DNA of 64,000 nucleotides. Source: Clostridia bacterium (GTDB lineage Bacteria > Bacillota > Clostridia > Oscillospirales > CAG-272). Shown here piece by piece: positions 1-64,000 of this stretch. The notes beneath the pieces were generated by a model. The model was not told where the DNA came from and did not search any database. It worked only from the letters and a program-made list of their open reading frames with translations. The stretch spans positions 16,842-80,841 of the forward strand of contig JAGAKG010000037.1 of assembly GCA_017625755.1 (NCBI GenBank), written 5' to 3'. Position 1 is the stretch's first letter. The number at the start of each line of letters is the position of its first letter. A program made the translations under genes and the position numbers.

Positions 1-448
1 CCGAGCCGATGGATTTTACTGTGGCTGGGATAGTTACCGCTTCGATAAAATCGCAGTTTTCGAAAGCTCCGTCGGATATTCCGCTCACCGTCTCGCCTTT
101 TGAGTTTTTGGCGGGAATGATAAGACTTGTCCCCGAAAAGCTTCCTACACTCGCAATCGTGCAGCTTCCGTCTCCGTTTGACTCAAACACAAGCTCAAAA
201 GCAGGACCGCTTGGCTTTGCCGTCGTGCTTTGAGGTGGCTTGGTGGTGCTTGATGTCGCGACTGTCTTTTCAACGAAAGCGCCAACCACCTCGCCGCTGT
301 CGTCGTCTTCCTCCTCAATTCGCCCTGTGCCGGGGCTTTTGCCCATATTCAGACACGCCACTATGACGACGGTCGATATGAGCAGTACGAGAGATGAGGC
401 AGAAATAATGATGAGTTTCATTTTTTGCTTGTCGATAGTTTTTTCCAT
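1..448 (-). CDS. BspA-type leucine-rich-repeat surface protein, N-terminal part (3' end runs off the window)
   Basis: Reverse-strand ATG at 448-446. My translation is MEKTIDKQKMKLIIISASSLVLLISTVVIVACLN... (TM/signal anchor), then an acidic and Thr/Pro linker, then DGAFENCDFIEAVTIPATVKSIGS, the same LRR unit as the 27998-30550 protein. It is absent from the ORF track because it is open at the window edge. Confidence 0.7.
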   Translation of the reverse strand, partial: MEKTIDKQKMKLIIISASSLVLLISTVVIVACLNMGKSPGTGRIEEEDDDSGEVVGAFVEKTVATSSTTKPPQSTTAKPSGPAFELVFESNGDGSCTIASVGSFSGTSLIIPAKNSKGETVSGISDGAFENCDFIEAVTIPATVKSIGS

Positions 449-638
449 TTTCTTTTACTCCTAACCTTATAGTATATGTTCGCCACTCAAATGCTACCAT
501 ATATTTTTGTTGAGGTCAATTATAATCGTGCGACACAATTTTCTTCAACTCGGGTAAATTTGTGAGTGTTCGTGAGAAAATGAGCGGATTTTTGTCTCTT
601 TGACAAATTAATCTTTTGATTTTTGTAGGACAAGAGAG

Positions 639-667
639 TTGAAATTTCGACAAGTATGTGGTATCAT
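639..667 (+). promoter_or_regulatory. Candidate sigma-A promoter upstream of dus
   Basis: TTGAAA (639-644), 17-nt spacer, TATCAT (662-667) preceded by TGg (extended -10), about 35 nt upstream of the 703 start. Confidence 0.45.
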
Positions 668-702
668 ATAAGGGATAAGAAAAAATAAAGTGAGATACGG
701 AT

Positions 703-1722
703 TTGTTGAAGATAGGAAATACAGAACTGAAGCACGGTTTGCTCCTCGCGCCTCTTGCGGGAGTCAGCGACCGAACATTCAGAAATATTTGCAGAGAACA
801 CGGCGCGGAATATACCGTGAGCGAGATGATATCGGCAAAGGCGCTTTGCTATGACCAGCTCAGTCGAAAAAAAGCGGCTGAGGAATCCGCCACGCTCGAG
901 CTTGCCACGATATTTAAGGGCGAGATGCCTATCGCCATTCAGCTCTTTGGTTGTGAGCCTGAATTTATGGCTCGCGCGGCTAAATTGATAGAGGAGCGCT
1001 CATATTGCGGTTGCGTCTCCGACACGGCTCCCGCGGCAATTGATATAAATATGGGGTGCCCCGTGAGGAAAATTGTCGGCAACGGAGAGGGAAGCGCGCT
1101 TATGCGCTCACCCGAGGTCGCGGCGGCGGTTGTCAGCGCCGTGAGGGCGGCGGTATCCTTGCCCGTCACGGTCAAGATTCGCGCGGGGTGGGATAGCGTT
1201 ACCGCTCCCGAATTCGCCAAACGCATTGAGGCGGCGGGCGCGGATATGATATGCGTCCACGCGAGAACCAGAGAGCAGATGTACCTGCCGGGGGTCGACC
1301 TGAGCGTGATAGAAGCGGTGAAGCGGAGCGTATCGGTTCCCGTCGTAGGGAACGGAGACATATATTCCGCCGAGGACGCTATAAATATGATGCGTCAGAC
1401 GGGGTGCGACGGAGTTATGATAGCGCGCGGAGCGCTTGGAAATCCGTGGATATTCACAGAGATAGCGGCGGCGTTTGAGAGCAGGGAATGGACATCGCCG
1501 ACGCCCGCGGAGCGCCTTTTAGCCGCTCGCGAGCATTTTGTCCGTATGCTTGACGATAAGAGCGACAGACGCGCAACTGCCGAAGCCAAAAAGCACATCG
1601 CGTGGTATATCAAGGGAATGAACGGAGCGGCGGCAGCGAGGGCGGCAGTCATGACGGCACAGGATTCCGAGGAGATACTTGCGATAATAGACAAACTTTT
1701 ATTTGCCGAGGAGAGAAAATGA
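703..1722 (+). CDS. dus: tRNA-dihydrouridine synthase (Dus family)
   Basis: 339-aa ORF. LLLAPLAGVSDRTFRNICREHGAEYTVSEM, DINMGCPVRKIV and TVKIRAGW are typical of FMN-dependent Dus enzymes. The ORF track gives a TTG start, so the exact start is uncertain. Confidence 0.9.
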   Translation: MLKIGNTELKHGLLLAPLAGVSDRTFRNICREHGAEYTVSEMISAKALCYDQLSRKKAAEESATLELATIFKGEMPIAIQLFGCEPEFMARAAKLIEERSYCGCVSDTAPAAIDINMGCPVRKIVGNGEGSALMRSPEVAAAVVSAVRAAVSLPVTVKIRAGWDSVTAPEFAKRIEAAGADMICVHARTREQMYLPGVDLSVIEAVKRSVSVPVVGNGDIYSAEDAINMMRQTGCDGVMIARGALGNPWIFTEIAAAFESREWTSPTPAERLLAAREHFVRMLDDKSDRRATAEAKKHIAWYIKGMNGAAAARAAVMTAQDSEEILAIIDKLLFAEERK

Positions 1723-2345
1723 GGGATATAGCTATAATTTCTCAAAACAAGGAGCTATCAAGGCTTATCGAGCTTGAAGCGCTTTCCTGCGGAGCTTCCT
1801 GTCGAGTGCTTACTCGTATTCCTGCCGATACATCGGGCTATGAAATGATATTCATTGATGCCGACACGGTAGCCGTATCAAATCAGCTTGATGTGAATGT
1901 TACGGTGGCGATAACAGAGAAGCAAGAGAGCGCTGAAAGCCTTGCGGATAAATATAATGTCGTTTTGGAATATCCGTTTTTACTTGCTGAGCTTCGCTCT
2001 GTGATACTCAATATGAGTGTCTCTGTGGGTGGCGAGTTGGAGAAAAACAAAGCCTATCCGTCGGTGCTTTACGCAGACTGCGAAAGGCGTGAGATTGAAT
2101 TTTCAGCTCACAAGCTTTCTTTCTCTGAATACGAGTTTCGTATTCTTTGCCGTCTGTGCGCTACGCCAAGGGAGGCGGTAAGCCGCGCGGAGCTTGACTC
2201 GCTACTTGAGAGCGACGGTGGAAATATGACGGATGTCTATATATGCCACCTGCGAAAGAAATTCGAGCCCCTCACTCGGCAAAAGGTTATATATACCGTT
2301 CGCGGAGTTGGATATATGACGGAATATTCTATGGAATGGATATAG
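1719..2345 (+). CDS. OmpR/PhoB-type winged-helix DNA-binding protein with a degenerate receiver-like N-terminus
   Basis: ATG 1719 overlaps the dus stop (ATGA). The C-terminus (LSFSEYEFRILCRLC...VYICHLRKKFE...IYTVRGVGY) is a Trans_reg_C winged helix. The N-terminal ~100 aa lacks the acidic DD pair of receivers (IAIISQNKE). Confidence 0.7.
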   Translation: MRDIAIISQNKELSRLIELEALSCGASCRVLTRIPADTSGYEMIFIDADTVAVSNQLDVNVTVAITEKQESAESLADKYNVVLEYPFLLAELRSVILNMSVSVGGELEKNKAYPSVLYADCERREIEFSAHKLSFSEYEFRILCRLCATPREAVSRAELDSLLESDGGNMTDVYICHLRKKFEPLTRQKVIYTVRGVGYMTEYSMEWI

Positions 2346-2364
2346 TCTTGTCTTGTTGATATAT

Positions 2365-2398
2365 AAAAAGACAGAGAATTTGATTTCTCTGTCTTTTT
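2365..2398. terminator. Bidirectional intrinsic terminator between convergent genes
   Basis: Stem AGACAGAGAA (2369-2378) / TTCTCTGTCT (2385-2394), with an A-run upstream and a T-run downstream. Confidence 0.8.
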
Positions 2399-2406
2399 CC
2401 TTTTGA

Positions 2407-3495
2407 TCAAAAGTGATAATCCTTCAATGCCCGTCTCAGCTCACACTCTATCGCCTCTGCCATTTTCGCAAATCCGAGGTCGGTGGGGTGAGTTCCGTCG
2501 ACCGTGCAGGAATCCTCGTCAGGTCCGCGGAAAAGGCTCTCGCCGTCGATGTAATATACATTTTTGTCTCCCTGCGAGAGGGCGTAACGGTATGTGTCGA
2601 TTATCACATTTCTCCGCGCGATGCTCTGCTCACGCTCTTTTTGAAAATCGGGGCGGGAAAGCATTATGTAGGGAATGTCGGGGTTCTTCTCCCTTATCAT
2701 TTTATACATACGGCAATGCGTGTCGGCAAGATACTCCACGCTTCGCGCGTTGTGGTCGTAGTCGCTTACAAAGGCGAGCATATCAAGCCCCGCCATATAT
2801 TCAACTATATTTTCCTCGGCTAACGCGTTTCCCGAAAAACCGAGATTTATATAATCGAGGTTCAGTCGGCGCGCGATGATAGACTCGTAGGTGTTTCCGG
2901 GGCGTGACGCGCAACCGCCTTGAGTGATAGAGCTTCCGTAGTAAATTATAGGCTTGTCCGCACGGTATTTTGCGCCCTCTTTAAGCTCTGCGTTCTCGTC
3001 AAGTCCTATTTCGAGACTGCTTACGGGATTATATGAGGGGAAATTCACGGTAAGTGAGCGCATACGCGAGTCGGGCAGATTGATTATCGCCTCGTATCCG
3101 TGTGAAACATCTCCCGTTCCCATACGGAAAAGTCCGAGAAAACGGCTTCCTGTGGGAGTGTCCTCATAGAGGTCGAATCCGCAGACATTCGCCCTCGGCA
3201 TATGGTCATAACGCGCCTCGTATGGCATCACCACACGGACTATGATATGCCTTGAATCGGTAGAGAAGCGTACTCTGCCACCCGCTGTGCAAATGTAGTG
3301 TCGGGCAACTCCCGCGTTTACATTGAGTCCGATTTCGTCGGGCATACGCTTGAAAACGCTCTCTGTTTCGGGCTTATAAAGTCCGTATATCTTAAAGGGA
3401 ACTTGTCTTACATCGTGAAAAATTATACCTGCTTCACCGTCAAGGGTGGTTTTCAGCATATTAGAGTCGACTTCTTTAAAATCCTTAGTTGCCAT
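2407..3495 (-). CDS. SGNH/GDSL-family hydrolase (esterase) with an N-terminal accessory domain
   Basis: 362 aa with GSSITQGG (block I), GFSGNA (block II) and DGTHPTDLG (block V DxxH). Confidence 0.75.
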   Translation of the reverse strand: MATKDFKEVDSNMLKTTLDGEAGIIFHDVRQVPFKIYGLYKPETESVFKRMPDEIGLNVNAGVARHYICTAGGRVRFSTDSRHIIVRVVMPYEARYDHMPRANVCGFDLYEDTPTGSRFLGLFRMGTGDVSHGYEAIINLPDSRMRSLTVNFPSYNPVSSLEIGLDENAELKEGAKYRADKPIIYYGSSITQGGCASRPGNTYESIIARRLNLDYINLGFSGNALAEENIVEYMAGLDMLAFVSDYDHNARSVEYLADTHCRMYKMIREKNPDIPYIMLSRPDFQKEREQSIARRNVIIDTYRYALSQGDKNVYYIDGESLFRGPDEDSCTVDGTHPTDLGFAKMAEAIECELRRALKDYHF

Positions 3496-3523
3496 ATTCG
3501 AGTCCTTTCCAAAAATAAAACAT

Positions 3524-3916
3524 TTAATCCTTATGATTGTGACAGTGGTCGGTGAAGAAGCCCTCGAGGTTTATCTCGAAATTTCCTTCTCCATTCTCTT
3601 TAAATCCCACAGCGCGTAGCAGGGAAGCGTCCTTTACCTCTCCGACGAAATACGCGCGGTGAACACCGCAAAGGTCGATAAAATTGAGCGCGCCTCTGCC
3701 CATAACGAACATAGCCTCAAAATTATCAAAATCGAGCGCGGGAGAGAGGTCATATATAAGTCCGCCATCCGCCGCTACCTTGAACTGGCAGACGCCTGCA
3801 AGTCTGTCGTCAACGGTTGCGACATACGCAAGCGCGTCGGGATTATATGTTACTCCGCAAAGCTCGCAGATATCCTTTTGTTTTTCCTTTGTTTCAATGG
3901 GTAATACCTTAAGCAT
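3524..3916 (-). CDS. Hypothetical small cytoplasmic protein (possibly a GNAT-like fold)
   Basis: 130-aa ORF in the same orientation as its neighbours. I recognise no diagnostic motif. The C-terminus is HCHNHKD. Confidence 0.45.
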   Translation of the reverse strand: MLKVLPIETKEKQKDICELCGVTYNPDALAYVATVDDRLAGVCQFKVAADGGLIYDLSPALDFDNFEAMFVMGRGALNFIDLCGVHRAYFVGEVKDASLLRAVGFKENGEGNFEINLEGFFTDHCHNHKD

Positions 3917-3928
3917 TTTTCAAGCCTT

Positions 3929-4696
3929 TCATTTATCTGTTCTGTTATTTTTTGCTTTATTATTTTTTGAGTTCTTTTCAACGCCTCTCAGGTATTCTGC
4001 CTGAGTTGCGGTGAGGTATCTCCATTTTCCGGGGGCGAGGTCGCCGAGAGTTATCTTTCCGATAGCAATTCTCGTGAGCCTTGTTACCTCAAGTCCAACG
4101 CTTTCGCACATCTTTCGTATCTGCCTGTTTCTGCCCTCAAAGAGGGTCATACGAAGCACCGAGCTGTCTCCCTTTATTGATATAAGCTCGGTCTTTACGG
4201 GAAGCAGCTTGTAGCCGTCTATCTCCATAGGGGCATTCAACTGCTTCAGGGTTTCCTTCGAGACTACTCCGTCCACCTTGACATGATATATTTTCGGTAT
4301 CTCGTGTCTCGGGTGAGTGAGCTTCAGGGCAAGGTCTCCGTCGTTTGTGAGAAGGAGCAGCCCCTCCGAGTCCATATCGAGCCGTCCCACGGGATAGACA
4401 CGCGCTCCCGCGTCAGCCACAAGCTCGGCAACGGTGGCTCTGCCTCTGTCGTCAGACATTGTGGTGAGATATCCCCTCGGCTTATTAAGCATTATATAGA
4501 TATTTTTCTTGAATTTAGGCATTTGAACAGGCTTTCCACGATAGGTTACCGTGTCGACCCCGGGGACTATTCTCATTCCCGCCTCGGCTGTTTCTCCGTT
4601 CACCTTGACGCGTCCCGCCGCAATTTCCTTTTCGGCGGCTCGCCTTGACATTACGCCGCAATCCGTGAAATACTTTTGCAATTTTATAGAATCCAT
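3929..4696 (-). CDS. rluB: 23S rRNA pseudouridine synthase, RluB/RsuA family
   Basis: S4 domain (KLQKYFTDCGVMSRRAAEKEIAAGRVKVNG) plus the catalytic motif GRLDMDSEGLLLLTNDG. I moved the start to ATG 4696 (MDSIKLQ), which has an AAGGA SD. The tail is Lys/Asn-rich. Confidence 0.9.
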   Translation of the reverse strand: MDSIKLQKYFTDCGVMSRRAAEKEIAAGRVKVNGETAEAGMRIVPGVDTVTYRGKPVQMPKFKKNIYIMLNKPRGYLTTMSDDRGRATVAELVADAGARVYPVGRLDMDSEGLLLLTNDGDLALKLTHPRHEIPKIYHVKVDGVVSKETLKQLNAPMEIDGYKLLPVKTELISIKGDSSVLRMTLFEGRNRQIRKMCESVGLEVTRLTRIAIGKITLGDLAPGKWRYLTATQAEYLRGVEKNSKNNKAKNNRTDK

Positions 4697-4710
4697 TTGA
4701 TATCCTTTGT

Positions 4711-5832
4711 TTATTTGAAAATTCTGTCCCAAAAAGTTTCGTCGTCCGTCAATCTATTGACATTTTCGGCGCAGATAAGCGCAGATGAGTCGGCGGCGAA
4801 ATCCCCGTAGGAATAGTATACAGTACCCGCGTGTACCCCTCTGTGCGTTGGCGCAAACTCAAAGCGGTGCGTCGTTTCAACTCGGCAGAGTATCTTTCCT
4901 CTGTCGCGCGGCACCGTCAGTCTTATTTCTTCTGTGTTCGTGAGCGTGACGAAATCTTCCTCACCGCCCGTCACAGGCAGGGCATAGGAAAATGCGCCGA
5001 CCTCAGCGATAAGAAGCGATTCGTAGCTATCAAATCCGAAATCGAGCATTTGCGTATGGTCACGCCAATCGTCGGGGGCGTTGAGTGTGACTGCGATAAG
5101 CGTCAGCCCATCGCGCTCGGCGGCGCTCACAAGGCAACGCCCTGCGCGCTTGGTAAATCCCGTTTTAACGCCGATAGCGCCATCATAGAGCCTCAGCATT
5201 TTATTGTGATTTACGAGCGTTCGAGGGTTACACCTACTATCTATGGGGATAGTTTTTTTATATGTAGAGACTATCTCTCGTACCGTCTCATTTTTCAGCG
5301 CGTGCGATGCGATTATCGCAAGGTCGTACGCCGTCGTATAATGCTCGTTGTCGCTGAGTCCGTGGGGATTGGTGAAATGTGTATTATCAAGTCCCATCTC
5401 ACTTGCCCTTGCGTTCATCATATCGGCAAATTCCTCGACGCTACCCGCCACGGCTATCGCTATGGCAGTTGCCGCGTCGTTAGCCGATTGAAGCAACAGG
5501 GAATAGAGCAGTTCTTCCATAGTTATCTGCTCCCCCTCGTACAGATAGACCGACGAGCCCTCCACTCCAACGGCTTCGGGAGAGACCCTGACTGTCTTTT
5601 TTGAGTCAAAGCTTTCCGCAGCCACGAGCGCGGTCATAATTTTTGTTGTACTCGCCATCTCCATTCGTTCGGTGTGGTTCTTTGAATATAGAACATTCCC
5701 CGAGTTTGCGTCTATGAGTACCGCGCTCTCGGCAGAGAGTGAAAGCGAAGCCTCGGGGGAAGCATTAGCACGGAACACGGCGCAGGAAAAAACGAGCAAA
5801 AAGGATAACAGGCAGACGAGAGCTTTTTTCAT
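4711..5832 (-). CDS. dacB: D-alanyl-D-alanine carboxypeptidase (PBP5/DacB type)
   Basis: Signal peptide, then SxxK (ASTTKIM), SxN (QSANDAA) and KTG (GVKTGFT), all intact. Confidence 0.9.
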   Translation of the reverse strand: MKKALVCLLSFLLVFSCAVFRANASPEASLSLSAESAVLIDANSGNVLYSKNHTERMEMASTTKIMTALVAAESFDSKKTVRVSPEAVGVEGSSVYLYEGEQITMEELLYSLLLQSANDAATAIAIAVAGSVEEFADMMNARASEMGLDNTHFTNPHGLSDNEHYTTAYDLAIIASHALKNETVREIVSTYKKTIPIDSRCNPRTLVNHNKMLRLYDGAIGVKTGFTKRAGRCLVSAAERDGLTLIAVTLNAPDDWRDHTQMLDFGFDSYESLLIAEVGAFSYALPVTGGEEDFVTLTNTEEIRLTVPRDRGKILCRVETTHRFEFAPTHRGVHAGTVYYSYGDFAADSSALICAENVNRLTDDETFWDRIFK

Positions 5833-5932
5833 ATAATAATAACCTTCCTAAAGCACAAAATGGCATAACCAACCAAGCCAGAGCTTATCTGGCTTGATTA
5901 ATTATATGATGGGAAAGGTTATAAAATGATAC

Positions 5933-6349
5933 TTATATAGTTTCCTCGGGTGCCTTATCAAACAGCTTTTTGATCTTCGCGATAATATCGGGAGTACGCT
6001 CAACGAGGTCTGCAATCTGGTCAACAGGATCGGGCTTGCCCTTCATTCCGACATTGATAAATTCAACATCTCCGTCAGAATCGATTATAAGAAATCCTAC
6101 GGGAGCCATAGTGAGACCTGTTCCGCCGCCACCGCCGAAATTCTGCTGTCTTACGGGTGAGCTTTCCTTCTTGGAGCTATAATCAACGCCGCCTGTTGCA
6201 ACGCCAACCGACACCTTGGATATCGGGATTATAGTAACGCCTGTGGGAGTAATTATGGGCTCGCCCACCATAGTATTCGCGTCGACGATTGAGCGAACAT
6301 TCTCAAGAGAAGATTTGATTATTTCGGGGATTTTGTTTTCAGTTGCCAT
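5933..6349 (-). CDS. ytfJ: Sporulation protein YtfJ (GerW family)
   Basis: 138 aa. ANTMVGEPIITPTGVTIIPISKVSVGVATGG and FGGGGGTG are typical of YtfJ/GerW. Confidence 0.85.
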   Translation of the reverse strand: MATENKIPEIIKSSLENVRSIVDANTMVGEPIITPTGVTIIPISKVSVGVATGGVDYSSKKESSPVRQQNFGGGGGTGLTMAPVGFLIIDSDGDVEFINVGMKGKPDPVDQIADLVERTPDIIAKIKKLFDKAPEETI

Positions 6350-6395
6350 AACTTTTATTCCTTTCGGTTAATTATTTATATAAATTTTTTATAGC

Positions 6396-7130
6396 TTACA
6401 GTTTGTGGTTTTTCTTTTTCTGTGATTTGGGCTTCGCAGATGCTTCTGATTGGCGGTCGTCCCTTGACATCTGAGCGAATTTGTGCTTCAGGAATGTCTT
6501 GAGTGCCGATAGCCCTATATCTAAAGTATGCCATACTCTAAGAGAGAACATAAGCTTGATATCGACGGTTGGCTCCTCCGCAAGGTAGTCGAGGTCTACC
6601 GAGATATCGCTTTGCGGTAGCTTTTCAAAGCATTTTACCGACTCGAGCAGGGGAAGAAGAATGTTAAGCGACTGCGTTATGGCTCCGTACATTACCGCCG
6701 TGCTTGCGGCATCTCCCGTTGCCACGATAATCTTTATTCTCGCAAGTCTTATTCTTAGATGCTTGAAGAATCTTTCAACTACAAGAACGGCAAGAGATGT
6801 AATCATTTTTATGTTGTCCACTATCTCTCTCGGTTCTTTTTTCTTGCCCTTTTCCGCTTTCTTTTCCTGTTCTTTTTCCTTGGCGGTAAGCTTTTTTTTC
6901 TCAGCCTTCTTGCGAAGCTTTTTCCGTATTCTTTCCGCCTTGCGTGCGCTCATTGATTGCGCGCCGCGCTTCTTTTTCTTCTGCGGCAGTATGTTTATCT
7001 TGAAGAACAACACCCTCACCCAGAGTCGTAACTCGTCAGAATACGAGATGACAACAGTAGCTTTGAGTGAAGCTATAAACACTATTATCGCAGTTATTAT
7101 AAGTATTGTCCAAAGCGCTCCCGTTTTCAT
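6396..7130 (-). CDS. DUF2953-like (YtfI-like) membrane protein with a Lys-rich region
   Basis: It lies directly upstream of ytfJ, as in other sporeformers. It has an N-terminal TM (GALWTILIITAIIVFIASL) and a KKKKRG...KKAEKKK tract. The start is either ATG 7130 or TTG 7178. Confidence 0.6.
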   Translation of the reverse strand: MKTGALWTILIITAIIVFIASLKATVVISYSDELRLWVRVLFFKINILPQKKKKRGAQSMSARKAERIRKKLRKKAEKKKLTAKEKEQEKKAEKGKKKEPREIVDNIKMITSLAVLVVERFFKHLRIRLARIKIIVATGDAASTAVMYGAITQSLNILLPLLESVKCFEKLPQSDISVDLDYLAEEPTVDIKLMFSLRVWHTLDIGLSALKTFLKHKFAQMSRDDRQSEASAKPKSQKKKNHKL

Positions 7131-7254
7131 CCCCTCCTTTTTTCTCTTACTTTTCTTTCGCGAAAGAAAAGTAAGCAAAAGAAAGCAAAACTACAAAATT
7201 TATTTTTGCTTTTTACTTATCTTTCTGTTTTTTATGGTTTTAGTCTACGCTTTA

Positions 7255-7887
7255 TTATTCACCGTCGGTGCTTTCGATATCCGTTTCGCCTGCTTCCTCG
7301 TCAAAATCCTCACCGTCCTCGTCGGCTATGATAGGAGTTTCCTCCTTAGGCGGGAGAATTATCTCTGTTGCGGGAAGCTCGGAAAGCGAGTTGATTCCGA
7401 ACACGCGGAGAAATTTATCTGTGGTTATATAGAGCATAGGTCTGCCTGGGGCGTCAAGTCTGCCGCAGGCGGTGATAAGGTCCTTGTCAATAAGAGAATT
7501 GACGGCGTAAGAGCTGTCAACGCCTCTGACCTGGTCGACGAACGAGCGGGTTACGGGCTGGTTATAAGCCACCACCGCAAGCACCTCCATCGACGACGCC
7601 GAGAGGTTTCCGCCTCTCTTGATTCCGAGGGCTTCTCTTATGTAAGGCGCGTACTGCTCCTTGGTTGAGAGCTGACAGGTATCGGGGAAGATAAGCAGAT
7701 TTATTCCTCTTTTGGATTTAGCTCCGTTATAGTCCTCGCTCATATGCTCTATGATTTTTTTGGTATTTTTGAGGTCGAGTCCAAGCACCTCTGCTATTTT
7801 CGTATATTTAACGGGATAGCCCGCCGCGAAAAGTATCGCTTCTATGGCGCTTTCCACCGACTTTATCTGTTGCATCTGTTCTTCCAT
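7255..7887 (-). CDS. scpB: Segregation and condensation protein B
   Basis: IEAILFAAGYPV, AYNQPVTRSFVDQVRGVDS and an acidic C-terminal tail. It abuts the scpA stop. Confidence 0.9.
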   Translation of the reverse strand: MEEQMQQIKSVESAIEAILFAAGYPVKYTKIAEVLGLDLKNTKKIIEHMSEDYNGAKSKRGINLLIFPDTCQLSTKEQYAPYIREALGIKRGGNLSASSMEVLAVVAYNQPVTRSFVDQVRGVDSSYAVNSLIDKDLITACGRLDAPGRPMLYITTDKFLRVFGINSLSELPATEIILPPKEETPIIADEDGEDFDEEAGETDIESTDGE

Positions 7888-8670
7888 TTATTCCACCTCG
7901 TCATCTATCTCGTATTCGCTTTGCTCTATGGTGCTTTCGTCCGTGTTGAGGACGAATCTCGTGTTCGCGTCAAGGAGCGCGTTGTCTGTGTCGGTATCGT
8001 CTGAAATAAGCAGACGCCTTACCTTGATAAGCTCAAGGACACCGAGAAAGCTCGCTATGAGGTCAGGCAGGGTACTCTCCTCGCTGATTATCTCCTCAAG
8101 CGTAGCGCAGCCGCGCTTTTCGACCATTTTCAGAATAGAAACTATTTTTATCTCAACGGGAATTATCGGCTTACTTATCATAGGCTTGAAAGTGGTCGTT
8201 GCCGCTTTTTCAAGCGCGTTGTTGTATGCGATAATTCTTCTGACCGCCGTACACAAAGAGGTCACCTGCTGGTCGTGAACGAAGGTCTTATCCACCGATA
8301 TTTCGTCGGTATCCTTGACCATACGCCCGTTGTAAAAGGCGTAAAGCGGAGCGAGCTTCTGCGCGGCTTCCTTTGCCTGCTGATAACGCAGAAGGGCATC
8401 GGCGAGCTGAGCGCGCGGGTCCTCCTCGTCCTCCTCGGTCTTGGGAAGAAGCATTCTGCTCTTGATGAGCATAAGCTCACTTGCCATCACGATAAACTCG
8501 GAAGCAATATCCATATTCAATTCCTGAGCGGCATTGATATACTCCATATACTGGTCGCAGATAAGCGATATGGGAATATCGGTTATGCTGACTTTGTTTT
8601 TGTGAATCAATCCCAGCAGAAGGTCGAGAGGACCTTCAAACTGTTCAAGTTTGTATGTGACAGCTTCCAT
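7888..8670 (-). CDS. scpA: Segregation and condensation protein A
   Basis: The N-terminus FEGPLDLLLGLIHKNKVSITDIPISLICDQYMEYI is typical of ScpA. Confidence 0.9.
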   Translation of the reverse strand: MEAVTYKLEQFEGPLDLLLGLIHKNKVSITDIPISLICDQYMEYINAAQELNMDIASEFIVMASELMLIKSRMLLPKTEEDEEDPRAQLADALLRYQQAKEAAQKLAPLYAFYNGRMVKDTDEISVDKTFVHDQQVTSLCTAVRRIIAYNNALEKAATTTFKPMISKPIIPVEIKIVSILKMVEKRGCATLEEIISEESTLPDLIASFLGVLELIKVRRLLISDDTDTDNALLDANTRFVLNTDESTIEQSEYEIDDEVE

Positions 8671-8701
8671 AGTTAATAGAAATACTCCGTTAGTTTGGAT
8701 T

Positions 8702-9370
8702 TTAAATTCTCAGAACGAAAAATATAAGCTTCATTATTCCGCCCGTGACGAAATTCAGAATCGGGTCAAGCACGCCAATCAGCAGCAGAAGCATAATTCC
8801 GAGTGATATATAGCGTTCATACTTCATAACTCCGAAATAGTATTTCGGGGGCAAAAAAACATAAAGGATACGCGAGCCGTCAAGCGGGGGAACAGGCAAG
8901 AGGTTAAAGACGGCAAGCGTGATGTTCAATCTTATTCCGAGCCACAAAAATGTCTGGACAAGATAGAGCATTGTGAGATTGTCCGTCGGCAGACTCGGAA
9001 GCAGAAGATAGAATATCTTCAGCAGAATCGCGAATATAACCGCGAGAATCACATTTGATATCGGTCCTGCCGCCGCCGAGATTGCCATATCGCGTCTCGG
9101 TTTTTTGAAATATCTTGTGTTTATCGGAACCGCCTTTGCCCAACCGAACCCGAAAAGAAGCATACAGATAAATCCGATGGGATCAAGATGCTTTATGGGG
9201 TTGAATGTAAGTCTGCCAAGATTCTTGGCTGTGGGGTCTCCCAGCTTGGCAGCCACATATCCGTGCGCCGTCTCGTGCATAGAGAGTGAGAGTAGGACTA
9301 TTGGAAGGCTAAGAAGCAGTTGGATTATAAACGAGCGCATATCTCCGCCCGAAAGTAGGTTTGTAAGCAT
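8702..9370 (-). CDS. Site-2 protease family (peptidase M50) membrane metalloprotease
   Basis: HETAHGY (HExxH) inside a TM helix, multiple TM segments, and NLLPVPPLDG (the second metal-ligand motif). Confidence 0.8.
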   Translation of the reverse strand: MLTNLLSGGDMRSFIIQLLLSLPIVLLSLSMHETAHGYVAAKLGDPTAKNLGRLTFNPIKHLDPIGFICMLLFGFGWAKAVPINTRYFKKPRRDMAISAAAGPISNVILAVIFAILLKIFYLLLPSLPTDNLTMLYLVQTFLWLGIRLNITLAVFNLLPVPPLDGSRILYVFLPPKYYFGVMKYERYISLGIMLLLLIGVLDPILNFVTGGIMKLIFFVLRI

Positions 9371-9392
9371 ATTTTACTCCGTATTTTATTGC

Positions 9393-10694
9393 TTATACGA
9401 TGTCGTTTGCCGTGATGTCCTCGTAGGTTTCGCGCCTTACCGCAACTCTCGGCACCCCGTCCTTTACCATTATTATCGGGGGGCGGGGGAGTCTGTTGTA
9501 GTTAGACGCCATTGAATAGTTGTAAGCACCCGTAACGAGAACCGCGAGAATATCGCCTCTCTGCGCTCTCTGTATCTCCATATTCTCACCGAGCAGGTCG
9601 CCCGACTCACAGCATCTTCCCGCAAGTGTCGCTCTGTAATCGCGAGGCTCTCCCGCTCTGTTTGCGATAAGCGCGGTGTACTGCGACTGATAGAGCGCGT
9701 ATCTGGGGTTATCGGGCATACCGCCGTCGACCGAGATGTAATTTCTGAAGCCCTCGATCTCCTTTACCGAGCCGACTGTGTAGAGCGTAGCGCCTGCCGC
9801 CGCAACGAGTGAGCGCCCTGGCTCGAGAATAACTCTCGGCATCTTGATACCGTTCTCGCGGCAATATCCCGTAACCACCGCCGCGATATCCCTTATCGCC
9901 TCGGCGTAGTTTATCTCGCGGTCGTATTCGGTGTATCTCACGCCGAGACCGCCACCGAGATTAAGCTCCTTTATCTCGAAGTCACATTCCTTCTTTATAT
10001 CTGCTATAAATCTTATCATAATGTCCGCCGCGTCAGCGAATGGCTCTATATCGAATATCTGAGAGCCGATATGACAATGCAGTCCCGCAAGCTCAACGCC
10101 CTCGGTTGCGATAGCCCTCTTTACGATATTCATAGCCTGTCCTGTGACTATGGCGTTTCCAAATTTGGAGTCAACATTTCCCGTAACTACCGCCTTGTGC
10201 GTGTGCGGGTCGATACCGGGGGTTATGCGGAGAAGTATTCTCTGAGTTACCCCTCTCCTTTTCGCCTCTGCCGAGAGTGCGGAAAGCTCGTCGTCGTTAT
10301 CTACGACGAATGTGCCGACCCCCATATCCATAGCGTCGGATATGTCCTTGTCCGTCTTATTGTTTCCGTGAAAATATATCTTCTCGGCAGGGAAGCCTGC
10401 TTTTTTAGCTGTGTAAAGCTCACCACCCGATACGCAGTCCACTCCCATACCTTCCTCTGCGGCTATCTTATAGATACCCGTAAAGCAGAGCGCCTTTGAG
10501 GCGTAGAGCGGGAGCGCGTCGGCTCCGAAATACTCTGCGGCGGCACGGAGATATGTGCGTATATTTTCTCTTATCACATTCTCGTCAAGGATATAAGCGG
10601 GTGTGCCGAACTGCGCCGCAAGCTCAACTGCGTCTGCTCCGCCTATTGTGAGATGACCTTTTTCATTGACATCAAAATGACTGTGGATTATCAT
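9393..10694 (-). CDS. lysA: Diaminopimelate decarboxylase
   Basis: PLP-dependent Orn/DAP/Arg decarboxylase motifs: YASKALCF, ELNLGGGLGV, GRCCESGD. I moved the start to ATG 10694 (MIIHSHF), 5 nt after the upstream gene's stop. Confidence 0.9.
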   Translation of the reverse strand: MIIHSHFDVNEKGHLTIGGADAVELAAQFGTPAYILDENVIRENIRTYLRAAAEYFGADALPLYASKALCFTGIYKIAAEEGMGVDCVSGGELYTAKKAGFPAEKIYFHGNNKTDKDISDAMDMGVGTFVVDNDDELSALSAEAKRRGVTQRILLRITPGIDPHTHKAVVTGNVDSKFGNAIVTGQAMNIVKRAIATEGVELAGLHCHIGSQIFDIEPFADAADIMIRFIADIKKECDFEIKELNLGGGLGVRYTEYDREINYAEAIRDIAAVVTGYCRENGIKMPRVILEPGRSLVAAAGATLYTVGSVKEIEGFRNYISVDGGMPDNPRYALYQSQYTALIANRAGEPRDYRATLAGRCCESGDLLGENMEIQRAQRGDILAVLVTGAYNYSMASNYNRLPRPPIIMVKDGVPRVAVRRETYEDITANDIV

Positions 10695-10698
10695 GGAT

Positions 10699-11397
10699 TT
10701 ATTTGTTTTCCTTTCCTGTTGGGGTATCTTCCTTTGAGATTTGGAACACATTCACGGCGGCATCAGAGCAGAGAGTTGCCATATATCCGTCGGTATGCTC
10801 GGTGATATTAGTTTTTACCACCGAGGGAGTTCCGTCCTCGACCTTAAAAATATTTATCGCGGCGTTTTTGCAGAAGCTTATATCGCCAACATGCTCCGAG
10901 CCAAGACCCATAGACATGGTTTCAAAAACTCGTATCGGAGTGGCGTGTGTTGCTATCATTACGCATTTTCCGTCGTTCTCACGGGCAATACCGAGTATCT
11001 CCGCGCAGACTCTGTCATATACCTCGGCGACGCTCTCGCCGTCAGTACAGCGGGCGTTTGAAAAATCGTTTTTCCATACCGCAAAATCCTCGGTATACTG
11101 CTCGTCTATCTCGTCAATAGTAAGCGTTTCCCATTCCCCCGCGAAAATCTCTCGAAGCCCCTCGCGCTTATGTACCGTCAGCCCCAAAAGCCCGGCTGCG
11201 GGGAGAGCAGTGTGATACGCGCGCTTGAGGTCGCTCGCATAGATAGCGTCAACCTTGAAGTTATCGCGGATATATTCACCCGCGAGCCGCGCCTGCTCCT
11301 TGCCGATATCAGTAAGGTCGAAATTTGAGTGCCCCGCAAAGCGGTGCTGCGCGTTTGCCACGCTCTGTCCGTGGCGGACAAGAATAAGTGTTGTCAT
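10699..11397 (-). CDS. Histidine phosphatase (phosphoglycerate mutase) family protein
   Basis: LILVRHGQSVANAQHRFAGHSNFDLTDIGKEQA (RHG motif). Start taken at ATG 11397 (MTTLILV). Confidence 0.85.
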   Translation of the reverse strand: MTTLILVRHGQSVANAQHRFAGHSNFDLTDIGKEQARLAGEYIRDNFKVDAIYASDLKRAYHTALPAAGLLGLTVHKREGLREIFAGEWETLTIDEIDEQYTEDFAVWKNDFSNARCTDGESVAEVYDRVCAEILGIARENDGKCVMIATHATPIRVFETMSMGLGSEHVGDISFCKNAAINIFKVEDGTPSVVKTNITEHTDGYMATLCSDAAVNVFQISKEDTPTGKENK

Positions 11398-11399
11398 AA

Positions 11400-12002
11400 T
11401 TATAATCCCGTATATCTGTATATTTCCTTCCAAAGCTCTCCCTTGCCCTCGTTTTTGAGGGATGAGAAGTATATTATCGGAGTGTCGGGCAGTATAAATC
11501 CGTTTGAGGATATCAGCTCCATACTCTTTTTACGCTCAGTCGCGTTGAGCTTATCCGACTTTGTTGCCACGATTATATACGGAATTTCCGACTGATTCAT
11601 AAATTCCAGCATCATCTCGTCGTCCTTCGTCGGCCCTATACGGCTGTCGACGAGCTGAACGACAAGCTTGAGCAGGTCAATATTGGGATTTTTGGTGAAG
11701 TATCCGTCGGTCAGCGAGGACCATTGCTTCTGGTTATCGTTGCTTCTTTTTGCAAATCCATAGCCGGGCAGGTCAACGAGAAAGAGCTTTTTGTCGACAT
11801 CGTAGAAGTTTACCGTGATAGTCTTTCCCGGTGCCGAGCTGACTCTCGCCAGCGATTTTCTGCCAAGCAGGGTATTGATAAGAGAGCTTTTGCCGACATT
11901 CGAGCGTCCCGAGAGGGCAACCTGAGCCATCTTGTCGGTGGGGAACTGGTGTGGCAAGCCCGCGCTTATTCTGAGGGATACATTTTGTGTGTTTACAGGC
12001 AT
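11400..12002 (-). CDS. engB: Ribosome biogenesis GTPase YsxC/EngB
   Basis: G1 GRSNVGKSSLIN, G3 DLPGYGFA, G4 TKSDK. Confidence 0.9.
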   Translation of the reverse strand: MPVNTQNVSLRISAGLPHQFPTDKMAQVALSGRSNVGKSSLINTLLGRKSLARVSSAPGKTITVNFYDVDKKLFLVDLPGYGFAKRSNDNQKQWSSLTDGYFTKNPNIDLLKLVVQLVDSRIGPTKDDEMMLEFMNQSEIPYIIVATKSDKLNATERKKSMELISSNGFILPDTPIIYFSSLKNEGKGELWKEIYRYTGL

Positions 12003-12017
12003 AGCTTTCGCCTTTCT

Positions 12018-14456
12018 TTATATTGTGAGGGGAACAGCGTCAGAGCTGCCCTTTGTAGGTGGAATTATCGTCGTGAGCGAGTCATCGCCCTCGCTTGACT
12101 TTTTCGCGCTGTCGCCCTTTTTTTGAACGAGCGCGTTTCTGAGGATATCCTCTGCGGTCTTGCAGGGGATAAAGCGGATATTTTCCTTTACCGCCGTGTC
12201 AAGCTCCTCGAAATCCCGCATATTGTCGGCGGGAATAAGCACGGTGCTGACACCTGCGGAATACGCCGCCATAGTCTTTTCGCGCAAGCCGCCGATGGCG
12301 AGTACATTTCCTCTGAGGGATATCTCACCCGTCATCGCGATATCTCTGCGTACGGGGATTCCCGTTATCGCGCTGACTATCGCCGTTATCATAGTAACAC
12401 CCGCTGAGGGACCGTCCTTGGGAACTGCGCCCTCGGGAAAATGGATATGTATATCGTGCTTCTTGTAGAAATCGGGTGCGATTCCGTATTTTGCGGATAT
12501 CGAGCGGACATAGCTTACCGCTATCTTTGCCGACTCCTTCATAACATCTCCGAGTGAGCCCGTGACCTCTATCTTGCCCTCTCCGTCGAGAATGAGTGCC
12601 TCAACGCGGAGCAGGTCTCCGCCCGCCTCTGTATAAGCGAGACCGTTTACCGTTCCCACCTCGTTAGAGTCGGATATCCTCTCGGGAAGCAGCTTTCTCT
12701 CGCCGAGATATTCCTTTACATCGGTTGCCTTGACCGTAACCTTATTGAGGTCAGAGTCCTCGACGAATCTCTTTGCCACTTTTCTTATTACATCGGCAAG
12801 AGTTCTCTCAAGATTTCTGACACCTGCCTCGCGGGTATAGTAGTCGATGATCTCAATTATCGCGCTATCGTCTATACGAAGCATCTTCTTCGTCATTCCG
12901 TGACGGCGTAGCTGCTTGGGAAGCAGGTGGTTTTTAGCGATAGCGAGCTTTTCTGTCTTTGTGTATGCGCGGAGCTTGATTATCTCCATTCTGTCGAGCA
13001 AGGGCTTCGGAACTGTGTCGAGCGTGTTTGCTGTTGCGATAAAGACACAGTTCGAGAGGTCAAAGGGAAGCTCCACAAAATGGTCGCGGAAATTCTTGTT
13101 CTGCTCGCTGTCAAGCACCTCGAGAAGGGCAGACGCGGGATCTCCGTGCGCATCGCGCGTGAGCTTGTCTATCTCATCAAGCAAAATGAGCGGATTATTC
13201 GACTTAGCCTGAGCTATCGCGTTTATTATACGCCCTGGCATAGCTCCTATATATGTTTTTCTGTGACCTCTTATGTCAGCCTCATCGCGTATACCGCCGA
13301 GGGAGACGCGCACATAATTGCGCTTCATAGCCCTCGCGACCGATTCGGCGACAGATGTTTTACCGACACCGGGAGGACCTACAAGACATATTATCTGATT
13401 TCTCAGCTCGGGGTTGAGCTGCTTTACCGCGAGAAATTCGAGAATTCTCTCCTTTATCTTTTCCATTCCGTCGTGGTCTGCGTCGAGTATCTTTTTTGCC
13501 GCCGACACGCTGACTCTGTCCTTGGTCGATACCGTCCACGGCAGGTCGATACAGGTGTCGAGATAAGTGCGCAGTACCGCAGCCTCGGAGGAACCGAAGG
13601 GGAGCTTTTCGAGCCTTGACGCTTCCTTCATAAGCTTTTCCGCGATTTCGTCGGGTAGCTTTGCCTCTCGTATTCTTCTCTCGTATTCGTCAATCTCGTC
13701 CTCGTCATTCTCGTTAAGCTCGTTCTTTATAACGCGTATCTGCTCGCGGAGGTAGTATTCCTTCTGATTGCGGTTGATATTGCTTCTTACTCTTTTCTGT
13801 ATATTAAGCTCGTATTCAAGGAGTTTCGTTTCGCTCTGGAGCAGAGCGATAAGTATTTCTATTCTCTTTACGGGCTCGTAGCACTCAAGCACCTTCTGCT
13901 TGTCGACATACTTGACAAGGATATTCGACGCAATAAAATCCGCGAGCAGAGCAGGGGATTTTATCGACTTCGCCGTCATAATGATATCGTCGCTGACAGA
14001 GGGAAGAAACTTGACAAGCTTTTCTACCTCTCCGAGAATTGCGTGGGAATAAGCCTCGTTGCGAAGGCTGTCCTCGTCCGACATCATAACTATCTTAGAG
14101 ACAGCGTCAGCCACGGTATAGTCGGCAAAGCTACGGAATTCGACCACCGTCGCGCGGGTATAACCTTCCGTGATAAGTCGCATAGTTCCCTCGGGAGTTT
14201 TTAGTGACTGCTTTATCTTTGCCACCGTTCCAACACGGTAGAGATTTTCGGTAGCTATATCGTCTGCGTCGTCAAAAAATTCCTTCGCGGCGCAAAGAAG
14301 CACCATTGAGTCTGTTGCGAAAGCCGCTTCTGCCGCCTTTATGCAGACCTCGTGTGTTATTTCAAAATTCAGCGTTACTCCCGGAAAAGCCACCACTCCG
14401 CGGAGCGGAATGACGGGTAGGGAGAGCTGCTCTGCTTTTTCTATATATTTTCTCAT
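12018..14456 (-). CDS. lon: ATP-dependent Lon protease
   Basis: 812 aa with Walker A GPPGVGKTS, the catalytic Ser motif PKDGPSAGVTM and an N-terminal LON substrate-binding domain. Confidence 0.95.
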   Translation of the reverse strand: MRKYIEKAEQLSLPVIPLRGVVAFPGVTLNFEITHEVCIKAAEAAFATDSMVLLCAAKEFFDDADDIATENLYRVGTVAKIKQSLKTPEGTMRLITEGYTRATVVEFRSFADYTVADAVSKIVMMSDEDSLRNEAYSHAILGEVEKLVKFLPSVSDDIIMTAKSIKSPALLADFIASNILVKYVDKQKVLECYEPVKRIEILIALLQSETKLLEYELNIQKRVRSNINRNQKEYYLREQIRVIKNELNENDEDEIDEYERRIREAKLPDEIAEKLMKEASRLEKLPFGSSEAAVLRTYLDTCIDLPWTVSTKDRVSVSAAKKILDADHDGMEKIKERILEFLAVKQLNPELRNQIICLVGPPGVGKTSVAESVARAMKRNYVRVSLGGIRDEADIRGHRKTYIGAMPGRIINAIAQAKSNNPLILLDEIDKLTRDAHGDPASALLEVLDSEQNKNFRDHFVELPFDLSNCVFIATANTLDTVPKPLLDRMEIIKLRAYTKTEKLAIAKNHLLPKQLRRHGMTKKMLRIDDSAIIEIIDYYTREAGVRNLERTLADVIRKVAKRFVEDSDLNKVTVKATDVKEYLGERKLLPERISDSNEVGTVNGLAYTEAGGDLLRVEALILDGEGKIEVTGSLGDVMKESAKIAVSYVRSISAKYGIAPDFYKKHDIHIHFPEGAVPKDGPSAGVTMITAIVSAITGIPVRRDIAMTGEISLRGNVLAIGGLREKTMAAYSAGVSTVLIPADNMRDFEELDTAVKENIRFIPCKTAEDILRNALVQKKGDSAKKSSEGDDSLTTIIPPTKGSSDAVPLTI

Positions 14457-14681
14457 GATTATCCTTTTTTACCTGATTGTTTTTTGAATATTAATATTCA
14501 TATCATTATACCATACTTTTTCTCTAATTTCTACCCCATTTTGAATAATTTAATATTTTGTTCAATATATATTATATTTCCTCTCTTGAAAATTCTTGAA
14601 TTGTATTCTTTTTTGCGATTGACAAAGGCTTCCGTCTATAATATAATTATATTCAACAGAGATTTTATCACGGAGGAGATT

Positions 14682-15431
14682 ATGCCGCGTTTTTTTATTA
14701 GACAGAATCAGATAGAGGATAATAAGATAAAAATAATCGGAGAGGACGCAAGACATATCTCGAGGTCGCTGAGAATGGCGGCGGGCGAGCATATAACCGT
14801 CTGCGATATGCAGAGTAATGAGTACGATTGCGTTCTGCGCGAATTCGGCGAGAGTGAGGTCGTAGCCGAGATACTTGATATGCGGGAGTCGGAGAACGAG
14901 CCGCCCTGCTATATAAAGCTTTATCAAGCGCTTCCCAAGGGGGACAAGCTCGATACGGTAATACAGAAAGCCGTCGAGTGCGGAGTCGGAGAGATAATTC
15001 CTTTTGAGAGCGAGAGGTGCGTCGTGAGAATGAAGCCCGAGGCTGAGGAGAAAAAGACACAGCGCAGAAACAGAATTGCGGCAGAGGCGGCGAAGCAATG
15101 CGGAAGAAGCGCTATTCCCGCCGTATCGGCAACGGTCGGATTTAACGATATGTTGAGCGGAGCCGCCCGGAGCGAGGTTTGTCTGTTCTGTTACGAGGGA
15201 GACGGAACCAAGCCGCTCGGAGTGATACTTAAAGAGGTCTGCTCGCGCGGAGAGCTGCCAAAGAGCATATCCGTCGTTATCGGAAGCGAGGGGGGATTTT
15301 CTCTCGGCGAGGCGGCGCGCTGCCGCGACGCGGGAATGATAATGACGGGACTTGGCAAGAGAATTTTGCGTACGGAAACGGCGTCAGGCTTTGTACTGTC
15401 TTGCATTTGTTGCTTTAGCGAGCTGTTGTAA
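14682..15431 (+). CDS. rsmE: 16S rRNA (uracil1498-N3)-methyltransferase
   Basis: MPRFFIRQNQI..., GSEGGFS and RILRTETA are typical of RsmE. ATG 14682 has a GGAGGAG SD. The longer ORF-track start at 14484 lies in an AT-rich promoter region. Confidence 0.9.
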   Translation: MPRFFIRQNQIEDNKIKIIGEDARHISRSLRMAAGEHITVCDMQSNEYDCVLREFGESEVVAEILDMRESENEPPCYIKLYQALPKGDKLDTVIQKAVECGVGEIIPFESERCVVRMKPEAEEKKTQRRNRIAAEAAKQCGRSAIPAVSATVGFNDMLSGAARSEVCLFCYEGDGTKPLGVILKEVCSRGELPKSISVVIGSEGGFSLGEAARCRDAGMIMTGLGKRILRTETASGFVLSCICCFSELL

Positions 15432-15615
15432 GCTCTGCTTTTTTGGTGATTTTTTACTAACGATTTGGCGAATGTGCAAATAAGAAACAAAAAAAGTGAA
15501 AATTTTTATAAAAAATATTGAAAAACCTATTGAAAAATCACAAAAAATAGTATAAAATATAGGGTAGTATACACAATGCGATATTTTGAAAATAAAAAAT
15601 GTGAGGTATAGACTA

Positions 15616-16701
15616 ATGTCAAACAGATTATTTCAAGGTGTTATATACCAGATGAAGGATGCGTTTGACCGCATCATAGGCGTTATTGATGAAAACGGTG
15701 TGGTTATTTCCTGCTCAGATCTGGGAAAGATGGGAGATGTAAGGCAGGGCATTCGTGAAGAACTGTCTTTTTCCTCGGAGGTAATGGCTGTCGACGGGTA
15801 TACATACCGTTATATGGGCGTCGGACAAAAGAGCGAGTATATCGTGTTCGTTGAGGGACAGGATAAGATGGCTGAAAAGATGTCCAAGCTTCTCGCGGTC
15901 TCTCTCGGTAACATCAAGAGCTTGTACGACGAAAAGTACGATAAGGGCTCCTTTATCAAGAACATTATCCTTGATAACATTCTCCCCAGCGATATCTACA
16001 TAAAGTCCAAGGAGCTTCATTTCAACACCGAGGATCCCAGAATAGTATTTCTTGTAAAATTCTTCGGTAAGACCGATATGATGCCCTTTGAGATGCTTCA
16101 GAATATGTTCCCCGACAAGTCGAAGGACTATGTTATAAGCGTCGGCGAGCACGATATCGTGCTTGTTAAGGAGCTGAAGCCTGGTACTGAAATGAAGGAG
16201 ATAGAGAAGATAGCAACCAATATTGCAGACACTCTTTCTACCGAGTTTTATACCAAGGTCGCTATCGGTATCTCTACCGTGGTCGACAATATAAAGGACC
16301 TTGCGAAGGCATATCAGGAGGCTCAGGTGGCTCTTGAGGTCGGAAAGGTATTTGAGACAGAGAAGAATATCATAAGCTATGAAAATCTCGGTATAGGAAG
16401 ACTTATCTATCAGCTTCCCACAACGCTTTGTGAGATGTTCCTTCAGGAGGTATTCAAGAAGGGTAACCTCGAATCTCTCGACAGAGAGACGCTGATGACT
16501 ATTCAGTGCTTCTTTGAGAACAACCTCAATGTCTCCGAGACCTCGAGAAAGCTTTTTGTTCACAGAAATACTCTGGTTTACAGACTTGAAAAGATAAGAA
16601 AGCTTACGGGACTTGACCTGCGCGAGTTTGAGCACGCTATCACCTTCAAGGTTGCGCTTATGGTTAAGAAATATCTCAATTCAAAGCCCGTTAAGTACTG
16701 A
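15616..16701 (+). CDS. PucR/CdaR-family transcriptional regulator
   Basis: The C-terminal HTH NVSETSRKLFVHRNTLVYRLEKIRKLTGLD is typical of PucR C-terminal domains. ATG 15616 has a GAGGT SD 7 nt upstream. Confidence 0.8.
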   Translation: MSNRLFQGVIYQMKDAFDRIIGVIDENGVVISCSDLGKMGDVRQGIREELSFSSEVMAVDGYTYRYMGVGQKSEYIVFVEGQDKMAEKMSKLLAVSLGNIKSLYDEKYDKGSFIKNIILDNILPSDIYIKSKELHFNTEDPRIVFLVKFFGKTDMMPFEMLQNMFPDKSKDYVISVGEHDIVLVKELKPGTEMKEIEKIATNIADTLSTEFYTKVAIGISTVVDNIKDLAKAYQEAQVALEVGKVFETEKNIISYENLGIGRLIYQLPTTLCEMFLQEVFKKGNLESLDRETLMTIQCFFENNLNVSETSRKLFVHRNTLVYRLEKIRKLTGLDLREFEHAITFKVALMVKKYLNSKPVKY

Positions 16702-16868
16702 TAACGCCATATATTGAATAAACTTGTCAGTATGAGGAAATATTCTCCTACGGCTGACATAAATGCTCTCCGGGAGTGCAAGCCTTTGGTGTCGCTCCCG
16801 GGGAATATGCGTTATAATGCTTTATCGACATAGCTTGAGGCGAAGGCATTTCAGCTCTCCTTCATATA

Positions 16869-18404
16869 ATGCGGAAGCTTTTTCCGCGATTACGGGTGAA
16901 AGGTTTGGTCGAAACGGTGTCGGAAGAAAACAAGAATATCAATACCGATAATACAGACGAGACGGAAGAAAATGAAGCTTGTCTGAGTGACGGACAGCCT
17001 GACTCGGGCGAGGCTGACATAGAAGAATCACTGCCCGAGAAAAAAGAACAAAAAGAGCAAAAGCCGAGGGGCGAGAGGAGAATAACGCTTGGGGCGTTCC
17101 TCTTTTCCGCGGTAGCGCTCGTCCTCGCGGCGGTTATGCTGACATATACCTGCTGCAATTCGATATATCGGCGAAAGCTTGCCGAGGCGAAGCTCGAGAA
17201 TGTTACTCTCGGAGATTTCAGCGAATATGACGAGCTTGACCTGCTGAGCGCGCTTTTCAGACAATATTCCTATTACGATATTGACGATGACGAGATGGTG
17301 CGCAGGGTTATGAAGGCGTATGTTGCGGCTACGGGAGACAGATACGCGGCGTATTACACAGCCGAGGAATATAACGCGCTCCTTGCGGATACCGCGGGCG
17401 AGGGCGTTGGAATCGGAATATCTATTATATCGAATACCGCACCGATAAACGGCGGAGAGTATAATGTTATCGAGATAATAGGCATATCCCCCGAAAGCCC
17501 TGCCGAGAGCGCGGGACTTAAGGTGGGCGACCTTATCGTCTGGATAGGCACGGGTGAGAACAGAGAGCCTGTTAGCGAAATGAACTATGATAACGCCGTA
17601 CTGAAGCTTCGCGGAGACGAGGGAAGTATGGCAGAATTCACCGTGCTGAGAGACGGGGGCGAGGGCGAGTATGAGGAGCTTGAATTCTCAGTCGAGCGCA
17701 AAAAGGTAGAGTCTGTCTCGGTCTATTCAACGGTGAGCGAGGCAAAGCCCGAGGTGGGAATAATCCGAATAGAAAACTTTGACCTCACGGTTCCGACGCA
17801 GTTCTCAAAGGCGGTTGACGAGCTTGAGAAAAAGGGCTGCACGAAGTTCGTGTTCGACCTCAGATATAATATGGGCGGCGACCTTGAATCTATAAAGGCG
17901 GTGCTGAGCTACTTCCTCTCGGAGGGAGATACGATACTCAGCACACGCGACAAAGCGGGGAATGATGAGGTCATTTCGGTCAAGACGGTCACGCACGAAA
18001 ACGAAGCCTACTCGGGTTGCGATATTTCCGCTGAGGATATTGGGAAATACGCGCATCTGAAGGGTAAGATAGCGGTGCTTTGTAACGGTATGACCGCAAG
18101 CGCTGCCGAGCTTTTTGTGGCGGCTATGAGGGATTATGAGCTTGCCGATACCGTAGGTGAGACGACATACGGTAAGGGAAGTATGCAAAGCACGATAAGC
18201 CTGAGTTATTTCGGGTATACGGGGGCTGTCAAGCTCACGACTAAAAAATATTTTCCGCCCTGCGGAGAGGGGTACGACGGAATCGGAATTACCCCCGAGT
18301 ACGAGGTGGAGCAGAGTGAAGAAGCAAAAGACTATAACCGCTATGTGCTTCCGCAATCGCTGGACGCCCAGCTGACGGCGGCGCTTGGTTGTCTTGATAA
18401 ATAA
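16869..18404 (+). CDS. S41-family carboxy-terminal processing peptidase with a PDZ domain
   Basis: N-terminal acidic region plus TM, PDZ (PAESAGLKVGDLIVWI), S41 catalytic region (NGMTASAAELFVAAMRD, TYGKGSMQ). Confidence 0.85.
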   Translation: MRKLFPRLRVKGLVETVSEENKNINTDNTDETEENEACLSDGQPDSGEADIEESLPEKKEQKEQKPRGERRITLGAFLFSAVALVLAAVMLTYTCCNSIYRRKLAEAKLENVTLGDFSEYDELDLLSALFRQYSYYDIDDDEMVRRVMKAYVAATGDRYAAYYTAEEYNALLADTAGEGVGIGISIISNTAPINGGEYNVIEIIGISPESPAESAGLKVGDLIVWIGTGENREPVSEMNYDNAVLKLRGDEGSMAEFTVLRDGGEGEYEELEFSVERKKVESVSVYSTVSEAKPEVGIIRIENFDLTVPTQFSKAVDELEKKGCTKFVFDLRYNMGGDLESIKAVLSYFLSEGDTILSTRDKAGNDEVISVKTVTHENEAYSGCDISAEDIGKYAHLKGKIAVLCNGMTASAAELFVAAMRDYELADTVGETTYGKGSMQSTISLSYFGYTGAVKLTTKKYFPPCGEGYDGIGITPEYEVEQSEEAKDYNRYVLPQSLDAQLTAALGCLDK

Positions 18405-18435
18405 TAATTATATTTACTATCTAAGGAGAAAGAAA

Positions 18436-18918
18436 ATGTCTAAGGAACAGCTTTACACACAAGAAGGTTATCAGAAACTTATTGATGAATTTGACTATCT
18501 CACAAAAACAAGACGAGAGGAGATAAAAAAGGATATCGCCGAGGCGAGATCCTTCGGAGACCTTTCCGAGAACGCCGAGTATGACGCGGCAAGAAACGAG
18601 CAGGCAAAGGTTGAGGCGAGAATCAAGGAGCTTGAGGAGCTTATCAGACACGCTAAGATAATAGACGAGGATACGCTTGACACGACGGTAGTAAGCATAG
18701 GCTCTCTCGTTAAGGTCAAGATGGCTGATGGCAGAGAGATAGAATACAGCATAGTCGGCTCTAACGAGGTAGACCCCGACACATTCAAGATATCCGACCA
18801 GTCCCCCATAGGCAGAAAGCTTATAGGAGCAAAGGCGGGAACGAAGATAGCCATAGATGTTCCCTCGGGAAAAATATCGCTTGAGATACTTGAGGTATCC
18901 AGAACAAAGGAAATATAA
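18436..18918 (+). CDS. greA: Transcription elongation factor GreA
   Basis: MSKEQLYTQEGYQKLIDEFDYL...ARSFGDLSENAEYDAARNEQ. ATG 18436 follows an AAGGAGAAAG SD. Confidence 0.95.
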   Translation: MSKEQLYTQEGYQKLIDEFDYLTKTRREEIKKDIAEARSFGDLSENAEYDAARNEQAKVEARIKELEELIRHAKIIDEDTLDTTVVSIGSLVKVKMADGREIEYSIVGSNEVDPDTFKISDQSPIGRKLIGAKAGTKIAIDVPSGKISLEILEVSRTKEI

Positions 18919-18924
18919 GCGAAG

Positions 18925-18962
18925 ATCGGTGACAGCGCACCTGTGTGCCGTCACCGATTTTT
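18925..18962 (+). terminator. Intrinsic terminator after greA
   Basis: Stem ATCGGTGAC (18925-18933) / GTCACCGAT (18950-18958) followed by TTTT. Confidence 0.8.
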
Positions 18963-18985
18963 CTGATTAAAAGGAGCTGCGATAA

Positions 18986-19729
18986 ATGAACTCAGATGAA
19001 AAGCTCCGCGACGCGGAGATACGAACGGAAAACAAGCTTTTGCTTCGTCTTGATAATTTCTGGTATCATTACAAGTGGGTCACGATAGTTGTTGCGTTTT
19101 TTGTTATCGTTTTTCTTTTTTGTACGCTGCAGATGTGCGGTAACGAAAAAGAGGATATAAACATACTTTACGCGGGACCGATACAGCTTTCGGCAGACGA
19201 GGCGAGTTCGCTGTCAAATGTGATGGAATTTGTAATGCCGAGCGATTTCGACGAAAACGGAGAGAAGTCGGCGGAGATCATCAATTATCAGATCTATTCA
19301 AAGGAACAGATAGAAAAAATAGAGGCACAGACCGACGAGTTTGAAATTGCGGGGTATGTTGACCGCTCGCATAATTCTAAAAACTATGATGATTTTTACA
19401 ACTACATACAGACGGGAGATACCTCCATCTGCTTCCTTGACCCCTGGCTCTATGAAGATATAAAGAGCAAGGACAGATTTATTAAGCTCTCCGACGCGCT
19501 GGGCTATCAGCCCGAGGGTGCTCTCGACGAATACGGAATAAAGCTTTGTGACACGGCACTTTACGATTCGTACGGTGCAATGAAGGTTCTGCCTGAGGAT
19601 ACCGTGGTATGCCTGCTGCGTCCGCTCGTTGTTGGAAAGAGCCGCAAGGAAGAAATGTATGCGAGAGAAAAAGAAATGTTTGCGGCGATAGTCGAGTTTA
19701 ATTCCGATGATTCTTCAGACGAAAAATGA
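18986..19729 (+). CDS. Hypothetical membrane-anchored protein
   Basis: 247 aa with a single N-terminal TM (WVTIVVAFFVIVFLFCTL). I recognise no family. Confidence 0.5.
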   Translation: MNSDEKLRDAEIRTENKLLLRLDNFWYHYKWVTIVVAFFVIVFLFCTLQMCGNEKEDINILYAGPIQLSADEASSLSNVMEFVMPSDFDENGEKSAEIINYQIYSKEQIEKIEAQTDEFEIAGYVDRSHNSKNYDDFYNYIQTGDTSICFLDPWLYEDIKSKDRFIKLSDALGYQPEGALDEYGIKLCDTALYDSYGAMKVLPEDTVVCLLRPLVVGKSRKEEMYAREKEMFAAIVEFNSDDSSDEK

Positions 19730-19809
19730 CAGAATGTGTTTTTAAAAATTGGTTATTGTTGAAACAAATCGAATTATATTGTGATATATAATACAATCAG
19801 CTTGGTGCT

Positions 19810-20712
19810 ATGAAACAAAAAATAACTTCAACGGCGTTGCTTTTTCTGACTGCGATAATCTGGGGATTTGCCTTTGTCGCGCAGGTAGAGGGAGCAAACC
19901 ATATCGGCGCGTTTACCCTCAACGGAGTGAGATTTACGATAGGAATAATTTCTCTTTTGCCCGTGGTGCTTTTCTTTGAGAGAGGCCGCTCGGACGCAGA
20001 AACGAGAAAAAAGACCTTCCTCTATTCGCTTCTTGCGGGAGCGGTGCTTTTCAGCGCGTCGATGCTTCAACAGTTCGGAATACATTACACGGGAAGCGCT
20101 GGAGTCGCGGGATTTATCACGGGGCTTTATACCGTATTTATCCCGCTTGCCTGCTTCCTGCTATTTAAAACGAAAACGGGGCTTAATGTCTGGCTCGGCG
20201 CGATATGCGCCATAGTTGGGCTTTTCTTGCTCTGCTATAAATCGGGTGAGGGGGTTCACTTCGGGCTTGGAGAGCTTCTGCTGCTTGTGGGCTCGTTTTT
20301 CTGGACGGCGCATATGATAATTGTGGACAGGCTAGGTAAGAGCTTGCGCTCCTTGCACTTCGCTTGGGGACAGTTTGCGGTATGCGCGTTGCTTGGCGTT
20401 GTTTCTATGTTTATATTTGAAACACCTACGCTCGAAGGCATAGCGGCGGCAAAATGGTCGCTCCTCTATTGCGGAGTACTCTCGGTAGGCGTGGCGTATA
20501 CCTTGCAGATAGTGGCGCAGAAGCGCGCAGACCCCACCTTTGCCGCAATAGTCCTTTCGACGGAATCGGTTTTCAGCGCGGTGGGCGGAGTCTTTTTCGG
20601 AATAGACAGTATCTCGGCTCTCGGTTACCTCGGATGCGGACTTATCTTCGCGGGTATCGTAGCGTCACAGATAGACCTCAAAAGGAAGAAAAAGGATATC
20701 TCTTTAAAATAA
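19810..20712 (+). CDS. DMT-superfamily (EamA-type) transporter
   Basis: 300 aa with about 10 TM segments in two EamA-like halves. Confidence 0.85.
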   Translation: MKQKITSTALLFLTAIIWGFAFVAQVEGANHIGAFTLNGVRFTIGIISLLPVVLFFERGRSDAETRKKTFLYSLLAGAVLFSASMLQQFGIHYTGSAGVAGFITGLYTVFIPLACFLLFKTKTGLNVWLGAICAIVGLFLLCYKSGEGVHFGLGELLLLVGSFFWTAHMIIVDRLGKSLRSLHFAWGQFAVCALLGVVSMFIFETPTLEGIAAAKWSLLYCGVLSVGVAYTLQIVAQKRADPTFAAIVLSTESVFSAVGGVFFGIDSISALGYLGCGLIFAGIVASQIDLKRKKKDISLK

Positions 20713-20880
20713 ATGTATACCGATATATAGGTCGCGCAAATAATACACCCGAGGGGGTGTTTATATGACTGGAAGAGGTCGTGATTTCGCGATTGGATTT
20801 ATGATGTGCTTTGCCGCGCTTGGCGCGGTTGCGGCGATTCTGATTGCCGTTTTTATGATGTAAATTTCTCGGAGGTGTCG

Positions 20881-21618
20881 ATGAGACTTGACAGATTTTT
20901 AAGTGAATGTGCCGTTGCCACGCGAAGTGAGAGCAAGAGAGCTGTGAGGAGCGGGGCGGTTTTTGTGAATGGCGTCTGCGCCAGAAACGCCGATACTGCG
21001 GTCGACCCCGAGCGAGACGAGATATTCTTCAGAGGGCAGAAGGTGATTTATCGCAAATACACATATATACTTCTGAATAAGCCGGACGGATATGTGAGCG
21101 CTACCGACGACACGAGGGAGAGAACCGTGCTTGATTTGCTCACGCCAGAGCTTCGCAAAAAGGGTGTTTTCCCCTGCGGAAGGCTGGATAAAAACACGCT
21201 CGGACTTATGCTTTTGACCGATAACGGAGAGCTTGCGCACAGGCTTCTCTCGCCGAAAAATCATGTCGAGAAGAAATATAAATTCAAATCGAAATTTCCG
21301 ATAAGCCCCGAGGACGCAAAGCGCTTCGAGGCGGGCGTTACGCTTGAGGACGGGTATGTCACGCTGCCTGCGAAAATCGAGCTTGACGAGAGCCGTGACG
21401 GGGGAGTGATAACCCTGCGCGAGGGCAAATATCATCAGATAAAGCGAATGCTTGATTCGCTTGGAAACAAAATAACTTATCTTGAAAGAATCAGCTTTGC
21501 GAGTCTCGTGCTTGACGCGGGACTTGAACGCGGAGAGTGGCGCTATCTGAGCGACGCCGAGGCGGCAGAGCTTGAAAATATCGCCGCGTCCTCGGAGGAC
21601 ACGGAAAAACAAATATAG
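20881..21618 (+). CDS. rsuA: 16S rRNA pseudouridine synthase, RsuA family
   Basis: ATG 20881. S4 domain (MRLDRFLSECAVATRSESKRAVRSGAVFVNG) and GRLDKNTLGLMLLTDNG. Confidence 0.9.
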   Translation: MRLDRFLSECAVATRSESKRAVRSGAVFVNGVCARNADTAVDPERDEIFFRGQKVIYRKYTYILLNKPDGYVSATDDTRERTVLDLLTPELRKKGVFPCGRLDKNTLGLMLLTDNGELAHRLLSPKNHVEKKYKFKSKFPISPEDAKRFEAGVTLEDGYVTLPAKIELDESRDGGVITLREGKYHQIKRMLDSLGNKITYLERISFASLVLDAGLERGEWRYLSDAEAAELENIAASSEDTEKQI

Positions 21619-21629
21619 GACGGTGCAAA

Positions 21630-23789
21630 ATGGATATTATCAAAAAACTTGCAGAGGAGCTGAAGCTCAGAGAGGAGCAGGTCGAGAGGACTGTCGAGCT
21701 TATCGACGAGGGAAATACCATTCCCTTTATCGCCCGCTACCGTAAGGAGGTCACGGGAAGCCTTGACGACGAGGTGCTCCGTAAGCTGGAGGACAGGCTT
21801 ACATACCTGAGAAATATAGAAAAGAGAAAGGAAGAGGTCAAAAATCTTATCGCGGAGCAGGGCAAGCTCACCGACGAGCTTGCGGCTCAGATAGATAACG
21901 CTGTGACCATTACCGAGGTCGACGATATTTACAGACCCTTCCGTCCTCACAGAAAGACAAGAGCGTCTGTCGCGAGAGAAAGAGGTCTCGGAGAGCTTGC
22001 TGAGCTCATTATGAGCCAGCTTGATAAATACGAGCCCTCGCTCATAGAGGCGGCGGAGGCGTATGTAAGCGAGGAAAAGGGCGTCGAGAGCGCCGAGGCG
22101 GCGCTGAAGGGAGCCTGCGATATAATTGCCGAGGATGTTTCGGATAATGCCGAATACAGAAAGACGGTAAGACGCATAACCTTTGATTTCGGTCTGCTGA
22201 GCTCCAAGGCGGCGAAGGACGAGGACTCGGTATATTCGCAGTATTACGAGTATTCCGAGAGCATCAAGAAGATGCCACACCACAGAATACTTGCGGTAAA
22301 CAGAGGAGAGAACGAGGGCTTTCTCAAGGTGTCCATAACCGTGGAGAAGGATATGATACTCAATTATCTGCTATCCGAGGTTATAACCAATCAGTCGAGC
22401 CCCGCTTACAAATACATATACGAGGCGGTGATCGACAGCTATGACAGACTTATCGCGCCCTCTATCGAGAGAGAGATAAGAAACGATATGACAGACGCGG
22501 CGGGTGAGGGAGCTATCGCTCTTTTCTCGGAAAATCTTCGCCACCTGCTTATGCAGGCGCCCCTTAAGGGCAAGACCGTGCTTGGATTTGACCCCGGATA
22601 TATCAACGGCTGTAAAACGGCTGTCGTCGACAAGACGGGAAAGGTGCTTGACACCGCGGTTATTTATCCCACGACGCACTCCAAGTCCAGAATAGAGGAG
22701 GGCAAGAGGATAATCTCGGCTATGGTGAAGAAGTACAAGGTCGATGTTATCGCGATAGGAAACGGCACGGCTTCCAAGGAGAGCGAGATATTTATCGCAG
22801 AGACGCTTCGTGAATCGGGCTGTGATTTCTGTAAATATATTATCGTGAACGAGGCAGGTGCGTCTGTCTACTCGGCGTCAAAGCTCGCGGCAGAGGAATT
22901 CCCGCAGTTCGATGTTATGCAGCGCTCGGCGGTTTCTATCGCGCGCAGACTTCAGGACCCTCTGGCAGAGCTTGTAAAGATAGACCCCAAGTCGATAGGT
23001 GTCGGACAGTATCAGCACGATATGAAGCAGGCAAGACTTGACGGCGCGCTCAAGGGCGTGGTCGAGGACTGCGTTAACGCGGTAGGCGTCGATATAAACA
23101 CCGCTTCCTATTCTCTCCTTTCTTATATATCGGGTATCAATATCACGAGCGCAAAGAATATCGTGAAATACCGCGAGGAGAACGGTGAGTTCAAGTCACG
23201 CTCGCAGATACTCAAGGTTCCGAGAGTCGGAGCAAAGGCATTCGAGCAGTGCGCGGGATTCTTGCGCGTGCCGCACTCGAACGAGATACTTGATAATACG
23301 GGAGTTCACCCCGAATCCTACGACGCGGCAAAGAAGCTTCTTTCTATGTTTGGTTACACTATGGATGATGTCGCCGAGGGCAAGCTCGCGGAGCTTGATG
23401 AAAAGATTTCGTCAAAGGGAAGAAAGGCTGTCTGCGAGGAGTTGGGCATAGGTGAGCCTACGCTGAAGGATATCGTCACAGAGCTGCTCAAGCCGGGACG
23501 AGATGTGCGTGATTCTCTTCCGCCTCCCGTGCTTCGTGACGATGTAATGAGTATGGAGGACCTCAAGCCCGATATGATACTCGACGGAGTTGTGAGAAAT
23601 GTTATAGATTTCGGCGCTTTCGTCGATATCGGCGTGCATCAGGACGGCTTGGTTCATATCTCCGAGCTTTCCAACCGATTTGTAAAGCACCCCTCCGAGG
23701 TGGTCTCGCTCGGCGACTCGGTAAAGGTAAGGGTGTTGTCGGTTGATTTGAAGAAAAAACGCATATCCTTGTCGATGAAAGGAATATGA
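21630..23789 (+). CDS. tex: Tex-family transcription accessory protein (S1 RNA-binding)
   Basis: 719 aa. N-terminal IPFIARYRKE, a YqgF/RuvC-like core, and a C-terminal S1 domain GVVRNVIDFGAFVDIGVHQDGLVHISEL. Confidence 0.95.
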   Translation: MDIIKKLAEELKLREEQVERTVELIDEGNTIPFIARYRKEVTGSLDDEVLRKLEDRLTYLRNIEKRKEEVKNLIAEQGKLTDELAAQIDNAVTITEVDDIYRPFRPHRKTRASVARERGLGELAELIMSQLDKYEPSLIEAAEAYVSEEKGVESAEAALKGACDIIAEDVSDNAEYRKTVRRITFDFGLLSSKAAKDEDSVYSQYYEYSESIKKMPHHRILAVNRGENEGFLKVSITVEKDMILNYLLSEVITNQSSPAYKYIYEAVIDSYDRLIAPSIEREIRNDMTDAAGEGAIALFSENLRHLLMQAPLKGKTVLGFDPGYINGCKTAVVDKTGKVLDTAVIYPTTHSKSRIEEGKRIISAMVKKYKVDVIAIGNGTASKESEIFIAETLRESGCDFCKYIIVNEAGASVYSASKLAAEEFPQFDVMQRSAVSIARRLQDPLAELVKIDPKSIGVGQYQHDMKQARLDGALKGVVEDCVNAVGVDINTASYSLLSYISGINITSAKNIVKYREENGEFKSRSQILKVPRVGAKAFEQCAGFLRVPHSNEILDNTGVHPESYDAAKKLLSMFGYTMDDVAEGKLAELDEKISSKGRKAVCEELGIGEPTLKDIVTELLKPGRDVRDSLPPPVLRDDVMSMEDLKPDMILDGVVRNVIDFGAFVDIGVHQDGLVHISELSNRFVKHPSEVVSLGDSVKVRVLSVDLKKKRISLSMKGI

Positions 23790-23990
23790 GTTTTAATAAA
23801 TTAAAATCTTTGAGAGCTTTGTTTATTGCAAATTGATGCAAAAAAAGACAAATTTGTATATATTGCACAAACAAAGACGCAAAATTTTGGAGATTTACCC
23901 TCTTTAAATTTTGCAATAAATTTGGTACAATATTAGGGTACAGAAGTATGTTTATCACAAAAGGATTATATCATAGGAGGAACTTCCCAA

Positions 23991-25100
23991 ATGGCAAGTA
24001 TTTCACTTAGACACATTTACAAAAAGTATCCGGGAGGCGTTACCGCTGTATCGGATTTCAACCTTGAAGTTAAAGACAAAGAATTTCTCGTTCTCGTTGG
24101 ACCTTCCGGATGTGGAAAGACAACGACCCTGCGTATGATTGCAGGACTTGAGGAGATCACCGAGGGTGAGCTCTTCATCGGTGACGATCTCGTAAACGAT
24201 GTTGCACCCAAGGACAGAAAGATCGCGATGGTTTTCCAGAACTACGCTCTTTATCCTCACATGACTGTTTTTGAAAATATGGCGTTCGGTCTTAAGCTGA
24301 ACAAGACCCCCAAGGAGGAGATCAAGAGACGAGTTGAGGAAGCAGGAAGAGTCCTCGGAATCACCCACCTTCTCGACAGAAAGCCTAAGGCTCTTTCGGG
24401 TGGTCAGAAGCAGCGTGTTGCGCTCGGTCGTGCTATCGTTCGTAACCCCAAGGTATTCCTTCTTGACGAGCCGCTTTCCAACCTTGACGCTAAGCTCCGC
24501 GCATCGATGAGAACCGAGCTTACCAAGCTTCACAACAGAGTTGGAACAACATTCGTATATGTAACTCACGACCAGGTCGAGGCTATGACCATGGCAACGA
24601 GAATCGTTGTTATGAAGGACGGTCTTATCCAGCAGGTCGATACTCCTCAGAACCTTTACGATTCTCCTTGCAATATCTTCGTTGCAGGATTTATCGGAAC
24701 ACCTCAGATGAACTTTATGAACGGAACCCTCACAAAGAAGGGCGACGATGTATACTTCAACTTCGAGGGCGTTTCGCTCAAGCTTCCCAAGGACAAGGCA
24801 GAGGCTCCCGAGCTTGCTGAGTACATAGGCAAGGAAGTTGTTGCAGGTCTCCGTCCTGAGTGTATCAGCGACAGTGCAGAGATTGACCAGGCAGCAGAGA
24901 ACTTCTTCAAGGTTGATGTTGATGTTACCGAGCTTATGGGTGCTGAGATTTATCTCTACCTCAGCATTGGCGAGTCTAACCTCATTGCTCGTGTTTCCTC
25001 TCGTTCCAAGACAAGAGCGGGCGACAACATAACAGTATCCTTTGATATGTCGAGACTTCACATCTTCGATAAGGATACAGAGCGTTGCATCATTCACTAA
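23991..25100 (+). CDS. Sugar ABC transporter ATP-binding protein (MalK/UgpC/MsmK type), orphan
   Basis: Walker [10 protein letters not shown], signature LSGGQKQRV, Walker [13 protein letters not shown]-terminal regulatory/TOBE-like domain. No permease or binding-protein gene is adjacent. Confidence 0.9.
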
Positions 25101-25110
25101 TTGAAATTGT

Positions 25111-25141
25111 AGGGCTATTGCAATCGCAATAGCCCTTTTTA
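25111..25141 (+). terminator. Intrinsic terminator after the ABC ATPase gene
   Basis: Stem AGGGCTATTGC / GCAATAGCCCT with an AATC loop, then TTTTT. Confidence 0.85.
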
Positions 25142-25178
25142 TGACTTTAAAGTTTTTTATAATGGTGTGAAAAAATAC

Positions 25179-25214
25179 AATACCGACGCAGAGAAATTTC
25201 TCTGCGTCGGTATT
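25179..25214. terminator. Perfect 36-bp palindrome, probable terminator for the convergent dac-like gene
   Basis: AATACCGACGCAGAGAAA / TTTCTCTGCGTCGGTATT. On the minus strand it is followed by GTATTTTTT. Confidence 0.6.
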
Positions 25215-25305
25215 TGCCTATTGTGAGTATTTGTTTTATATTTCAACACAAAAATACTGCGATATAAGCATTTTAAAAACCTAATATAAGTCGAATTTTA
25301 CAATA

Positions 25306-26658
25306 TTAATGGTTTTTGTATCGAATTTTCTTTGCCGTCCTTCTTCGCTTTTTATAGTCGAAAAAGTAGAACCAAATAAAAAATAAAATCAAGAAGCAAA
25401 GGAGTGAAATTATCACGGTGCGACCCGTTATGAAATTCTTTATCTCGTCGATTTTGAGTGTGAAACTGTTCACATCGACGCTCTTGTGCAGCACGAGCGG
25501 GACGGTGTCAACTATCTCTCCGTTATAATAGAAATCCACTCCGCCAACCCTTGTCCCCTCGGTCAAGGGGGCGCTTAGTCTGTCGGAATAGAGATAATAT
25601 TTATAGCTTATCTCATTCTCGGTGTCTGCCGAGAGCGGAATATATACGCGCGCGTCGGCACCCGTTACCGCAGATACCTCGGGCTCGCTACTCTCGCCCT
25701 TCTTGGTCTGAGTCAGCGCAAAATCCACAGGGATATCGCAGATATATTCGCCCTTTTTCATTATCGGAACAAATCCGAGATTGTACGCCGCGTATGCGAT
25801 AAGGTCGTTTGCGATGGCAAAGGAGTTTATCGTGTCGCCCTTTTCGTTGGCACCCATAACCACGCAGAGATACGAGGCATCGCCTATCGTTGCCCTTGTG
25901 ACTACGCAGTATCCGCCGTTGTCTGTCATACCTGCAATCATTCCATCGGCGTACTTGTTGGTGTACCCCTGCGCGTAATATGAGCTTATCAGGGCGTTTC
26001 TGTTGTTGAGAGTGTAGTCCTCTTTGTCACTTATAAAGCTGACATTTCGCGATACGGCGGAGCTTATTTCCATATAGCGCTCATTGTCGAGTGCCTCCTT
26101 GGCAATACGCACCGTATCTGTTAGCGTCGTGACCATTTTTGCGTCGTCCCATCCCGTGGGATTCGTGTATCGCGTGTTCTCGGCGCCAAGCGAGTAAGCC
26201 CGCTGATTCATAAGCGCAACGAAGTCGCTCACGCTTCCCGAGACCGCGTATGCCAGAGCGTACGCCGCATCGTTGCAGCCACCGCACACGACCCCGTATA
26301 TAAGCTCCTCGGCACTTATCACATCGCCCTCGGCGAGCCTCATACTCGTTCCCTCGGAGGCGGAAAGCATAGCGGCGGTTATCGTTACGGGAGTGTCAAG
26401 CTTACCCTCGAAATGCTCAAGCGCAAGAAGCCCCGTCATAATTTTTACGGTCGAGGCAGGCGCAATTGCGCCGTCAGGATTCTTTTTGAGCAAGACCTTG
26501 CCCGTCTCAAGATTTGCAAAATAGACATTTTTTGCGCGGCTCACATCGGGCAGACCCTCGCTGTAGCTTGACGAGGAAACGCTCACAAGAGAGCAGAGAA
26601 TAAGCGAGGCGCATAAGAAAAGGAGGCATATCGCCCTTATGAAAAATCTTTTTTTCAC
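25306..26658 (-). CDS. PBP5-like D,D-carboxypeptidase homolog with degenerate active-site motifs and a C-terminal TM anchor
   Basis: Signal peptide with SxxK retained (ASTVKIM). At the aligned SxN position it reads GGCNDAA, and at KTG it reads GMIAGMT (compare the dacB at 4711-5832). C-terminal TM plus KKRRR tail. Confidence 0.8.
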   Translation of the reverse strand: MKKRFFIRAICLLFLCASLILCSLVSVSSSSYSEGLPDVSRAKNVYFANLETGKVLLKKNPDGAIAPASTVKIMTGLLALEHFEGKLDTPVTITAAMLSASEGTSMRLAEGDVISAEELIYGVVCGGCNDAAYALAYAVSGSVSDFVALMNQRAYSLGAENTRYTNPTGWDDAKMVTTLTDTVRIAKEALDNERYMEISSAVSRNVSFISDKEDYTLNNRNALISSYYAQGYTNKYADGMIAGMTDNGGYCVVTRATIGDASYLCVVMGANEKGDTINSFAIANDLIAYAAYNLGFVPIMKKGEYICDIPVDFALTQTKKGESSEPEVSAVTGADARVYIPLSADTENEISYKYYLYSDRLSAPLTEGTRVGGVDFYYNGEIVDTVPLVLHKSVDVNSFTLKIDEIKNFITGRTVIISLLCFLILFFIWFYFFDYKKRRRTAKKIRYKNH

Positions 26659-26689
26659 GGCTCTGCCTCCTTTTTATTTTTTCTTTGTT

Positions 26690-26908
26690 TCAGTCCAAAT
26701 AATTTTTGATCATCTCCGCGAGGATATCATCGCGGTCGAGCTTGCGGATAATGCTTCTCGCCCCGTCGGTGTCGGGAATATATGTAGGATCTTCGGAAAG
26801 AATGTAGCCCGAAAGCTGAGTTACGGGATCGTATCCGCTCTTGATGATAGCGTCCTTGACCAACTGAAGCTTAGCGGCTATATCCGAATTTTTGTTTTCG
26901 TTAGACAT
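26690..26908 (-). CDS. ireB: IreB-family regulatory phosphoprotein (UPF0297)
   Basis: 72 aa from ATG 26908 with a GGAGGT SD. GYDPVTQLSGYILSEDPTYIP is typical of this family. Confidence 0.8.
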   Translation of the reverse strand: MSNENKNSDIAAKLQLVKDAIIKSGYDPVTQLSGYILSEDPTYIPDTDGARSIIRKLDRDDILAEMIKNYLD

Positions 26909-27005
26909 ACATACCTCCGTGGTGATTTTTGCTCTAATATACATTATATACCATTGCAGACAAAATATCAAGAGAAAAATCGCAATTTAGCGAAAAGCTT
27001 CTCCT

Positions 27006-27563
27006 TTATTTTTCTTTACGAAGCAGATTTTCCAGCCGCGCCGAAAGATAAGATGCCAGAAGGAGCTTTGCGAGGTCGGGGAGAATAAAGGGGATAACGC
27101 ACGCCCAGAGCGCCGCGCTCAGCCCCGCCGAGGAATCTGACGCGCGGGAAACGGCGAGAAACCAAAGCACTCCCGCGGTATAGCATACGAGAAGCGAGAG
27201 CAGCATAGAGAGTGCTGTGACCGACTTTCTGTTGCCGAAAAATTTCACGGAAAGCGATATTATCAGCGTCGCAATAATAAATCCGATGAGATATCCGCCC
27301 GTGGCACCGAAAAGCACAGAAATTCCGCCGCGAAAGCCTGCGAAAACGGGAACGCCGATAAGCCCGAGGGTTGTATATACAAGAATCGACATAATACTTT
27401 GCCTCGGAGAGAGCAGAGCGGCGACGAGAAATACCGCGAAAAGCTGGAGAGTGAAGGAGACGCCCGATAAAAAGGGAACTGAAATATATGAGCAGACTGT
27501 GATAAACGCCACACTTATGGCTATGAGCGTCAGGTCTTGCGTGGCTCTTTGCCGTCGGTTCAT
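27006..27563 (-). CDS. bioY: Biotin transporter BioY (ECF S-component)
   Basis: ATG 27563 with an AAGGAG SD. VPFLSGVSFTLQLFAVFL...GVPVFAGFRGGISVLFGATGGYLIGF is typical of BioY. Confidence 0.85.
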   Translation of the reverse strand: MNRRQRATQDLTLIAISVAFITVCSYISVPFLSGVSFTLQLFAVFLVAALLSPRQSIMSILVYTTLGLIGVPVFAGFRGGISVLFGATGGYLIGFIIATLIISLSVKFFGNRKSVTALSMLLSLLVCYTAGVLWFLAVSRASDSSAGLSAALWACVIPFILPDLAKLLLASYLSARLENLLRKEK

Positions 27564-27699
27564 ATTTTTTTCTCCTTTCGTCGCATAGTGTCGTACCACG
27601 ATAGTATACCATTTTTGAGCTTTACTTGCAAGAGTTAATTTGAAAATGCGGTTGAATACAGCGCGGTGAGCGTGGGTGTAGATATAAGAAAGGTTATCG

Positions 27700-27935
27700 C
27701 AAACGAAAGCCTCCCTCCGAGAGGTAGCGAAGCGGCGCGAGGGTAGTGAATGACACCACGGTGTGGTGTCAGAGCCCGAGCGTGACCGAGCCGAAGCGAG
27801 ACGGGGGACCGCTTGCGGTGGAAGGAGCCTGCGTTATGAAGAAGAAAGCCTTGCTAAATTCAATGTTACGGATTCTCCTTCAGTCTCGCGTTCGCTCGAC
27901 AGCTCCCTCTCGGAGGGAGCCTTGCGAAAATCCTC
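27700..27935. repeat. Mosaic block of short hairpins (member A of an intergenic repeat family)
   Basis: Hairpins GACACCAC-ggt-GTGGTGTC (about 27752-27770) and GCTCCCTC-tcg-GAGGGAGC (27902-20). The sub-modules resemble those at 37388-37680 and 46775-47125. No credible ORF. Confidence 0.5.
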
Positions 27936-27973
27936 AAAAAGACACAACGGCTACCGCCGAAGCGGTAGCCGTT
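27936..27973 (-). terminator. Intrinsic terminator of the LRR protein gene
   Basis: Stem AACGGCTACCGC (27946-57) / GCGGTAGCCGTT (27962-73). The minus-strand tail is GTGTCTTTTT. Confidence 0.75.
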
Positions 27974-27997
27974 GATGTTTGTTCAATTTACTTTACT

Positions 27998-30550
27998 TTA
28001 TTTTCTTTTCTTCTTTCGCAGAGTTACCGCCGAGAGTCCCGACACAAGGAGAATGACACTCACCCCGCCGCCGAGGTAAGAGCCGCAGCCGCTATCAGCT
28101 TCATTATTTGCGGTTGTGTCTGTGGGGGGGACGGTCGTGTTCGCAACCGTTGTTTGCGCCGTAATTGTCTCTGTGGTTGTTACTTCAACTTTCAATTTCT
28201 CAAGCGCTTCGGTCTTGGTTTCTCCGCACTCCGAGCAGGTGTAAGACATAATTCCACCATTCTCAGTTGTTGGGGAAATTATTATAACACCATTGTTCCA
28301 TACATGGTCGGCATATCTTATATCTCCGCATGAGCAGAAGCTTATATGCTGTGTGGCATTATGCTTGCCCCAAGAACCGTATTCGTGCTCGGGAAGCTTG
28401 TCAACCGCTTCAAGCTTGGTATCTCCGCAATCGGAGCAGGTATAGATTTTTGTTCCAAAATCAGTATGCGTGGGCTGAATTGTGACAACGCCGTCATTCC
28501 AAGAATGAGGAGCAAATTCATATGCTACTTTACATTCACATAATATTTTATGCTCTGCTACGCTATATTTTTCATATATATTGTAGGTATGTTCGGGAAG
28601 CTTGTCAACAGATGTTGTCTTGGTATTGTCTCCGCAGAAAGAGCAGGTAAATGTCATAACACCCTCGGTCATATGTGTGGGCTTTGTGGTTATTTCGCTA
28701 ATGCTATAATTATGTCTGGTTACGGAAATTGTTGAAGGGAAGCTTTGAGCCAAAACAGCCCATTGCGATTCGCTTCCACAATAGGAAACTTCACTTAAGT
28801 TTGTACAGGTGCTAAATGCTCCCGCATTAATGGTTGTAAGTCCGTTACCTATTTTTACGCTCGTCAAGGATGTGCAATACTCGAACGCACCATCTCCAAT
28901 GCTCGTGACGCTGTCGGGGATAGTTACGCTCGTCAAGCCTGAGCAACCACCGAACGCATAAGATTCAATGCTCGTGACGCTGTCGGGGATAGTTACGCTC
29001 GTCAAGCCTGAGCAACCACCGAACGCAGAATATCCAATGCTCGTGACGCTGTTGGGTATAGTTACGCTCGTCAAGCCTGTGCAATCCGAGAACGCATAGC
29101 CGCCAATGCTCGTGATGCTGTTGGGTATCGTTACGCTTGTCAGACTCGTGCAATTATAGAACGCAAAATTGCCAATGTTCGTGACGCTGTCGGGAACGAC
29201 TAACTCTGTTACAAGCTTTCCGTTAAGATAAAGATTGTTCGCATAATAAAGCGGATTGGAAATAGAATTGTCAAATTTAATATTGCACCAAGCGGCAAGG
29301 TCTGTTATATATACGCTCGTCAAGCCTGAACAACCGCGGAACGCACCCTCACCAATGCTCGTGACGCTGTCGGGGATAGTCACGCTCGTCAAGCCTGAGC
29401 AACCTCTGAACGCATGCTCATATATATCATAATTTTGTCCATTGTAATCATTAGGAAGCGTCAGTTCCGTCTCGTTACCTACATATCCGAGCAAATAATG
29501 TACGCCGTTGCTATGAGTGTAGAAAAGGTAATCGTTTTTATTTACTATCTTGCTCTCACCCGTATGTACCGTATCGGCGTAATATCCGATATAACCGAAA
29601 CTGGAGCTGCCCTCTGTTATGTTAAGTGTTGAGTGGTTTATAACCTCGACAAGCTTATAGCAACCCATGAACGCATAATCTCCAATGCTTGTGACGCTGT
29701 TGCCAATAGTTACGCTCGTCAAGCCTGAGCAACCCATGAACGCATAATCTCCAATGCTTGTGACGCTGTCAGGTATCGTCACGCTTGTAAGGCTCGTGCA
29801 ATTGGAGAACGCAGCCTCACCAATGCTCGTGACGCTACCATCTGTAGGAATAACACTATTGTTACAACCCTTAATCAAGGTTTTGCTTTGTGTTTCGATA
29901 AGGCAATTACCTTCGCTGTGATATATTTCATTTTCATCATCCACAGTCACGCTCGTCAAGCCTGAGCAACCGTTGAACGCATAATTACCAATGCTCATGA
30001 CGCTGTTGGGTATAGTCACGCTCGTCAAGCCTGAGCAACCGTTGAACGCATAATTACCAATGCTCATGACGCTGTTGGGTATAGTTACGCTCGTCAAGCC
30101 TGAGCAACCGCTGAACGCAGAACTGTCAATACTCGTGACGCTGTTGGGGATTTCAATGCTCGTCAAGCCTGTGCAACCGGAGAACGCCTGCCATCCAATG
30201 CTCGTGACGCTGTTCGGTATTGTCACGCTCGTAAGGTTACTGCAATTATAGAACGCACCATCTCCAATGCTCGTGACTCCGTTTTTTATGGTAACATTCT
30301 TTATCGAAGAAATGTATGCGTACCACGGTGCATTTGTTGCTCCATATGTAAATGAGTAGTTTTTCATATAACCCTCGCCCGAGATAACGAGTTCGCCTGT
30401 TGCGGTATCGAGCGTCCAAGTGAGGTTATCTCCGTCAGCTCCGCAGGTGCCGCTGTAAACGGTTTCCTCTGTTGCCGCCGAGACGGTTACAAGGGCAATC
30501 GCGCCGATAAGAACTGTCAGCACTGCTAAAAGTGTGATAAGTTTTTTCAT
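27998..30550 (-). CDS. Large secreted BspA-type LRR surface protein with Cys/His-rich C-terminal modules and a C-terminal TM anchor
   Basis: ATG 30550 (MKKLITLLAVLTVLIGA signal) after a GGAGGA SD. It has about 17 units of the type CSGLTSVTIPNSVTSIGxxAFxGC, then three Cys/His modules, a Thr-rich linker, and SGCGS + TM + RKKKRK. The ORF-track start at 30673 is an upstream extension. Confidence 0.85.
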   Translation of the reverse strand: MKKLITLLAVLTVLIGAIALVTVSAATEETVYSGTCGADGDNLTWTLDTATGELVISGEGYMKNYSFTYGATNAPWYAYISSIKNVTIKNGVTSIGDGAFYNCSNLTSVTIPNSVTSIGWQAFSGCTGLTSIEIPNSVTSIDSSAFSGCSGLTSVTIPNSVMSIGNYAFNGCSGLTSVTIPNSVMSIGNYAFNGCSGLTSVTVDDENEIYHSEGNCLIETQSKTLIKGCNNSVIPTDGSVTSIGEAAFSNCTSLTSVTIPDSVTSIGDYAFMGCSGLTSVTIGNSVTSIGDYAFMGCYKLVEVINHSTLNITEGSSSFGYIGYYADTVHTGESKIVNKNDYLFYTHSNGVHYLLGYVGNETELTLPNDYNGQNYDIYEHAFRGCSGLTSVTIPDSVTSIGEGAFRGCSGLTSVYITDLAAWCNIKFDNSISNPLYYANNLYLNGKLVTELVVPDSVTNIGNFAFYNCTSLTSVTIPNSITSIGGYAFSDCTGLTSVTIPNSVTSIGYSAFGGCSGLTSVTIPDSVTSIESYAFGGCSGLTSVTIPDSVTSIGDGAFEYCTSLTSVKIGNGLTTINAGAFSTCTNLSEVSYCGSESQWAVLAQSFPSTISVTRHNYSISEITTKPTHMTEGVMTFTCSFCGDNTKTTSVDKLPEHTYNIYEKYSVAEHKILCECKVAYEFAPHSWNDGVVTIQPTHTDFGTKIYTCSDCGDTKLEAVDKLPEHEYGSWGKHNATQHISFCSCGDIRYADHVWNNGVIIISPTTENGGIMSYTCSECGETKTEALEKLKVEVTTTETITAQTTVANTTVPPTDTTANNEADSGCGSYLGGGVSVILLVSGLSAVTLRKKKRK
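29946..30083 (-). repeat. Perfect 69-bp tandem duplication inside the LRR gene (one 23-aa LRR unit x2)
   Basis: 29946-30014 and 30015-30083 are identical by eye and encode SGLTSVTIPNSVMSIGNYAFNGC twice. Confidence 0.9.
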
Positions 30551-30633
30551 TTTCTTTTCCTCCAAAAGACAAGTGTGAAATAAAAAAGTGCGCAGCCGAA
30601 GCCGCGCACTAAAAATGCATGACTCCGTATTGC

Positions 30634-30759
30634 TGCGACACAATTGAATTTTTTCGCATAAGTTGTAATACACAGAAAAGTATACGAAAAAGGAGCATAC
30701 ATTTTTTTTAAGAAAAAAAGTATACTTATCCTGTGTACCTGCTATTCAATTGTGTCGCA
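30634..30759. repeat. 16-bp perfect inverted repeat pair flanking a 94-bp segment upstream of the LRR gene
   Basis: TGCGACACAATTGAAT (30634-30649) and ATTCAATTGTGTCGCA (30744-30759). An inner imperfect pair is CACAGAAAAGTATAC / GTATACTTATCCTGTG. Confidence 0.9.
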
Positions 30760-30887
30760 AGGAAAGTATAGCACATTCTACCTGAAAAGTAAATACCTTT
30801 TTTGAAAATCGCTTACATCTGCAAGAAGACATCTTCATTATAATTGTTAAAATATATACAATTTATGAAAAATATTTTATACTGCTA

Positions 30888-30916
30888 TTGATTTTTTCAA
30901 AAAGTTGGTGTATAAT
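30888..30916 (+). promoter_or_regulatory. Candidate sigma-A promoter of fba
   Basis: TTGATT (30888-93), 17 nt, TATAAT (30911-16). Confidence 0.5.
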
Positions 30917-30968
30917 AGTACGGTAATTCAAAAACGAAAGAAATTTTATTTACAAAGGAGTAAAGAAA

Positions 30969-31832
30969 ATGTTGGTTTCAGCAAAGGAAATGCTTACAAA
31001 AGCAAAGCAGGGCAAGTATGCCGTAGGTCAGTTCAACATCAATAACCTTGAATGGACTAAGGCAATCCTTCTCACGGCACAGGAGTGCAATTCTCCCGTT
31101 ATTCTCGGTGTTTCCGAGGGCGCGGGCAAGTATATGTGCGGATACAAGACCGTTGTTGGAATGGTTAACGGAATGATCGAGGAGCTTGGTATCACGGTTC
31201 CCGTCGCTCTCCACCTTGACCACGGAAGCTATGACGGCTGTATGAAGTGTATCGAGGCAGGCTTCTCCTCGATAATGTTCGACGGTTCTCACTACCCGAT
31301 CGACGAGAATGTCGCAAAGACATCCGAGCTTGTTAAGATCTGTGCTGAGAAGGGTATGTCCCTTGAGGCAGAGGTCGGCTCTATCGGCGGTGAAGAGGAC
31401 GGCGTTGTCGGTGCGGGCGAGTGCGCAGACCCCGACGAGTGCAAGAGCATCGCAGACCTCGGCGTTACAATGCTTGCCGCAGGTATCGGAAACATTCACG
31501 GTAAGTACCCCGAGAACTGGAAGGGACTCTCCTTCGAGACTCTCGCGGCTGTTCAGGAAAAGACGGGCGAGATGCCCCTCGTTCTCCACGGCGGAACGGG
31601 TATTCCCGAGGAAATGATAAAGAAGGCAATCTCTCTCGGAGTTGCAAAGATAAATGTTAACACAGAGTGCCAGCTCTCCTTCGCTGCCGCAACACGCGCT
31701 TATATCGAGGCAGGCAAGGACCTCTCGGGCAAGGGATTCGATCCCAGAAAGCTTCTCGCTCCCGGTACAGAGGCTATCAAGGCTACCGTCAAGGAAAAGA
31801 TGGAGCTGTTCGGTTCTGTAAACAAGGCGTAA
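30969..31832 (+). CDS. fba: Class II (metal-dependent) fructose-1,6-bisphosphate aldolase
   Basis: GKYAVGQFNINNLEW, VALHLDHG, GNIHG and LVLHGGTG are typical of class II FBA. AAAGGAG SD. Confidence 0.95.
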   Translation: MLVSAKEMLTKAKQGKYAVGQFNINNLEWTKAILLTAQECNSPVILGVSEGAGKYMCGYKTVVGMVNGMIEELGITVPVALHLDHGSYDGCMKCIEAGFSSIMFDGSHYPIDENVAKTSELVKICAEKGMSLEAEVGSIGGEEDGVVGAGECADPDECKSIADLGVTMLAAGIGNIHGKYPENWKGLSFETLAAVQEKTGEMPLVLHGGTGIPEEMIKKAISLGVAKINVNTECQLSFAAATRAYIEAGKDLSGKGFDPRKLLAPGTEAIKATVKEKMELFGSVNKA

Positions 31833-31905
31833 AATTTTATGTCAGGGGAAGGATGGACTCGCGCCGTTCTTCCCCTTGAAAATTTAAATAAAAGAGGGGA
31901 ATAAA

Positions 31906-33042
31906 ATGACCAAGATTGACATAGTTTCGGGCTTTCTCGGTGCGGGAAAGACTACCCTTATAAACAAGCTGATACACGAAGCCTATGCGGGAGAGAAGCT
32001 CGTTCTCATAGAAAACGAGTTCGGCGAGATAGGAATTGACGGCGGATTTCTTCAGGAAGCGGGTATAAACATCACAGAGATGAACTCGGGCTGTATCTGC
32101 TGTTCGCTCGTCGGAGATTTCAGCGAGGCTCTCGCAAAGGTTATCGAGGAATACGACCCCGAGAGGGTGCTTATCGAGCCGTCGGGCGTTGGTAAGCTCA
32201 GCGATGTTATCCGCGCGGTCACTTCGTCGGGAGCGAAGGATATCGTGCTTAACAGCTTTACCGTCGTGGTTGATGTAAATAAGTGTAAACTTTATATGAA
32301 GAATTTCGGAGAGTTCTTTAACGACCAGATAGAGAACGCGGGCTGCATAATTTTCAGTCATACTGACAAGACGACAGAGGCTAAGCTCACAGAGGCGATA
32401 TCTCTCGTCAAGGCTCATAATGAGGGAGCGTTTATGGTCACAACTCCTATCTCCGAGCTGACGGGCGCCGACCTGCTTGAGGCTATGGAGCGCAAGTCCT
32501 CTATTGAGGACGAGCTGAAGCGCCTTATGGAGAGTGAGGAGGTATGCCCCGAGTGCGGACATCATCACCATCATCACGATGACGAATGCCACCACGAGCA
32601 TGAACATCATGAGCATGAGCATCATGAGCATGAGCATCATCACCATGACGGTGAGTGTCACCACGAACATCACGACCACGATTGCGAGTGCGGTTGCGGT
32701 GGACACCACCACGAACATGACCACCACGAGCATCATCACGGACACCACCATCACCATCACGCCGATGAGGTCTTTACAAGCTGGGGCAGGGAGACCGTCA
32801 AGAAGTACTCTGCGGAGCAGATGCGCGCGATACTCGCAGAGCTTGAAAACGAGGAGAAATACGGCTTCGTTATCAGAGCGAAGGGAATCGTCGAGGGCGA
32901 GTCGGGCAAGTGGATACATTTTGATTATGTTCCCGCAGAGCCCGATGTGCGCGAGGGCTGCTCGGCGGTTATCGGCAAGATATGCGTCATAGGCTCCAAG
33001 ATAAACGAGGAAGCGCTCGAGACGCTTTTCGGACTCAACTGA
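31906..33042 (+). CDS. COG0523 (CobW/ZigA/YeiR-like) G3E-family GTPase metallochaperone with a His/Cys-rich insert
   Basis: P-loop GFLGAGKTT, metal motif GCICCS (CxCC), LIEPSGVG. The ~75-aa insert at 32545-32769 has about 39 His and 7 Cys by my manual count. Confidence 0.9.
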   Translation: MTKIDIVSGFLGAGKTTLINKLIHEAYAGEKLVLIENEFGEIGIDGGFLQEAGINITEMNSGCICCSLVGDFSEALAKVIEEYDPERVLIEPSGVGKLSDVIRAVTSSGAKDIVLNSFTVVVDVNKCKLYMKNFGEFFNDQIENAGCIIFSHTDKTTEAKLTEAISLVKAHNEGAFMVTTPISELTGADLLEAMERKSSIEDELKRLMESEEVCPECGHHHHHHDDECHHEHEHHEHEHHEHEHHHHDGECHHEHHDHDCECGCGGHHHEHDHHEHHHGHHHHHHADEVFTSWGRETVKKYSAEQMRAILAELENEEKYGFVIRAKGIVEGESGKWIHFDYVPAEPDVREGCSAVIGKICVIGSKINEEALETLFGLN

Positions 33043-33057
33043 GAAAGGCGGTAGGAT

Positions 33058-34002
33058 ATGACGACTATACCCGTATACCTGTTCACAGGCTTCCTTGAGG
33101 GTGGAAAGACCACGATATTGCAGGAGTCTCTGGCTGACGAGCGCTTTAACAGCGGCGAGAAAACGCTGGTGCTCCTCTGCGAGGAGGGCTTTACTGAACT
33201 TGAGCCCGACAAATTCTGGGGCAAGAATGTTCAGATAAGAACTATAGAGGCTGAGGACGAGCTTAACGAGCCGAATCTCCGCGCACTTGCGGCAGAGCAT
33301 AGATATGACAGAATAATTATCGAGTATAACGGAATGTGGATGCTCGATAAGCTCTATTCGAATATGCCGCGCGAGTGGGTTATATATCAGAATATGATGT
33401 TCGCCGAGGCGAGGACTTTTCTGAATTATAACGCCAATATGCGTCAGCTTGTTTACGATAAGCTCAAGGACGCCGAAATGATAGTTCTCAACAGAGCTTA
33501 CGACGGAGTTGATAAGGACGAGATACACAAGGTGGTCAGGGGGATATCCCGCAGAGCGGCGATAGTTTACGATTATCCCGACGGCCATGTTGAGTATGAC
33601 GAGATAGAGGATCCGCTCCCCTTTGATGTCAACGCGGATGTGATAGATATTGCCGATAACGATTACGCGCTATGGTATAGAGACCTCTCTGAGAATATGA
33701 AGTCATACGCAGGCAAGACTGTACATTTCAAGGGAATGGTCGCCCGCGAGCCGAAGCTCGGAGGCAACGCTGTAATTCTTGGACGGCATATTATGACCTG
33801 CTGTGCCGATGATATTCAGTATGGCGGAATGGTTGCCGTGTTCAAGTCAGCATCTCCCCTCAAAACAGGGGATTGGGTAACAGTAAAGGGCAAAATTCGC
33901 ATAGAGAGGACCAAGGTCTATCGCGCCGAGGGCCCCGTGGTTTATGTTGATACCACAGAATTTGCCGTCGCTCCCAAACAGGAAGTGGTTACATTTTATT
34001 GA
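33058..34002 (+). CDS. COG0523-like P-loop domain lacking CxCC, fused to a DUF1980/TIGR03943-like C-terminal domain (CC motif)
   Basis: P-loop GFLEGGKTT and IIIEYNGMW, but no CxCC. The C-terminal GRHIMTCCADDIQYGGMVAVF...GDWVTVKGKI resembles, from memory, the conserved C-terminal domain of TIGR03943-family proteins. Confidence 0.65.
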   Translation: MTTIPVYLFTGFLEGGKTTILQESLADERFNSGEKTLVLLCEEGFTELEPDKFWGKNVQIRTIEAEDELNEPNLRALAAEHRYDRIIIEYNGMWMLDKLYSNMPREWVIYQNMMFAEARTFLNYNANMRQLVYDKLKDAEMIVLNRAYDGVDKDEIHKVVRGISRRAAIVYDYPDGHVEYDEIEDPLPFDVNADVIDIADNDYALWYRDLSENMKSYAGKTVHFKGMVAREPKLGGNAVILGRHIMTCCADDIQYGGMVAVFKSASPLKTGDWVTVKGKIRIERTKVYRAEGPVVYVDTTEFAVAPKQEVVTFY

Positions 34003-34013
34003 TATTTGATAAT

Positions 34014-34058
34014 AGAACAACCTCTCGCGGAGCATATTTCCGCGAGAGGTTGTTTCTT
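34014..34058. terminator. Bidirectional intrinsic terminator
   Basis: 16-bp stem AACAACCTCTCGCGGA / TCCGCGAGAGGTTGTT followed by TCTTTATT. It lies between convergent genes. Confidence 0.8.
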
Positions 34059-34080
34059 TATTCAATATTGAAATATACGG

Positions 34081-34848
34081 TTACGCCTCGTATACTTCAA
34101 CTCCAGACTTACGAATAGAGCTGAGCGCGTCGGCGTTGTCCGCCCTTGAGGTCACAAGCACATCAACATCTGTTATCGGGCAAACCCGCGCGAAGGTGTT
34201 CCTGCCTATTTTTGAACTGTCTGCCGCGACGATGACCGTGTCGGCACAGCTTATCATTTTATTTATAAGCTCGGCTTCGCTCGCGTAATAGAGCGAAAGT
34301 CCGTGACTTCCCGTCACTCCGTCGACAGAGAGAATACATTTGCCGGCGTGATATTTATCGAGCTGAGAAACGGAATCTGGACCGTAGGTAAATCCGTATT
34401 TACTCTCAACAAGTCCGCCAAGCAGGGTGACATTGAATCCGTAATACGAGGAAGCCTCGGTAGCGATAGCGATTGAATTTGTCAGAATTGTTATATTTTT
34501 CTTTCCGCGGAGAGCGCGGAGAACATAGGTCAGCGTTGTTCCAGAATTGAGGATTATCGTATCGTCGTCGCCGATAAGCTCGGCGAGCTTTTGCGCGATA
34601 GCTTTCTTTGATGCTGCGTTGGTGGTGAAGCGCTCGGCAACATCCATATCAATATAAAGCTTATCCTTGGCGATAGCTCCGCCGTGTACTCTTTTTATGC
34701 TTCCCGTTGATTCGAGATATTCAAGATCGGAGCGCACGGTGACCTCTGAAATGCCGTAAATACGGCTAAGCTCAGACACCTTGACCCTTCCTTCTTTATT
34801 GATAAGCTCTATGATTTTCTCTCTGCGCTTTTCAGCTGAATCTAACAT
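34081..34848 (-). CDS. DeoR/GlpR-family transcriptional repressor
   Basis: N-terminal HTH (ELSRIYGISEVTVRSDLEYLE) and a DeoR C-terminal sensor domain. Confidence 0.9.
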   Translation of the reverse strand: MLDSAEKRREKIIELINKEGRVKVSELSRIYGISEVTVRSDLEYLESTGSIKRVHGGAIAKDKLYIDMDVAERFTTNAASKKAIAQKLAELIGDDDTIILNSGTTLTYVLRALRGKKNITILTNSIAIATEASSYYGFNVTLLGGLVESKYGFTYGPDSVSQLDKYHAGKCILSVDGVTGSHGLSLYYASEAELINKMISCADTVIVAADSSKIGRNTFARVCPITDVDVLVTSRADNADALSSIRKSGVEVYEA

Positions 34849-34876
34849 TACTTTTCTCCTTGGGTTTCATATCGAC

Positions 34877-34914
34877 TTTCGGTTTGCTTTCGGTTTTTCT
34901 AAAATGTTTTCGGT
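34877..34914. promoter_or_regulatory. Array of TTTCGGT direct repeats (candidate DeoR operator half-sites)
   Basis: TTTCGGT occurs at 34877, 34888 and 34908. Inverted copies ACCGAAA at 35038 and CCGAAA at 35061 lie just downstream of the divergent promoter's -10. Confidence 0.35.
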
Positions 34915-35003
34915 AAGAGTATACCACAACGGTAGGGAATTGTCAAGAAGTTTTTTGAACTATTCTTTAATATGATTTGCGTAGGCTTTTTTTGATAAGC
35001 GTA

Positions 35004-35032
35004 TTGACAAGTGCGGTAAAATGTGTTATGAT
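35004..35032 (+). promoter_or_regulatory. Candidate sigma-A promoter of the SIS/YjbQ/aldolase operon
   Basis: TTGACA (35004-09), 17 nt, TGt-TATGAT (35027-32). Confidence 0.55.
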
Positions 35033-35098
35033 ATAAAACCGAAAGGTAAACAATATATATCCGAAAACAAAAAGGAAGTTTGTTTTGTGAGGTGTGAT

Positions 35099-35695
35099 AT
35101 GAAAAATGAAATTTACGAAGTGGCTATGAACGCATTCAAAATAGAAAGTGAGTCCTTGCTCGCTACCGCTGAGGTTATAGACAGCATAGAATTTTTGCGT
35201 GCGGTCGAGGTGCTTTCGAGTGCAGAGAGAATCGCCAGCTCGGGCTGCGGACATTCGGGTATCGCTTGTCAGCATTTTGCGCACCTTATGTGTTGTATAG
35301 AGCGCCCTGCGCGCTTCATTTCCCCTGCGGAGGCGGTTCACGGTGGACTTGGTTTTGTGCAGAAGAGAGATGTTATGGTTCTTGCTTCCCGAGGAGGAAA
35401 GACCGACGAGCTGCTTCCCATTGCGGATATCTGCAGAAGCAAGGGTGCGGTGGTTATCGGAATCACCGAAAATCTCGATTCGCCCCTCGCGCAGAAATCG
35501 GATATAGTTATAGCGATGAAGATAACTCGTGAGTGTGACAAATACAACTGTCAGGGAACGACGAGCTTCACGGTCCTTTCGGCGATATTCGACGCGCTCC
35601 AGACAGCAGTCCTTGAAAACACGGGCTTTAAAAACGAGGAATTTGCCGTTATCCACCCCGGTGGAGCCGTTGGTAAAAGACTTAACTCGAAATAA
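35099..35695 (+). CDS. SIS-domain sugar-phosphate isomerase/binding protein
   Basis: ATG 35099. SSGCGHSGIACQHFAHL and VMVLASRGGKTDEL are typical of single SIS domains (KpsF/GutQ/Phi-like, without CBS). Confidence 0.8.
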   Translation: MKNEIYEVAMNAFKIESESLLATAEVIDSIEFLRAVEVLSSAERIASSGCGHSGIACQHFAHLMCCIERPARFISPAEAVHGGLGFVQKRDVMVLASRGGKTDELLPIADICRSKGAVVIGITENLDSPLAQKSDIVIAMKITRECDKYNCQGTTSFTVLSAIFDALQTAVLENTGFKNEEFAVIHPGGAVGKRLNSK

Positions 35696-35727
35696 CAAAA
35701 AATAACATAAAATTAAGGAGAAAAATT

Positions 35728-36348
35728 ATGGAATTCAAGGTTTTTCAGAAGGAATTGGAACTTCAGTCGAGAGGTTGGATACCCACATTCCACGATGTTT
35801 CAAAGGAAGTAATGGAGATAGTAAAGGCGTCGGGAATTAAAAACGGCACCTGCTGTATCGCATCACATCACACTACCTGTAGCGTTATGGTTCAGGAATG
35901 CTCACACGATATCGACTCGTTCGACCTCGAGTATCTCCAGCACGACCTGCTCGATATTATGAGAAAGATGATTCCCGACTTTGCAGAGGAGCATCAGTAC
36001 CGTCACCCGGGTCCCATACACTCTCAGTTCGGAAGATATGTAAATGAGCCTGGTGACTACACAAGTATGAACACAGACGGACATCTTAGAAGTGTATTCT
36101 TTGGCAGAAGCGAGACTATGACCGTTAAGGACGGTGTTCTTGACGGCGGTGAGTTCGCTCACATCTACTTTGTTGACTGGGATCATGTAAGAGCTCGCCG
36201 CAGACAGCTTAATATTACAGTCATGGGAACGACGGAGGATGTTGAGGACCGCAAGTGGAATAACGGAGAGGTTATCAATACACTCAGAAAGTATACAGAC
36301 GAAGAAAAGGCGTTTGATGTTCATTACACGCTTCAGCAGAAAAGATAA
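35728..36348 (+). CDS. YjbQ/UPF0047-family protein with a C-terminal extension
   Basis: NGTCCIASHHTTCSVMVQE and DGHLRSVFFGRSETMTV match UPF0047 signatures as I recall them. At 206 aa it is longer than typical members. Confidence 0.7.
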   Translation: MEFKVFQKELELQSRGWIPTFHDVSKEVMEIVKASGIKNGTCCIASHHTTCSVMVQECSHDIDSFDLEYLQHDLLDIMRKMIPDFAEEHQYRHPGPIHSQFGRYVNEPGDYTSMNTDGHLRSVFFGRSETMTVKDGVLDGGEFAHIYFVDWDHVRARRRQLNITVMGTTEDVEDRKWNNGEVINTLRKYTDEEKAFDVHYTLQQKR

Positions 36349-36366
36349 TCACGGAGGGATATAAAA

Positions 36367-37065
36367 ATGAAGCTTATTCTTGATACAGCTAATCTTAATG
36401 ATATAAAGTATTTCAACGAGTTCTTTCCGATAGTCGGAGTTACAACCAACCCAACCATTCTTTCCAAGGAGGGCGGAGATATCGTCGCTCACCTCAAGGA
36501 GATAAGAAAGATTATAGGCGATGATAAGGAGCTTCATATTCAGGTCACCGAAACTAAGTGTGACGAAATGGTAGCTGAGGCAGAAGCGATAGTGGCATGT
36601 TTTGGAAACAAGAAGAATACATTTGTGAAAATTCCCGCAACCGACGAGGGAATCAAGGCGACCGGATATCTCTCGGCAAAGGGATATAAGGTAACTATGA
36701 CCGCGATACTCAGCGCGTCTCAGGCTATGATAGCGGCAAATGCGGGTGCGGCTTATGTTGCACCTTATGTAAGCAGACTTGAGAATATATGTGACGACGG
36801 TGTTGCGATAGTTGCCGAGATACAGGCTATATTTGATGCTTGCGGAACAGAGACCGAAATTCTCGCGGCAAGCTTCAAGACTGTCCGCCAGGTTCTCGGC
36901 GTGGCGCTAACGGGCGCGGGTGCATCGACAGTAGGCTCAGAGGTTATGCACAAGCTCCTCGCGCACCCCACCACCGATACATCTATTGATGGCTTTGCGG
37001 CGGATTGGAAGCGCGCGTTCGGAGATGTAACTCTCGGCGAGCTTATCGCAAATGCAGGTAAATAA
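36367..37065 (+). CDS. Transaldolase-family protein (fructose-6-phosphate aldolase / TalC type)
   Basis: MKLILDTANLNDIK, GVTTNPTIL, FVKIPAT (Schiff-base Lys); about 230 aa, the short form. Confidence 0.9.
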   Translation: MKLILDTANLNDIKYFNEFFPIVGVTTNPTILSKEGGDIVAHLKEIRKIIGDDKELHIQVTETKCDEMVAEAEAIVACFGNKKNTFVKIPATDEGIKATGYLSAKGYKVTMTAILSASQAMIAANAGAAYVAPYVSRLENICDDGVAIVAEIQAIFDACGTETEILAASFKTVRQVLGVALTGAGASTVGSEVMHKLLAHPTTDTSIDGFAADWKRAFGDVTLGELIANAGK

Positions 37066-37112
37066 TTAAAACGCAGAAGCTGTCACATTTTTAGTCAGAA
37101 CGAAAATACAGT

Positions 37113-37142
37113 AAAAGCCGCCCTGAACACAAGGCGGCTTTT
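37113..37142. terminator. Bidirectional intrinsic terminator
   Basis: AAAAGCCGCC / GGCGGCTTTT with an A-run and a T-run. Confidence 0.85.
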
Positions 37143-37314
37143 ACTGTTCTATTTCTAAATCTTCCAAACGGAAAATATCGTCATCTAAAAATTCGGTGAG
37201 AGGCATATTAAAACCTCTTGCAAGCATAATTGCGGTACTCAAGATAAATATATGGTATAAAAAGCTGATTTTGTTGTGGCTTATATTACACACGATTGGT
37301 GCGGTGCGTATAAA
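37141..37314 (-). pseudogene. Possible remnant of an XRE-family HTH gene (C-terminal half only)
   Basis: The open frame translates as ...NISHNKISFLYHIFILSTAIMLARGFNMPLTEFLDDDIFRLEDLEIEQ*. The STAIMLARGFNMPLTEFL part resembles helices 4-5 of HTH_3 proteins. There is no N-terminal half and no credible start. Confidence 0.3.
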
Positions 37315-37387
37315 TTATATCAAGCCTTGTACGGGAGGGGTGCCCATCCTGCAATTTGAATTTTTTGCTCGGGAGATTTAGAAATTT

Positions 37388-37680
37388 AACCCCGCCGACA
37401 CATTTATGTGTCATTCTGAGCGGAGCAAACAATCCTGAGAATTGTTTGCGCAGTCGAACCACGCCTTAGCGTGGTAACGCCTTTAGGCGTTAGAATCTGG
37501 GCGGGGTAGGATATAAATAAAGCAAGGCTTTCCCGCGAGATTCCAATTCCTTGCGGAATTGCTCCGCTTTAGCGGAGTTCGACTCCGAAAACATCACACT
37601 TTGATATTTTCTCCGCTCAATGAGTTTGCTCGCAAACTCGTCACGGAGCGTAGCGGAGTATAATGACAGCGCGGGGAGTG
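37388..37680. repeat. Mosaic hairpin repeat block (member B)
   Basis: Successive hairpins: GACACA-ttta-TGTGTC, GCAAACAAT-cctgaga-ATTGTTTGC, ACCACGC-ctta-GCGTGGT, AACGCC-ttta-GGCGTT, CAATTCC-ttg-CGGAATTG, CTCCGC-ttta-GCGGAG, GAGTTTGC-tc-GCAAACTC. Positions 37418-37500 are near-identical to 47040-47121. Confidence 0.65.
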
Positions 37681-37752
37681 GCGTAAGGGTGTAAATAGGC
37701 GAATAAATTTAATTAAACCCGTTTGCGGGTAGATTTTTATTGAAAAATTTCA

Positions 37753-37771
37753 AATTAACATTTCTCAAACA
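37753..37771 (+). promoter_or_regulatory. Imperfect direct repeat related to the CTTTAACA box
   Basis: AATTAACA ttt CTCAAACA in an 11-bp register, about 85 nt upstream of the 37858 gene. Confidence 0.3.
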
Positions 37772-37857
37772 TTTCGGAATTATTTCAAAAACAACGGTGG
37801 AGTAAAATAAGCGCGTAAACTGAAAAAATAAACAAAAGCAGAAAAGGAGAAATGAAA

Positions 37858-38100
37858 ATGTCAAAATTTATTGAGGCAAACGAAAAGATTGCAGAGGGAG
37901 TTGTCGGAGGCTACAAGAAAATCGAAAAGGGTGTTGTAGAGGGCTACAAGAAAATTGAAAAGGGCGCGGTTGAGGGCTTCGGCAAGGTAAGCGATAAAAT
38001 GGTAGAAACCTTTCTTACCAAAGAGGGTGAGACAGTCGAGGAAGCAAAGGCTCGTATGAAAAGAGAGCAGAGCGAGCGCAACGCAGGAAAAAAACACTGA
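37858..38100 (+). CDS. Small protein with 11-residue amphipathic repeats
   Basis: ATG 37858 is 8 nt after a GGAG SD (ATG 37852 is too close). The repeats are KIAEGVVGGYK / KIEKGVVEGYK / KIEKGAVEGFG. Confidence 0.6.
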   Translation: MSKFIEANEKIAEGVVGGYKKIEKGVVEGYKKIEKGAVEGFGKVSDKMVETFLTKEGETVEEAKARMKREQSERNAGKKH

Positions 38101-38108
38101 GTCCTGAT

Positions 38109-38285
38109 GTTGTCTCGGAAGATTCCGAGGGCGGAAAATTTGTATATGGTTATTCCGCGGCGCGTAATCGAGAGGAAATAAAGAGAATAAGGGAAAAGTA
38201 TCTCACAGAGGAAAGCACTAAGGCAAAGCCGAAGCGGTTTGCTTTGACGAGTATCTTGCTTTTTTTGAAAAATCATCAACTTTAA
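38109..38285 (+). pseudogene. Truncated paralog of the small 2-TM protein family (compare 46213-46593)
   Basis: The frame reads ...GGKFVYGYSAARNREEIKRIREKYLTEESTKAKPKRFALTSILLFLKNHQL*. This aligns with NERFNYSYSAKQQDEIKKIRERYLPENEDK of the 46213 ORF. It has no ATG start and stops inside the first TM. Confidence 0.4.
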
Positions 38286-38298
38286 CATTTCTTTAACA
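38280..38298 (+). promoter_or_regulatory. Perfect direct repeat CTTTAACA-N3-CTTTAACA (candidate OmpR-family response-regulator box)
   Basis: CTTTAACA occurs at 38280-87 and 38291-98, 11 bp apart, about 30 nt upstream of a TAAAAT -10-like hexamer (38330-35) and 80 nt upstream of the 38379 start. Confidence 0.5.
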
Positions 38299-38378
38299 AA
38301 ACTTAATCAAATCGAAAACATGAGGGCATTAAAATATACGCGTAAAATAAAACACGAAAGACGAAAGAGGTATTTATT

Positions 38379-38747
38379 ATGAACAAGAACGATCAGCAGT
38401 TTATGGCACAGAAGATTCGCACACAGTATATGGAAAAAGAGGCAACAGAGCTTGACGAGCTTCGTGAGCTTGACGCAAAGGTGAAGCGTCCCGCGAATGT
38501 ATTCGCGTATATATTCGGAAGCATTTCGGCAATAGTTATGGGTGCGGGAATGAGCCTCGTTATGACGGATATCGGAGATATGCTGAGTATCCCGAACACG
38601 ATGGTAACGGGAATCGTTATCGGCTGCGTAGGAATGATTATGGCGCTTGTGAATTATCCCATATTCAAGGGCATACTTAACTCTCGCAAGAAGAAATACT
38701 CGGGCAGAATACTCGAGCTTAGCGAAAAAATAATGAAAAATAACTGA
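38379..38747 (+). CDS. Small membrane protein (2 TM), paralog of 46213-46593
   Basis: 122 aa with the same architecture: a charged N-terminal helix (QKIRTQYMEKE...LDELRELD), two TM segments, and a basic/charged C-terminal helix. Confidence 0.65.
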   Translation: MNKNDQQFMAQKIRTQYMEKEATELDELRELDAKVKRPANVFAYIFGSISAIVMGAGMSLVMTDIGDMLSIPNTMVTGIVIGCVGMIMALVNYPIFKGILNSRKKKYSGRILELSEKIMKNN

Positions 38748-38765
38748 CAGTAAGGAGAAAATGAA

Positions 38766-39146
38766 ATGAATAAGAAGGTAAAAAAGATTCTCCAAAATAA
38801 CAAAAAGCCTATAATCATCGGAGCTATCGGCGCGGGTGTTGTCGCGCTTGCGGTAGGACTCGGTAAGGCATTCAAGAGTATGAAGGCGAGCGCTAAGGCT
38901 CAGCACGAGGTAGACAAGGCAGAGTTTGAGGCGGTAAAGGCAGAATCGAAGGCAAACTTCGAGGAGAACAGAGGCAGTAAGACCTATGCAAGAGCAAAGG
39001 CTGACGCTAAGAAAAGCTGGGACGATGCGCACATGAGCGCATCCGAGAGAGAGGCAAAGGCTAAAGAGGAGCGCAAGGCAAGAATTGCGGCGGCAAACGA
39101 GCGCAAGGCGGCTGCTGAAGCGCGTACCGAGGAAAGCGACAACTGA
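38766..39146 (+). CDS. Membrane-anchored Lys/Ala/Glu-rich (coiled-coil-like) small protein
   Basis: GGAG SD 8 nt upstream. N-terminal TM (PIIIGAIGAGVVALAVGLG), then KASAKAQHEVDKAEFEAVKAESKA...EAKAKEERKARIAAANERKAAAEA. Confidence 0.6.
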   Translation: MNKKVKKILQNNKKPIIIGAIGAGVVALAVGLGKAFKSMKASAKAQHEVDKAEFEAVKAESKANFEENRGSKTYARAKADAKKSWDDAHMSASEREAKAKEERKARIAAANERKAAAEARTEESDN

Positions 39147-39224
39147 AAATAACAGAGCAACTGCAAAGCGAGTCGCGATACGCGGCTCGCTGATGTTGCG
39201 TAAAAGGATAAAGGAGATATATAA

Positions 39225-40127
39225 ATGAACGCGATCAAAATAAGAAATCTCTCAAAGAGCTTTCGCGGAATGTATGCGGTGGACCACCTCAATATGACTG
39301 TTCCCGTGGGCGCGATATACGGTTTTATCGGTGAGAACGGCTCGGGTAAGTCGACCACGGAAAAGCTTATTTGCGGACATCTCGTGCCCGACGAAGGCGA
39401 GATAAAGCTGTTCGGCAAGGATTACACAGACGCGGGTGTGCGCGTGAGAGTTGGCGCGCTGATTGAGAACGCGGGCTGTTTCCCGAATTCAAGCGTATAC
39501 CAGAATCTTCGTATGCAGACGATAAATCTCGGACTAAAAAATCCCGACGAGGAGATACGCCGCGTGCTTGAGATAGTGCGTATGGAGGACAACGCAAATC
39601 TGAAATTCAAGAAATGCTCGCTCGGAATGAAGCAGAGAATAGGTATTGCTATGGCGCTTTTAGGAGAGCCCGCTCTCCTTATTCTCGACGAGCCTATCAA
39701 CGGACTTGATACCGACGGTATGCGTATTATGAGAGAAATTCTCGTTGATATCACTCAGAAATACGGCTGTACTGTACTCATTTCCTCGCACATTCTCGGG
39801 GAGTTTGAAAAGATAGCTACGCATTACGGAATCATCCGTCAGGGAAGAATGATAATGGAGCTTTCCGCCGCCGAAATGGATAGCCGCGCGCAGGTTTTCG
39901 TGTCACTTAAAACCGCCGATATGGCGGGTGCGGAAGCGGTATTGATAGAAAAATTTGACAGCGTTCGCGCCGAGGAGGGGTATCTCCGTGTTTATGATGT
40001 CGAGGACACCGCGGCAATCGTTGATTACCTTATGAAAAACGGTCATACCGTCAGCGAGGTCAAAAAGAACAAGATAGGTCTTGAGGAATACTATATCGAG
40101 CTTATGTCGGGAAAGGAGGAAAAGTAA
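39225..40127 (+). CDS. ABC transporter ATP-binding protein (ABC-2 / bacitracin-lantibiotic-immunity-like subfamily), copy 1
   Basis: Walker A GENGSGKST, signature CSLGMKQRIGIAMAL, Walker B LILDEPINGLD. Confidence 0.9.
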   Translation: MNAIKIRNLSKSFRGMYAVDHLNMTVPVGAIYGFIGENGSGKSTTEKLICGHLVPDEGEIKLFGKDYTDAGVRVRVGALIENAGCFPNSSVYQNLRMQTINLGLKNPDEEIRRVLEIVRMEDNANLKFKKCSLGMKQRIGIAMALLGEPALLILDEPINGLDTDGMRIMREILVDITQKYGCTVLISSHILGEFEKIATHYGIIRQGRMIMELSAAEMDSRAQVFVSLKTADMAGAEAVLIEKFDSVRAEEGYLRVYDVEDTAAIVDYLMKNGHTVSEVKKNKIGLEEYYIELMSGKEEK

Positions 40128-40128
40128 A

Positions 40129-40965
40129 ATGACACCTGAATTGAAATTTGAATCTCCGAGCTTTGGGAAAAGAATAAAGGGTATGCTTGGAGTGGATTTT
40201 TACCGTCTTTTCCATACCCCTCTGTTTTATATTTTCCTTGTTATCGCGGCGATAATTCCCGCTATGGTGTCGGCTATGACTATGATGCCCGACGCGAGTG
40301 GAAACACTATGGAGCCCCTCTATTCCAATGTCTGGCAGATAATTGCCTCGTCCAAATCTCTCTATGTGATAGAGAGTATAGCCGACTATGCGAATATGAA
40401 TATGGTATTTATATTTGGCGGAATTATGGTGTCTATTTTTATAGGTCACGATTATAAGTCGGGCTATGTCAAGCAGCTCTTTACCACCCACGCGAAGAAG
40501 CAGGACTATATGATATCCAAGAGTGTCGTTTGCGCTTTTGCTATTATTTGTATGTGCCTGACATACTTTATAGGCGGAACTGTCGGCGGATTGCTTGTCG
40601 GCTATGATACGACCGTGAATGTCGGTTCTCTCGTTCTCGCTATTCTCGGCAAAATGGTTATGAGCTTCGGTTGGGCAAGTCTTTACACCTTTCTCAATGT
40701 TATTTTCAGAAAATATTTCGGCATCTCGATTGCCTCGTCCTTCTTCTTTGGTACGGGTATACTTATCATAGGTGCCGCGGCTATCGTCGAGAGCCTCTCG
40801 CTTCCCACATTCTTCCTCAACATTTTCCTGTACGGCTCGTCGGTAAATGCAAGTCTGTCGAGCAATATCGGAACGCTCGTTATCTGTATCGCTGTGTCTG
40901 CGGCTTGGTCGATAATATATAATCTGCTCGGAACACGGATACTCACAAAGAGCGATGTATACTGA
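40129..40965 (+). CDS. ABC-2-type permease, copy 1
   Basis: ATG 40129 is 2 nt after the ATPase stop and has a GGAAAGGAGGA SD. About 6 TM segments. Confidence 0.8.
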   Translation: MTPELKFESPSFGKRIKGMLGVDFYRLFHTPLFYIFLVIAAIIPAMVSAMTMMPDASGNTMEPLYSNVWQIIASSKSLYVIESIADYANMNMVFIFGGIMVSIFIGHDYKSGYVKQLFTTHAKKQDYMISKSVVCAFAIICMCLTYFIGGTVGGLLVGYDTTVNVGSLVLAILGKMVMSFGWASLYTFLNVIFRKYFGISIASSFFFGTGILIIGAAAIVESLSLPTFFLNIFLYGSSVNASLSSNIGTLVICIAVSAAWSIIYNLLGTRILTKSDVY

Positions 40966-40981
40966 TAAGGAGGAGAGAGAT

Positions 40982-41884
40982 ATGAATGCTGTTGAAATAA
41001 AAAATCTTTCAAAGAATTTCGGTGCGAAGCAGGCGGTATGCGGACTTGATATGACCGTCCCGATGGGCGCGATATACGGCTTTATCGGCGAGAACGGCTC
41101 GGGCAAGTCTACCACCGAAAAAATGATATGCGGACTTATCCCCACGAGCGGCGGCTCGATAAAGCTCTACGGCAGGGATTATACCGACGGAGATGTGAGA
41201 GCCAAGGTCGGGGTTCTTATCGAATCCCCGGGTTGCTTCCCAGGGCTTACCGTTTGGGAAAATATGATGCTTCAGGCGAGAAATCTGCGTATTCCCGACG
41301 CGGAAAAAGAGGTGATAAAAGTCCTCAAAACCGTTAGAATGGAAGGCGCGGCAGGGAACAAATATAAAAATTGCTCACTTGGTATGAAGCAGAGAGTGGG
41401 CATAGCTATGGCGCTTTTGGGAGAGCCGACGCTTCTAGTTCTGGACGAGCCCCTCAACGGACTTGACGCCGACGGTATGAGAATTATGCGCGAGGTGTTC
41501 CTTGATATCGTCAAGGACGGAAAGCGCTCTATCATAGTCTCCTCGCACCTGCTCGGAGAGCTTCAGAAGGTTGCGACACATTACGGAATTATCCGTCACG
41601 GAAAAATGATAGTCGAGATGAGCGCCGCCGAGCTTGACGCAAGCTGCCGTACTTTCGTGGCTTTGCGCTCGGACGAGATTAACAGAACGAAGATGCTTCT
41701 CGGCTGTAAGTATTCCCGTGTGGAGGAGGACGAGGCGGGATATATCCGCGTTTACGATATCACGACTCCCGAGGAGGTAGTCAGATATCTCTGGGAAAAC
41801 GGTATATCCGTCACCGAGCTGGGTATAGATAAAATAGGTCTTGAGGAATATTATATAGACCTTATGAACGGAGGTAAGAGATAA
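40982..41884 (+). CDS. ABC transporter ATP-binding protein, copy 2 (paralog of 39225-40127)
   Basis: It aligns end to end with copy 1 (GAIYGFIGENGSGKSTTEK, CSLGMKQRVGIAMALLGEP, ATHYGIIR, KIGLEEYYIDLM). Confidence 0.9.
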   Translation: MNAVEIKNLSKNFGAKQAVCGLDMTVPMGAIYGFIGENGSGKSTTEKMICGLIPTSGGSIKLYGRDYTDGDVRAKVGVLIESPGCFPGLTVWENMMLQARNLRIPDAEKEVIKVLKTVRMEGAAGNKYKNCSLGMKQRVGIAMALLGEPTLLVLDEPLNGLDADGMRIMREVFLDIVKDGKRSIIVSSHLLGELQKVATHYGIIRHGKMIVEMSAAELDASCRTFVALRSDEINRTKMLLGCKYSRVEEDEAGYIRVYDITTPEEVVRYLWENGISVTELGIDKIGLEEYYIDLMNGGKR

Positions 41885-42699
41885 TGGAAAATACGGTAAG
41901 ATTTGACGGAGTCGGCTTTGGCGCGCGACTTGGCAGTATGCTGAGAGTCGATTTTCGCAGAATGCTCAAATCAAAGCTTTTTTACATTATTATCGCCTGC
42001 GCTCTCCTGATTCCGATACTTATGACGGTTATGATGTCTATGATGGACGGAAGCGTGTCGGTAAATCCCCAGACGGGTGAGGAAACTATTATGCAAGGTC
42101 CCGAGAACGCGTGGCAGTCTATCGGCACTCTGCCGACATCTGACGGCACGCCAATGGGCGGAATGGATGTTATGAGCATGTGCAATATCAATATGATGTT
42201 TATGGGCGTTGCGATATTTATCTGCCTGTTCATATCCGACGATTTCAGAAGCGGGTACGCAAAGAATATCTTCACAGTCCGCGCGAAAAAGGGAGAGTAC
42301 ATTATCTCGAAAACTCTCGCGGGATTCGTCTGCGGCACTCTTATGCTGATAGCCTATTTTATGGGCGCGATACTTGGCGGAGCTATTTCGGGGCTTTCCT
42401 TCTCGCTTCACGGACTGACTATCTCAAATCTCGTGTTCTGTATGCTTGCGAAGGTTTTCCTTATGCTAGTATTCGTTCCGATATTCGTGCTTGTTAGCGT
42501 TGGGGCAAAGCAGAGAGCTTGGCTCTCGATATGCGGCTCGCTCGGCGCGGGAATGTTGCTTTTTATGATGGTATCTATGATAACTCCCCTCAGCTCGACA
42601 GTCGTAAATCTTTTGCTCTGTCTTGTGGGCGGAATACTGTTCTCGACAGGACTCGGTGCTATCGGAAATATCATACTGAAGAAAACAAGCCTGGTATAA
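41884..42699 (+). CDS. ABC-2-type permease, copy 2
   Basis: The ATG overlaps the preceding TAA (TAATG). About 6 TM segments with the same layout as copy 1. Confidence 0.8.
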   Translation: MENTVRFDGVGFGARLGSMLRVDFRRMLKSKLFYIIIACALLIPILMTVMMSMMDGSVSVNPQTGEETIMQGPENAWQSIGTLPTSDGTPMGGMDVMSMCNINMMFMGVAIFICLFISDDFRSGYAKNIFTVRAKKGEYIISKTLAGFVCGTLMLIAYFMGAILGGAISGLSFSLHGLTISNLVFCMLAKVFLMLVFVPIFVLVSVGAKQRAWLSICGSLGAGMLLFMMVSMITPLSSTVVNLLLCLVGGILFSTGLGAIGNIILKKTSLV

Positions 42700-42728
42700 A
42701 ATTAATGTCATTAGGGTAAATGTAATAT

Positions 42729-42811
42729 CCCCGTTGAAATTCTTCGCGGCTCCTCTTATTGCCTTTTCACCCTCGTGTAATTCTTGAGCGAAGCGAAGAA
42801 TCCCGATGGGG
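42729..42811. repeat. Long imperfect hairpin (member C of the repeat family)
   Basis: Arms CCCCGTTGAAATTCTTCGC (42729-47) and GCGAAGAATCCCGATGGGG (42793-811). The ATTCTTCGC/GCGAAGAAT module also occurs at 46821-46829. Confidence 0.55.
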
Positions 42812-42860
42812 AAAAGCAGATAACAGAGTGGCTTATTAACCTGATGATAGTGGGTATAAA

Positions 42861-43466
42861 ATGAAAGTTTTAATTTGTATTCTTTTCGGATATCTGCTCG
42901 GCAGTCTTAATCCCGCCGCGCTTATATCCAGAATAAAACGAAAAAATCTGCGCAAGATCGGTACGGGGAATCTTGGCGCGACGAATGTGTTGCTCAATTT
43001 CGGCAAGGGATTTGGCGCGATTGTTCTGGTGTTTGATATGGCAAAGGCGTTCGCTGCTTACGAGCTCGCCGAGCTTATCTTTCCCAATATCGCTTTGGCT
43101 GGAATGGTAGCGGGCGTGTTCGCCGTTATAGGACACATCTTTCCTTTCTACCTCAAATTCAAGGGAGGGAGGGGACTCGCCGCGTACGGCGGACTTGTCC
43201 TCGCCTATAATCCTTGGCTCTTTCTCTTTTTGCTGATAAGCGGATTTGTTCTTATGTTTATCGTGAATTACAGCTTTATTCTGCCCTTTTACGCCGCGGC
43301 TTTCTTTTCTCTTTTCGCGGTGATACGGGACGAAAATCTGTTCGTAGCTCTGCTCGCCGTAGCAGTGTCGGCGCTGATATTCGCGACCCACTTTGGAAAT
43401 TTTGTCAAGGCGATACGGGGAGAGGAGAGAAAGATCAGGGATTTTTTAAAGAGGGGAAAGAAATAA
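42861..43466 (+). CDS. plsY: Glycerol-3-phosphate acyltransferase PlsY
   Basis: LGSLNPAALISR, GTGNLGATNV and the overall ~200-aa multi-TM layout are typical of PlsY. Confidence 0.9.
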   Translation: MKVLICILFGYLLGSLNPAALISRIKRKNLRKIGTGNLGATNVLLNFGKGFGAIVLVFDMAKAFAAYELAELIFPNIALAGMVAGVFAVIGHIFPFYLKFKGGRGLAAYGGLVLAYNPWLFLFLLISGFVLMFIVNYSFILPFYAAAFFSLFAVIRDENLFVALLAVAVSALIFATHFGNFVKAIRGEERKIRDFLKRGKK

Positions 43467-43491
43467 AAAAGCGGCTTTTCAGCCGCTTTTT
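43465..43491 (+). terminator. Intrinsic terminator after plsY
   Basis: AAAAAAGCGGCT-tttc-AGCCGCTTTTT. Confidence 0.85.
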
Positions 43492-43529
43492 GTCCGCAAA
43501 CAGTCTAAAAAATGAAAACAGAAACAAAA

Positions 43530-43552
43530 CTTTAACATTTATGTGTTATAAT
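43530..43552 (+). promoter_or_regulatory. Candidate promoter of the two-component operon with one CTTTAACA half-site
   Basis: CTTTAACA (43530-37), ttt, ATGTGTTA, overlapping an extended -10 TGtTATAAT (43544-52). Confidence 0.5.
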
Positions 43553-43589
43553 TACTGAAAATACTATGATTATTTGCGGAGGTCTTGAT

Positions 43590-44261
43590 ATGTTCAAAAT
43601 TCTTGTGGTGGACGATAACGCGGAGCTGAACCGCTCGGTTTGCTCATTTCTCAATCAAAGCGGATATGAAGCGATAGGCTGTCTTAGTGCCACAGAGGCG
43701 TACGACGCAATGTATGAAAATATGTTTGACCTGATAGTTTCGGATATAATGATGCCCGATATCGACGGATTTGAGTTCGTGAGAACCGTCAGAAGCCTTA
43801 ACGAGGAAATTCCGATACTCTTTATGACCGCGAGAGACGATTTTGCCGCAAAGCAAAGGGGATACAGAGTCGGAGTTGACGATTATATGGTCAAGCCGAT
43901 AGACCTAGACGAGCTGTTTTTGCGCATAGGCGCGCTTTTGCGCAGGGCAAAGATTGCCTCGAGCCGTAAGCTTGAGGTGGGGGAGTTTATTATGGACGCC
44001 GACGAGCGCACCGCATACTGGCGGGGCGATGAAATATCGCTCACGGCAAGAGAATTCAGTCTGCTCTATAAGCTCCTTTCCTACCCCAAAAAGACATTCA
44101 CGCGCACACAGCTTATGGACGAGTTCTGGGATGCCGACACCGAATCGGGGCCGAGAACCGTCGATGTTTATATGACGAAGCTAAGAAACAAGCTCCGCGA
44201 ATGCGATTCCTTTGAGATAGTCACAGTCCACGGACTTGGATACAAGGCGGTGTTGAAATGA
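43590..44261 (+). CDS. OmpR-family response regulator
   Basis: ATG 43590 after a GGAGG SD. LVVDDN, DLIVSDIMMPDIDG (phospho-Asp), winged helix LTAREFSLLYKL...VTVHGLGYK. Confidence 0.9.
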   Translation: MFKILVVDDNAELNRSVCSFLNQSGYEAIGCLSATEAYDAMYENMFDLIVSDIMMPDIDGFEFVRTVRSLNEEIPILFMTARDDFAAKQRGYRVGVDDYMVKPIDLDELFLRIGALLRRAKIASSRKLEVGEFIMDADERTAYWRGDEISLTAREFSLLYKLLSYPKKTFTRTQLMDEFWDADTESGPRTVDVYMTKLRNKLRECDSFEIVTVHGLGYKAVLK

Positions 44262-45346
44262 AAAGAGACACAAAATACGCTCGTGTGTTGCTCGCGGTAA
44301 ACCACTTCCTTATATTCTTTTTGATAGTGGCGTTCGTCATAACCTGCTGTATGATGCTTTTTATACGCATAATGGCGAACACGATGGGCTTGGAGCTTAC
44401 GGGCGAAAATCTGAATCTGGCGGCAAAGCTCACATTCCTCAATGTTGTTTTTATCAGTCTGCTCCTTACCGTCTTTGATACGGTAAGGCGAAAGCTGACG
44501 GTAGACCGCCCTGTAAAAAAGATAACCGAGGCTGCAGAGAAGATGATGCGGGGGGACTTCAGCGTGAGAATTCCTATGCCTCGCGCGTATGCGGCAGACG
44601 ATAAATTCAGGGATATAATAGAGTGCTTCAACAAGATGGCTGAGGAGCTGTCGGGCACGGAGACTCTCAGAACCGATTTTATCGCGAATGTCTCTCACGA
44701 GCTGAAAACTCCCCTCGCGGTAATGCAGAATTACAGTACTATGCTCCAGAGCCCGAATCTCCCCGAGGAGAAGCGGCTTGAGTATGCTAAGGCGATATCA
44801 GACGCATCCCGCCGACTTGCTAATCTTATCACCAACATATTAAAGCTTAACAAGCTTGAAAATCAGCAGATAACCCCCACGCCCGAGGTGTATGACCTCG
44901 GAGAGCAGCTTTGTGAATGTTTGCTTTCCTTTGAGGATATGTGGGAGAGCAAGAAGCTCGAGATAGATACCGAGATGGACGAGGATATCCGAGTTTGCTC
45001 GGACTCCGAAATGATGACTTTGGTATGGAACAACCTTTTCTCAAACGCGATAAAATTTACCGAGTCGGGCGGGAAGATAACGCTTCGCCTGAGGGCGGAC
45101 GGCGACTATGCGATAGTGCAGGTAAGCGATACGGGCTGCGGCATATCGTCAGAGGTCGGCGCGCGTATGTTCGATAAATTTTATCAGGGTGACACCTCGC
45201 ACGCAACGCAAGGCAACGGTCTTGGACTTGCGCTTGTAAAGCGTGTGATAGACATAACCGAGAGCGATATCTTCGTTGAGAGCGAGGTCGGACGGGGAAC
45301 CACATTTACCGTGAGAATGCGGAGGGTAACAAATGGAGACATTTAA
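44258..45346 (+). CDS. Sensor histidine kinase of the intramembrane-sensing type
   Basis: ATGA overlap with the RR gene. Two TM segments separated by a ~18-aa loop, HAMP, H-box SHELKTPL, N-box NLFSNAIKFT, G-boxes DTGCGI and GNGLGLALV. Confidence 0.9.
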   Translation: MKRDTKYARVLLAVNHFLIFFLIVAFVITCCMMLFIRIMANTMGLELTGENLNLAAKLTFLNVVFISLLLTVFDTVRRKLTVDRPVKKITEAAEKMMRGDFSVRIPMPRAYAADDKFRDIIECFNKMAEELSGTETLRTDFIANVSHELKTPLAVMQNYSTMLQSPNLPEEKRLEYAKAISDASRRLANLITNILKLNKLENQQITPTPEVYDLGEQLCECLLSFEDMWESKKLEIDTEMDEDIRVCSDSEMMTLVWNNLFSNAIKFTESGGKITLRLRADGDYAIVQVSDTGCGISSEVGARMFDKFYQGDTSHATQGNGLGLALVKRVIDITESDIFVESEVGRGTTFTVRMRRVTNGDI

Positions 45347-46211
45347 GAAAATATCTAAAAAGCTTCTCTTTCCGCACATAGCGATAGTTATTCTGCTTGT
45401 GCCGATATCCGCGGTATTGCTTGTGCTCGCCTTTTTGAAATTCGGCTCGGAGCATCCCTTCAGCTATGTGGCGTATGTCGTATCGGCGTACACGCTTACG
45501 GTAGTTTGTATGTATATACCGAGGCTTATCAAGGCGATAAAGCGGATAAAAGAGGAGAACAAATATGTAATGCGTCTGAGCGCCGACGCGCGTCTGAGGG
45601 TAAAGCTCTCGCTTTACGGCTCGCTGATTATGAATACCGCCTATGCGTTCTTTCAGTTCGGGCTCGGGCTTTATCACGGTTCCTTCTGGTTTCACTCGCT
45701 TGCGCTTTACTATCTTTTGCTCGTTATAATGAGATTTTTCCTGCTCAGAGATGTTCGCGGAATGACGCAAGGGGACAATATACGCTCCGAGCTGAAGCGC
45801 TATCGCTTTTGCGGAGTAATTCTGCTTACTATGACCTTGGCGCTCGTGTCTATGGTATTCTTTATTACATACTTCAACAGGGGCGTTGAGCATCATTATA
45901 TAACGACGATAGCCCTCGCGGCATACACATTCGCGTCTATGACTATGGCTATCGTGAATGTCGTGAAATACAGAAAGTATAACAGCCCGCTGTTCTCAGC
46001 ATCGAAGGCGATAAATCTTGCGGCGGCAACCGTTTCAATGCTGACGCTGGAGACGGCTATGCTCGCGGCGTTCGGCGGCGAGGAGGTTGAGCAGATGAGG
46101 GGGCTTATGACGCTGCTGACGGGAGTCGGGGTTTGTCTGTTCGTAGTGGCAATTGCTATTTCTATGATATGCAAGGCAACGAGAGAGTTGAAAAAACAAA
46201 TGAGGATTTGA
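45333..46211 (+). CDS. Polytopic membrane protein (about 8 TM) of unknown family, coupled to the kinase gene
   Basis: Its start overlaps the kinase 3' end by 14 nt. I recognise no catalytic motif. Confidence 0.7.
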   Translation: METFKKISKKLLFPHIAIVILLVPISAVLLVLAFLKFGSEHPFSYVAYVVSAYTLTVVCMYIPRLIKAIKRIKEENKYVMRLSADARLRVKLSLYGSLIMNTAYAFFQFGLGLYHGSFWFHSLALYYLLLVIMRFFLLRDVRGMTQGDNIRSELKRYRFCGVILLTMTLALVSMVFFITYFNRGVEHHYITTIALAAYTFASMTMAIVNVVKYRKYNSPLFSASKAINLAAATVSMLTLETAMLAAFGGEEVEQMRGLMTLLTGVGVCLFVVAIAISMICKATRELKKQMRI

Positions 46212-46212
46212 A

Positions 46213-46593
46213 ATGATGGAAGAAAATAACAAACAGAATGAAAGATTCAATTATTCTTATTCCGCTAAGCAGCAGGATGAGATAAAGAAGATAAGGGAAA
46301 GATATCTGCCCGAAAATGAGGACAAAATGGAGCAGCTTCGCCGCCTTGACTCGAGTGTGACGAGGAAGGGAACCGTGGCGTCATTGATTATAGGTATCAT
46401 AAGCTCTCTCGTGCTTGGCATCGGAATGTGCTTTGCGATGGTGTGGGAGAATTATGTGATAGGCGTTGCGATAGGCGTTGTGGGTATAATAGGCGTGTGC
46501 CTTGCTTATCCCGTGTATTCGAGTATAACCAAAAAAGAAAGGGAACGCATCGCTCCCGAAATCATAAGGCTTACAGACGAGCTTATGAAATAA
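46213..46593 (+). CDS. Small membrane protein (2 TM), paralog of 38379-38747
   Basis: It starts 1 nt after the preceding stop. YSYSAKQQDEIKKIRERYLPENEDKMEQLRRLD, two TM segments, then KKERERIAPEIIRLTDELMK. Confidence 0.7.
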   Translation: MMEENNKQNERFNYSYSAKQQDEIKKIRERYLPENEDKMEQLRRLDSSVTRKGTVASLIIGIISSLVLGIGMCFAMVWENYVIGVAIGVVGIIGVCLAYPVYSSITKKERERIAPEIIRLTDELMK

Positions 46594-46718
46594 AGAGAGG
46601 CGGATTGTACGAGGGGGACTTTTGAGGAAAGTCCCCCTCGCGCTCCCTTCAAACCTTTTTAAACAGGGGATAGGTTAACCCATTTGGATTTACAGAAATT
46701 AATATTTTTATAAGGTGG

Positions 46719-46756
46719 ACACCCCTCGGACATTTGCCTACCGAGGTGTATTTTTT
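46719..46756 (+). terminator. Probable intrinsic terminator of the sensor operon
   Basis: Stem CCTCGG/CCGAGG extended by ACA/TGT with a CC bulge, followed by ATTTTTT. A second T-less hairpin lies at 46611-46639. Confidence 0.5.
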
Positions 46757-46774
46757 ACTATATTCGTTTTGCTA

Positions 46775-47125
46775 TTTCCGCCGACACCAACGGTGTCATC
46801 CTCGAGCAAGCCGCCCCGAGATTCTTCGCTACGCTCGAGAATGACAACGGGGCGGCGCCGCGAAGGATCTGGCGGGGGTGCCGTTTGAGCGTAAAACACG
46901 CAAACGGTTATTGCTCACGAAAGCCTCCATCTTTGAGGGAGGTGGCATTTTCGCAAGAAAATGACGGAAGGGGTTTTTGTAACAAACTTCCTCGGTCTCG
47001 CATTCGCTCAACATCTCGATGTTTGCTTGCAAACTCGTTGAGCGGAGCAAACAATCTGGTGAATTGTTTACGCAGTCGAACCACGCTAAAGCGTGGTAAC
47101 GCCATAGGCGTTAGAATTTGGCTAG
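46775..47125. repeat. Mosaic hairpin repeat block (member D, the largest)
   Basis: CCGCCGACACC-aac-GGTGTCAT, GCCGCCCC...GGGGCGGC (46811-18 / 46849-56), CCTCC-atctttgag-GGAGG, GTTTGC-tt-GCAAAC, then the triple-hairpin module at 47040-47121 shared with 37418-37500. Confidence 0.65.
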
Positions 47126-47304
47126 CGAGGGGTATCGAACAGATACTTCTTTGCGTTCACACAAAATTTACAATTGCAAATTTTATAATATTACTTGAAA
47201 TAATATAATATTTATGTTAAAATTTTGTAAAATTGGGGTAGAAGGTTTGTTTTGATTGTTAAAAATAAATCACACCCACAAATGCACAAAATGGAGGCAC
47301 ACTT

Positions 47305-48675
47305 ATGGTACAAATTGACGAAAAAGTGTATGGCGTGTCGAAGGAAAGAATAGAATGTCTTTTCGATGCCGGAACTTTTGTCGAGCTTGGTGCGTACACC
47401 AGACGCCCCACCTCTTCCGAGGACTTTGAGAGCGTTGTCTGCGGCTACGGAGCCGTTGACGGAAAGCTGGTCTTTGCTTTCGCTCAGGACAGCGGAAGAA
47501 CCAAGGGAGCTTTCGGTGAGCGCCACGCAAAGAAGATTGCCGATATGTATTCGTTGGCAGTTAAGAACGGCGCGCCCGTGATTGGCGTGTTTGACAGCGC
47601 GGGAGCTGTTGTTTACGACGGAGCTTCGGCTCTGGCGGCGTACGGAAAATTTATGAAATGCGTTTCCGACGCATCGGGAATCATTCCCCAAATAGCATTG
47701 ATAGACGGTGTTTGCGGAGGTTCTTCCGCGGTGGTCGCTTCGATGTTCGACTTTACCGTAACGGTTAAGGACAAATCAAAGCTCTATGTGAATTCTCCTT
47801 TTGTGATCGGAGAGGATGCGGGAAAGAGCGCGTTTGCTGCGGCAACGGGACTGTCTGCTGTCGAGGCGGAGAATGAGGCAGAGGCGTTTGCTTTCGTTAA
47901 GAAGCTTCTTTCGGTTATTCCTCAGAATAATGCTGACGGCGTTCTCGCGGCTGACATTACTGACGATATAAACAGAGCGGTATCCTTCGATGCCGAAAAT
48001 TATAAGATAGACGAGCTTCTCGCGCAGATTTCCGATAACGGAGTGTTCGTTAGAGTTTATGAGAAATATGCGGAAAATCTCTGTGCGGGATTTGCAAGCT
48101 TTGGCGGCGTTATGTCGGGAGTTGTTGCGGTATGCGGCAAGCTCGATATATCTGCTGCAAGAGCTGCGGCGAAGATTGTTTCCTTCTGCGATAGCTTCGG
48201 TCTGCCGACTGTAACTCTCGTTGACAGCGAAGGACTTGATGTGTCTATGACGGCAGAGAGCGCGGCTTACGCCTCCGAGCTTTCAAGACTCGCTATGGCT
48301 TACACATCCTCGGATAACGCAAAGGTTACCGTCGTCCTCGGCAAGGCTTACGGAGCGTCCTTCACGCTTCTCGGCTCAAAGGCTGTGGGAGCAGACCTCG
48401 CGTATGCGCTTGAAGGCGCTTGCATAAGCGTTCTCTCGCCCGAGGCTTCTGTTGCTTTCGTATGGAACGACAAGGTTGGCGAGAAGTCCAGAGAGGATGT
48501 CGAGGCAGAGTGGAAAGAGAAGTGCGCATCTGCCGCAGACGCAGCTGATTGCGGAGAGATAGACGATGTTATAGAAGCATCCGAGCTTCGCAAGAGAATA
48601 TGCGCCGCGCTTTCTATGCTCGCGCTCAAGGCAGACGGAACGCCCGCACGCAAGCATACAGTAATGCCTCTTTGA
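47305..48675 (+). CDS. Acyl-CoA carboxyltransferase subunit (MmdA/GcdA/PccB family)
   Basis: 456 aa with a two-lobed carboxyl-transferase fold (GYGAVDGKLVFAFAQD, GAPVIGVFDSAGA, GKAYGASF). ATGGAGG SD. Confidence 0.85.
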   Translation: MVQIDEKVYGVSKERIECLFDAGTFVELGAYTRRPTSSEDFESVVCGYGAVDGKLVFAFAQDSGRTKGAFGERHAKKIADMYSLAVKNGAPVIGVFDSAGAVVYDGASALAAYGKFMKCVSDASGIIPQIALIDGVCGGSSAVVASMFDFTVTVKDKSKLYVNSPFVIGEDAGKSAFAAATGLSAVEAENEAEAFAFVKKLLSVIPQNNADGVLAADITDDINRAVSFDAENYKIDELLAQISDNGVFVRVYEKYAENLCAGFASFGGVMSGVVAVCGKLDISAARAAAKIVSFCDSFGLPTVTLVDSEGLDVSMTAESAAYASELSRLAMAYTSSDNAKVTVVLGKAYGASFTLLGSKAVGADLAYALEGACISVLSPEASVAFVWNDKVGEKSREDVEAEWKEKCASAADAADCGEIDDVIEASELRKRICAALSMLALKADGTPARKHTVMPL

Positions 48676-48690
48676 TTTGGAGGTATTCAG

Positions 48691-49122
48691 ATGAATATGG
48701 CTTATAATCTGACGAATGCCGCGCTTTCTCTCCGCGCCGACGGAACTTATGTTCCTTTTTCGGTCGAGGCTTGGAAATATGCAGGACAGATGACTCTCCT
48801 CGGAATGGGAATGGTATTTTCCGTTCTCGCGCTTCTTTGGTTAGTCCTTGCGATATTCAAGCTTATCTTCGTGGGAAAATCTCCCAAAGCGGAAAAGAAG
48901 AAAGCACCCGCGGCAGTTGCAAAGGCAGTCCAAGAATCTGTCGTTGCCGTCGAGGAGGATACAGCGCCCGTGGCAGATACTGCCGATGACGAGCTTGTTG
49001 CCGTTATCACAGCCGCAGTTGCCGCGTATATGGCGGAGGAGAACGGGGGAGTACCCGCCTGCGGATTCAGAGTGGTTTCCTTCCGCAGAGCTTGCGGCGG
49101 ACGCCCCTGGAACACGAAATAA
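48691..49122 (+). CDS. OadG-family small membrane subunit (Na+-pump decarboxylase gamma/delta)
   Basis: N-terminal TM LLGMGMVFSVLALLWLVLAIFKLI, then an Ala/Glu-rich linker, as in OadG/MmdD-like subunits. Confidence 0.75.
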   Translation: MNMAYNLTNAALSLRADGTYVPFSVEAWKYAGQMTLLGMGMVFSVLALLWLVLAIFKLIFVGKSPKAEKKKAPAAVAKAVQESVVAVEEDTAPVADTADDELVAVITAAVAAYMAEENGGVPACGFRVVSFRRACGGRPWNTK

Positions 49123-49160
49123 TCATTAAAACAAGTTATTGAAAGGTTAAGGTATAAAAA

Positions 49161-49559
49161 ATGAAAACTTATAATATCACCGTAAACGGTGTTACCTATA
49201 CTGTTGATGTTGAGGAAGTCGGCGCATCTGCCCCCGCTTCCGCCCCCGTTGCGGCTCCCGCCGCAGCTCCCGCTCCCGCCGCAGCACCTGCTGCGCCCGT
49301 TGCTGCACCCGCAGCCCCCAAGGCTGCACCTAAGGCAGCTGCAGGAGCAACCGCTGTTAAGGCTCCTATGCCCGGTACCATAAACAAGGTAAATGTAAAG
49401 GCTGGAGCTGCAGTCAAGAAGGGCGATGTTCTCGTTGTTCTTGAGGCTATGAAGATGGAAAACGATGTTTGCGCTCCCGCAGACGGAGTTGTTGCAAGCG
49501 TTGAGGTAGCTCAGGGCGCATCTGTCGAGACCGACGCGGTTCTCGTAACTCTTAACTGA
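49161..49559 (+). CDS. Biotin carboxyl carrier subunit (biotinyl domain with an Ala/Pro linker)
   Basis: Biotinylation motif EAMKMEN with a long APAAAPAPAAAPAAP linker. Confidence 0.9.
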   Translation: MKTYNITVNGVTYTVDVEEVGASAPASAPVAAPAAAPAPAAAPAAPVAAPAAPKAAPKAAAGATAVKAPMPGTINKVNVKAGAAVKKGDVLVVLEAMKMENDVCAPADGVVASVEVAQGASVETDAVLVTLN

Positions 49560-49609
49560 TTTTCTTTTGATAGAAAACACGAATTTTATTGAAAGGAAAA
49601 CAGTAGAAG

Positions 49610-50785
49610 ATGCTTGAAGCAGTAAAGAATTTTTTAAGCACAACAGGCATTGCCAGACTTATTGCGGACGATAACTGGTGGAAGACAGCCATAATGTTTC
49701 TTGTCGCCTTTGTTCTCGTTTATCTTGCGATAGTCAAGAAGTTCGAGCCACTGCTCTTGCTTCCTATCGCAATAGGTATGCTGTTGACCAATCTCCCCGG
49801 AGCAGGGCTTTTCCATCTTGATTTCTTCATTGCTGAGGAAATAAGCTTTGGACAGGTGCTTCACGATGGAGGGTTGCTTGACCTGTTGTATCTCGGCGTA
49901 AAGCTGGGTATATATCCCTCGCTTATATTTATTGGAATAGGCGCGATGACAGATTTCTCGCCCCTTATTTCCAATCCCAAGAGTCTGCTTATCGGAGCGG
50001 GCGCACAGTTCGGAGTTTTCGTCGCATTCTCGGCAGCGCTGCTCTCTGGTATGTTCACTCCTCAGGAAGCGGCATCAATAGGAATTATCGGAGGTGCCGA
50101 CGGGCCGACGGCAATACTCGTAACGAAAACATTAGCTCCCGCGTTGCTTGGCGCGATAGCGATAGCGGCGTATAGCTATATGGCGCTGATACCGATGATA
50201 CAGCCGCCGTTTATGAAGCTTTTCACGACCAAGAAGGAGCGTCAGATAAAGATGACTGCACTCCGTCAGGTATCCAAAACAGAGAAGATACTTTTCCCGA
50301 TAGTCGTTACCTTCGTTGTAGGACTTATCGTTCCCGACGCACTTGCACTTGTAGGCTGTCTTATGTTTGGTAATCTGCTCAATGTCTGCGGCGTTACCGA
50401 CAGACTTTCCAAGACTGCGCAGAACGAGCTTATGAATATCGTAACGATATTCCTCGGTATTACGGTCGGAGCAACGGCAAGCGCGGAGAACTTCCTTCGT
50501 CCCGAAACCTTACTTATCATTGCGTGCGGACTTATCGCATTCTGCATATCCACCTGCGGCGGACTTATCACAGCAAAGATAATGAACTGGCTCACAGGCG
50601 GAAAGATAAATCCCCTTATCGGTTCTGCGGGCGTTTCCGCGGTGCCTATGGCGGCAAGAGTTTCTCAGAAGGTAGGACAGAGCGAGGACCCCTCGAACTT
50701 CCTTCTTATGCACGCAATGGGCCCCAATGTCGCGGGAGTTATAGGCTCTGCGGTGGCGGCGGGTGTATTCCTGTCCTGGTTCTAA
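49610..50785 (+). CDS. Na+-translocating decarboxylase beta subunit (OadB/GcdB/MmdB)
   Basis: 391 aa, polytopic. LLPIAIGMLLTNLP and IGGADGPT are typical of the beta subunit. Confidence 0.9.
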   Translation: MLEAVKNFLSTTGIARLIADDNWWKTAIMFLVAFVLVYLAIVKKFEPLLLLPIAIGMLLTNLPGAGLFHLDFFIAEEISFGQVLHDGGLLDLLYLGVKLGIYPSLIFIGIGAMTDFSPLISNPKSLLIGAGAQFGVFVAFSAALLSGMFTPQEAASIGIIGGADGPTAILVTKTLAPALLGAIAIAAYSYMALIPMIQPPFMKLFTTKKERQIKMTALRQVSKTEKILFPIVVTFVVGLIVPDALALVGCLMFGNLLNVCGVTDRLSKTAQNELMNIVTIFLGITVGATASAENFLRPETLLIIACGLIAFCISTCGGLITAKIMNWLTGGKINPLIGSAGVSAVPMAARVSQKVGQSEDPSNFLLMHAMGPNVAGVIGSAVAAGVFLSWF

Positions 50786-50807
50786 ACTAAATGGAGGTTA
50801 CTAACAA

Positions 50808-52211
50808 ATGGCAAAAGTTAAAATAACAGAAACAGTTCTCCGCGATTCGCACCAGTCGCTTATCGCAACGAGAATGACGACGGAAGAAATGCTTCCAATA
50901 ATAGATAAGCTTGACAAGGTGGGCTATCACTCCCTTGAGGCTTGGGGCGGAGCAACCTTTGACTCCTGCCTGCGCTTCCTCAACGAGGACCCGTGGGATA
51001 GACTCCGCAAGATCCGCGAGAGCGCAAAGAACACTAAGCTCCAGATGCTTTTCAGAGGACAGAATATCCTCGGCTACCGTCACTATTCCGACGATGTCGT
51101 TGAATATTTCGTTCAGAAGTCGATAGCAAACGGTATTGATATTCTCAGAATATTCGACGCGCTCAACGATGCCCGTAACCTTGAAACTGCTATCAAGGCA
51201 ACCATTAAGGAGAACGGTCATGTTCAGGCGGCTATCTGCTATACAACAGACCCCGAGAACAAGATATATACCACAGAGTATTTCACAAATTACGCAAAGA
51301 CTCTCGAGAATATGGGCGCTCATTCTATCTGTATCAAGGATATGTCGGGACTTCTGAAGCCCTACGACGCATATGAGCTTGTCAAGGCGCTCAAGGAGAC
51401 GGTAAATGTTCCGATACAGCTCCACACCCACTACACCTCGGGACTTGCTTCCATGACCCTTCTCAAGGCGATAGAGGCAGGAGTTGATGTAGTAGACACA
51501 GCTATTTCTCCTATGGCAATGGGAACATCTCAGCCCCCCACGGAGTCGCTTGTCGCAACTCTTGCGGGAACAGAGTACGATACGGGTATCGACCTCGCTC
51601 AGCTTGACGAGATAACCAAGTATTTCACACCTCTGCGTGAGAAGTACCTCGCATCGGGACAGCTTGACCCCAAGATGCTCAAGGTCGATGTAAACGCGCT
51701 TATCTATCAGGTTCCGGGAGGAATGCTTTCCAACCTCGTTTCTCAGCTGAAGCAGGCAGGCAAGTCGGATAAGCTTATAGATGTGCTTGAGGAGGTTCCG
51801 AGAGTAAGAGCAGATTCGGGATATGCGCCTCTGGTAACACCCTCGTCGCAGATAGTCGGAACACAGGCTGTGTTCAATGTTATCGGCGGAGAGAGATATA
51901 AGATGGTAACTAAGGAATTCAAGGGACTCGTTCAGGGACAGTACGGTAAGACCCCCGTTGAGATAGATCCCGAATTCGTACAGAAGATAATCGGAGATAC
52001 CGAGAGAATCACCTGTCGTCCCGCTGATAAGCTCGCTCCCGAGCTTGACGAGCTGAGAGCAAAGATACCGCAGTATCTTGAGCAGGACGAGGATGTGCTT
52101 TCCTACGCTTTGTTCGAGCAGGTCGCGCTCAAATTCTTTGAATACAGAAAAGCAAAGAAGTACGGACTTGATTCTGAGGCGGATGCCGCTCTCGGCATTC
52201 ACAACGCTTAA
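50808..52211 (+). CDS. Oxaloacetate decarboxylase alpha / transcarboxylase 5S-type carboxyltransferase, without a biotinyl domain
   Basis: KITETVLRDSHQSL, ICIKDMSGLL, QLHTHYTSG. It ends at 467 aa with no AMKM domain. Confidence 0.9.
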   Translation: MAKVKITETVLRDSHQSLIATRMTTEEMLPIIDKLDKVGYHSLEAWGGATFDSCLRFLNEDPWDRLRKIRESAKNTKLQMLFRGQNILGYRHYSDDVVEYFVQKSIANGIDILRIFDALNDARNLETAIKATIKENGHVQAAICYTTDPENKIYTTEYFTNYAKTLENMGAHSICIKDMSGLLKPYDAYELVKALKETVNVPIQLHTHYTSGLASMTLLKAIEAGVDVVDTAISPMAMGTSQPPTESLVATLAGTEYDTGIDLAQLDEITKYFTPLREKYLASGQLDPKMLKVDVNALIYQVPGGMLSNLVSQLKQAGKSDKLIDVLEEVPRVRADSGYAPLVTPSSQIVGTQAVFNVIGGERYKMVTKEFKGLVQGQYGKTPVEIDPEFVQKIIGDTERITCRPADKLAPELDELRAKIPQYLEQDEDVLSYALFEQVALKFFEYRKAKKYGLDSEADAALGIHNA

Positions 52212-52295
52212 ATAATTAAACTCGAAGCTGTGTTTGCGACCGCAAACACAGCTTTGGGTGCGTTTTGGAGTATTTATCGTAAATGGAGGATAGTT

Positions 52296-53639
52296 ATGGC
52301 TCGTGATTTGACGGTCGGAAAGCCGTCGAGCGTTCTGCTTAAATTTTGCCTGCCGCTTTTGGGAAGCATTATATTTCAACAGCTATACAATATAGCCGAT
52401 AGCTTCGTCGCGGGTAAGTTTATCGGAGAGAACGCTCTGGCGGCAGTTGGAAACAGCTACGAGATAACTCTTTTGTTTATCGCGTTTGCCTTCGGTTGTA
52501 ATATAGGTTGCTCGGTTATAGTTTCAAGACTTTTCGGGGCTAAGAAATATAATGACCTCAAGACCGCGGTTTATACGACGCTTATATCGAGCGCGGTGAT
52601 TTGCGCCGTTCTCGTGGCGGTCGGATATTTCTTCGGTAGCTCCTTGCTTTCGCTTATAAACACCCCCGAAAATGTCTTTGCGGATTCCTTGCTGTATCTG
52701 AAGATATATGTTCTGGGCTTTCCTTTCGTGCTTTACTATAATGTCTCCACGGGAGTTTTCTCTGCGCTTGGAGATTCCAAGACACCCTTCGTTTTTCTCG
52801 CTTGCTCGTCTGTCGCAAATATTGCGACGGATATACTCTTTGTCACCGCATTTGATATGGGCGTGGCGGGAGTTGCCTGGGCAACCTTTATATGTCAGGG
52901 CGTGAGCTGCGTGTTGGCGGTGATCTTTGTTATGAGAGCACTCTCCAAAATAAAGACAGAGGGAAGGGTACGCCCCTTTTCCTTCCACCTACTCGGGCAG
53001 ATATCGGCTGTTGCCGTGCCGAGTATACTCCAACAGAGCTGTGTTTCGGTTGGAAATATAGTTATTCAGGGAATAATCAATTCCTTCGGCTCGGGCGTTA
53101 TGGCGGGATATTCGGCGGCGATAAAGCTTAATAACCTCGTTATCACATCATTTTCTGCGGTCGGAAACGGAATGTCGAATTACTCGGCTCAGAATCTCGG
53201 AGCGGGAAAGAAGGAGAGGATCAAGAGCGGAGTTGGCTCGGGATTTCGAATGGTCTGGGTGCTGTGCGTGCCGCTTGTCATACTCTATTTCTTCTTTGGA
53301 AAATACCTGATATACGCCTTTCTCGACACTCCGAGTGAGGCGGCGATGTCAACGGGAACAGATATACTCAGAATACTCTCGCCCTTTTATTTCTTCATAT
53401 CCATGAAGCTGGTCTGCGACGGTGTTTTGCGAGGAGTCGGACGAATGAGGGATTTCGTTATAGCCACATTTACAGACCTCGTTCTTCGCGTGGCGCTCGC
53501 AAAGATACTTTCGGACTTTTTCGGCTCTGTCGGAATATGGCTTGCGTGGCCTATCGGCTGGATCATCGCAACGGCAATGTCGATAATCTTCTGCCGCAGG
53601 TGGATAAAAAAGAAGGAGCTTTCGTCACAGAGCCTATAA
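52296..53639 (+). CDS. MATE-family efflux transporter
   Basis: ATG 52296 after a GGAGGA SD. LKFCLPLLGSIIFQQLYNIADSFVAGKFIGENALAAVG and 12 TM segments. Confidence 0.9.
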   Translation: MARDLTVGKPSSVLLKFCLPLLGSIIFQQLYNIADSFVAGKFIGENALAAVGNSYEITLLFIAFAFGCNIGCSVIVSRLFGAKKYNDLKTAVYTTLISSAVICAVLVAVGYFFGSSLLSLINTPENVFADSLLYLKIYVLGFPFVLYYNVSTGVFSALGDSKTPFVFLACSSVANIATDILFVTAFDMGVAGVAWATFICQGVSCVLAVIFVMRALSKIKTEGRVRPFSFHLLGQISAVAVPSILQQSCVSVGNIVIQGIINSFGSGVMAGYSAAIKLNNLVITSFSAVGNGMSNYSAQNLGAGKKERIKSGVGSGFRMVWVLCVPLVILYFFFGKYLIYAFLDTPSEAAMSTGTDILRILSPFYFFISMKLVCDGVLRGVGRMRDFVIATFTDLVLRVALAKILSDFFGSVGIWLAWPIGWIIATAMSIIFCRRWIKKKELSSQSL

Positions 53640-53717
53640 AAGCTCAATCAATTTTATGATTGACAACACCTTGTAAGCGTATTATAATTGAGATAATTAC
53701 AAAAGAGGAGAATGCTT

Positions 53718-54245
53718 ATGAATTTCAGAGAGATTGCAGAGGCGCGTCAGTCCTGCAGAAAATACGACGCTTCAAGAGAAGTCGAGTCGGAAAAGCTCGC
53801 GGCGGTGCTGGAGAGCGCGATACTCGCACCGTCTGCCTGCAACGGTCAGCCCTATCACTTTACCGTTTGCCGTGGAGAGACGGCAAAGGCGGTGGCGCGT
53901 GAGGTCACGGGAATGGGAATGAACAAATTCGCGGCGGACGCTCCTGTTATGATAGTTATTTCCGAGGAGGATTATGTAAAATCGGCTGCGCTCGGAGCGA
54001 GAGTGAAGAAGAACGATTATCGCTCGATGGATATCGGAATTGCGGTGGCGTATCTTACCGCCGAGGCAGCGGCGCAGGGACTTGGCACCTGTATCCTCGG
54101 TTGGTTCGACGACGAAAAGATACGGAAGATATGCGGACTTGATAAGCCCGTCCGCCTCGTTGTTACTCTCGGATATCCCGCGGAGGGAGATAAGCTCAGA
54201 GAGAAGAAGCGCAAGGCGTTCGAGGAAATTGTGAGTGAAAAATAA
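53718..54245 (+). CDS. Nitroreductase-family protein
   Basis: RQSCRKYD, APSACNGQPY, and 175 aa. ATG 53718 is preferred over 53712 on SD spacing. Confidence 0.85.
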   Translation: MNFREIAEARQSCRKYDASREVESEKLAAVLESAILAPSACNGQPYHFTVCRGETAKAVAREVTGMGMNKFAADAPVMIVISEEDYVKSAALGARVKKNDYRSMDIGIAVAYLTAEAAAQGLGTCILGWFDDEKIRKICGLDKPVRLVVTLGYPAEGDKLREKKRKAFEEIVSEK

Positions 54246-54434
54246 TATAAATAAAAGGGTGTCGGACATTTTTTGACCGATACCCCTTTGCTTTGCATAA
54301 AAAAGGGCGTTTTTTACACGCCCATAAATCCATTATAGCACAGGAAAACTCGTTTGTAAAGAAAAAGTTGTGACAAATTGCAAATTTCTGCGTAATAACC
54401 AAAAAATAATTGTAAACTTTTAACAATTTGTCAA

Positions 54435-54463
54435 TTGCAAAAGCCTATAAGATGTGGTAGAAT
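54435..54463 (+). promoter_or_regulatory. Strong candidate sigma-A promoter with an extended -10
   Basis: TTGCAA (54435-40), 17-nt spacer, TGg-TAGAAT (54455-63). Confidence 0.6.
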
Positions 54464-54469
54464 ATAGGT

Positions 54470-55096
54470 GAAGAAAGGAAGGTACACTCCAATGGCAAAG
54501 TAAGAGCTTCTTCATTCAAGGGTAAAAGAAAATTGAATATCCACCATACCCGTTGAACGGATATAGGAAAGGAACAGTCCTATGAAAAACAAATTTTTCT
54601 GCTTTAACAAAAACAAAGAAGATTAAGGATGGGCTACTCCAATGAGACATTAAGTTTTGAATTTACCGTGTGAAAGTTTTAAAGTTTGAAAGGAAGAAAG
54701 ACGCCAATGGCGATATGAACCCAAATTTCTATGCAAGGGAATCTGAAAAAAACAGAATACGAGATGGTTTGAACGGGAGTCAGGAGAGAAAAACACGGCG
54801 GTGTTACGCGTTAATATAGATTTGGTGCAGGTGTGAGAGAGGTTCAAGCCGATAAAAAATCACAGATTCTTTGCAAAAAGGCTTCATTTGAAGCAAATTC
54901 GCCTTTTGCAGTACGATATGCATAAAAACAAGAGGAGTTCTCCATAGAGAATAAGAGTTGATTGTGTTTTAAGATGTGTTGAGATAGCGAAAGGTAGACG
55001 AAGAAAGAGAGGATAACAAAAGATGTTAGATATCAAGAGTGAACAGAAATAACCCTTGGTTGTGCGTATGTGCAATCAAGGGTTATTTCTTTTTTC
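54470..55096 (+). ncRNA. Candidate ~630-nt non-coding (or mini-ORF-bearing) transcript of unknown class
   Basis: It is bounded by the promoter above and the terminator at 55047-55096. There is no plus-strand ORF of 60 codons or more. It is purine-rich with many GGA motifs and three SD + ATG + two-codon modules. Confidence 0.45.
55047..55096 (+). terminator. Intrinsic terminator
   Basis: 12-bp stem AAATAACCCTTG (55047-58) / CAAGGGTTATTT (55077-88) followed by CTTTTTTCTC. Confidence 0.8.
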
Positions 55097-55185
55097 TCTA
55101 AAAAATGGGGCTGCCTAATTTTGATGCAGAAGTCGCGCTTTGGTTCTCGTCGCTGTACTTTGTAGTGCAGAGAGCCAAAGGACAG

Positions 55186-55230
55186 CTAAAAAACCGCTTT
55201 CATTATCATTTTTAGATAACAAAAGCGGTT
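55186..55230 (-). terminator. Probable terminator of the GH2 gene
   Basis: Stem AACCGCTTT (55192-200) / AAAGCGGTT (55222-30) with a 21-nt loop. The minus-strand tail is TTTTTTA. Confidence 0.5.
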
Positions 55231-55280
55231 CTTTTTATTTATTTAGCGTGTTTTTGTTCTGCACTAAAGTAAGCAGCCCC

Positions 55281-57521
55281 TTACTTAGCAACCGACATAC
55301 CATAAAGCAGCAAAGCTCTTTCGGGCATAGCGCTTTCAATAGTCACGCTTGTGAGCGCGGTATCCTTCTTGAGAGCTACCGAAAGCGTGTAAATTCTGTA
55401 ATTCTCATAGTTCTTGTCGTAAGAGAAGGTAACAGCGTTCGTGAGCGCAGGCGACATCGGGTTGATAACAGACGCCGCGTATGTGGTAACGACGGTGAGC
55501 AGCTCGATACCGTTTCTCAGAGGAACTATCTGCTCGCTTCCGTCAGAGTATCTCAGCGTCATATTTGCGCAGACCTCTCCAAACTCGCCGTAGATAGGCT
55601 GTCCGAGGCAGTAAAGCGCGTTTCCTAGGACAACCAGCTTATCTCCCGTAACCTCTGTGTTTACCGTGTATGAGGGGAAGTTTTCGCTGATTACGACAGG
55701 CTTCTTGAGGGAATTGAACTTGAGGTTTCCAATAGATGAAGCGCTCTCGGGAAGTCTTGGTCCCTTGGCAATTCTGCGGTACTTGCGGTGATAGAATATT
55801 CCGCGGCTCGCCTTGGAATCCTCGGTTGCGAGTCTCCAAGCCTCTTTCTGCTCCTCGCAGTCGGGATATTCGAGCGCGATAGCCTCGGAATTGAGGACAT
55901 TCGTTGCTGCAGTCGTGTGAACTATCATCTCCGAGGGAGCTGTGGGCTTCGTGTTAAGCTCTCTGATAAATTTCTGATATGCGTAGTAATTTATCTTAGG
56001 CTTGCGGTCGACAGTAACGAGACCCTCGTTCTGTATACCGTCAACGCAGCAGTCGGAATCACGGTTGAACTCATACATATCTGCAAACGCCCAATAGAAC
56101 ATACCCGCAAGCATATCCTTGTCACGCGCCGCCTTCATTTTGTTGCAGAATTTTGTGAAGCAGGCAGGGTTGTCGGTAACATGCCAGCCCCCCCACTCCG
56201 AAAGTATCAGGGGCTTGCCAACAAATGACTTAAATACATTGTCAAGCGTCTGCGGACCGGGAGTTTTGTTCTGTGAGCCTCTGGTGACATGGTATACACC
56301 GGGACCGTAGGGGTGGAATGTGTAGAAATCTATGTTAGCCTTGTCGAACATCTCAATAGTCATTTCGGCGCACATACAATTAGCGCCCGAAACATATCTG
56401 TCGGGGTCAAGACGGCGTGTCGTTTCGACCGACGCGTTGAGGAATTCCTGCGTGAAGATACACTCGTTAAAGCTCATCCAGAAAGCAACGCAAGCGTGGC
56501 TGCGGTCACGGTGAATTGTTCTTGAAAGCACCTCAATAGCGCCCTCGGAGATAGTGGGATTACTCATATCCGACCACCACAGTCCCGACTCCTCGCTTAT
56601 AAAGAGTCCGAGACGGTCTGCCATCTCAACAACTCTCTTGTCGTGAGGGTAGTGAACGAGTCTTACGAAGTTTGCTCCAAGCTCCTTTATCATACGAAGG
56701 TCGCGCTCGATATCGGCATCGGGGAGGGTCTGTCCCTGCTCGAGAGAGCCGAGGTCGTGACGGCAGATGCCGACGAAGAAGAATGGCTCGCCGTTGAGAT
56801 AGAACTTCTTGCTATCCATCTTCAGCTCTCTGAAGCCGACCTTCATCGTGTATTCATCAATAGGCGCTCCGTTCTTTACGAGAAGCACCCTCAGGTCATA
56901 AAGATTAGGTGTGTTCGGCGTCCAGAGCTTTGGGGAAACAAGCGAAAAAGCAAGCTTTTCTGCCGCCCCCTTGGAGGACGCGACGACCTCACCACCGTCC
57001 AAAAGCTCAACTCGCGCAGTAATACCGTCAAGCGAGCCGTCGCAGGTCAGCTCAACGGAAGCATCTGCCCTTGTGAAGCCCTCTGAGAGCGATTGTCTGA
57101 ACCATATCTCGGAGATAAAAGTTTCAGAGCATATCTCAAGATATATCGCGCGGATAATACCGCCGTAGCAGCACCAACCGTCAACAGGACCGTATGGAGC
57201 GGTGATGTCTTCAACGAATACCTGAAGCTTGTTGCTTTCCTCAAGGTATTCGGTTATGTCAAACGAATAATGACAGTAGGGAAGGGGCGAGCCGAGAAGA
57301 TGCCCGTTTATATAAAGGTCGCCCTTGTAGTTGATACCCTCTGTTGTGAGAATAACTCGCTTTCCCGCGGGAACCGAGAGCTTGAACTCTCTGAGATATT
57401 CTGATTTTCCCGAGCAGAAGTATGAGCCAGGGACCGTACGGGTGGTGTAATCCCCGCCGTTTATGCGGAATTTCCAATCTCCGCCGAGGTCAATTCTTTC
57501 TCTGAGTTGATTTTGCTTCAT
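55281..57521 (-). CDS. Glycoside hydrolase family 2 enzyme
   Basis: 746 aa. Sugar-binding N-domain, TIM barrel with NFVRLVHYP, acid/base WMSFNE, nucleophile region ILSEWGGW. Confidence 0.85.
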   Translation of the reverse strand: MKQNQLRERIDLGGDWKFRINGGDYTTRTVPGSYFCSGKSEYLREFKLSVPAGKRVILTTEGINYKGDLYINGHLLGSPLPYCHYSFDITEYLEESNKLQVFVEDITAPYGPVDGWCCYGGIIRAIYLEICSETFISEIWFRQSLSEGFTRADASVELTCDGSLDGITARVELLDGGEVVASSKGAAEKLAFSLVSPKLWTPNTPNLYDLRVLLVKNGAPIDEYTMKVGFRELKMDSKKFYLNGEPFFFVGICRHDLGSLEQGQTLPDADIERDLRMIKELGANFVRLVHYPHDKRVVEMADRLGLFISEESGLWWSDMSNPTISEGAIEVLSRTIHRDRSHACVAFWMSFNECIFTQEFLNASVETTRRLDPDRYVSGANCMCAEMTIEMFDKANIDFYTFHPYGPGVYHVTRGSQNKTPGPQTLDNVFKSFVGKPLILSEWGGWHVTDNPACFTKFCNKMKAARDKDMLAGMFYWAFADMYEFNRDSDCCVDGIQNEGLVTVDRKPKINYYAYQKFIRELNTKPTAPSEMIVHTTAATNVLNSEAIALEYPDCEEQKEAWRLATEDSKASRGIFYHRKYRRIAKGPRLPESASSIGNLKFNSLKKPVVISENFPSYTVNTEVTGDKLVVLGNALYCLGQPIYGEFGEVCANMTLRYSDGSEQIVPLRNGIELLTVVTTYAASVINPMSPALTNAVTFSYDKNYENYRIYTLSVALKKDTALTSVTIESAMPERALLLYGMSVAK

Positions 57522-57578
57522 AGTTTTTTCCTCCGTTAGTATGAAAGCATTTTATTATAACCCAACGCGCCGTTGGTA

Positions 57579-58754
57579 TTATTCAAAGTTCATAGAGTTG
57601 ATAACGATATCCGAAACCGCGAGTGCCGCGCCGAGAGCGGGGGCGTTGAGGTCAAGCGCGGAATAGCGTACATTTATTGGCGAGCTTTTGTAGAATATAT
57701 GCTTTTGCAGATGCTCTACCATTTCGTTGCCGAAAAGGTCCTTGAATTGGATCATCGCGCCGTAAAGCACGAATGTGTCTATCGGAAGAATGTTCGCAAG
57801 CGTGCTAAGAGCAATTCCGAGATATTTGCTCATATCCTTGAAAAGTGAAACGCATATTTCGTTGCCCTCGACCGCCATCAGAGCAAGCGCCTTGAAATCT
57901 ATGTTCGGGTCGTATGGCGAGCCCGAAAGCTCGTAATATCTTCTCAGTATACCGTCGACAGAGGCATACATTTTAAGACAGCCGCGGTTTCCGCACCTAC
58001 ATATGGGACCGTCGCTGTTGACGCAGATGTGACCAAGCTCACTTATATATCCGTTCGTGCTTATCACTCCGTCTATCGCGAGTGAAAGACCGATACCCTT
58101 GTCGAGACGGAGCAGGGCAATATTGTTGATGTCCGGCTCCTTCTGGAACTCAAGCATCTTTTCTGCGACCATAATGCAGTCGGGGTCGTGCATAATAAAT
58201 GTTTTTATGTCGAATTTCTTTTCGATAAGCTCGGTAAGGCGGACATTTTCCCACTCGCTTACCTGAGGGAGATATACCGAAATTCCGTGCTCGGTATCAA
58301 CTATACCCTGAACGGCGATGCCTATTCCTATGACATTGCCCTTTTCGTCGAAATCTATCAGCTCTGATATAGCGGTGAAGAGAGTTTCGATTACATTATT
58401 GTATGTCAGCATAGTGAGAGGGTGGAAGGTCTGCTTGAGAATACCGTAGCGCAGGTCGGTCAGTACCGCGGTGATACCCATAATGTTGAGGTCGACGCCT
58501 ATGATATGGTTTATCTTTGTGTTCAGCGCGTAATAAACGGCTCTGCGACCGACGCTGCCCGTGGACTTTCCCGAGGGAACTATGAGTCCGAGCCTTTCAA
58601 GCTCGTCTACCATAGTGCATACCGAGCCCCAGCTGAGCATCGTTTTTGCCTGAATGTCGCGCTTTGACATGGGGCCATACTTGTGGATAGCAAGAATGAC
58701 TGTGTGCAAATTGTTCTGCCGTATTGATGCGGTGGTGATTATCTTTTTTGTCAT
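57579..58754 (-). CDS. ROK-family transcriptional regulator
   Basis: N-terminal wHTH (MSKRDIQAKTMLSWGSVCTMVDELERLGLI) and the ROK Zn motif CRCGNRGCLKMY. Confidence 0.9.
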   Translation of the reverse strand: MTKKIITTASIRQNNLHTVILAIHKYGPMSKRDIQAKTMLSWGSVCTMVDELERLGLIVPSGKSTGSVGRRAVYYALNTKINHIIGVDLNIMGITAVLTDLRYGILKQTFHPLTMLTYNNVIETLFTAISELIDFDEKGNVIGIGIAVQGIVDTEHGISVYLPQVSEWENVRLTELIEKKFDIKTFIMHDPDCIMVAEKMLEFQKEPDINNIALLRLDKGIGLSLAIDGVISTNGYISELGHICVNSDGPICRCGNRGCLKMYASVDGILRRYYELSGSPYDPNIDFKALALMAVEGNEICVSLFKDMSKYLGIALSTLANILPIDTFVLYGAMIQFKDLFGNEMVEHLQKHIFYKSSPINVRYSALDLNAPALGAALAVSDIVINSMNFE

Positions 58755-58806
58755 AATATACCTCTAAATTTAAAACTGTGTTTTTTGTATCCTCGTGGAT
58801 ATACCG

Positions 58807-58828
58807 TTATGTGAAATATATCACATAA
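58807..58828. promoter_or_regulatory. Palindrome TTATGTGA-N6-TCACATAA (candidate operator)
   Basis: Perfect 8-bp arms in the divergent ROK / lipoprotein intergenic region. Confidence 0.3.
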
Positions 58829-59006
58829 TGATAAAATTGTCAATGATTTTTATCAAAAAACTCAAAAAAACATTTTTTTAATATATCATTTTGCGTTTTT
58901 AAAGTTGAATTTGATATAATAGTTGGTTTTGCACGAACGACTTTTCCTAAAAAAGAGACTGGATTTTGTGAAATGCTCCAAAAAAGCTCAAAGATTGAAA
59001 ATGTTA

Positions 59007-59035
59007 TTGTGTTTGTTTTGCATATGTGATATAAT
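59007..59035 (+). promoter_or_regulatory. Candidate promoter for the lipoprotein operon
   Basis: TTGTGT (59007-12), 17 nt, TGa-TATAAT (59027-35). Confidence 0.4.
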
Positions 59036-59156
59036 ATAGCCGAGGACTGTTGGTTATTTGTCCGTTTTTAACGCCTTAATAATATCAATTCTTGATACAA
59101 TTGAGATTAATTTACAGCGTTACTTACAAATTCTAAAAAAGGAGAGTGATGGAATT

Positions 59157-60668
59157 TTGAAGAACAGATTTCTCAAAATTACTGCAATTCTTCTCGTCTT
59201 TCTAATGCTTATGTCTTTGTGCATTTCGTGTAAGAAAACAGAAGAAGAAGAAGAGGGAGAGGAGACGACCGTTTCAACCGTAGAGGGTGAGACATACCGT
59301 GACGACCTTCCCAGAGATCTTAACTACAAGGGTGCCGATGTTAACTTTGTATCCAGAGCACACGACTGGTATAAGAACGAGGTAACCGTCGAGTCCGACA
59401 ACACCGACGACATCGTCAACGAGGCGGTTTATAACCGTGAGAAGGATGTTGAGAAGCGACTCGGCATCAATATCATCAACACGATGCTTGACGACGGTGG
59501 AAAGACGGGCGAGGAGGCTTATGCCCGTGTTACCGAGCAGGTAAAAATGGATGTAACCACGGGAACAGGACTTTACGACATCGCTATTAACAATATGTAT
59601 CATACGATGGGCGTTGCGTCCGAGGGCTTCCTTTACAACCTTTATGATGTTCCGAATATAGACCTCACAAAGTCTTATTATTCGCAGAACTACAATTTCA
59701 AGGGTACAATAAACGGCAAGCTTTACACCACAACGGGTGATGCTTCCCTTACATTTATCAAGTTCGCCTTTGTAACCTTCTTTAACAAGGAAATTGCAAA
59801 TGCCAACAAGATTCCCGACCTTTATCAGACTGTTCTTGACGGAAACTGGACAATAGGCTATCAGAAAGAGCTTATCGCGGGACTCTATGACGATATCGGA
59901 ACAGAGACCGATGTAAAGGACGAGGGAGATGCGTACGGACTTGTTATGAACCCCGTTACCGCTATCGACCCCTACTGGAGCTCGTTCGACCTCTCCATTA
60001 TCTCGATGGATGTTGAAGGAAAGCTCTTCCTTGACTGTGATACCGCAAAGGCGTCCACTGTATATAACCTTATATATGACCTTGTATACATCAACCCCGA
60101 TGTATATTGTGCTCCTCACCAGTCGGATGACGGAGAGTTTGCGACCCAGGCAAAGATGTTCGCGAACAATCAGGCTCTCTTCACAACTCTCAGAATGGCG
60201 TCCTGCGAAGATGCCAATATGAGAAATATGGAAGCTGAGTACGGAATCATTCCTATGCCTAAGTGGGAAACGGGACAGGATCAGTATTATTCCTACTGCC
60301 ACGACCTCTTCTCTGTATACGGAATCTCCGCAGGAGTTACAGCTGACAGACTCGAGATGGTAGGCGCTGCGTTTGAGTGCTTCTTCTCCGAGAGTGACCA
60401 GTGCCGTTACAACCAGTTTGAGGTTGCCCTCAAGGTTAAGTACCAGAGCGACACGAGCGCAGGTCAGATGCTTGACCTCGTTGTTGACAATGTCAAGATA
60501 GACACAGGTTGGATCTATTCCAAGTCTGTTAACAAGATAGGTCTTATTATGCGTGAGCTTATTACCGCAAAGCTTAGCGGTGTATTCAAGAGCAAATGGG
60601 ACGGAAATACTATCAAATACAACAACGCGATAGACGCTCTCGAAGCAGAGTTCGGAATTGTTGATTAA
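59157..60668 (+). CDS. Large extracellular solute-binding-protein-like lipoprotein
   Basis: TTG 59157 is 10 nt after an AAGGAGAG SD. Lipoprotein signal LVFLMLMSLCISC, then an acidic linker. The ~500-aa size and composition resemble family-1 sugar SBPs, but this assignment rests on resemblance only. Confidence 0.55.
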   Translation: MKNRFLKITAILLVFLMLMSLCISCKKTEEEEEGEETTVSTVEGETYRDDLPRDLNYKGADVNFVSRAHDWYKNEVTVESDNTDDIVNEAVYNREKDVEKRLGINIINTMLDDGGKTGEEAYARVTEQVKMDVTTGTGLYDIAINNMYHTMGVASEGFLYNLYDVPNIDLTKSYYSQNYNFKGTINGKLYTTTGDASLTFIKFAFVTFFNKEIANANKIPDLYQTVLDGNWTIGYQKELIAGLYDDIGTETDVKDEGDAYGLVMNPVTAIDPYWSSFDLSIISMDVEGKLFLDCDTAKASTVYNLIYDLVYINPDVYCAPHQSDDGEFATQAKMFANNQALFTTLRMASCEDANMRNMEAEYGIIPMPKWETGQDQYYSYCHDLFSVYGISAGVTADRLEMVGAAFECFFSESDQCRYNQFEVALKVKYQSDTSAGQMLDLVVDNVKIDTGWIYSKSVNKIGLIMRELITAKLSGVFKSKWDGNTIKYNNAIDALEAEFGIVD

Positions 60669-60721
60669 AACACGGTTTTCTTCATTATTGTAAATAATAA
60701 CGGTTAAAAGGAGGAACTATT

Positions 60722-61846
60722 ATGAAAAAAATATTGGCTATAACATTATCATTGCTGTTCATACTCACACTTATGACAGCGGCAATCGGCGCTACTGACG
60801 GTGGTGACGGCGTAGGCGACGAATCGGGCGAACTCAGCACCACAATAGACACCAACAATCAGGAACCCTCATACCTTCCTACGAACATCAACGGTGAAGC
60901 TACATACGCATACAAGTCTGTCGTAAGCTTTGACGAAGATGATATCGCAGGCAGACTTCAGCCTCAGACGAACCAGCAGAACAACCGCCCCCGTTGCGCG
61001 TGGGAAATCGTTGAAACAGGCGGTGCTAACGGAAAGGCGCTCAAGATGGTAGCTAACGGAAACACCGCAGAGGGTAACATAGACCTTGGCGGAGTTCAGG
61101 ACTGGAGCAAGTGGGACGGTCTTATGGTTTATGTAGATATGTCCGGCGTTATTCCGAAGGATGGCAAAGCAGGTAAGGGCGGTATAGGTATAAGACTTAC
61201 CTCCGCGCTTTACGATAAGGGTATCTTTGCTTGGACAAGAAACGGCAACCCCAACGCAAATGTTGCTGAGATTCCCGGATTTGAGATAAACGCTTGGTAT
61301 CTTGTTGACGGAAGCTGGGTAAAGGCTGATCAGGCTGCTATGGACGGTGAGAGAATCCAGGTTCCCGAGGATTTCGCGGGCTGGGTTTACATTCCCTTTA
61401 CAAGCTACATAACGATACAGGGCTCCGAGGGTACTCCCGAAGGTGGCGTATACCAGTCTGAGTTCATCAATAAGATAATGCTCCTCAGCGGACCTTACAC
61501 ATTTGCTGATCCCGCAGACGGCGAGGAGAATACATCTGTGGTTATCGTTGACGAGATAAACCTCGTTAAGCTCGGCGTAAACAACGAGGAGATGGAGGAG
61601 ATACTCACGGCTACCGAGGCAACAACTACCGAGGCAACGACCGAGAAGCGCCAGAAGGCAACTATGCCCACAACCGCTGCAAAGACCAACGCTAAGACGA
61701 CTGCCGCAGGCGCAGCAGATGAAACAACTGCTGAAGCTGAGGAGGAGAAGAGCGGCTGCGGAAGCACGATTACCGTTGCATCGGTTATGATGATCGCGGC
61801 AGCTGCAGCAATTCCCGCAGTAGCATCTAAGCGCAGAAGAAAGTAA
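60722..61846 (+). CDS. Secreted CBM-like protein with a Thr/Ala linker and a C-terminal SGCGS + TM + KRRRK tail
   Basis: Signal peptide MKKILAITLSLLFILTLMTAAIGA, a ~250-aa Trp/Gly-rich beta-type domain, TEATTTEATTE linker, then SGCGSTITVASVMMIAAAAAIPAVASKRRRK. Confidence 0.75.
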   Translation: MKKILAITLSLLFILTLMTAAIGATDGGDGVGDESGELSTTIDTNNQEPSYLPTNINGEATYAYKSVVSFDEDDIAGRLQPQTNQQNNRPRCAWEIVETGGANGKALKMVANGNTAEGNIDLGGVQDWSKWDGLMVYVDMSGVIPKDGKAGKGGIGIRLTSALYDKGIFAWTRNGNPNANVAEIPGFEINAWYLVDGSWVKADQAAMDGERIQVPEDFAGWVYIPFTSYITIQGSEGTPEGGVYQSEFINKIMLLSGPYTFADPADGEENTSVVIVDEINLVKLGVNNEEMEEILTATEATTTEATTEKRQKATMPTTAAKTNAKTTAAGAADETTAEAEEEKSGCGSTITVASVMMIAAAAAIPAVASKRRRK

Positions 61847-62007
61847 TTTGAAACACGGTTAAAGCCCACCGATTTTTCGGGTGGGCTACCGTAGCCTAAT
61901 GAAAAAATAAAAAAGCAGGCTTTTTGCGGATCTTTCGCAGAAAGAAAAATAATTAGATCGAGCGGAGGGGTTGTCCTTTGCGGCAGCCCCACCGCGGAAT
62001 AGAGCGT

Positions 62008-64000
62008 ATGAAAAAGAGATTATTTATTATATTTGCATTGCTCCTCGTTATCCCCACGCTGCTTATATGTATGCTCACGGGCTGCGCAGGCGACGGAGAC
62101 GGAGACGGAGCAGAGACCACGGCGGCAACCACACTTGCCAAGGGCGAGTTTATCGGCTCTGAGCTGGTCAGAAATAAGGATATGGGCTTCTTTGCTTACG
62201 GTGAAGTCGTTTCGGATAACGAAGCCGTGGCAGATGCAGCCGTAAGATCGCAGAATGACGGTATTCTAATTAAATATTACTCCGACGGAACCGCAACCTT
62301 CACAGTCAATGACTATTGGGGCAATGTGGCTACCGTCAGCATAACTGTTGAAAATTCCGAGGTTTCCAATATAGATGTAACTCCGTTTGAGGATGCGAAT
62401 AGCGTCAATGTAAGATTTATGGGTGCTTACGGAAACGGACTCAGGAATGACACGGAGGCTATTCAGTCGGCGATAGATTCGCTTCCGAACGGCGGAACCG
62501 TGTATATTCCCGCGGGAACTTACGACATAGATAAGATAGTGCTTCACGAAAACATTACCCTTATGCTTCAAGGCGAGGTCAATAATGTTGCGGCAGGATA
62601 CACAAACACTCTGGCTGCCAGAGTTGATGCGGGTGAGTTTGCAATACTCAAGGACGGCTCATTCGTCAACCACGAGCCGAACGGGCCCGGTAATCTCGGC
62701 GAGTCGAATATCGCTATTATAGGCGGTATGATAGACTTCAACGGAGCGGCGGCTACAAAGACGCAGATAGATGTCAATCACGAAGGTCCCGCGGCTCATC
62801 CCGGTGCCGAAGCAACGGGCTGCATCGCAATCTCCTGCGGAAGCAACTTCCGCTTTGAGAACATAATATTCAAGGATGTTTACAATGCGCACGCGTTCCA
62901 GATATGCGGCGTAAAGGATGTAGTTATCAAGGACTGTATGTTCGCGGGATATATGGGACGCGCCGAAACCAAGGGCGTTGCGGGAAAAATAGTTACAAAC
63001 AGAGAAACGATACAGATAGAGTACGCTCATTCGGGCGCTATTCCCCCTGCAACCTTCGCGGAAGGAGAGTTCTACTACTGCGAGAATGTGGTTATCGAGG
63101 GCTGTTACTTCGGCGATAGTGATAAGTCGGGCTATCATGTTACGGCTATCGGTCAGCACGGACAGAACGGAACCGCGAATGTTACGGGACTTAAGGTAAC
63201 CGATTGCGTTTTCGATAACCCCTATTACAGCGCTATGAGATTCCCGAACTATGTTGATGTTGAGATAACCAAGAACAGGTTTATGTCCAGCGAGAAGGGA
63301 TACTATAACGGTGGATATTTCCTGTGGCTTTATACCGAGAATTCAAATAAGACCTATGCGGGTAAGACACAGTCTGGAACCTCGCAGACTATTGTCAGCG
63401 CGCATGCGTACGAGCACGACGGAATTCATAATGTGGACATAAAGAGCAACATATTTGCTATAAGCGGAAGCTCAAATATGAGAGTTCTGAGCGCTGAATC
63501 CACGGGGCTTTCGCAGGGCGCAAGAACGATATCGAATGTTATGAGACAGGTTGACGGACAGCTTTACGGAGCTTCCTATACGGGATTTGTAGAGTGTACG
63601 AACCTTATATCCGACCTGGATTTCAGTAATAACACTATCGCGATATACGCCGATAATTATACATATAAGACCATAATATATTGCAAGGCTGTTTACGGAC
63701 TTAAGATTGAGAACAATAAGGTTGATACGGGAAGCGGCGTGAATCTCACAAACTCGGGAGTGAATATAGCAACGCCTATAAGCGATACCGTATCGAATCA
63801 GTTTGAGTTTATCAGCTCGTTGCCCAACAAGTCGGTCATTATTGATAACGGCAAGGGCGGAACGATAACCCTAAAGTCGGATTCCTCATCGCGCAAGCTG
63901 ATACTTCAGCAGACCGAGCATTGCAAGATAACATATACCGTTCAGAACGGAAATGTTATAGTTAAGGTCGTATGTGATGAGGGCTACACCTTCAGCGGAT
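62008..64000 (+). CDS. Lipoprotein with a right-handed beta-helix (pectate-lyase-superfamily / GH28-55-like) domain; 3' end beyond the window
   Basis: My translation from ATG 62008 is MKKRLFIIFALLLVIPTLLICMLTGCAGDGDGDG (lipobox LTGC). VRFMGAYGNGLRNDTEAIQSAIDSLPNGGTVYIPAGTY is typical of the Pectate_lyase_3 N-terminus. The frame stays open to 64000. It is not in the ORF track. Confidence 0.75.
   Translation, partial: MKKRLFIIFALLLVIPTLLICMLTGCAGDGDGDGAETTAATTLAKGEFIGSELVRNKDMGFFAYGEVVSDNEAVADAAVRSQNDGILIKYYSDGTATFTVNDYWGNVATVSITVENSEVSNIDVTPFEDANSVNVRFMGAYGNGLRNDTEAIQSAIDSLPNGGTVYIPAGTYDIDKIVLHENITLMLQGEVNNVAAGYTNTLAARVDAGEFAILKDGSFVNHEPNGPGNLGESNIAIIGGMIDFNGAAATKTQIDVNHEGPAAHPGAEATGCIAISCGSNFRFENIIFKDVYNAHAFQICGVKDVVIKDCMFAGYMGRAETKGVAGKIVTNRETIQIEYAHSGAIPPATFAEGEFYYCENVVIEGCYFGDSDKSGYHVTAIGQHGQNGTANVTGLKVTDCVFDNPYYSAMRFPNYVDVEITKNRFMSSEKGYYNGGYFLWLYTENSNKTYAGKTQSGTSQTIVSAHAYEHDGIHNVDIKSNIFAISGSSNMRVLSAESTGLSQGARTISNVMRQVDGQLYGASYTGFVECTNLISDLDFSNNTIAIYADNYTYKTIIYCKAVYGLKIENNKVDTGSGVNLTNSGVNIATPISDTVSNQFEFISSLPNKSVIIDNGKGGTITLKSDSSSRKLILQQTEHCKITYTVQNGNVIVKVVCDEGYTFSG

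Follow-up and report, generated by a model that had tools for sequence, protein, structure and literature searches.

A cysteine-centred C-terminal tail on unrelated secreted proteins of gut Clostridia co-occurs with a CPBP protease clade and its Lgt-like partner

We propose that a short C-terminal tail shared by unrelated secreted proteins of this clostridial genome is a Cys-type tripartite sorting signal, a Gram-positive counterpart of the MYXO-CTERM/myxosortase system, in which the Cys is lipidated, probably by a divergent Lgt paralogue (Lgt2), and the following helix is then removed by an Rce1-like CPBP protease. We place the probability of this reading at about 0.6, and no biochemical or proteomic evidence yet bears on it. 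The genomic link on which it rests is a direct observation: the tails occur together with one particular CPBP clade and its Lgt2 partner.

Two of the tail-bearing proteins are encoded in the window, that is, the whole stretch of 64,000 nucleotides that was analysed (Table 1). Their translations confirm what an earlier note on this DNA had read from the sequence, namely that both proteins end in SGCGS, a hydrophobic helix and a polybasic cluster, that exactly 26 residues separate the pentapeptide from the stop in each (28 after the Cys), and that an acidic patch and a Thr-rich linker precede it. The linker is Thr/Ala-rich in both, and both proteins begin with a Sec-type signal peptide. The same note had called the two proteins unrelated, and BLASTP of their bodies agrees, with a best E of 17. 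The leucine-rich-repeat protein (N-terminus MKKLITLLAVLTVLIGAIALVTVSAATEE; PF13306 LRR_5, E 1.8e-121) runs from its signal peptide through LRR_5 repeats, a Cys/His-rich repeat stalk and the Thr-rich linker to the tail. For the 374-aa protein a Pfam scan returned no family, and the label 'CBM-like' given to it earlier is therefore without verification. In the genome-wide search with the tail profile the two tails score 67.1 and 61.0 bits, respectively; the tail of the LRR protein is the top match both there and in the search of the class sample (61.7 bits).

Table 1. Positions of the features discussed, given in window coordinates unless a contig is named.
Feature	Position	Strand	Remarks
C-terminal sorting signal of the LRR protein (tail 1)	28001..28093	-	SGCGS-YLGGGVSVILLVSGLSAVTL-RKKKRK; 20-residue hydrophobic helix
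Gene for BspA-type leucine-rich-repeat surface protein	27998..30553	-	851 aa counted from the MKK start
C-terminal sorting signal of the 374-aa protein (tail 2)	61751..61843	+	SGCGS-TITVASVMMIAAAAAIPAVAS-KRRRK
Gene for secreted 374-aa protein, no known family	60722..61846	+	signal peptide MKKILAITLSLLFILTLMTAAIGA
GH2 gene	55281-57521		glycan-utilisation cluster around the 374-aa gene
ROK regulator gene	57579-58754		same glycan-utilisation cluster
Gene for 536-aa lipobox protein	59058-60668		same glycan-utilisation cluster
Gene for pectate-lyase-like protein	from 61978		same glycan-utilisation cluster
Lgt2, divergent Lgt paralogue	G000:C1:10916-11806		directly upstream of the CPBP gene
Rce1-like CPBP protease	G000:C1:11839-12684		32 nt downstream of Lgt2, same strand

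The tail is a portable signal family with an invariant Gly-Cys on unrelated proteins. According to the earlier note, the idea would be undermined if the motif were limited to these two proteins and not conserved in orthologues, and neither proved to be the case. Scanning the entire 2.24-Mb genome in six frames yields nine Cys tails on unrelated secreted proteins, and the tail profile at E≤1 returns exactly these nine; their bearers include LRR_5, Metallophos and GDSL lipase proteins and several without a family, and every one whose N-terminus is complete has a signal peptide. In homologues of the 374-aa protein as distant as 37–43% identity, GCGS is kept next to a hypervariable linker (five homologues carry it). 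Among ORFs of at least 150 aa with a helix and basic cluster at the C-terminus, Gly-Cys lies 23–35 residues from the end in 10 of 56, against a background of 2.1% over 3184 ORFs (binomial p ~3e-7). One of these ten ORFs, on contig C28, appears spurious. When the nine tails are pooled with those of other genomes, the Cys is present in 48 of 48 non-identical tails and Gly at −1 in 47, with variable flanks; these 48 were chosen by profile, so that selection favours the motif. The order of motif, helix and basic cluster, with 23–34 residues after the Cys, holds for every one of the nine tails found here and for the 48 overall. Taken together, these counts support the earlier suggestion of a Cys-centred, non-LPXTG tripartite sorting signal.

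No curated model covers the tail, as the comparison with xxx-CTERM models that the earlier note had called for makes clear. When the two proteins, at full length and as 50-aa tails, are searched against NCBIfam (E≤10), all C-terminal sorting models stay below their cut-offs, and no Pfam C-terminal model attains its own for the tails; MYXO-CTERM (TIGR03901), Synerg-CTERM (TIGR04564), JDVT-CTERM and CGP-CTERM (TIGR04288) give no match to the tails even at E≤10. Among sorting-tail models the highest scores, all too low, come from Loki-CTERM, with 14.6 bits where 19.9 are required, and GG_III-CTERM, with 14 bits where 22 are required; the LPXTG model TIGR01167 reaches 12.7 bits (cut-off 15.9), its alignment being confined to the helix and basic cluster. 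The tails contain no LPXTG-like motif. Searches of the assembly, which is 98% complete, turned up no sortase (PF04203), rhomboid or exosortase.

Further evidence comes from co-occurrence across about 535 genomes sampled from the same order (151) and class (399–400). Cys tails occur in seven genomes of four families, and the identical seven, and none else, carry the CPBP clade: seven of seven tail-positive genomes against 0 of about 530 others. Within the order sample, CPBP orthologues of at least 168 bits are found only in G114 and G075, all remaining matches staying at or below 55 bits, and these two are the sole other genomes with Cys tails. In the class sample the CPBP profile matches only G291, G469, G365 and G532, in which the tail profile finds 13, 15, 2 and 2 tails, respectively, all with the Cys. 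The other tail-profile matches that were checked, in G015 and G264, come without a Cys and without the CPBP and were rejected as false for lack of the Cys; G098 gave a single weak match of 20.9 bits over the helix region only. The positive genomes come from no more than four families, and relatedness limits their independence. These four are, however, scattered among roughly 100 sampled families and are themselves mixed: both features are found in three of eight genomes of family f1 and neither in the other five, tails and CPBP are found in one of the nine sampled genomes of f45, and in genus g235 (family f96) G365 has both and G415 and G511 have neither. The search for a co-occurring gene that the earlier note suggested has thus, over the genomes sampled, pointed to a specific CPBP clade. 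Its expectation of a dedicated enzyme encoded elsewhere is met as far as the existence of such a clade, usually coupled to an Lgt, is concerned; that this protease acts on the tails remains an inference.

The genome encodes four CPBP proteins and two Lgt proteins. The CPBP of interest belongs to Pfam PF02517 (65.9 bits; cut-off 22.4), and the motifs EExxFR, FxxxH and HxxxN/D (E126, E127, R131, H164 and H208, with N/D at H208 +4) are invariant in seven orthologues. It stays below the cut-offs of the Mrt models, with 32.3 bits for NF040914 Mrt_core (cut-off 100), 27.6 for MrtJ (75), 21 for MrtP (250) and 17.6 for MrtS (130). Choosing the protease by these scores was rejected, all four CPBP paralogues matching similarly weakly. 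The CPBP profile found nothing among PDB sequences at E≤1. Co-folding of the CPBP with a tail gave an ipSAE of 0.48 against 0.00 for the best control, with at least 78% of contacts shared between runs and a partner pLDDT of at least 59. Among solved complexes 58 of 80 attained that mark, and among mismatched pairs 2 of 110 did; at scores of 0.60 or below there were only seven of the 80 solved complexes, along with both mismatches. The modelled pairing of CPBP and tail thus has only weak support, and we give it little weight.

Lgt2 passes the Pfam LGT threshold (PF01790, 120.4 bits; cut-off 24.9) and stays short of that of TIGR00544 (85.1 bits; cut-off 118.9); the housekeeping Lgt on contig C14 scores 189.5. 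Alignment to 5azb indicates that the equivalents of Y26, R143, G154, R239 and E243 of E. coli Lgt are kept in Lgt2, and that those of N146 and E151 have both become Cys (GRIGCLFAGCCHG versus GRWGNFFNGEAYG). From the mutagenesis and structural literature on Lgt, we take all seven of these E. coli residues to be important. The resulting signature, GRxGCxxxGCC in place of GRxGNFxNGE, is a consistent one, GRxGC...GCC being present in 67 of 67 copies that lie beside a CPBP. Despite the replacement of N146 and E151, the Cys-type Lgt may still be an active transferase, since G365 and G511 yielded no other Pfam LGT match. A Cys-type Lgt is present in all seven tail-positive genomes, and its clade extends beyond the system: G236, G167 and G502 have one as their second Lgt, and it also occurs in G511 and G415. 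As neither a CPBP orthologue nor a Cys tail turns up in these five genomes, even with the threshold relaxed to E≤5, a strict link between Lgt2 and the tails was rejected.

In the genome at hand the neighbours of the Lgt2-CPBP pair are genes for IMP dehydrogenase, an HD-domain protein, MnmA and SecA, with no tail gene near. In G114, G075 and G469 the order is tail gene, Lgt2, CPBP, with the last two overlapping. Eighty further species loci were taken, 75 of them with enough upstream sequence; Lgt2 lies directly upstream of the CPBP gene in 63 of the 75, often overlapping it, and a tail gene stands directly upstream of the pair in 15 of the 80, each in a different species. A genome with 9–15 tails should by chance present roughly one tail gene per 150–250 kb. 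Lgt2 does not adjoin the CPBP gene in three of the seven tail-positive genomes (G291, G365 and G532) or in 12 of the 75 loci. A conserved third gene 3' of the CPBP gene was considered and rejected, the downstream neighbours in 72 loci falling into small unrelated groups of at most nine members. None of the 80 loci encodes a fusion of Lgt and CPBP in one protein.

Based on these data, we propose the following sequence of events. The precursor would be exported by the Sec route via its N-terminal signal peptide and held in the membrane by its C-terminal helix, in an inferred topology that leaves the Lys/Arg cluster on the inner side and Gly-Cys at the external face of the membrane. The thiol of the Cys would then be lipidated; synteny suggests Lgt2 as the likeliest enzyme, the housekeeping Lgt being the other candidate. 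The CPBP would subsequently cut just after the modified Cys, as Rce1 does on CAAX proteins, so that the helix is lost and a C-terminal lipid holds the protein. We infer this cleavage step from the strict co-occurrence, the intact catalytic motifs and the analogy with MrtX. Lipidation, cleavage and the site of cleavage are all inferences without biochemical evidence. The more specific idea that the Cys-type Lgt beside the CPBP is the transferase that attaches diacylglycerol to the Cys of C-terminal sorting signals, acting in inverted topology, so that substrate, Lgt2 and CPBP would form a self-contained C-terminal lipoprotein pathway of single-membrane bacteria, is one that we hold only tentatively, at slightly less than even odds. 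Two counterpoints to a lipid anchor should be recorded here: a single-membrane bacterium has no clear gain from exchanging a helix for a lipid, and a Cys-less helix on two homologues of the 374-aa protein indicates that a plain anchor can suffice.

It is also possible that the tail is a plain stop-transfer anchor, a type I helix with a positive-inside cluster, in which Gly-Cys serves for a disulphide, a metal contact or a helix cap and neither cleavage nor lipid is involved. Cys-less anchors of helix and basic cluster do occur on secreted proteins of the same genome (contigs C51, C53 and C54) and take the place of the tail in the two homologues just mentioned, and no curated sorting-signal model matches the tail. 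A plain anchor, however, has no need of an invariant Gly-Cys at a fixed distance on unrelated proteins of at least four bacterial families, and it leaves unexplained both why Cys tails are confined, among the genomes sampled, to those with the CPBP clade and why tail genes directly precede Lgt2-CPBP in three sampled genomes and 15 further loci; we consider it quite unlikely. That the Lgt2-CPBP pair is unconnected with the tails, their co-occurrence reflecting shared descent or a shared mobile island, is very hard to credit. CPBP/Abi proteins are commonly linked to bacteriocin immunity, only four families are positive, and the pair has housekeeping surroundings in this genome; yet the positive families are scattered, the two features come and go together within f1, f45 and g235, and a tail gene is found directly ahead of the pair in 15 of 80 loci, to be set against the chance density given above.

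The role of Lgt2 is also open to doubt. The CPBP could cleave the tail without Lgt2-dependent lipidation, either by recognising Gly-Cys directly, with release of the protein or its transfer to another acceptor, or after the housekeeping Lgt or another acyltransferase has modified the Cys, Lgt2 doing another job. Co-occurrence is strict for the CPBP and not for Lgt2, the two genes are unlinked in three tail-positive genomes, Lgt2 carries the equivalents of N146C and E151C, and MrtX processes its substrate in E. coli, where only the housekeeping Lgt is available (PMC11980579). Against this stand the direct and often overlapping adjacency of Lgt2 and CPBP genes in most loci, the presence of a Cys-type Lgt in every tail-positive genome examined, and the fact that a lipid-modified Cys is the characteristic substrate of Rce1-type proteases (PMC11980579). 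Cleavage without Lgt2-dependent lipidation seems unlikely, though it should be kept in view, and we continue to favour lipidation of the Cys, probably by Lgt2, followed by CPBP cleavage.

The proposed pathway has its closest relative among the Cys-type C-terminal sorting signals described by Haft (2023; 10.1101/2023.06.07.544157). In the MYXO-CTERM system (TIGR03901, with MrtX, MrtC and MrtP) the tripartite tail likewise has an invariant Cys in a Gly/Cys-rich signature (generically GCGC), many unrelated substrates per genome are served by a dedicated Rce1-like CPBP, and lipidation of the Cys followed by a cut just after it has been proposed (PMC11980579; 10.1101/2023.06.07.544157). Cys-dependent cleavage of MYXO-CTERM by MrtX was confirmed experimentally in 2025, and the lipidating enzyme is unknown, with Lgt named as the leading candidate (PMC11980579). 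Unlike Myxococcota, the clostridial hosts are presumed to have a single membrane and thus no type II secretion step; their tails match no MYXO-CTERM model and have a basic cluster that is Lys-rich or mixed rather than Arg-rich, their CPBP scores 32 bits where Mrt_core requires 100, and their protease gene is linked to one for an Lgt paralogue, an arrangement not reported in the myxobacterial system. Synerg-CTERM/MrtS, JDVT-CTERM/MrtJ and CGP-CTERM/MrtA are also Cys-containing tripartite signals, each with its own CPBP subfamily; the neighbourhood of protease and substrate genes is conserved for JDVT-CTERM (PMC11980579), and the Ser/Gly-rich cluster of Synerg-CTERM, ending in one invariant Cys, comes near the S-G-C style of our tails (10.1101/2023.06.07.544157). 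Their hosts, however, are Synergistota, Proteobacteria and Thermococcales, the MrtS and MrtJ models do not single out any one of the four clostridial paralogues, and the Haft preprint describes no Lgt partner (10.1101/2023.06.07.544157).

More distant pathways share individual steps. In eukaryotic and archaeal CAAX processing, by a prenyltransferase and then Rce1, a Cys near the C-terminus is lipid-modified and a glutamic intramembrane protease of the Rce1 family removes the rest, and the clostridial CPBP falls in the same PF02517 with EExxxR, FxxxH and HxxxN/D kept; there, however, only three residues follow the Cys, compared with about 23–34 including a membrane helix, and the lipid is a prenyl group rather than the Lgt-type diacylglycerol at the outer membrane face that we propose. 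The N-terminal lipoprotein pathway (lipobox, Lgt, LspA) also places a small residue (Gly in our tails) before a Cys at the edge of a helix and combines an Lgt-family enzyme with an intramembrane protease that removes this helix, whereas in the tails the helix follows the Cys in an inverted arrangement, no Leu stands at −3 and a CPBP takes the place of LspA. LPXTG proteins, the sortase substrates, are likewise secreted surface proteins of Firmicutes with a tripartite C-terminal signal, unlike those described here in their motif, which the tails lack, and in their enzyme, for which no gene was found in this genome.

Judged by sequence, the tail is an uncatalogued sorting signal of gut Clostridia, and the system occurs in no fewer than 236 species-level genomes from Clostridia of the gut and rumen. 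As no curated model recognises the tail, the proteins that carry it are annotated without anchoring information. The cassette of three genes, often with the substrate first and then Lgt2 and CPBP, makes the question of Cys lipidation directly testable, and if our reading of Lgt2 is true it would also hint at how MYXO-CTERM-type signals at large are lipidated, a step that is still unknown. For the Firmicutes, it would represent a sortase-independent route of surface anchoring, one whose carriers include adhesin-like LRR proteins, hydrolases and proteins from glycan-utilisation clusters.

Two unrelated secreted proteins of the window had been noted to share an SGCGS motif, a hydrophobic helix and a polybasic tail at their C-termini, and both tails are present in the sequence as claimed, with 26 residues from SGCGS to the stop in either protein. 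Both precursors carry an N-terminal Sec-type signal peptide, and their bodies are unrelated (best BLASTP E value 17). The larger is a BspA-type leucine-rich-repeat (LRR) protein (Pfam PF13306, LRR_5, E = 1.8e-121), whose gene is flanked by those for BioY and a class II aldolase. The smaller matched no Pfam family, and its earlier label of 'CBM-like' remains without verification; its gene belongs to a glycan-utilisation cluster that also encodes a GH2 enzyme, a ROK regulator, a lipobox protein and a pectate-lyase-like protein. The neighbours of neither gene include a candidate processing enzyme. Near the membrane, the LRR protein has a stalk of about four repeats of a roughly 50-residue module with CxxC...H...C spacing, and the C13 paralogue gives weak zinc-ribbon Pfam matches. 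The lipobox protein, which matched no Pfam family, may be a solute-binding lipoprotein, given its position in the glycan cluster.

Coordinates of the tail-bearing proteins, the candidate enzymes and associated features (G000, source genome; C, contig; L, locus; G469, another sampled genome)
Feature	Position	Strand	Length	Remarks
LRR protein	window 27998-30553	minus	851 aa	C-terminus ...NNEAD-SGCGS-YLGGGVSVILLVSGLSAVTL-RKKKRK
LRR-protein stalk	window ~28150-28950	minus		
Paralogue	C13, L006:1-660			
Lipobox protein	window 59058-60668	plus	536 aa	classical lipobox LCISC; directly 5' of the 374-aa gene
374-aa protein	window 60722-61846	plus	374 aa	C-terminus ...EAEEEK-SGCGS-TITVASVMMIAAAAAIPAVAS-KRRRK
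Lgt2 (divergent Lgt paralogue)	G000:C1:10916-11806 (L001:6917-7807)		296 aa	32 nt upstream of CPBP, same strand
CPBP partner (Rce1-like)	G000:C1:11839-12684		281 aa	
LspA (PF01252)	G000:C18:20531-20950			
LspA (PF01252)	G000:C28:9239-9676			
Tail-bearing gene	G000:C33:22770-24698 (L009)			
Tail-bearing gene	G000:C33:26889-28091 (L009)			
Substrate gene with N-K-C-G tail	L021:380-2140 (G469:C62)			before Lgt2-CPBP

The motif is not limited to these two proteins. A six-frame scan of the whole source genome (2.24 Mb, 76 contigs, 98% complete) found nine proteins that bear the tail, each ending in a patch of acidic residues or Lys, then [SGEK]-G-C-[GKS]-[SGA], a hydrophobic helix and a cluster of basic residues, and a profile built from the nine recovers exactly those nine at E ≤ 1. 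Within this assembly the window corresponds to G000:C24:16842-80841. The carriers are unrelated, and among them are LRR_5, a calcineurin-like phosphoesterase, a GDSL lipase, a Zn-ribbon-rich fragment and several without a family. Among ORFs of at least 150 residues that end in a helix and basic cluster, Gly-Cys lies 23-35 residues from the end in 10 of 56, against a background of 2.1% (p about 3e-7), although one of the ten appears spurious. Of 48 non-identical tails drawn from the source genome and others, all 48 have the Cys and 47 the preceding Gly, while neighbouring positions vary; the sole exception to Gly is a Lys. The motif is also conserved in homologues of the 374-residue protein, in which K-[SGK]-G-C-G-S is kept at 37-88% identity beside a hypervariable linker. 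Two homologues (P0006, P0008) have a Cys-less helix and KKKK anchor (KSNTGLIIGII...) where others show KSGCGS; that their source genomes lack the CPBP clade described below is predicted only. Contig C33 carries two tail-bearing genes about 2 kb apart, and one C33 tail is a variant, K-K-K-G-C-K-G, with 34 residues after the Cys, the longest among the tails examined.

Comparison with NCBIfam, using whole proteins or isolated tails, yielded no C-terminal sorting model at cut-off, and searches of the genome for a sortase, rhomboid or exosortase found none. The genome encodes four Rce1-like CPBP proteins and two Lgt proteins, as well as two signal peptidase II (LspA) genes. One Lgt and one CPBP gene are paired on contig C1, preceded by an IMP dehydrogenase gene and followed by an HD-domain gene. 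Of the two Lgt proteins, the housekeeping copy on C14 scores above the TIGR00544 cut-off (189.5 bits; cut-off 118.9), whereas Lgt2 falls below it (85.1). The myxosortase-model score could not single out the C1 CPBP, because all four paralogues match weakly and below threshold.

The dedicated enzyme suspected by the earlier note to be encoded elsewhere was sought through co-occurrence. In an order-level sample of 151 genomes, the tail profile found nine tails in the source genome, four in G114 and three in G075, with weak matches in G015, where the Cys is absent, and G098 (20.9 bits, helix region only; sequence left uninspected). Orthologues of the C1 CPBP occur only in G114 and G075 (204 and 168 bits; all other matches ≤55), and the same two genomes encode Lgt2 orthologues directly upstream (248 and 236 bits; next best 99). 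Five further members of the family lack the tails and the orthologues of both enzymes. Before a class-level sample of 399-400 genomes was searched, we predicted that this pattern would recur. The profile built from the three CPBP orthologues matched only G291, G469, G365 and G532, from three further families, and the tail profile found 13, 15, 2 and 2 tails in them, plus a Cys-less match in one extra genome, G264. The Cys is present in the inspected tails of G365 and G532 and in two tails at the G469 cassette locus. Cys tails and this one CPBP clade thus occur together in 7/7 genomes and in none of the remaining 530 or so. We regard this as a strong association and do not express it as a probability, because the genomes are samples, the positives fall within four families and genomes that share ancestry do not count as independent. 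The CPBP clade survives this prospective test; the Lgt2 clade is wider than the system.

All seven CPBP orthologues retain EExxFR, FxxxH and HxxxN/D, and the clade has the signature GAGxG...LQVGYSxLxG. Aligned to E. coli Lgt (5azb), Lgt2 retains the equivalents of Y26, R143, G154, R239 and E243 and has Cys at the N146 and E151 positions (GRIGCLFAGCCHG versus GRWGNFFNGEAYG in the housekeeping copy). This Cys signature is invariant across 67 CPBP-adjacent copies and defines a subfamily, GR[ILVMF]GC...GCC[HY]G versus the canonical GRxGNFxNGE..G (loci L001, L012, L013, L021, L023, L025-L030 and L116). A Cys-type Lgt looks necessary for the system but is not specific to it, since all seven tail-positive genomes have one (CPBP-adjacent in four) and it also occurs in genomes without tails or CPBP, as a second Lgt in G236, G167 and G502. 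It is the sole Pfam LGT match in G511, likewise without tails or CPBP, and in G365, and it may be a working Lgt in lineages where no other copy was found.

In G114, G075 and G469 the gene order is tail-bearing gene, Lgt2, CPBP, with Lgt2 and CPBP overlapping by 13-20 nt. A signature-peptide scan of 185,579 species genomes confirmed 236 CPBP-clade loci; the 80 retrieved all belong to uncultured Clostridia of the gut or rumen. Lgt2 lies immediately 5' of CPBP in 63 of the 75 loci with sufficient upstream sequence; a Cys-tail gene flanks 16 loci and is immediately 5' of Lgt2 in 15. We found no conserved third gene 3' of the pair and no fused Lgt-CPBP form. In a large protein collection the clade comprises 886 clusters at E ≤ 1e-30, with only generic source names.

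What the analysis demonstrates is a signal family with an invariant Gly-Cys that is portable between proteins and is coupled in genomes to the CPBP clade and, more loosely, to Lgt2; the best-supported reading of how these components work, by analogy, is the published MYXO-CTERM model. There, an exported precursor is held by its C-terminal helix, an unidentified 'Lgt-like' enzyme lipidates the Cys, and a CPBP protease cleaves just after the lipidated residue (PMC11980579). Cleavage by MrtX has been shown to be Cys-dependent, and Lgt is the leading candidate for the unknown lipidating enzyme (PMC11980579). We propose that the clostridial precursor would likewise be exported and retained by its helix, that the tail Cys would be lipidated, and that CPBP would cleave just after it; membrane topology, lipidation itself, lipid identity and cleavage site are all inferred. 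Co-folding of CPBP with the tail offers only weak support for their pairing (ipSAE 0.48 versus 0.00 for the best control; at least 78% of contacts common between runs; partner pLDDT at least 59). Of 80 solved complexes, 58 meet the mark applied, as do two of 110 mismatched pairs, and scores of ≤0.60 include only seven of the former and both of the latter. Moreover, a membrane helix may pack on any membrane protein, and the controls were perhaps not membrane helices.

The clostridial system operates like the Cys-type sorting systems MYXO-CTERM/MrtX, Synerg-CTERM/MrtS, JDVT-CTERM/MrtJ and CGP-CTERM/MrtA, but it is not a member of these curated families; neither tail nor Mrt protease models reach their cut-offs. 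A full-text search of the literature turned up no paper describing a Firmicute version of Cys-type C-terminal sorting, and the Haft preprint (10.1101/2023.06.07.544157) mentions neither Firmicutes, Clostridia nor Lgt. Our analysis places the two tails of the window in a nine-member family and identifies an Lgt2-CPBP pair on another contig of the same genome. Relative to the known Cys-type systems, what is new is a presumed one-membrane host without a type II secretion step, together with a dedicated Lgt paralogue, and the clostridial cassette provides a genetic link between tail, Lgt paralogue and CPBP.

Follow-up and report, generated by a model that had tools for sequence, protein, structure and literature searches.

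The window, a stretch of 64,000 nucleotides from the genome of a Clostridia bacterium, contains at 54297-55096 an autonomous RNA gene that comprises a main promoter, a series of very short ORFs preceded by Shine-Dalgarno (SD) sites, an intrinsic terminator and, upstream, a second promoter facing in the opposite direction (Table 1). All the sequence features that the original prediction listed for this segment are present where it placed them: the promoter scan recovers TTGCAA-17-TGgTAGAAT, no plus-strand ORF longer than 49 amino acids occurs between promoter and terminator, the purine-richness is reflected in positive skews over 54350-55099 (GC skew +0.13 to +0.33, AT skew +0.08 to +0.27), and the neighboring genes indeed have hairpins of their own. 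The G+C content of the same interval is 33-39%, compared with about 50% in the flanking genes; C is the scarcest base (A 41, G 21, T 24, C 14), and a C-poor body is common to the family.

Table 1. Features of the RNA gene, in window coordinates
Feature	Position	Strand	Description	Basis
Whole gene, including divergent promoter	54297-55096			
Divergent promoter and predicted micro-transcript	54297-54360	-	-35 TTTACA 54360-54355; TG-extended -10 TATAAT 54337-54332; GC-rich hairpin 54323-54305, then T-run to about 54297	Promoter and terminator scans
Operator-like palindrome	54410-54426	.	TTGTAAA-CTT-TTAACAA, between the two promoters	Columns conserved in the Block-1 alignment (121 hits)
Main promoter	54435-54463	+	-35 TTGCAA 54435-40; 17-nt spacer; TGg-extended -10 TAGAAT 54458-63	Promoter scan
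5′ module 1	54470-54504	+	Extended SD GAAGAAAGGAAGG; ATG GCA AAG TAA 54493-54504 (M-A-K)	
Apparently decayed module copy	54558-54626	+	SD-like GGAAAGGAACAGTCCTATG, then 14-codon ORF 54582-54626	Resembles module consensus
Module 2	54625-54654	+	SD-like site TAAGGATGG; ATG AGA CAT TAA 54643-54654 (M-R-H)	Same ORF in L069
Module 3	54690-54719	+	SD-like site AAAGGAAGAAAG; ATG GCG ATA TGA 54708-54719 (M-A-I)	
Near-invariant motif	54793-54809	+	ACACGGCGGTGTTACGC	In 36 type A members
Structured 3′ domain	54901-54995	+	Long-range helix of GCCUUUUGC 54901-54909 with GCGAAAGGU 54987-54995	
3′ module	55003-55052	+	Extended SD GAAAGAGAGG 55003-55012; 9-codon ORF 55023-55052	
Intrinsic terminator	55046-55096	+	20-bp stem 55046-55089, then TTTTTTC	Terminator scan

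The RNA is driven by a conserved promoter of the sigma-A type, which is kept as TTGAAA/TTGCAA-17-TGnTATAnT in about 115 of the 120 homologous loci listed; the 5′ block is present in about as many. We infer a plus-strand transcription start near 54469-54470; locus-specific RNA contigs begin at 54487-54507, which fits this start short of base-level mapping, and end at the terminator. The RNA is ~625 nt long here, the family median being about 410 nt. Full-length contigs cover 54487-55025 in all four gut metatranscriptomes, where the flanking genes are at depth 0-2 and the RNA is far more abundant than any neighboring mRNA; in the 60 kb of the window searched (1-40000 and 44001-64000, at ≥97% identity), this is the sole locus with full-length RNA contigs. 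The contigs are unstranded, and the transcribed strand is assigned from the signals and their conservation. Beyond these, hundreds of RNA contigs have nothing but 55002-55050 in common, with a summed depth of up to about 110,000, and the 3′ module is the most heavily covered core; in another family member (L123), coverage is likewise confined to the RNA in two RNA libraries. That the gene forms an independent transcription unit, as originally proposed, is supported by these contigs and by the absence of conserved neighbors: all-against-all clustering of the flanking ORFs revealed no conserved partner gene, the best cluster, a generic ABC ATPase, being found at 18 of the 121 loci.

The center of the palindrome between the two promoters lies about 57 bp upstream of the plus-strand start, and a conserved AATTTCT..AAAAAAtAA tract precedes it. 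The presence of such a conserved, operator-like element at the promoter suggests regulation; its half-sites resemble a Rex box, with a spacer of 3 nt versus the 4 nt of the Rex consensus. The divergent promoter, which is absent from the original prediction, is conserved as well (family consensus tATTATAtCAcA-N17-TGTcAA, the reverse complement of which is TTGACA-17-TGaTATAAT). It is followed by a terminator-like hairpin and T-run in 73 of 88 loci, with the end at a median of 44 nt past the -10 element, so that a hairpin transcript of 30-50 nt (about 30 nt in the window) is predicted.

Distribution and relation to known RNA families

Members of the family were found in at least 120 species genomes, mostly Oscillospirales, by an exact 20-mer, and on at least 120 metagenome contigs by a pattern with free codons, both counts being lower bounds; the source habitats are ruminant, wildlife and human-type gut metagenomes. 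Neither the whole window nor 10 other family loci gave a match to Rfam 15 at the gathering score, and at E-values up to 10 the best scores within 54200-55300 were at most 20 bits, on terminator hairpins; the Rfam scan that the original prediction had called for thus places the region in no known family. The lack of tmRNA, RNase P, 6S and SRP hallmarks also stands, given the lack of an Rfam match and the negative ARAGORN result, which comprised neither tRNA nor tmRNA genes in the window. A tmRNA can be rejected on the latter ground and because the ORF has its own SD and AUG. With regard to a phage or mobile origin, the RNA gene had no match among 50,697 phage records, and a 21-mer derived from it is absent from IMG/VR.

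Large RNAs such as OLE, ROOL, GOLLD, raiA and tmRNA share with this RNA the size class, the abundance and the occurrence in Firmicutes, and tmRNA additionally has a frame of roughly 10 codons that ends beside a helix. Unlike these, the present RNA matches no covariance model, initiates by a conventional SD and AUG, and is only modestly structured overall. The family is a large one, belongs to gut Clostridia of the Oscillospirales type, has no Rfam entry and was not found described in the literature searched; we are confident that it is a genuine, expressed and conserved family of mini-ORF RNA genes. The low G+C content and the lack of a long ORF are what would be expected of a chance arrangement or a decayed pseudogene in an AT-rich spacer; however, conservation over at least 120 species, in defined blocks, with covariation and high expression, refutes this explanation, to which we give practically no credence.

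Three-codon and nine-codon ORFs

A strong SD followed by an ORF of two or three codons within about 30 nt of the 5′ end is a family-wide feature. The three modules of SD, ATG, two sense codons and stop that had been pointed out in the window are all real and, at the family level, beyond chance: SD-preceded ATG ORFs of exactly three codons number 128 in 117 transcripts versus about 14 in shuffles, and of the nine transcripts that lack one, seven have a two-codon ORF instead. Module 1 follows the family consensus aAGAAAGGgAGGtAcAgtCCAATG-NNN-NNN-TAA, and every member has its ATG some 18-30 nt downstream of the predicted 5′ end. The length and the stop of these ORFs are conserved and the sequence is not, as illustrated by the closest relative, L069, in which the counterpart of module 3 reads ATG GGA AGA TAA. 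The ORFs are duplicated or triplicated in 18 of the 117 members (triplicated in the window RNA), and 50 of their 131 last sense codons are AGG and 58 of the 131 fit NGG, with TAA(A) directly after; in type-A members the last codon is often AAG, AAT or ACC. The window lacks a 16S gene, and SD complementarity was judged against the canonical Firmicute 16S 3′ end. The 14-codon ORF of the original prediction does exist, but it is poorly preserved even in L069, where it runs on into the following module and has accumulated many non-synonymous changes. We reject it as a gene; in appearance, the region is a fourth module copy that has decayed.

In the family consensus, the first SD, AGAAAGG(N)AGGU, spans roughly +5 to +17 of the predicted transcript, a position like that in the 5′ mRNA stabilizers of Firmicutes (the cry3A STAB-SD, hbs, ermC, aprE), which likewise combine an extended SD (GAAAGG..AGG) a few nucleotides from the 5′ end with a very abundant transcript. 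STAB-SD and RNase J1 have been described (PMC4113751), as has the blocking of RNase J1 by initiating ribosomes on hbs mRNA (PMC5737220); a ribosome bound at such a site would cover the 5′ terminus. Unlike in those systems, the SD is followed here by a start codon and a strict ORF of 2-3 codons, and the module can be repeated, with no long coding sequence to protect. The strict three-codon length and the frequent AGG or NGG at the last codon are not needed for a mere 5′ stabilizer and better fit a minigene-type effect. Minigenes (phage lambda bar, engineered 2-8-codon ORFs, the axe-txe two-codon mini-ORF) have the same layout of SD, AUG, one or two sense codons and stop, with AGG/NGG last codons similarly frequent. 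Short minigenes and early AGA/AGG/NGG codons are known to make peptidyl-tRNA drop off and to sequester tRNA, an effect that increases as the ORF gets shorter (PMC2490762, PMC12204400), and a stabilizing effect in cis has been reported for the axe-txe mini-ORF (PMC8708949); by analogy, both stabilization in cis and tRNA sequestration (PMC2490762) are plausible for the RNA described here.

These parallels define the main rival to the interpretation that we favor, namely that the RNA is a natural minigene RNA the putative function of which lies in translating the mini-ORFs and not in any peptide; the ribosome titration through repeated SD-like sites that the original prediction put forward is retained in this form. 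Very strong SDs with ORFs of 2-3 codons would hold ribosomes in repeated initiation and termination, or else peptidyl-tRNA, often tRNA-Arg in the case of AGG, would be released, and the pool of free ribosomes, tRNAs or release/recycling factors would be tuned, for example, in slow growth. The three-codon ORFs, with their extra copies, are the most over-represented feature of the family, and their AGG and NGG ends, the extreme abundance of the RNA and the palindrome at the promoter all point the same way. Nevertheless, pure titration does not require the amino-acid-level conservation of the nine-codon ORF (see below), the type-A three-codon ORFs often close with a codon that is not rare, and minigene toxicity has been demonstrated only in Pth-limited E. 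coli. Unlike the known minigenes, the present gene is chromosomal, conserved order-wide, among the most abundant RNAs and coupled to a second, peptide-conserved ORF, with no known toxicity context. We regard this rival as serious albeit rather unlikely.

The nine-codon ORF of the 3′ module, with its own strong SD, is the most conserved element of the family and was missed by the original prediction. It reads ATG TTA GAT ATC AAG AGT GAA CAG AAA TAA (MLDIKSEQK) in the window and M-L-D-x-K-x-E-Q-K in the consensus. Its pattern of variation is that of a micropeptide gene, with purifying selection at the amino-acid level, synonymous variation and a maintained frame. The frame and stop are kept in all 120 genome loci listed, with TGA, TAA and TAG all used as stops; synonymous variants include AAA/AAG (79/34), CAG/CAA, GAA/GAG and AGT/AGC. 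When codons 2-6 were left free, all 120 metagenome matches listed read L-D-x-K-x, with Leu encoded by TTA, CTA or CTG, Lys by AAG or AAA, and positions 4 and 6 variable. All five indel variants are in frame, and paralogs have in-frame indels only. Judged by these substitutions, the ORF evolves like a coding sequence, and the mini-ORFs of three and nine codons both look translated. GAT is invariant at codon 3, and codon 2 is nearly always TTA, a triplet that makes up 2% of the Leu codons in this genome; this near-invariance implies that constraints at the level of the RNA or of decoding speed act as well. A start-codon hairpin proposed by RNAalifold (GAUGU-UAG-AUAUC) was rejected given that the freely varying codon 4 (AAT, ACC, ACT in an unbiased sample) would break the pairing. 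The peptide strings of this ORF were not found in the searchable literature. Of the three readings put forward in the original prediction, that of a micropeptide or mini-ORF regulatory transcript is the best supported, by virtue of the fixed-length mini-ORFs and the conserved frames and stops.

Secondary structure and the terminator

Conserved structured elements of the RNA body do not appear in the original prediction. The long-range helix of the 3′ domain encloses a hairpin, UUCUC-CAUA-GAGAA (54938-54951), and GUGUUUU. RNA structure is supported for this domain by covariation: 86% of the cells are paired, compared with 37-58% when the partners are slid. Double-sided changes number 27 versus 8-15 in the slid controls, and none of 500 shuffles reached the observed pairing. 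Across subfamilies, a TCTC/GAGA-type hairpin (variants TCCC/GGGA and TTCC/GGAA) is located at a median of 98 nt upstream of the 3′ ATG. The near-invariant 17-mer ACACGGCGGTGTTACGC, at a constant distance from the same ATG (median 224 nt), is probably a small hairpin, CAC-GGCG-GUG; two members (L012 and L068) carry CGC..GCG at this site, an A-U to G-C double change. The possibility that ACACGGCGGUGUUAC is antisense to 16S rRNA, with the 1392-1406 region as target, was downgraded on account of the same two members, in which the internal hairpin is kept and pairing with 16S would be weakened.

The reading as a large ornate ncRNA of the OLE/ROOL/GOLLD type fared less well: the local covarying helices speak for it, whereas the lack of an Rfam match and the folding of the body speak against it. 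An ornate global structure is rejected, with a z-score against shuffles of -0.04 for the window body and a mean of -1.3 for the family; the z-score of -2.7 for the minimum free energy of the whole RNA is driven by the terminator. SD-like GGA/GAAAGG motifs are repeated along the RNA, some within hairpin loops. This recurrence, the fixed position of the 17-mer, the covariation in the long-range helix and hairpin, and the terminator apical loop GUAAAGAA, which is conserved in many members, would suit a structured ncRNA or a sponge for a GGA- or purine-binding protein, CsrA, Hfq and KH-domain proteins being examples, with the mini-ORFs as by-products of purine-rich binding sites. However, binding sites predict neither in-frame stops at exactly codon 3-4 and codon 10 nor in-frame indels and synonymous substitutions, the body folds close to shuffles in many members, and Rfam gives no match, which makes a sponge quite improbable.

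The terminator is present as originally described, but its stem is larger, with 20 pairs instead of 12, and codons 8-9 of the nine-codon ORF lie in its 5′ arm together with the stop codon. Compensatory changes occur across the family at 14-16 pairs, and the covariation extends to the second base of the stop codon (G-C 36, A-U 34). Given that the stop codon is inside the stem, the position of the ribosome and the formation of the hairpin must interfere with each other. A short conserved ORF with its 3′ end and stop in a terminator stem is also the layout of leader-peptide attenuators (ermC, cat-86, cmlA, tnaC, pheL), and nine-codon leader peptides exist in cat-86 and cmlA. Conceivably, the ORF could act in cis as a ribosome-dependent attenuator of a downstream gene. 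Unlike in attenuators, however, there is no regulated downstream gene, and an abundant RNA truly ends at the terminator, where the contigs stop. The next gene in the window (GH2, 55281-57521) is convergent, and across the loci the next genes are co-directional in 45 cases versus convergent in 40, unrelated to each other and drawn from no conserved family. The orientation counts largely refute the attenuator, which we consider highly improbable.

Putative function of the RNA

The RNA also resembles dual-function sRNAs (RNAIII/hld, SR1/SR1P, SgrS/SgrT), which similarly are stand-alone and abundant, measure a few hundred nucleotides and combine structured parts with a small ORF. In the present family, the ORF has nine codons versus 26-43, three-codon ORFs are added, and there are no known base-pairing targets. 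The function that we infer is composite: a very stable mini-ORF RNA, with protective ribosomes at the 5′ end and the nonapeptide ORF as the payload, an explanation that in our judgment stands an even chance of being correct. Of its parts, protection of the RNA by ribosomes on the 5′ module is probable, and the role of the nonapeptide ORF as payload is likely.

Under this composite model, ribosomes would load onto the 5′ module, no more than about 30 nt from the 5′ end, and go through repeated cycles on the three-codon ORF without leaving; by analogy with STAB-SD, hbs and ermC, they would bury the 5′ end and block 5′-to-3′ decay by RNase J1. The depletion of C would help the long untranslated body to escape Rho, and the long terminator would shield the 3′ end. 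The resulting hyper-stable RNA would support heavy translation of M-L-D-x-K-x-E-Q-K, with the nonapeptide acting either in free form or while still nascent on a ribosome at the terminator. The structured domain that directly precedes the 3′ SD may have a modulating role in this translation. The high steady-state abundance of the RNA, which is not equivalent to half-life, is compatible with 5′ stabilization. The composite model leaves the conserved body motifs and the divergent micro-transcript unaccounted for, and we know of no precedent for an unmodified, hydrophilic peptide of nine residues as a trans-acting bacterial product; both points count against it.

Tentatively, the family could represent a new class of housekeeping-level mini-ORF RNA, with either the smallest conserved bacterial peptide or a ribosome-parking and tRNA-draining regulator as its product. 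If the former holds, M-L-D-x-K-x-E-Q-K would be the smallest known conserved peptide made by bacterial ribosomes, with nine residues; if the latter, the super-SDs with three-codon ORFs would park ribosomes and drain specific tRNAs, and gut Oscillospirales, among them species abundant in the human gut, would thereby have an inbuilt control of their translation capacity. It is pure speculation that, with their formyl-Met-Leu starts, the products might even supply much of the formyl peptide that the host senses.

Frames of three and nine codons are discarded by design in gene callers and small-protein surveys. In practical terms, the 3′ module, being ultra-conserved, serves as a strong marker and swells the number of "unknown" reads in gut and wastewater RNA libraries. 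The family would offer a natural, testable case for asking whether ORFs of such shortness are functional in themselves, by what means hyper-stable RNAs are built in Firmicutes, and whether cells make physiological use of minigene-type sequestration of tRNAs or ribosomes, and its transcripts would rank among the most abundant non-ribosomal RNAs of a dominant gut bacterial order.

The transcription unit and its expression

The RNA gene is located within a 1,035-nt intergenic region, bounded by a nitroreductase-like gene (+) that ends at 54245 and by a GH2-like gene (-, 55281-57521) convergent with it, where the G+C content is 33-39% versus ~50% in genes and the + strand is purine-rich. All features listed in the original prediction are present: consensus scans recovered the promoter and the terminator, the three modules consisting of a Shine-Dalgarno sequence (SD), an ATG, two codons and a stop were found, and, in agreement with the claimed absence of long ORFs, no + strand ORF exceeds 49 aa.

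Features of the RNA gene and its promoter region (window coordinates)
Feature	Position	Strand	Remark
Divergent near-consensus promoter, TTGACA-17-TGaTATAAT	54360-54332	-	
17-bp palindrome	54410-54426		within conserved promoter block
Main promoter, TTGCAA-17-TAGAAT, TG upstream	54435-54463	+	consensus scan
Three modules: SD, ..CCAATG, two codons, stop	ATG 54493, 54643, 54708	+	
Near-invariant ACACGGCGGTGTTACGC	54793-54809	+	type A; constant ~224 nt before 3' ATG
GCCUUUUGC	54901-54909	+	type A
Hairpin UUCUC-NNNN-GAGAA	54938-54951	+	type A
GUGUUUU		+	type A
GCRAAAGGY	54987-54995	+	type A
3' SD, GAAAGAGAGG	55003-55012	+	10 nt, then ATG
9-codon ORF, ATG TTA GAT ATC AAG AGT GAA CAG AAA TAA	55023-55052	+	
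Terminator, 20-pair hairpin, then TTTTTTC	55046-55089	+	consensus scan

The gene is transcribed, and very strongly. Its sequence is present in four gut metatranscriptome runs, in which contigs span 54487-55025 at a word depth of 5-12, versus 0-2 in the flanking genes; at >=97% identity, full-length contigs occur in all four runs here and nowhere else in the 60 kb covered (window positions 1-40000 and 44001-64000). Because the contigs are unstranded, the transcribed strand is deduced from the signals. Hundreds of further RNA contigs, typically 250-500 nt, match only 55002-55050, end there and reach a summed depth of up to ~110,000, which indicates that the 3' end is an ultra-conserved module common to many very abundant RNAs of the same communities.

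One family member, represented by L123 and ~40 near-identical metagenome loci (L124, L127, L130 and others) of a GC-rich human-gut-type organism, encodes the peptide MLDNKSEQK and turns up repeatedly, both in many assemblies from the human gut and in wastewater RNA libraries of low depth, suggesting that this RNA is very abundant in its species too. Elsewhere in the window, short RNA contigs (depth 45-105, one metatranscriptome) cover a GC-rich, repeat-like intergenic segment (27719-27923) between genes for an LRR surface protein (27998-30673, -) and a BioY-like protein (27006-27599, -), with no Rfam match (best E 0.68). At a second RNA hot spot (24003-24669), numerous contigs of 37-57 nt fall on a gene for an MsmK/MalK-like ABC ATPase (23991-25100); the simplest explanation is that the gene is conserved and expressed and is matched by RNA of other species. 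Two more hairpins separate the terminator from the GH2 gene end (55117-55238), the second of which (55186-55230) is flanked by T-runs on both sides and resembles a bidirectional terminator; weak matches to Phe_leader and rliE in this segment (20 bits versus thresholds of 55-90) are due to chance.

Two kinds of very short reading frame

After the -10 element, the family consensus reads ATAGaCAAAGAAAGGgAGGtAcAgtCCAATG-NNN-NNN-TAA. Allowing a single bulge, 10-11 nt of the SD of this 5' module match the canonical 16S 3' end of Firmicutes, and the distance between the predicted 5' end and the module's ATG is ~18-30 nt. Across 117 transcripts, SD-preceded ATG ORFs of 3 and 9 codons occur 128 and 114 times, versus ~14 and ~8 in shuffles, and lengths from 4 to 8 codons are under-represented. 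The tripeptide sequence is variable (MYR 35, MNR 16, MEK 8, and others), with AGG in 50 and AAG in 27 of 131 third codons; the stop is TAA in 119/131, usually followed by A, and 7 of the 9 transcripts lacking a 3-codon ORF contain M-X-stop (TAA, TAG or TGA). Selection acts on the length and stop of these ORFs, not on the peptide, which suggests that what counts at the extreme 5' end is translation as such or the residence of a ribosome. Two or three modules are present in 18 members. In the window, the three modules are accompanied by an apparently decayed fourth, the 14-codon ORF of the original prediction; this ORF is not conserved in L069, a homologous locus from a roe-deer caecum MAG, and was rejected as a gene.

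As the main alternative to the mechanism proposed below, the RNA may act through the translation process as such; translation capacity could be set by a regulated "minigene RNA" of high abundance. Ribosomes are held, and tRNA is sequestered as peptidyl-tRNA, by short minigenes and by early AGG/NGG codons (PMC2490762, PMC12204400), and mini-ORFs are able to affect stability in cis (PMC8708949). We consider this explanation possible, at a rather low probability.

The 9-codon ORF, overlooked in the original prediction, contributes codons 8-9 and its stop to the base of the terminator stem. The frame closes at codon 9 or 10 in all 120 listed genome loci (TGA 54, TAA 53, TAG 13), one of which carries a clean one-codon deletion, and changes outside the searched 20-mer are mostly synonymous (AAA/AAG 79/34, CAG/CAA 99/8, GAA/GAG 95/5, AGT/AGC 116/4). 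A metagenome scan with codons 2-6 left free, which removes the exact-20-mer bias, yielded at least 120 matches, and L-D-x-K-x is found in 120/120 of those listed; Leu is encoded by TTA, CTA or CTG and Lys by AAG or AAA, and the variable residues are N, I, T or P at position 4 and S, N, T or I at position 6. Fixed residues with synonymous Leu and Lys codons constitute a coding pattern, with the consensus M-L-D-x-K-x-E-Q-K, of which MLDNKSEQK is the commonest version in human-gut-type contigs. The ORF is also under RNA-level constraints. GAT is invariant at codon 3; TTA accounts for ~96% of second codons in the unbiased free-codon sample, TTA and CTA being the rarest Leu codons of the window genome (2% each); and the middle base of the stop covaries with its stem partner (G-C 36, A-U 34).

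In some genomes the RNA gene is accompanied by a nearby second copy that has diverged from the main one (~570 nt upstream in L002; at +1.26 kb in L020 and L047, +2.9 kb in L106 and +4.2 kb in L118). The variant peptides of these copies are MKLDFKSEQK, MLDTKIEQ, MMLDNKSEWK and MMLDNKIEWK; all indels are in frame, and a terminator stem ends each copy.

Family, genomic context and RNA body

At least 120 species-representative genomes contain the 20-mer AAGATGTTAGATATCAAGAG from the 3' core; among the matches listed, nearly all are MAGs, with labels including Acutalibacteraceae, Oscillospiraceae, Ruminococcus, Ca. Fimenecus and Monoglobaceae. A profile of 54322-54530 places the promoter and 5' block in ~115/120 of the listed loci, with 140-560 nt between the end of the block and the 3' core downstream. 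Transcripts measure 159-666 nt (median ~410) from predicted start to T-run; the window RNA (~625 nt) and L069, its closest relative among the matches listed (83% identical), owe their place among the longest to multiplication of the 5' module. Neighbor genes show no conservation across loci and the next downstream gene is co-directional in 45 and convergent in 40, which indicates a stand-alone gene, not a leader, as the claim of an independent transcription unit implied. This context contradicts an attenuator, which we regard as very improbable.

Rfam 15 contains no match to the window or to ten other family members; ARAGORN found nothing in the window, phage and viral collections yielded no match, and searches of the literature recovered neither the peptide strings nor a description of such a gene.

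The conserved block reaches ~120 bp upstream of the main -35. The divergent promoter, back-to-back with the main one, is followed almost directly by a GC-rich hairpin and T-run in 73/88 loci (ending a median of 44 nt after the -10; 54323-54297 in the window), predicting a transcript of 30-50 nt. This putative RNA may have a function of its own, or the promoter pair may serve the main promoter. In the homologous locus L018, it leads into a protein gene instead.

The body, between the 5' and 3' modules, has the composition A 41, G 21, T 24, C 14, and shares common features in 36 members, the window included, denoted type A; the subfamily alignments were guided by hand in part. The two 9-mers (see table) pair with each other. 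In this helix and the hairpin, standard pairs fill 86% of cells versus 37-58% for slid partners, double-sided changes number 27 versus 8-15 in slid controls, and the observed pairing was reached by 0/500 shuffles. In other subfamilies as well, TCTC/GAGA-type hairpins (variants TCCC/GGGA, TTCC/GGAA) precede the 3' ATG by a median of 98 nt. The structured domain directly upstream of the 3' SD is real but limited. Overall folding is modest (body z, mean -1.3 across members and -0.04 in the window; whole RNA -2.7, terminator counted), and the RNA is not an ornate one. A protein sponge or structured ncRNA would leave the frame conservation unexplained, and we consider it unlikely.

The element ACACGGCGGUGUUAC (54793-54809) is nearly antisense, with 8 contiguous pairs, to the universal 16S 1392-1406 segment; this is probably a coincidence, since changes in two members keep an internal hairpin instead. 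A conserved purine loop, GUAAAGAA, tops the terminator hairpin in many subfamilies and belongs, with the motifs 5' of both SDs, to the AGAAA type; apical loops containing GTGTAAAGAAACA occur in many loci (for example L017, L020, L029 and L048) and are absent from the window.

Proposed mechanism and placement

The RNA is autonomous, conserved and highly abundant. Just four features are shared across the family: the promoter block, the 5' SD with the 3-codon ORF, the 3' SD with the 9-codon ORF, and the terminator. We propose that a ribosome initiating <=30 nt from the 5' end would cover that end and block RNase J1, as in the Firmicute STAB-SD and hbs cases (PMC4113751, PMC5737220). With a 3-codon ORF, the ribosome would terminate yet stay at the site; C-depletion would lessen Rho loading on the long untranslated stretch, and the 20-bp terminator would shield the 3' end. 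The outcome would be a hyper-stable RNA from which the nonapeptide ORF is intensely translated, and the amino-acid conservation of the nonapeptide argues for a role of the peptide, free or as a nascent chain. We give this composite reading, a ribosome-protected, hyper-stable RNA carrying a translated nonapeptide ORF, an even chance, and hold with high confidence the narrower claim of a genuine, expressed family of mini-ORF RNA genes.

Parts of the RNA gene resemble STAB-SD-type stabilizers, minigenes, leader peptides and dual-function sRNAs. No published gene known to us unites these parts, is defined by conserved 3-codon ORFs, or has a conserved product of 9 residues. For placement, the family can be filed under small-ORF-bearing bacterial RNAs; there is a substantial, if minority, chance that it represents a new functional class.
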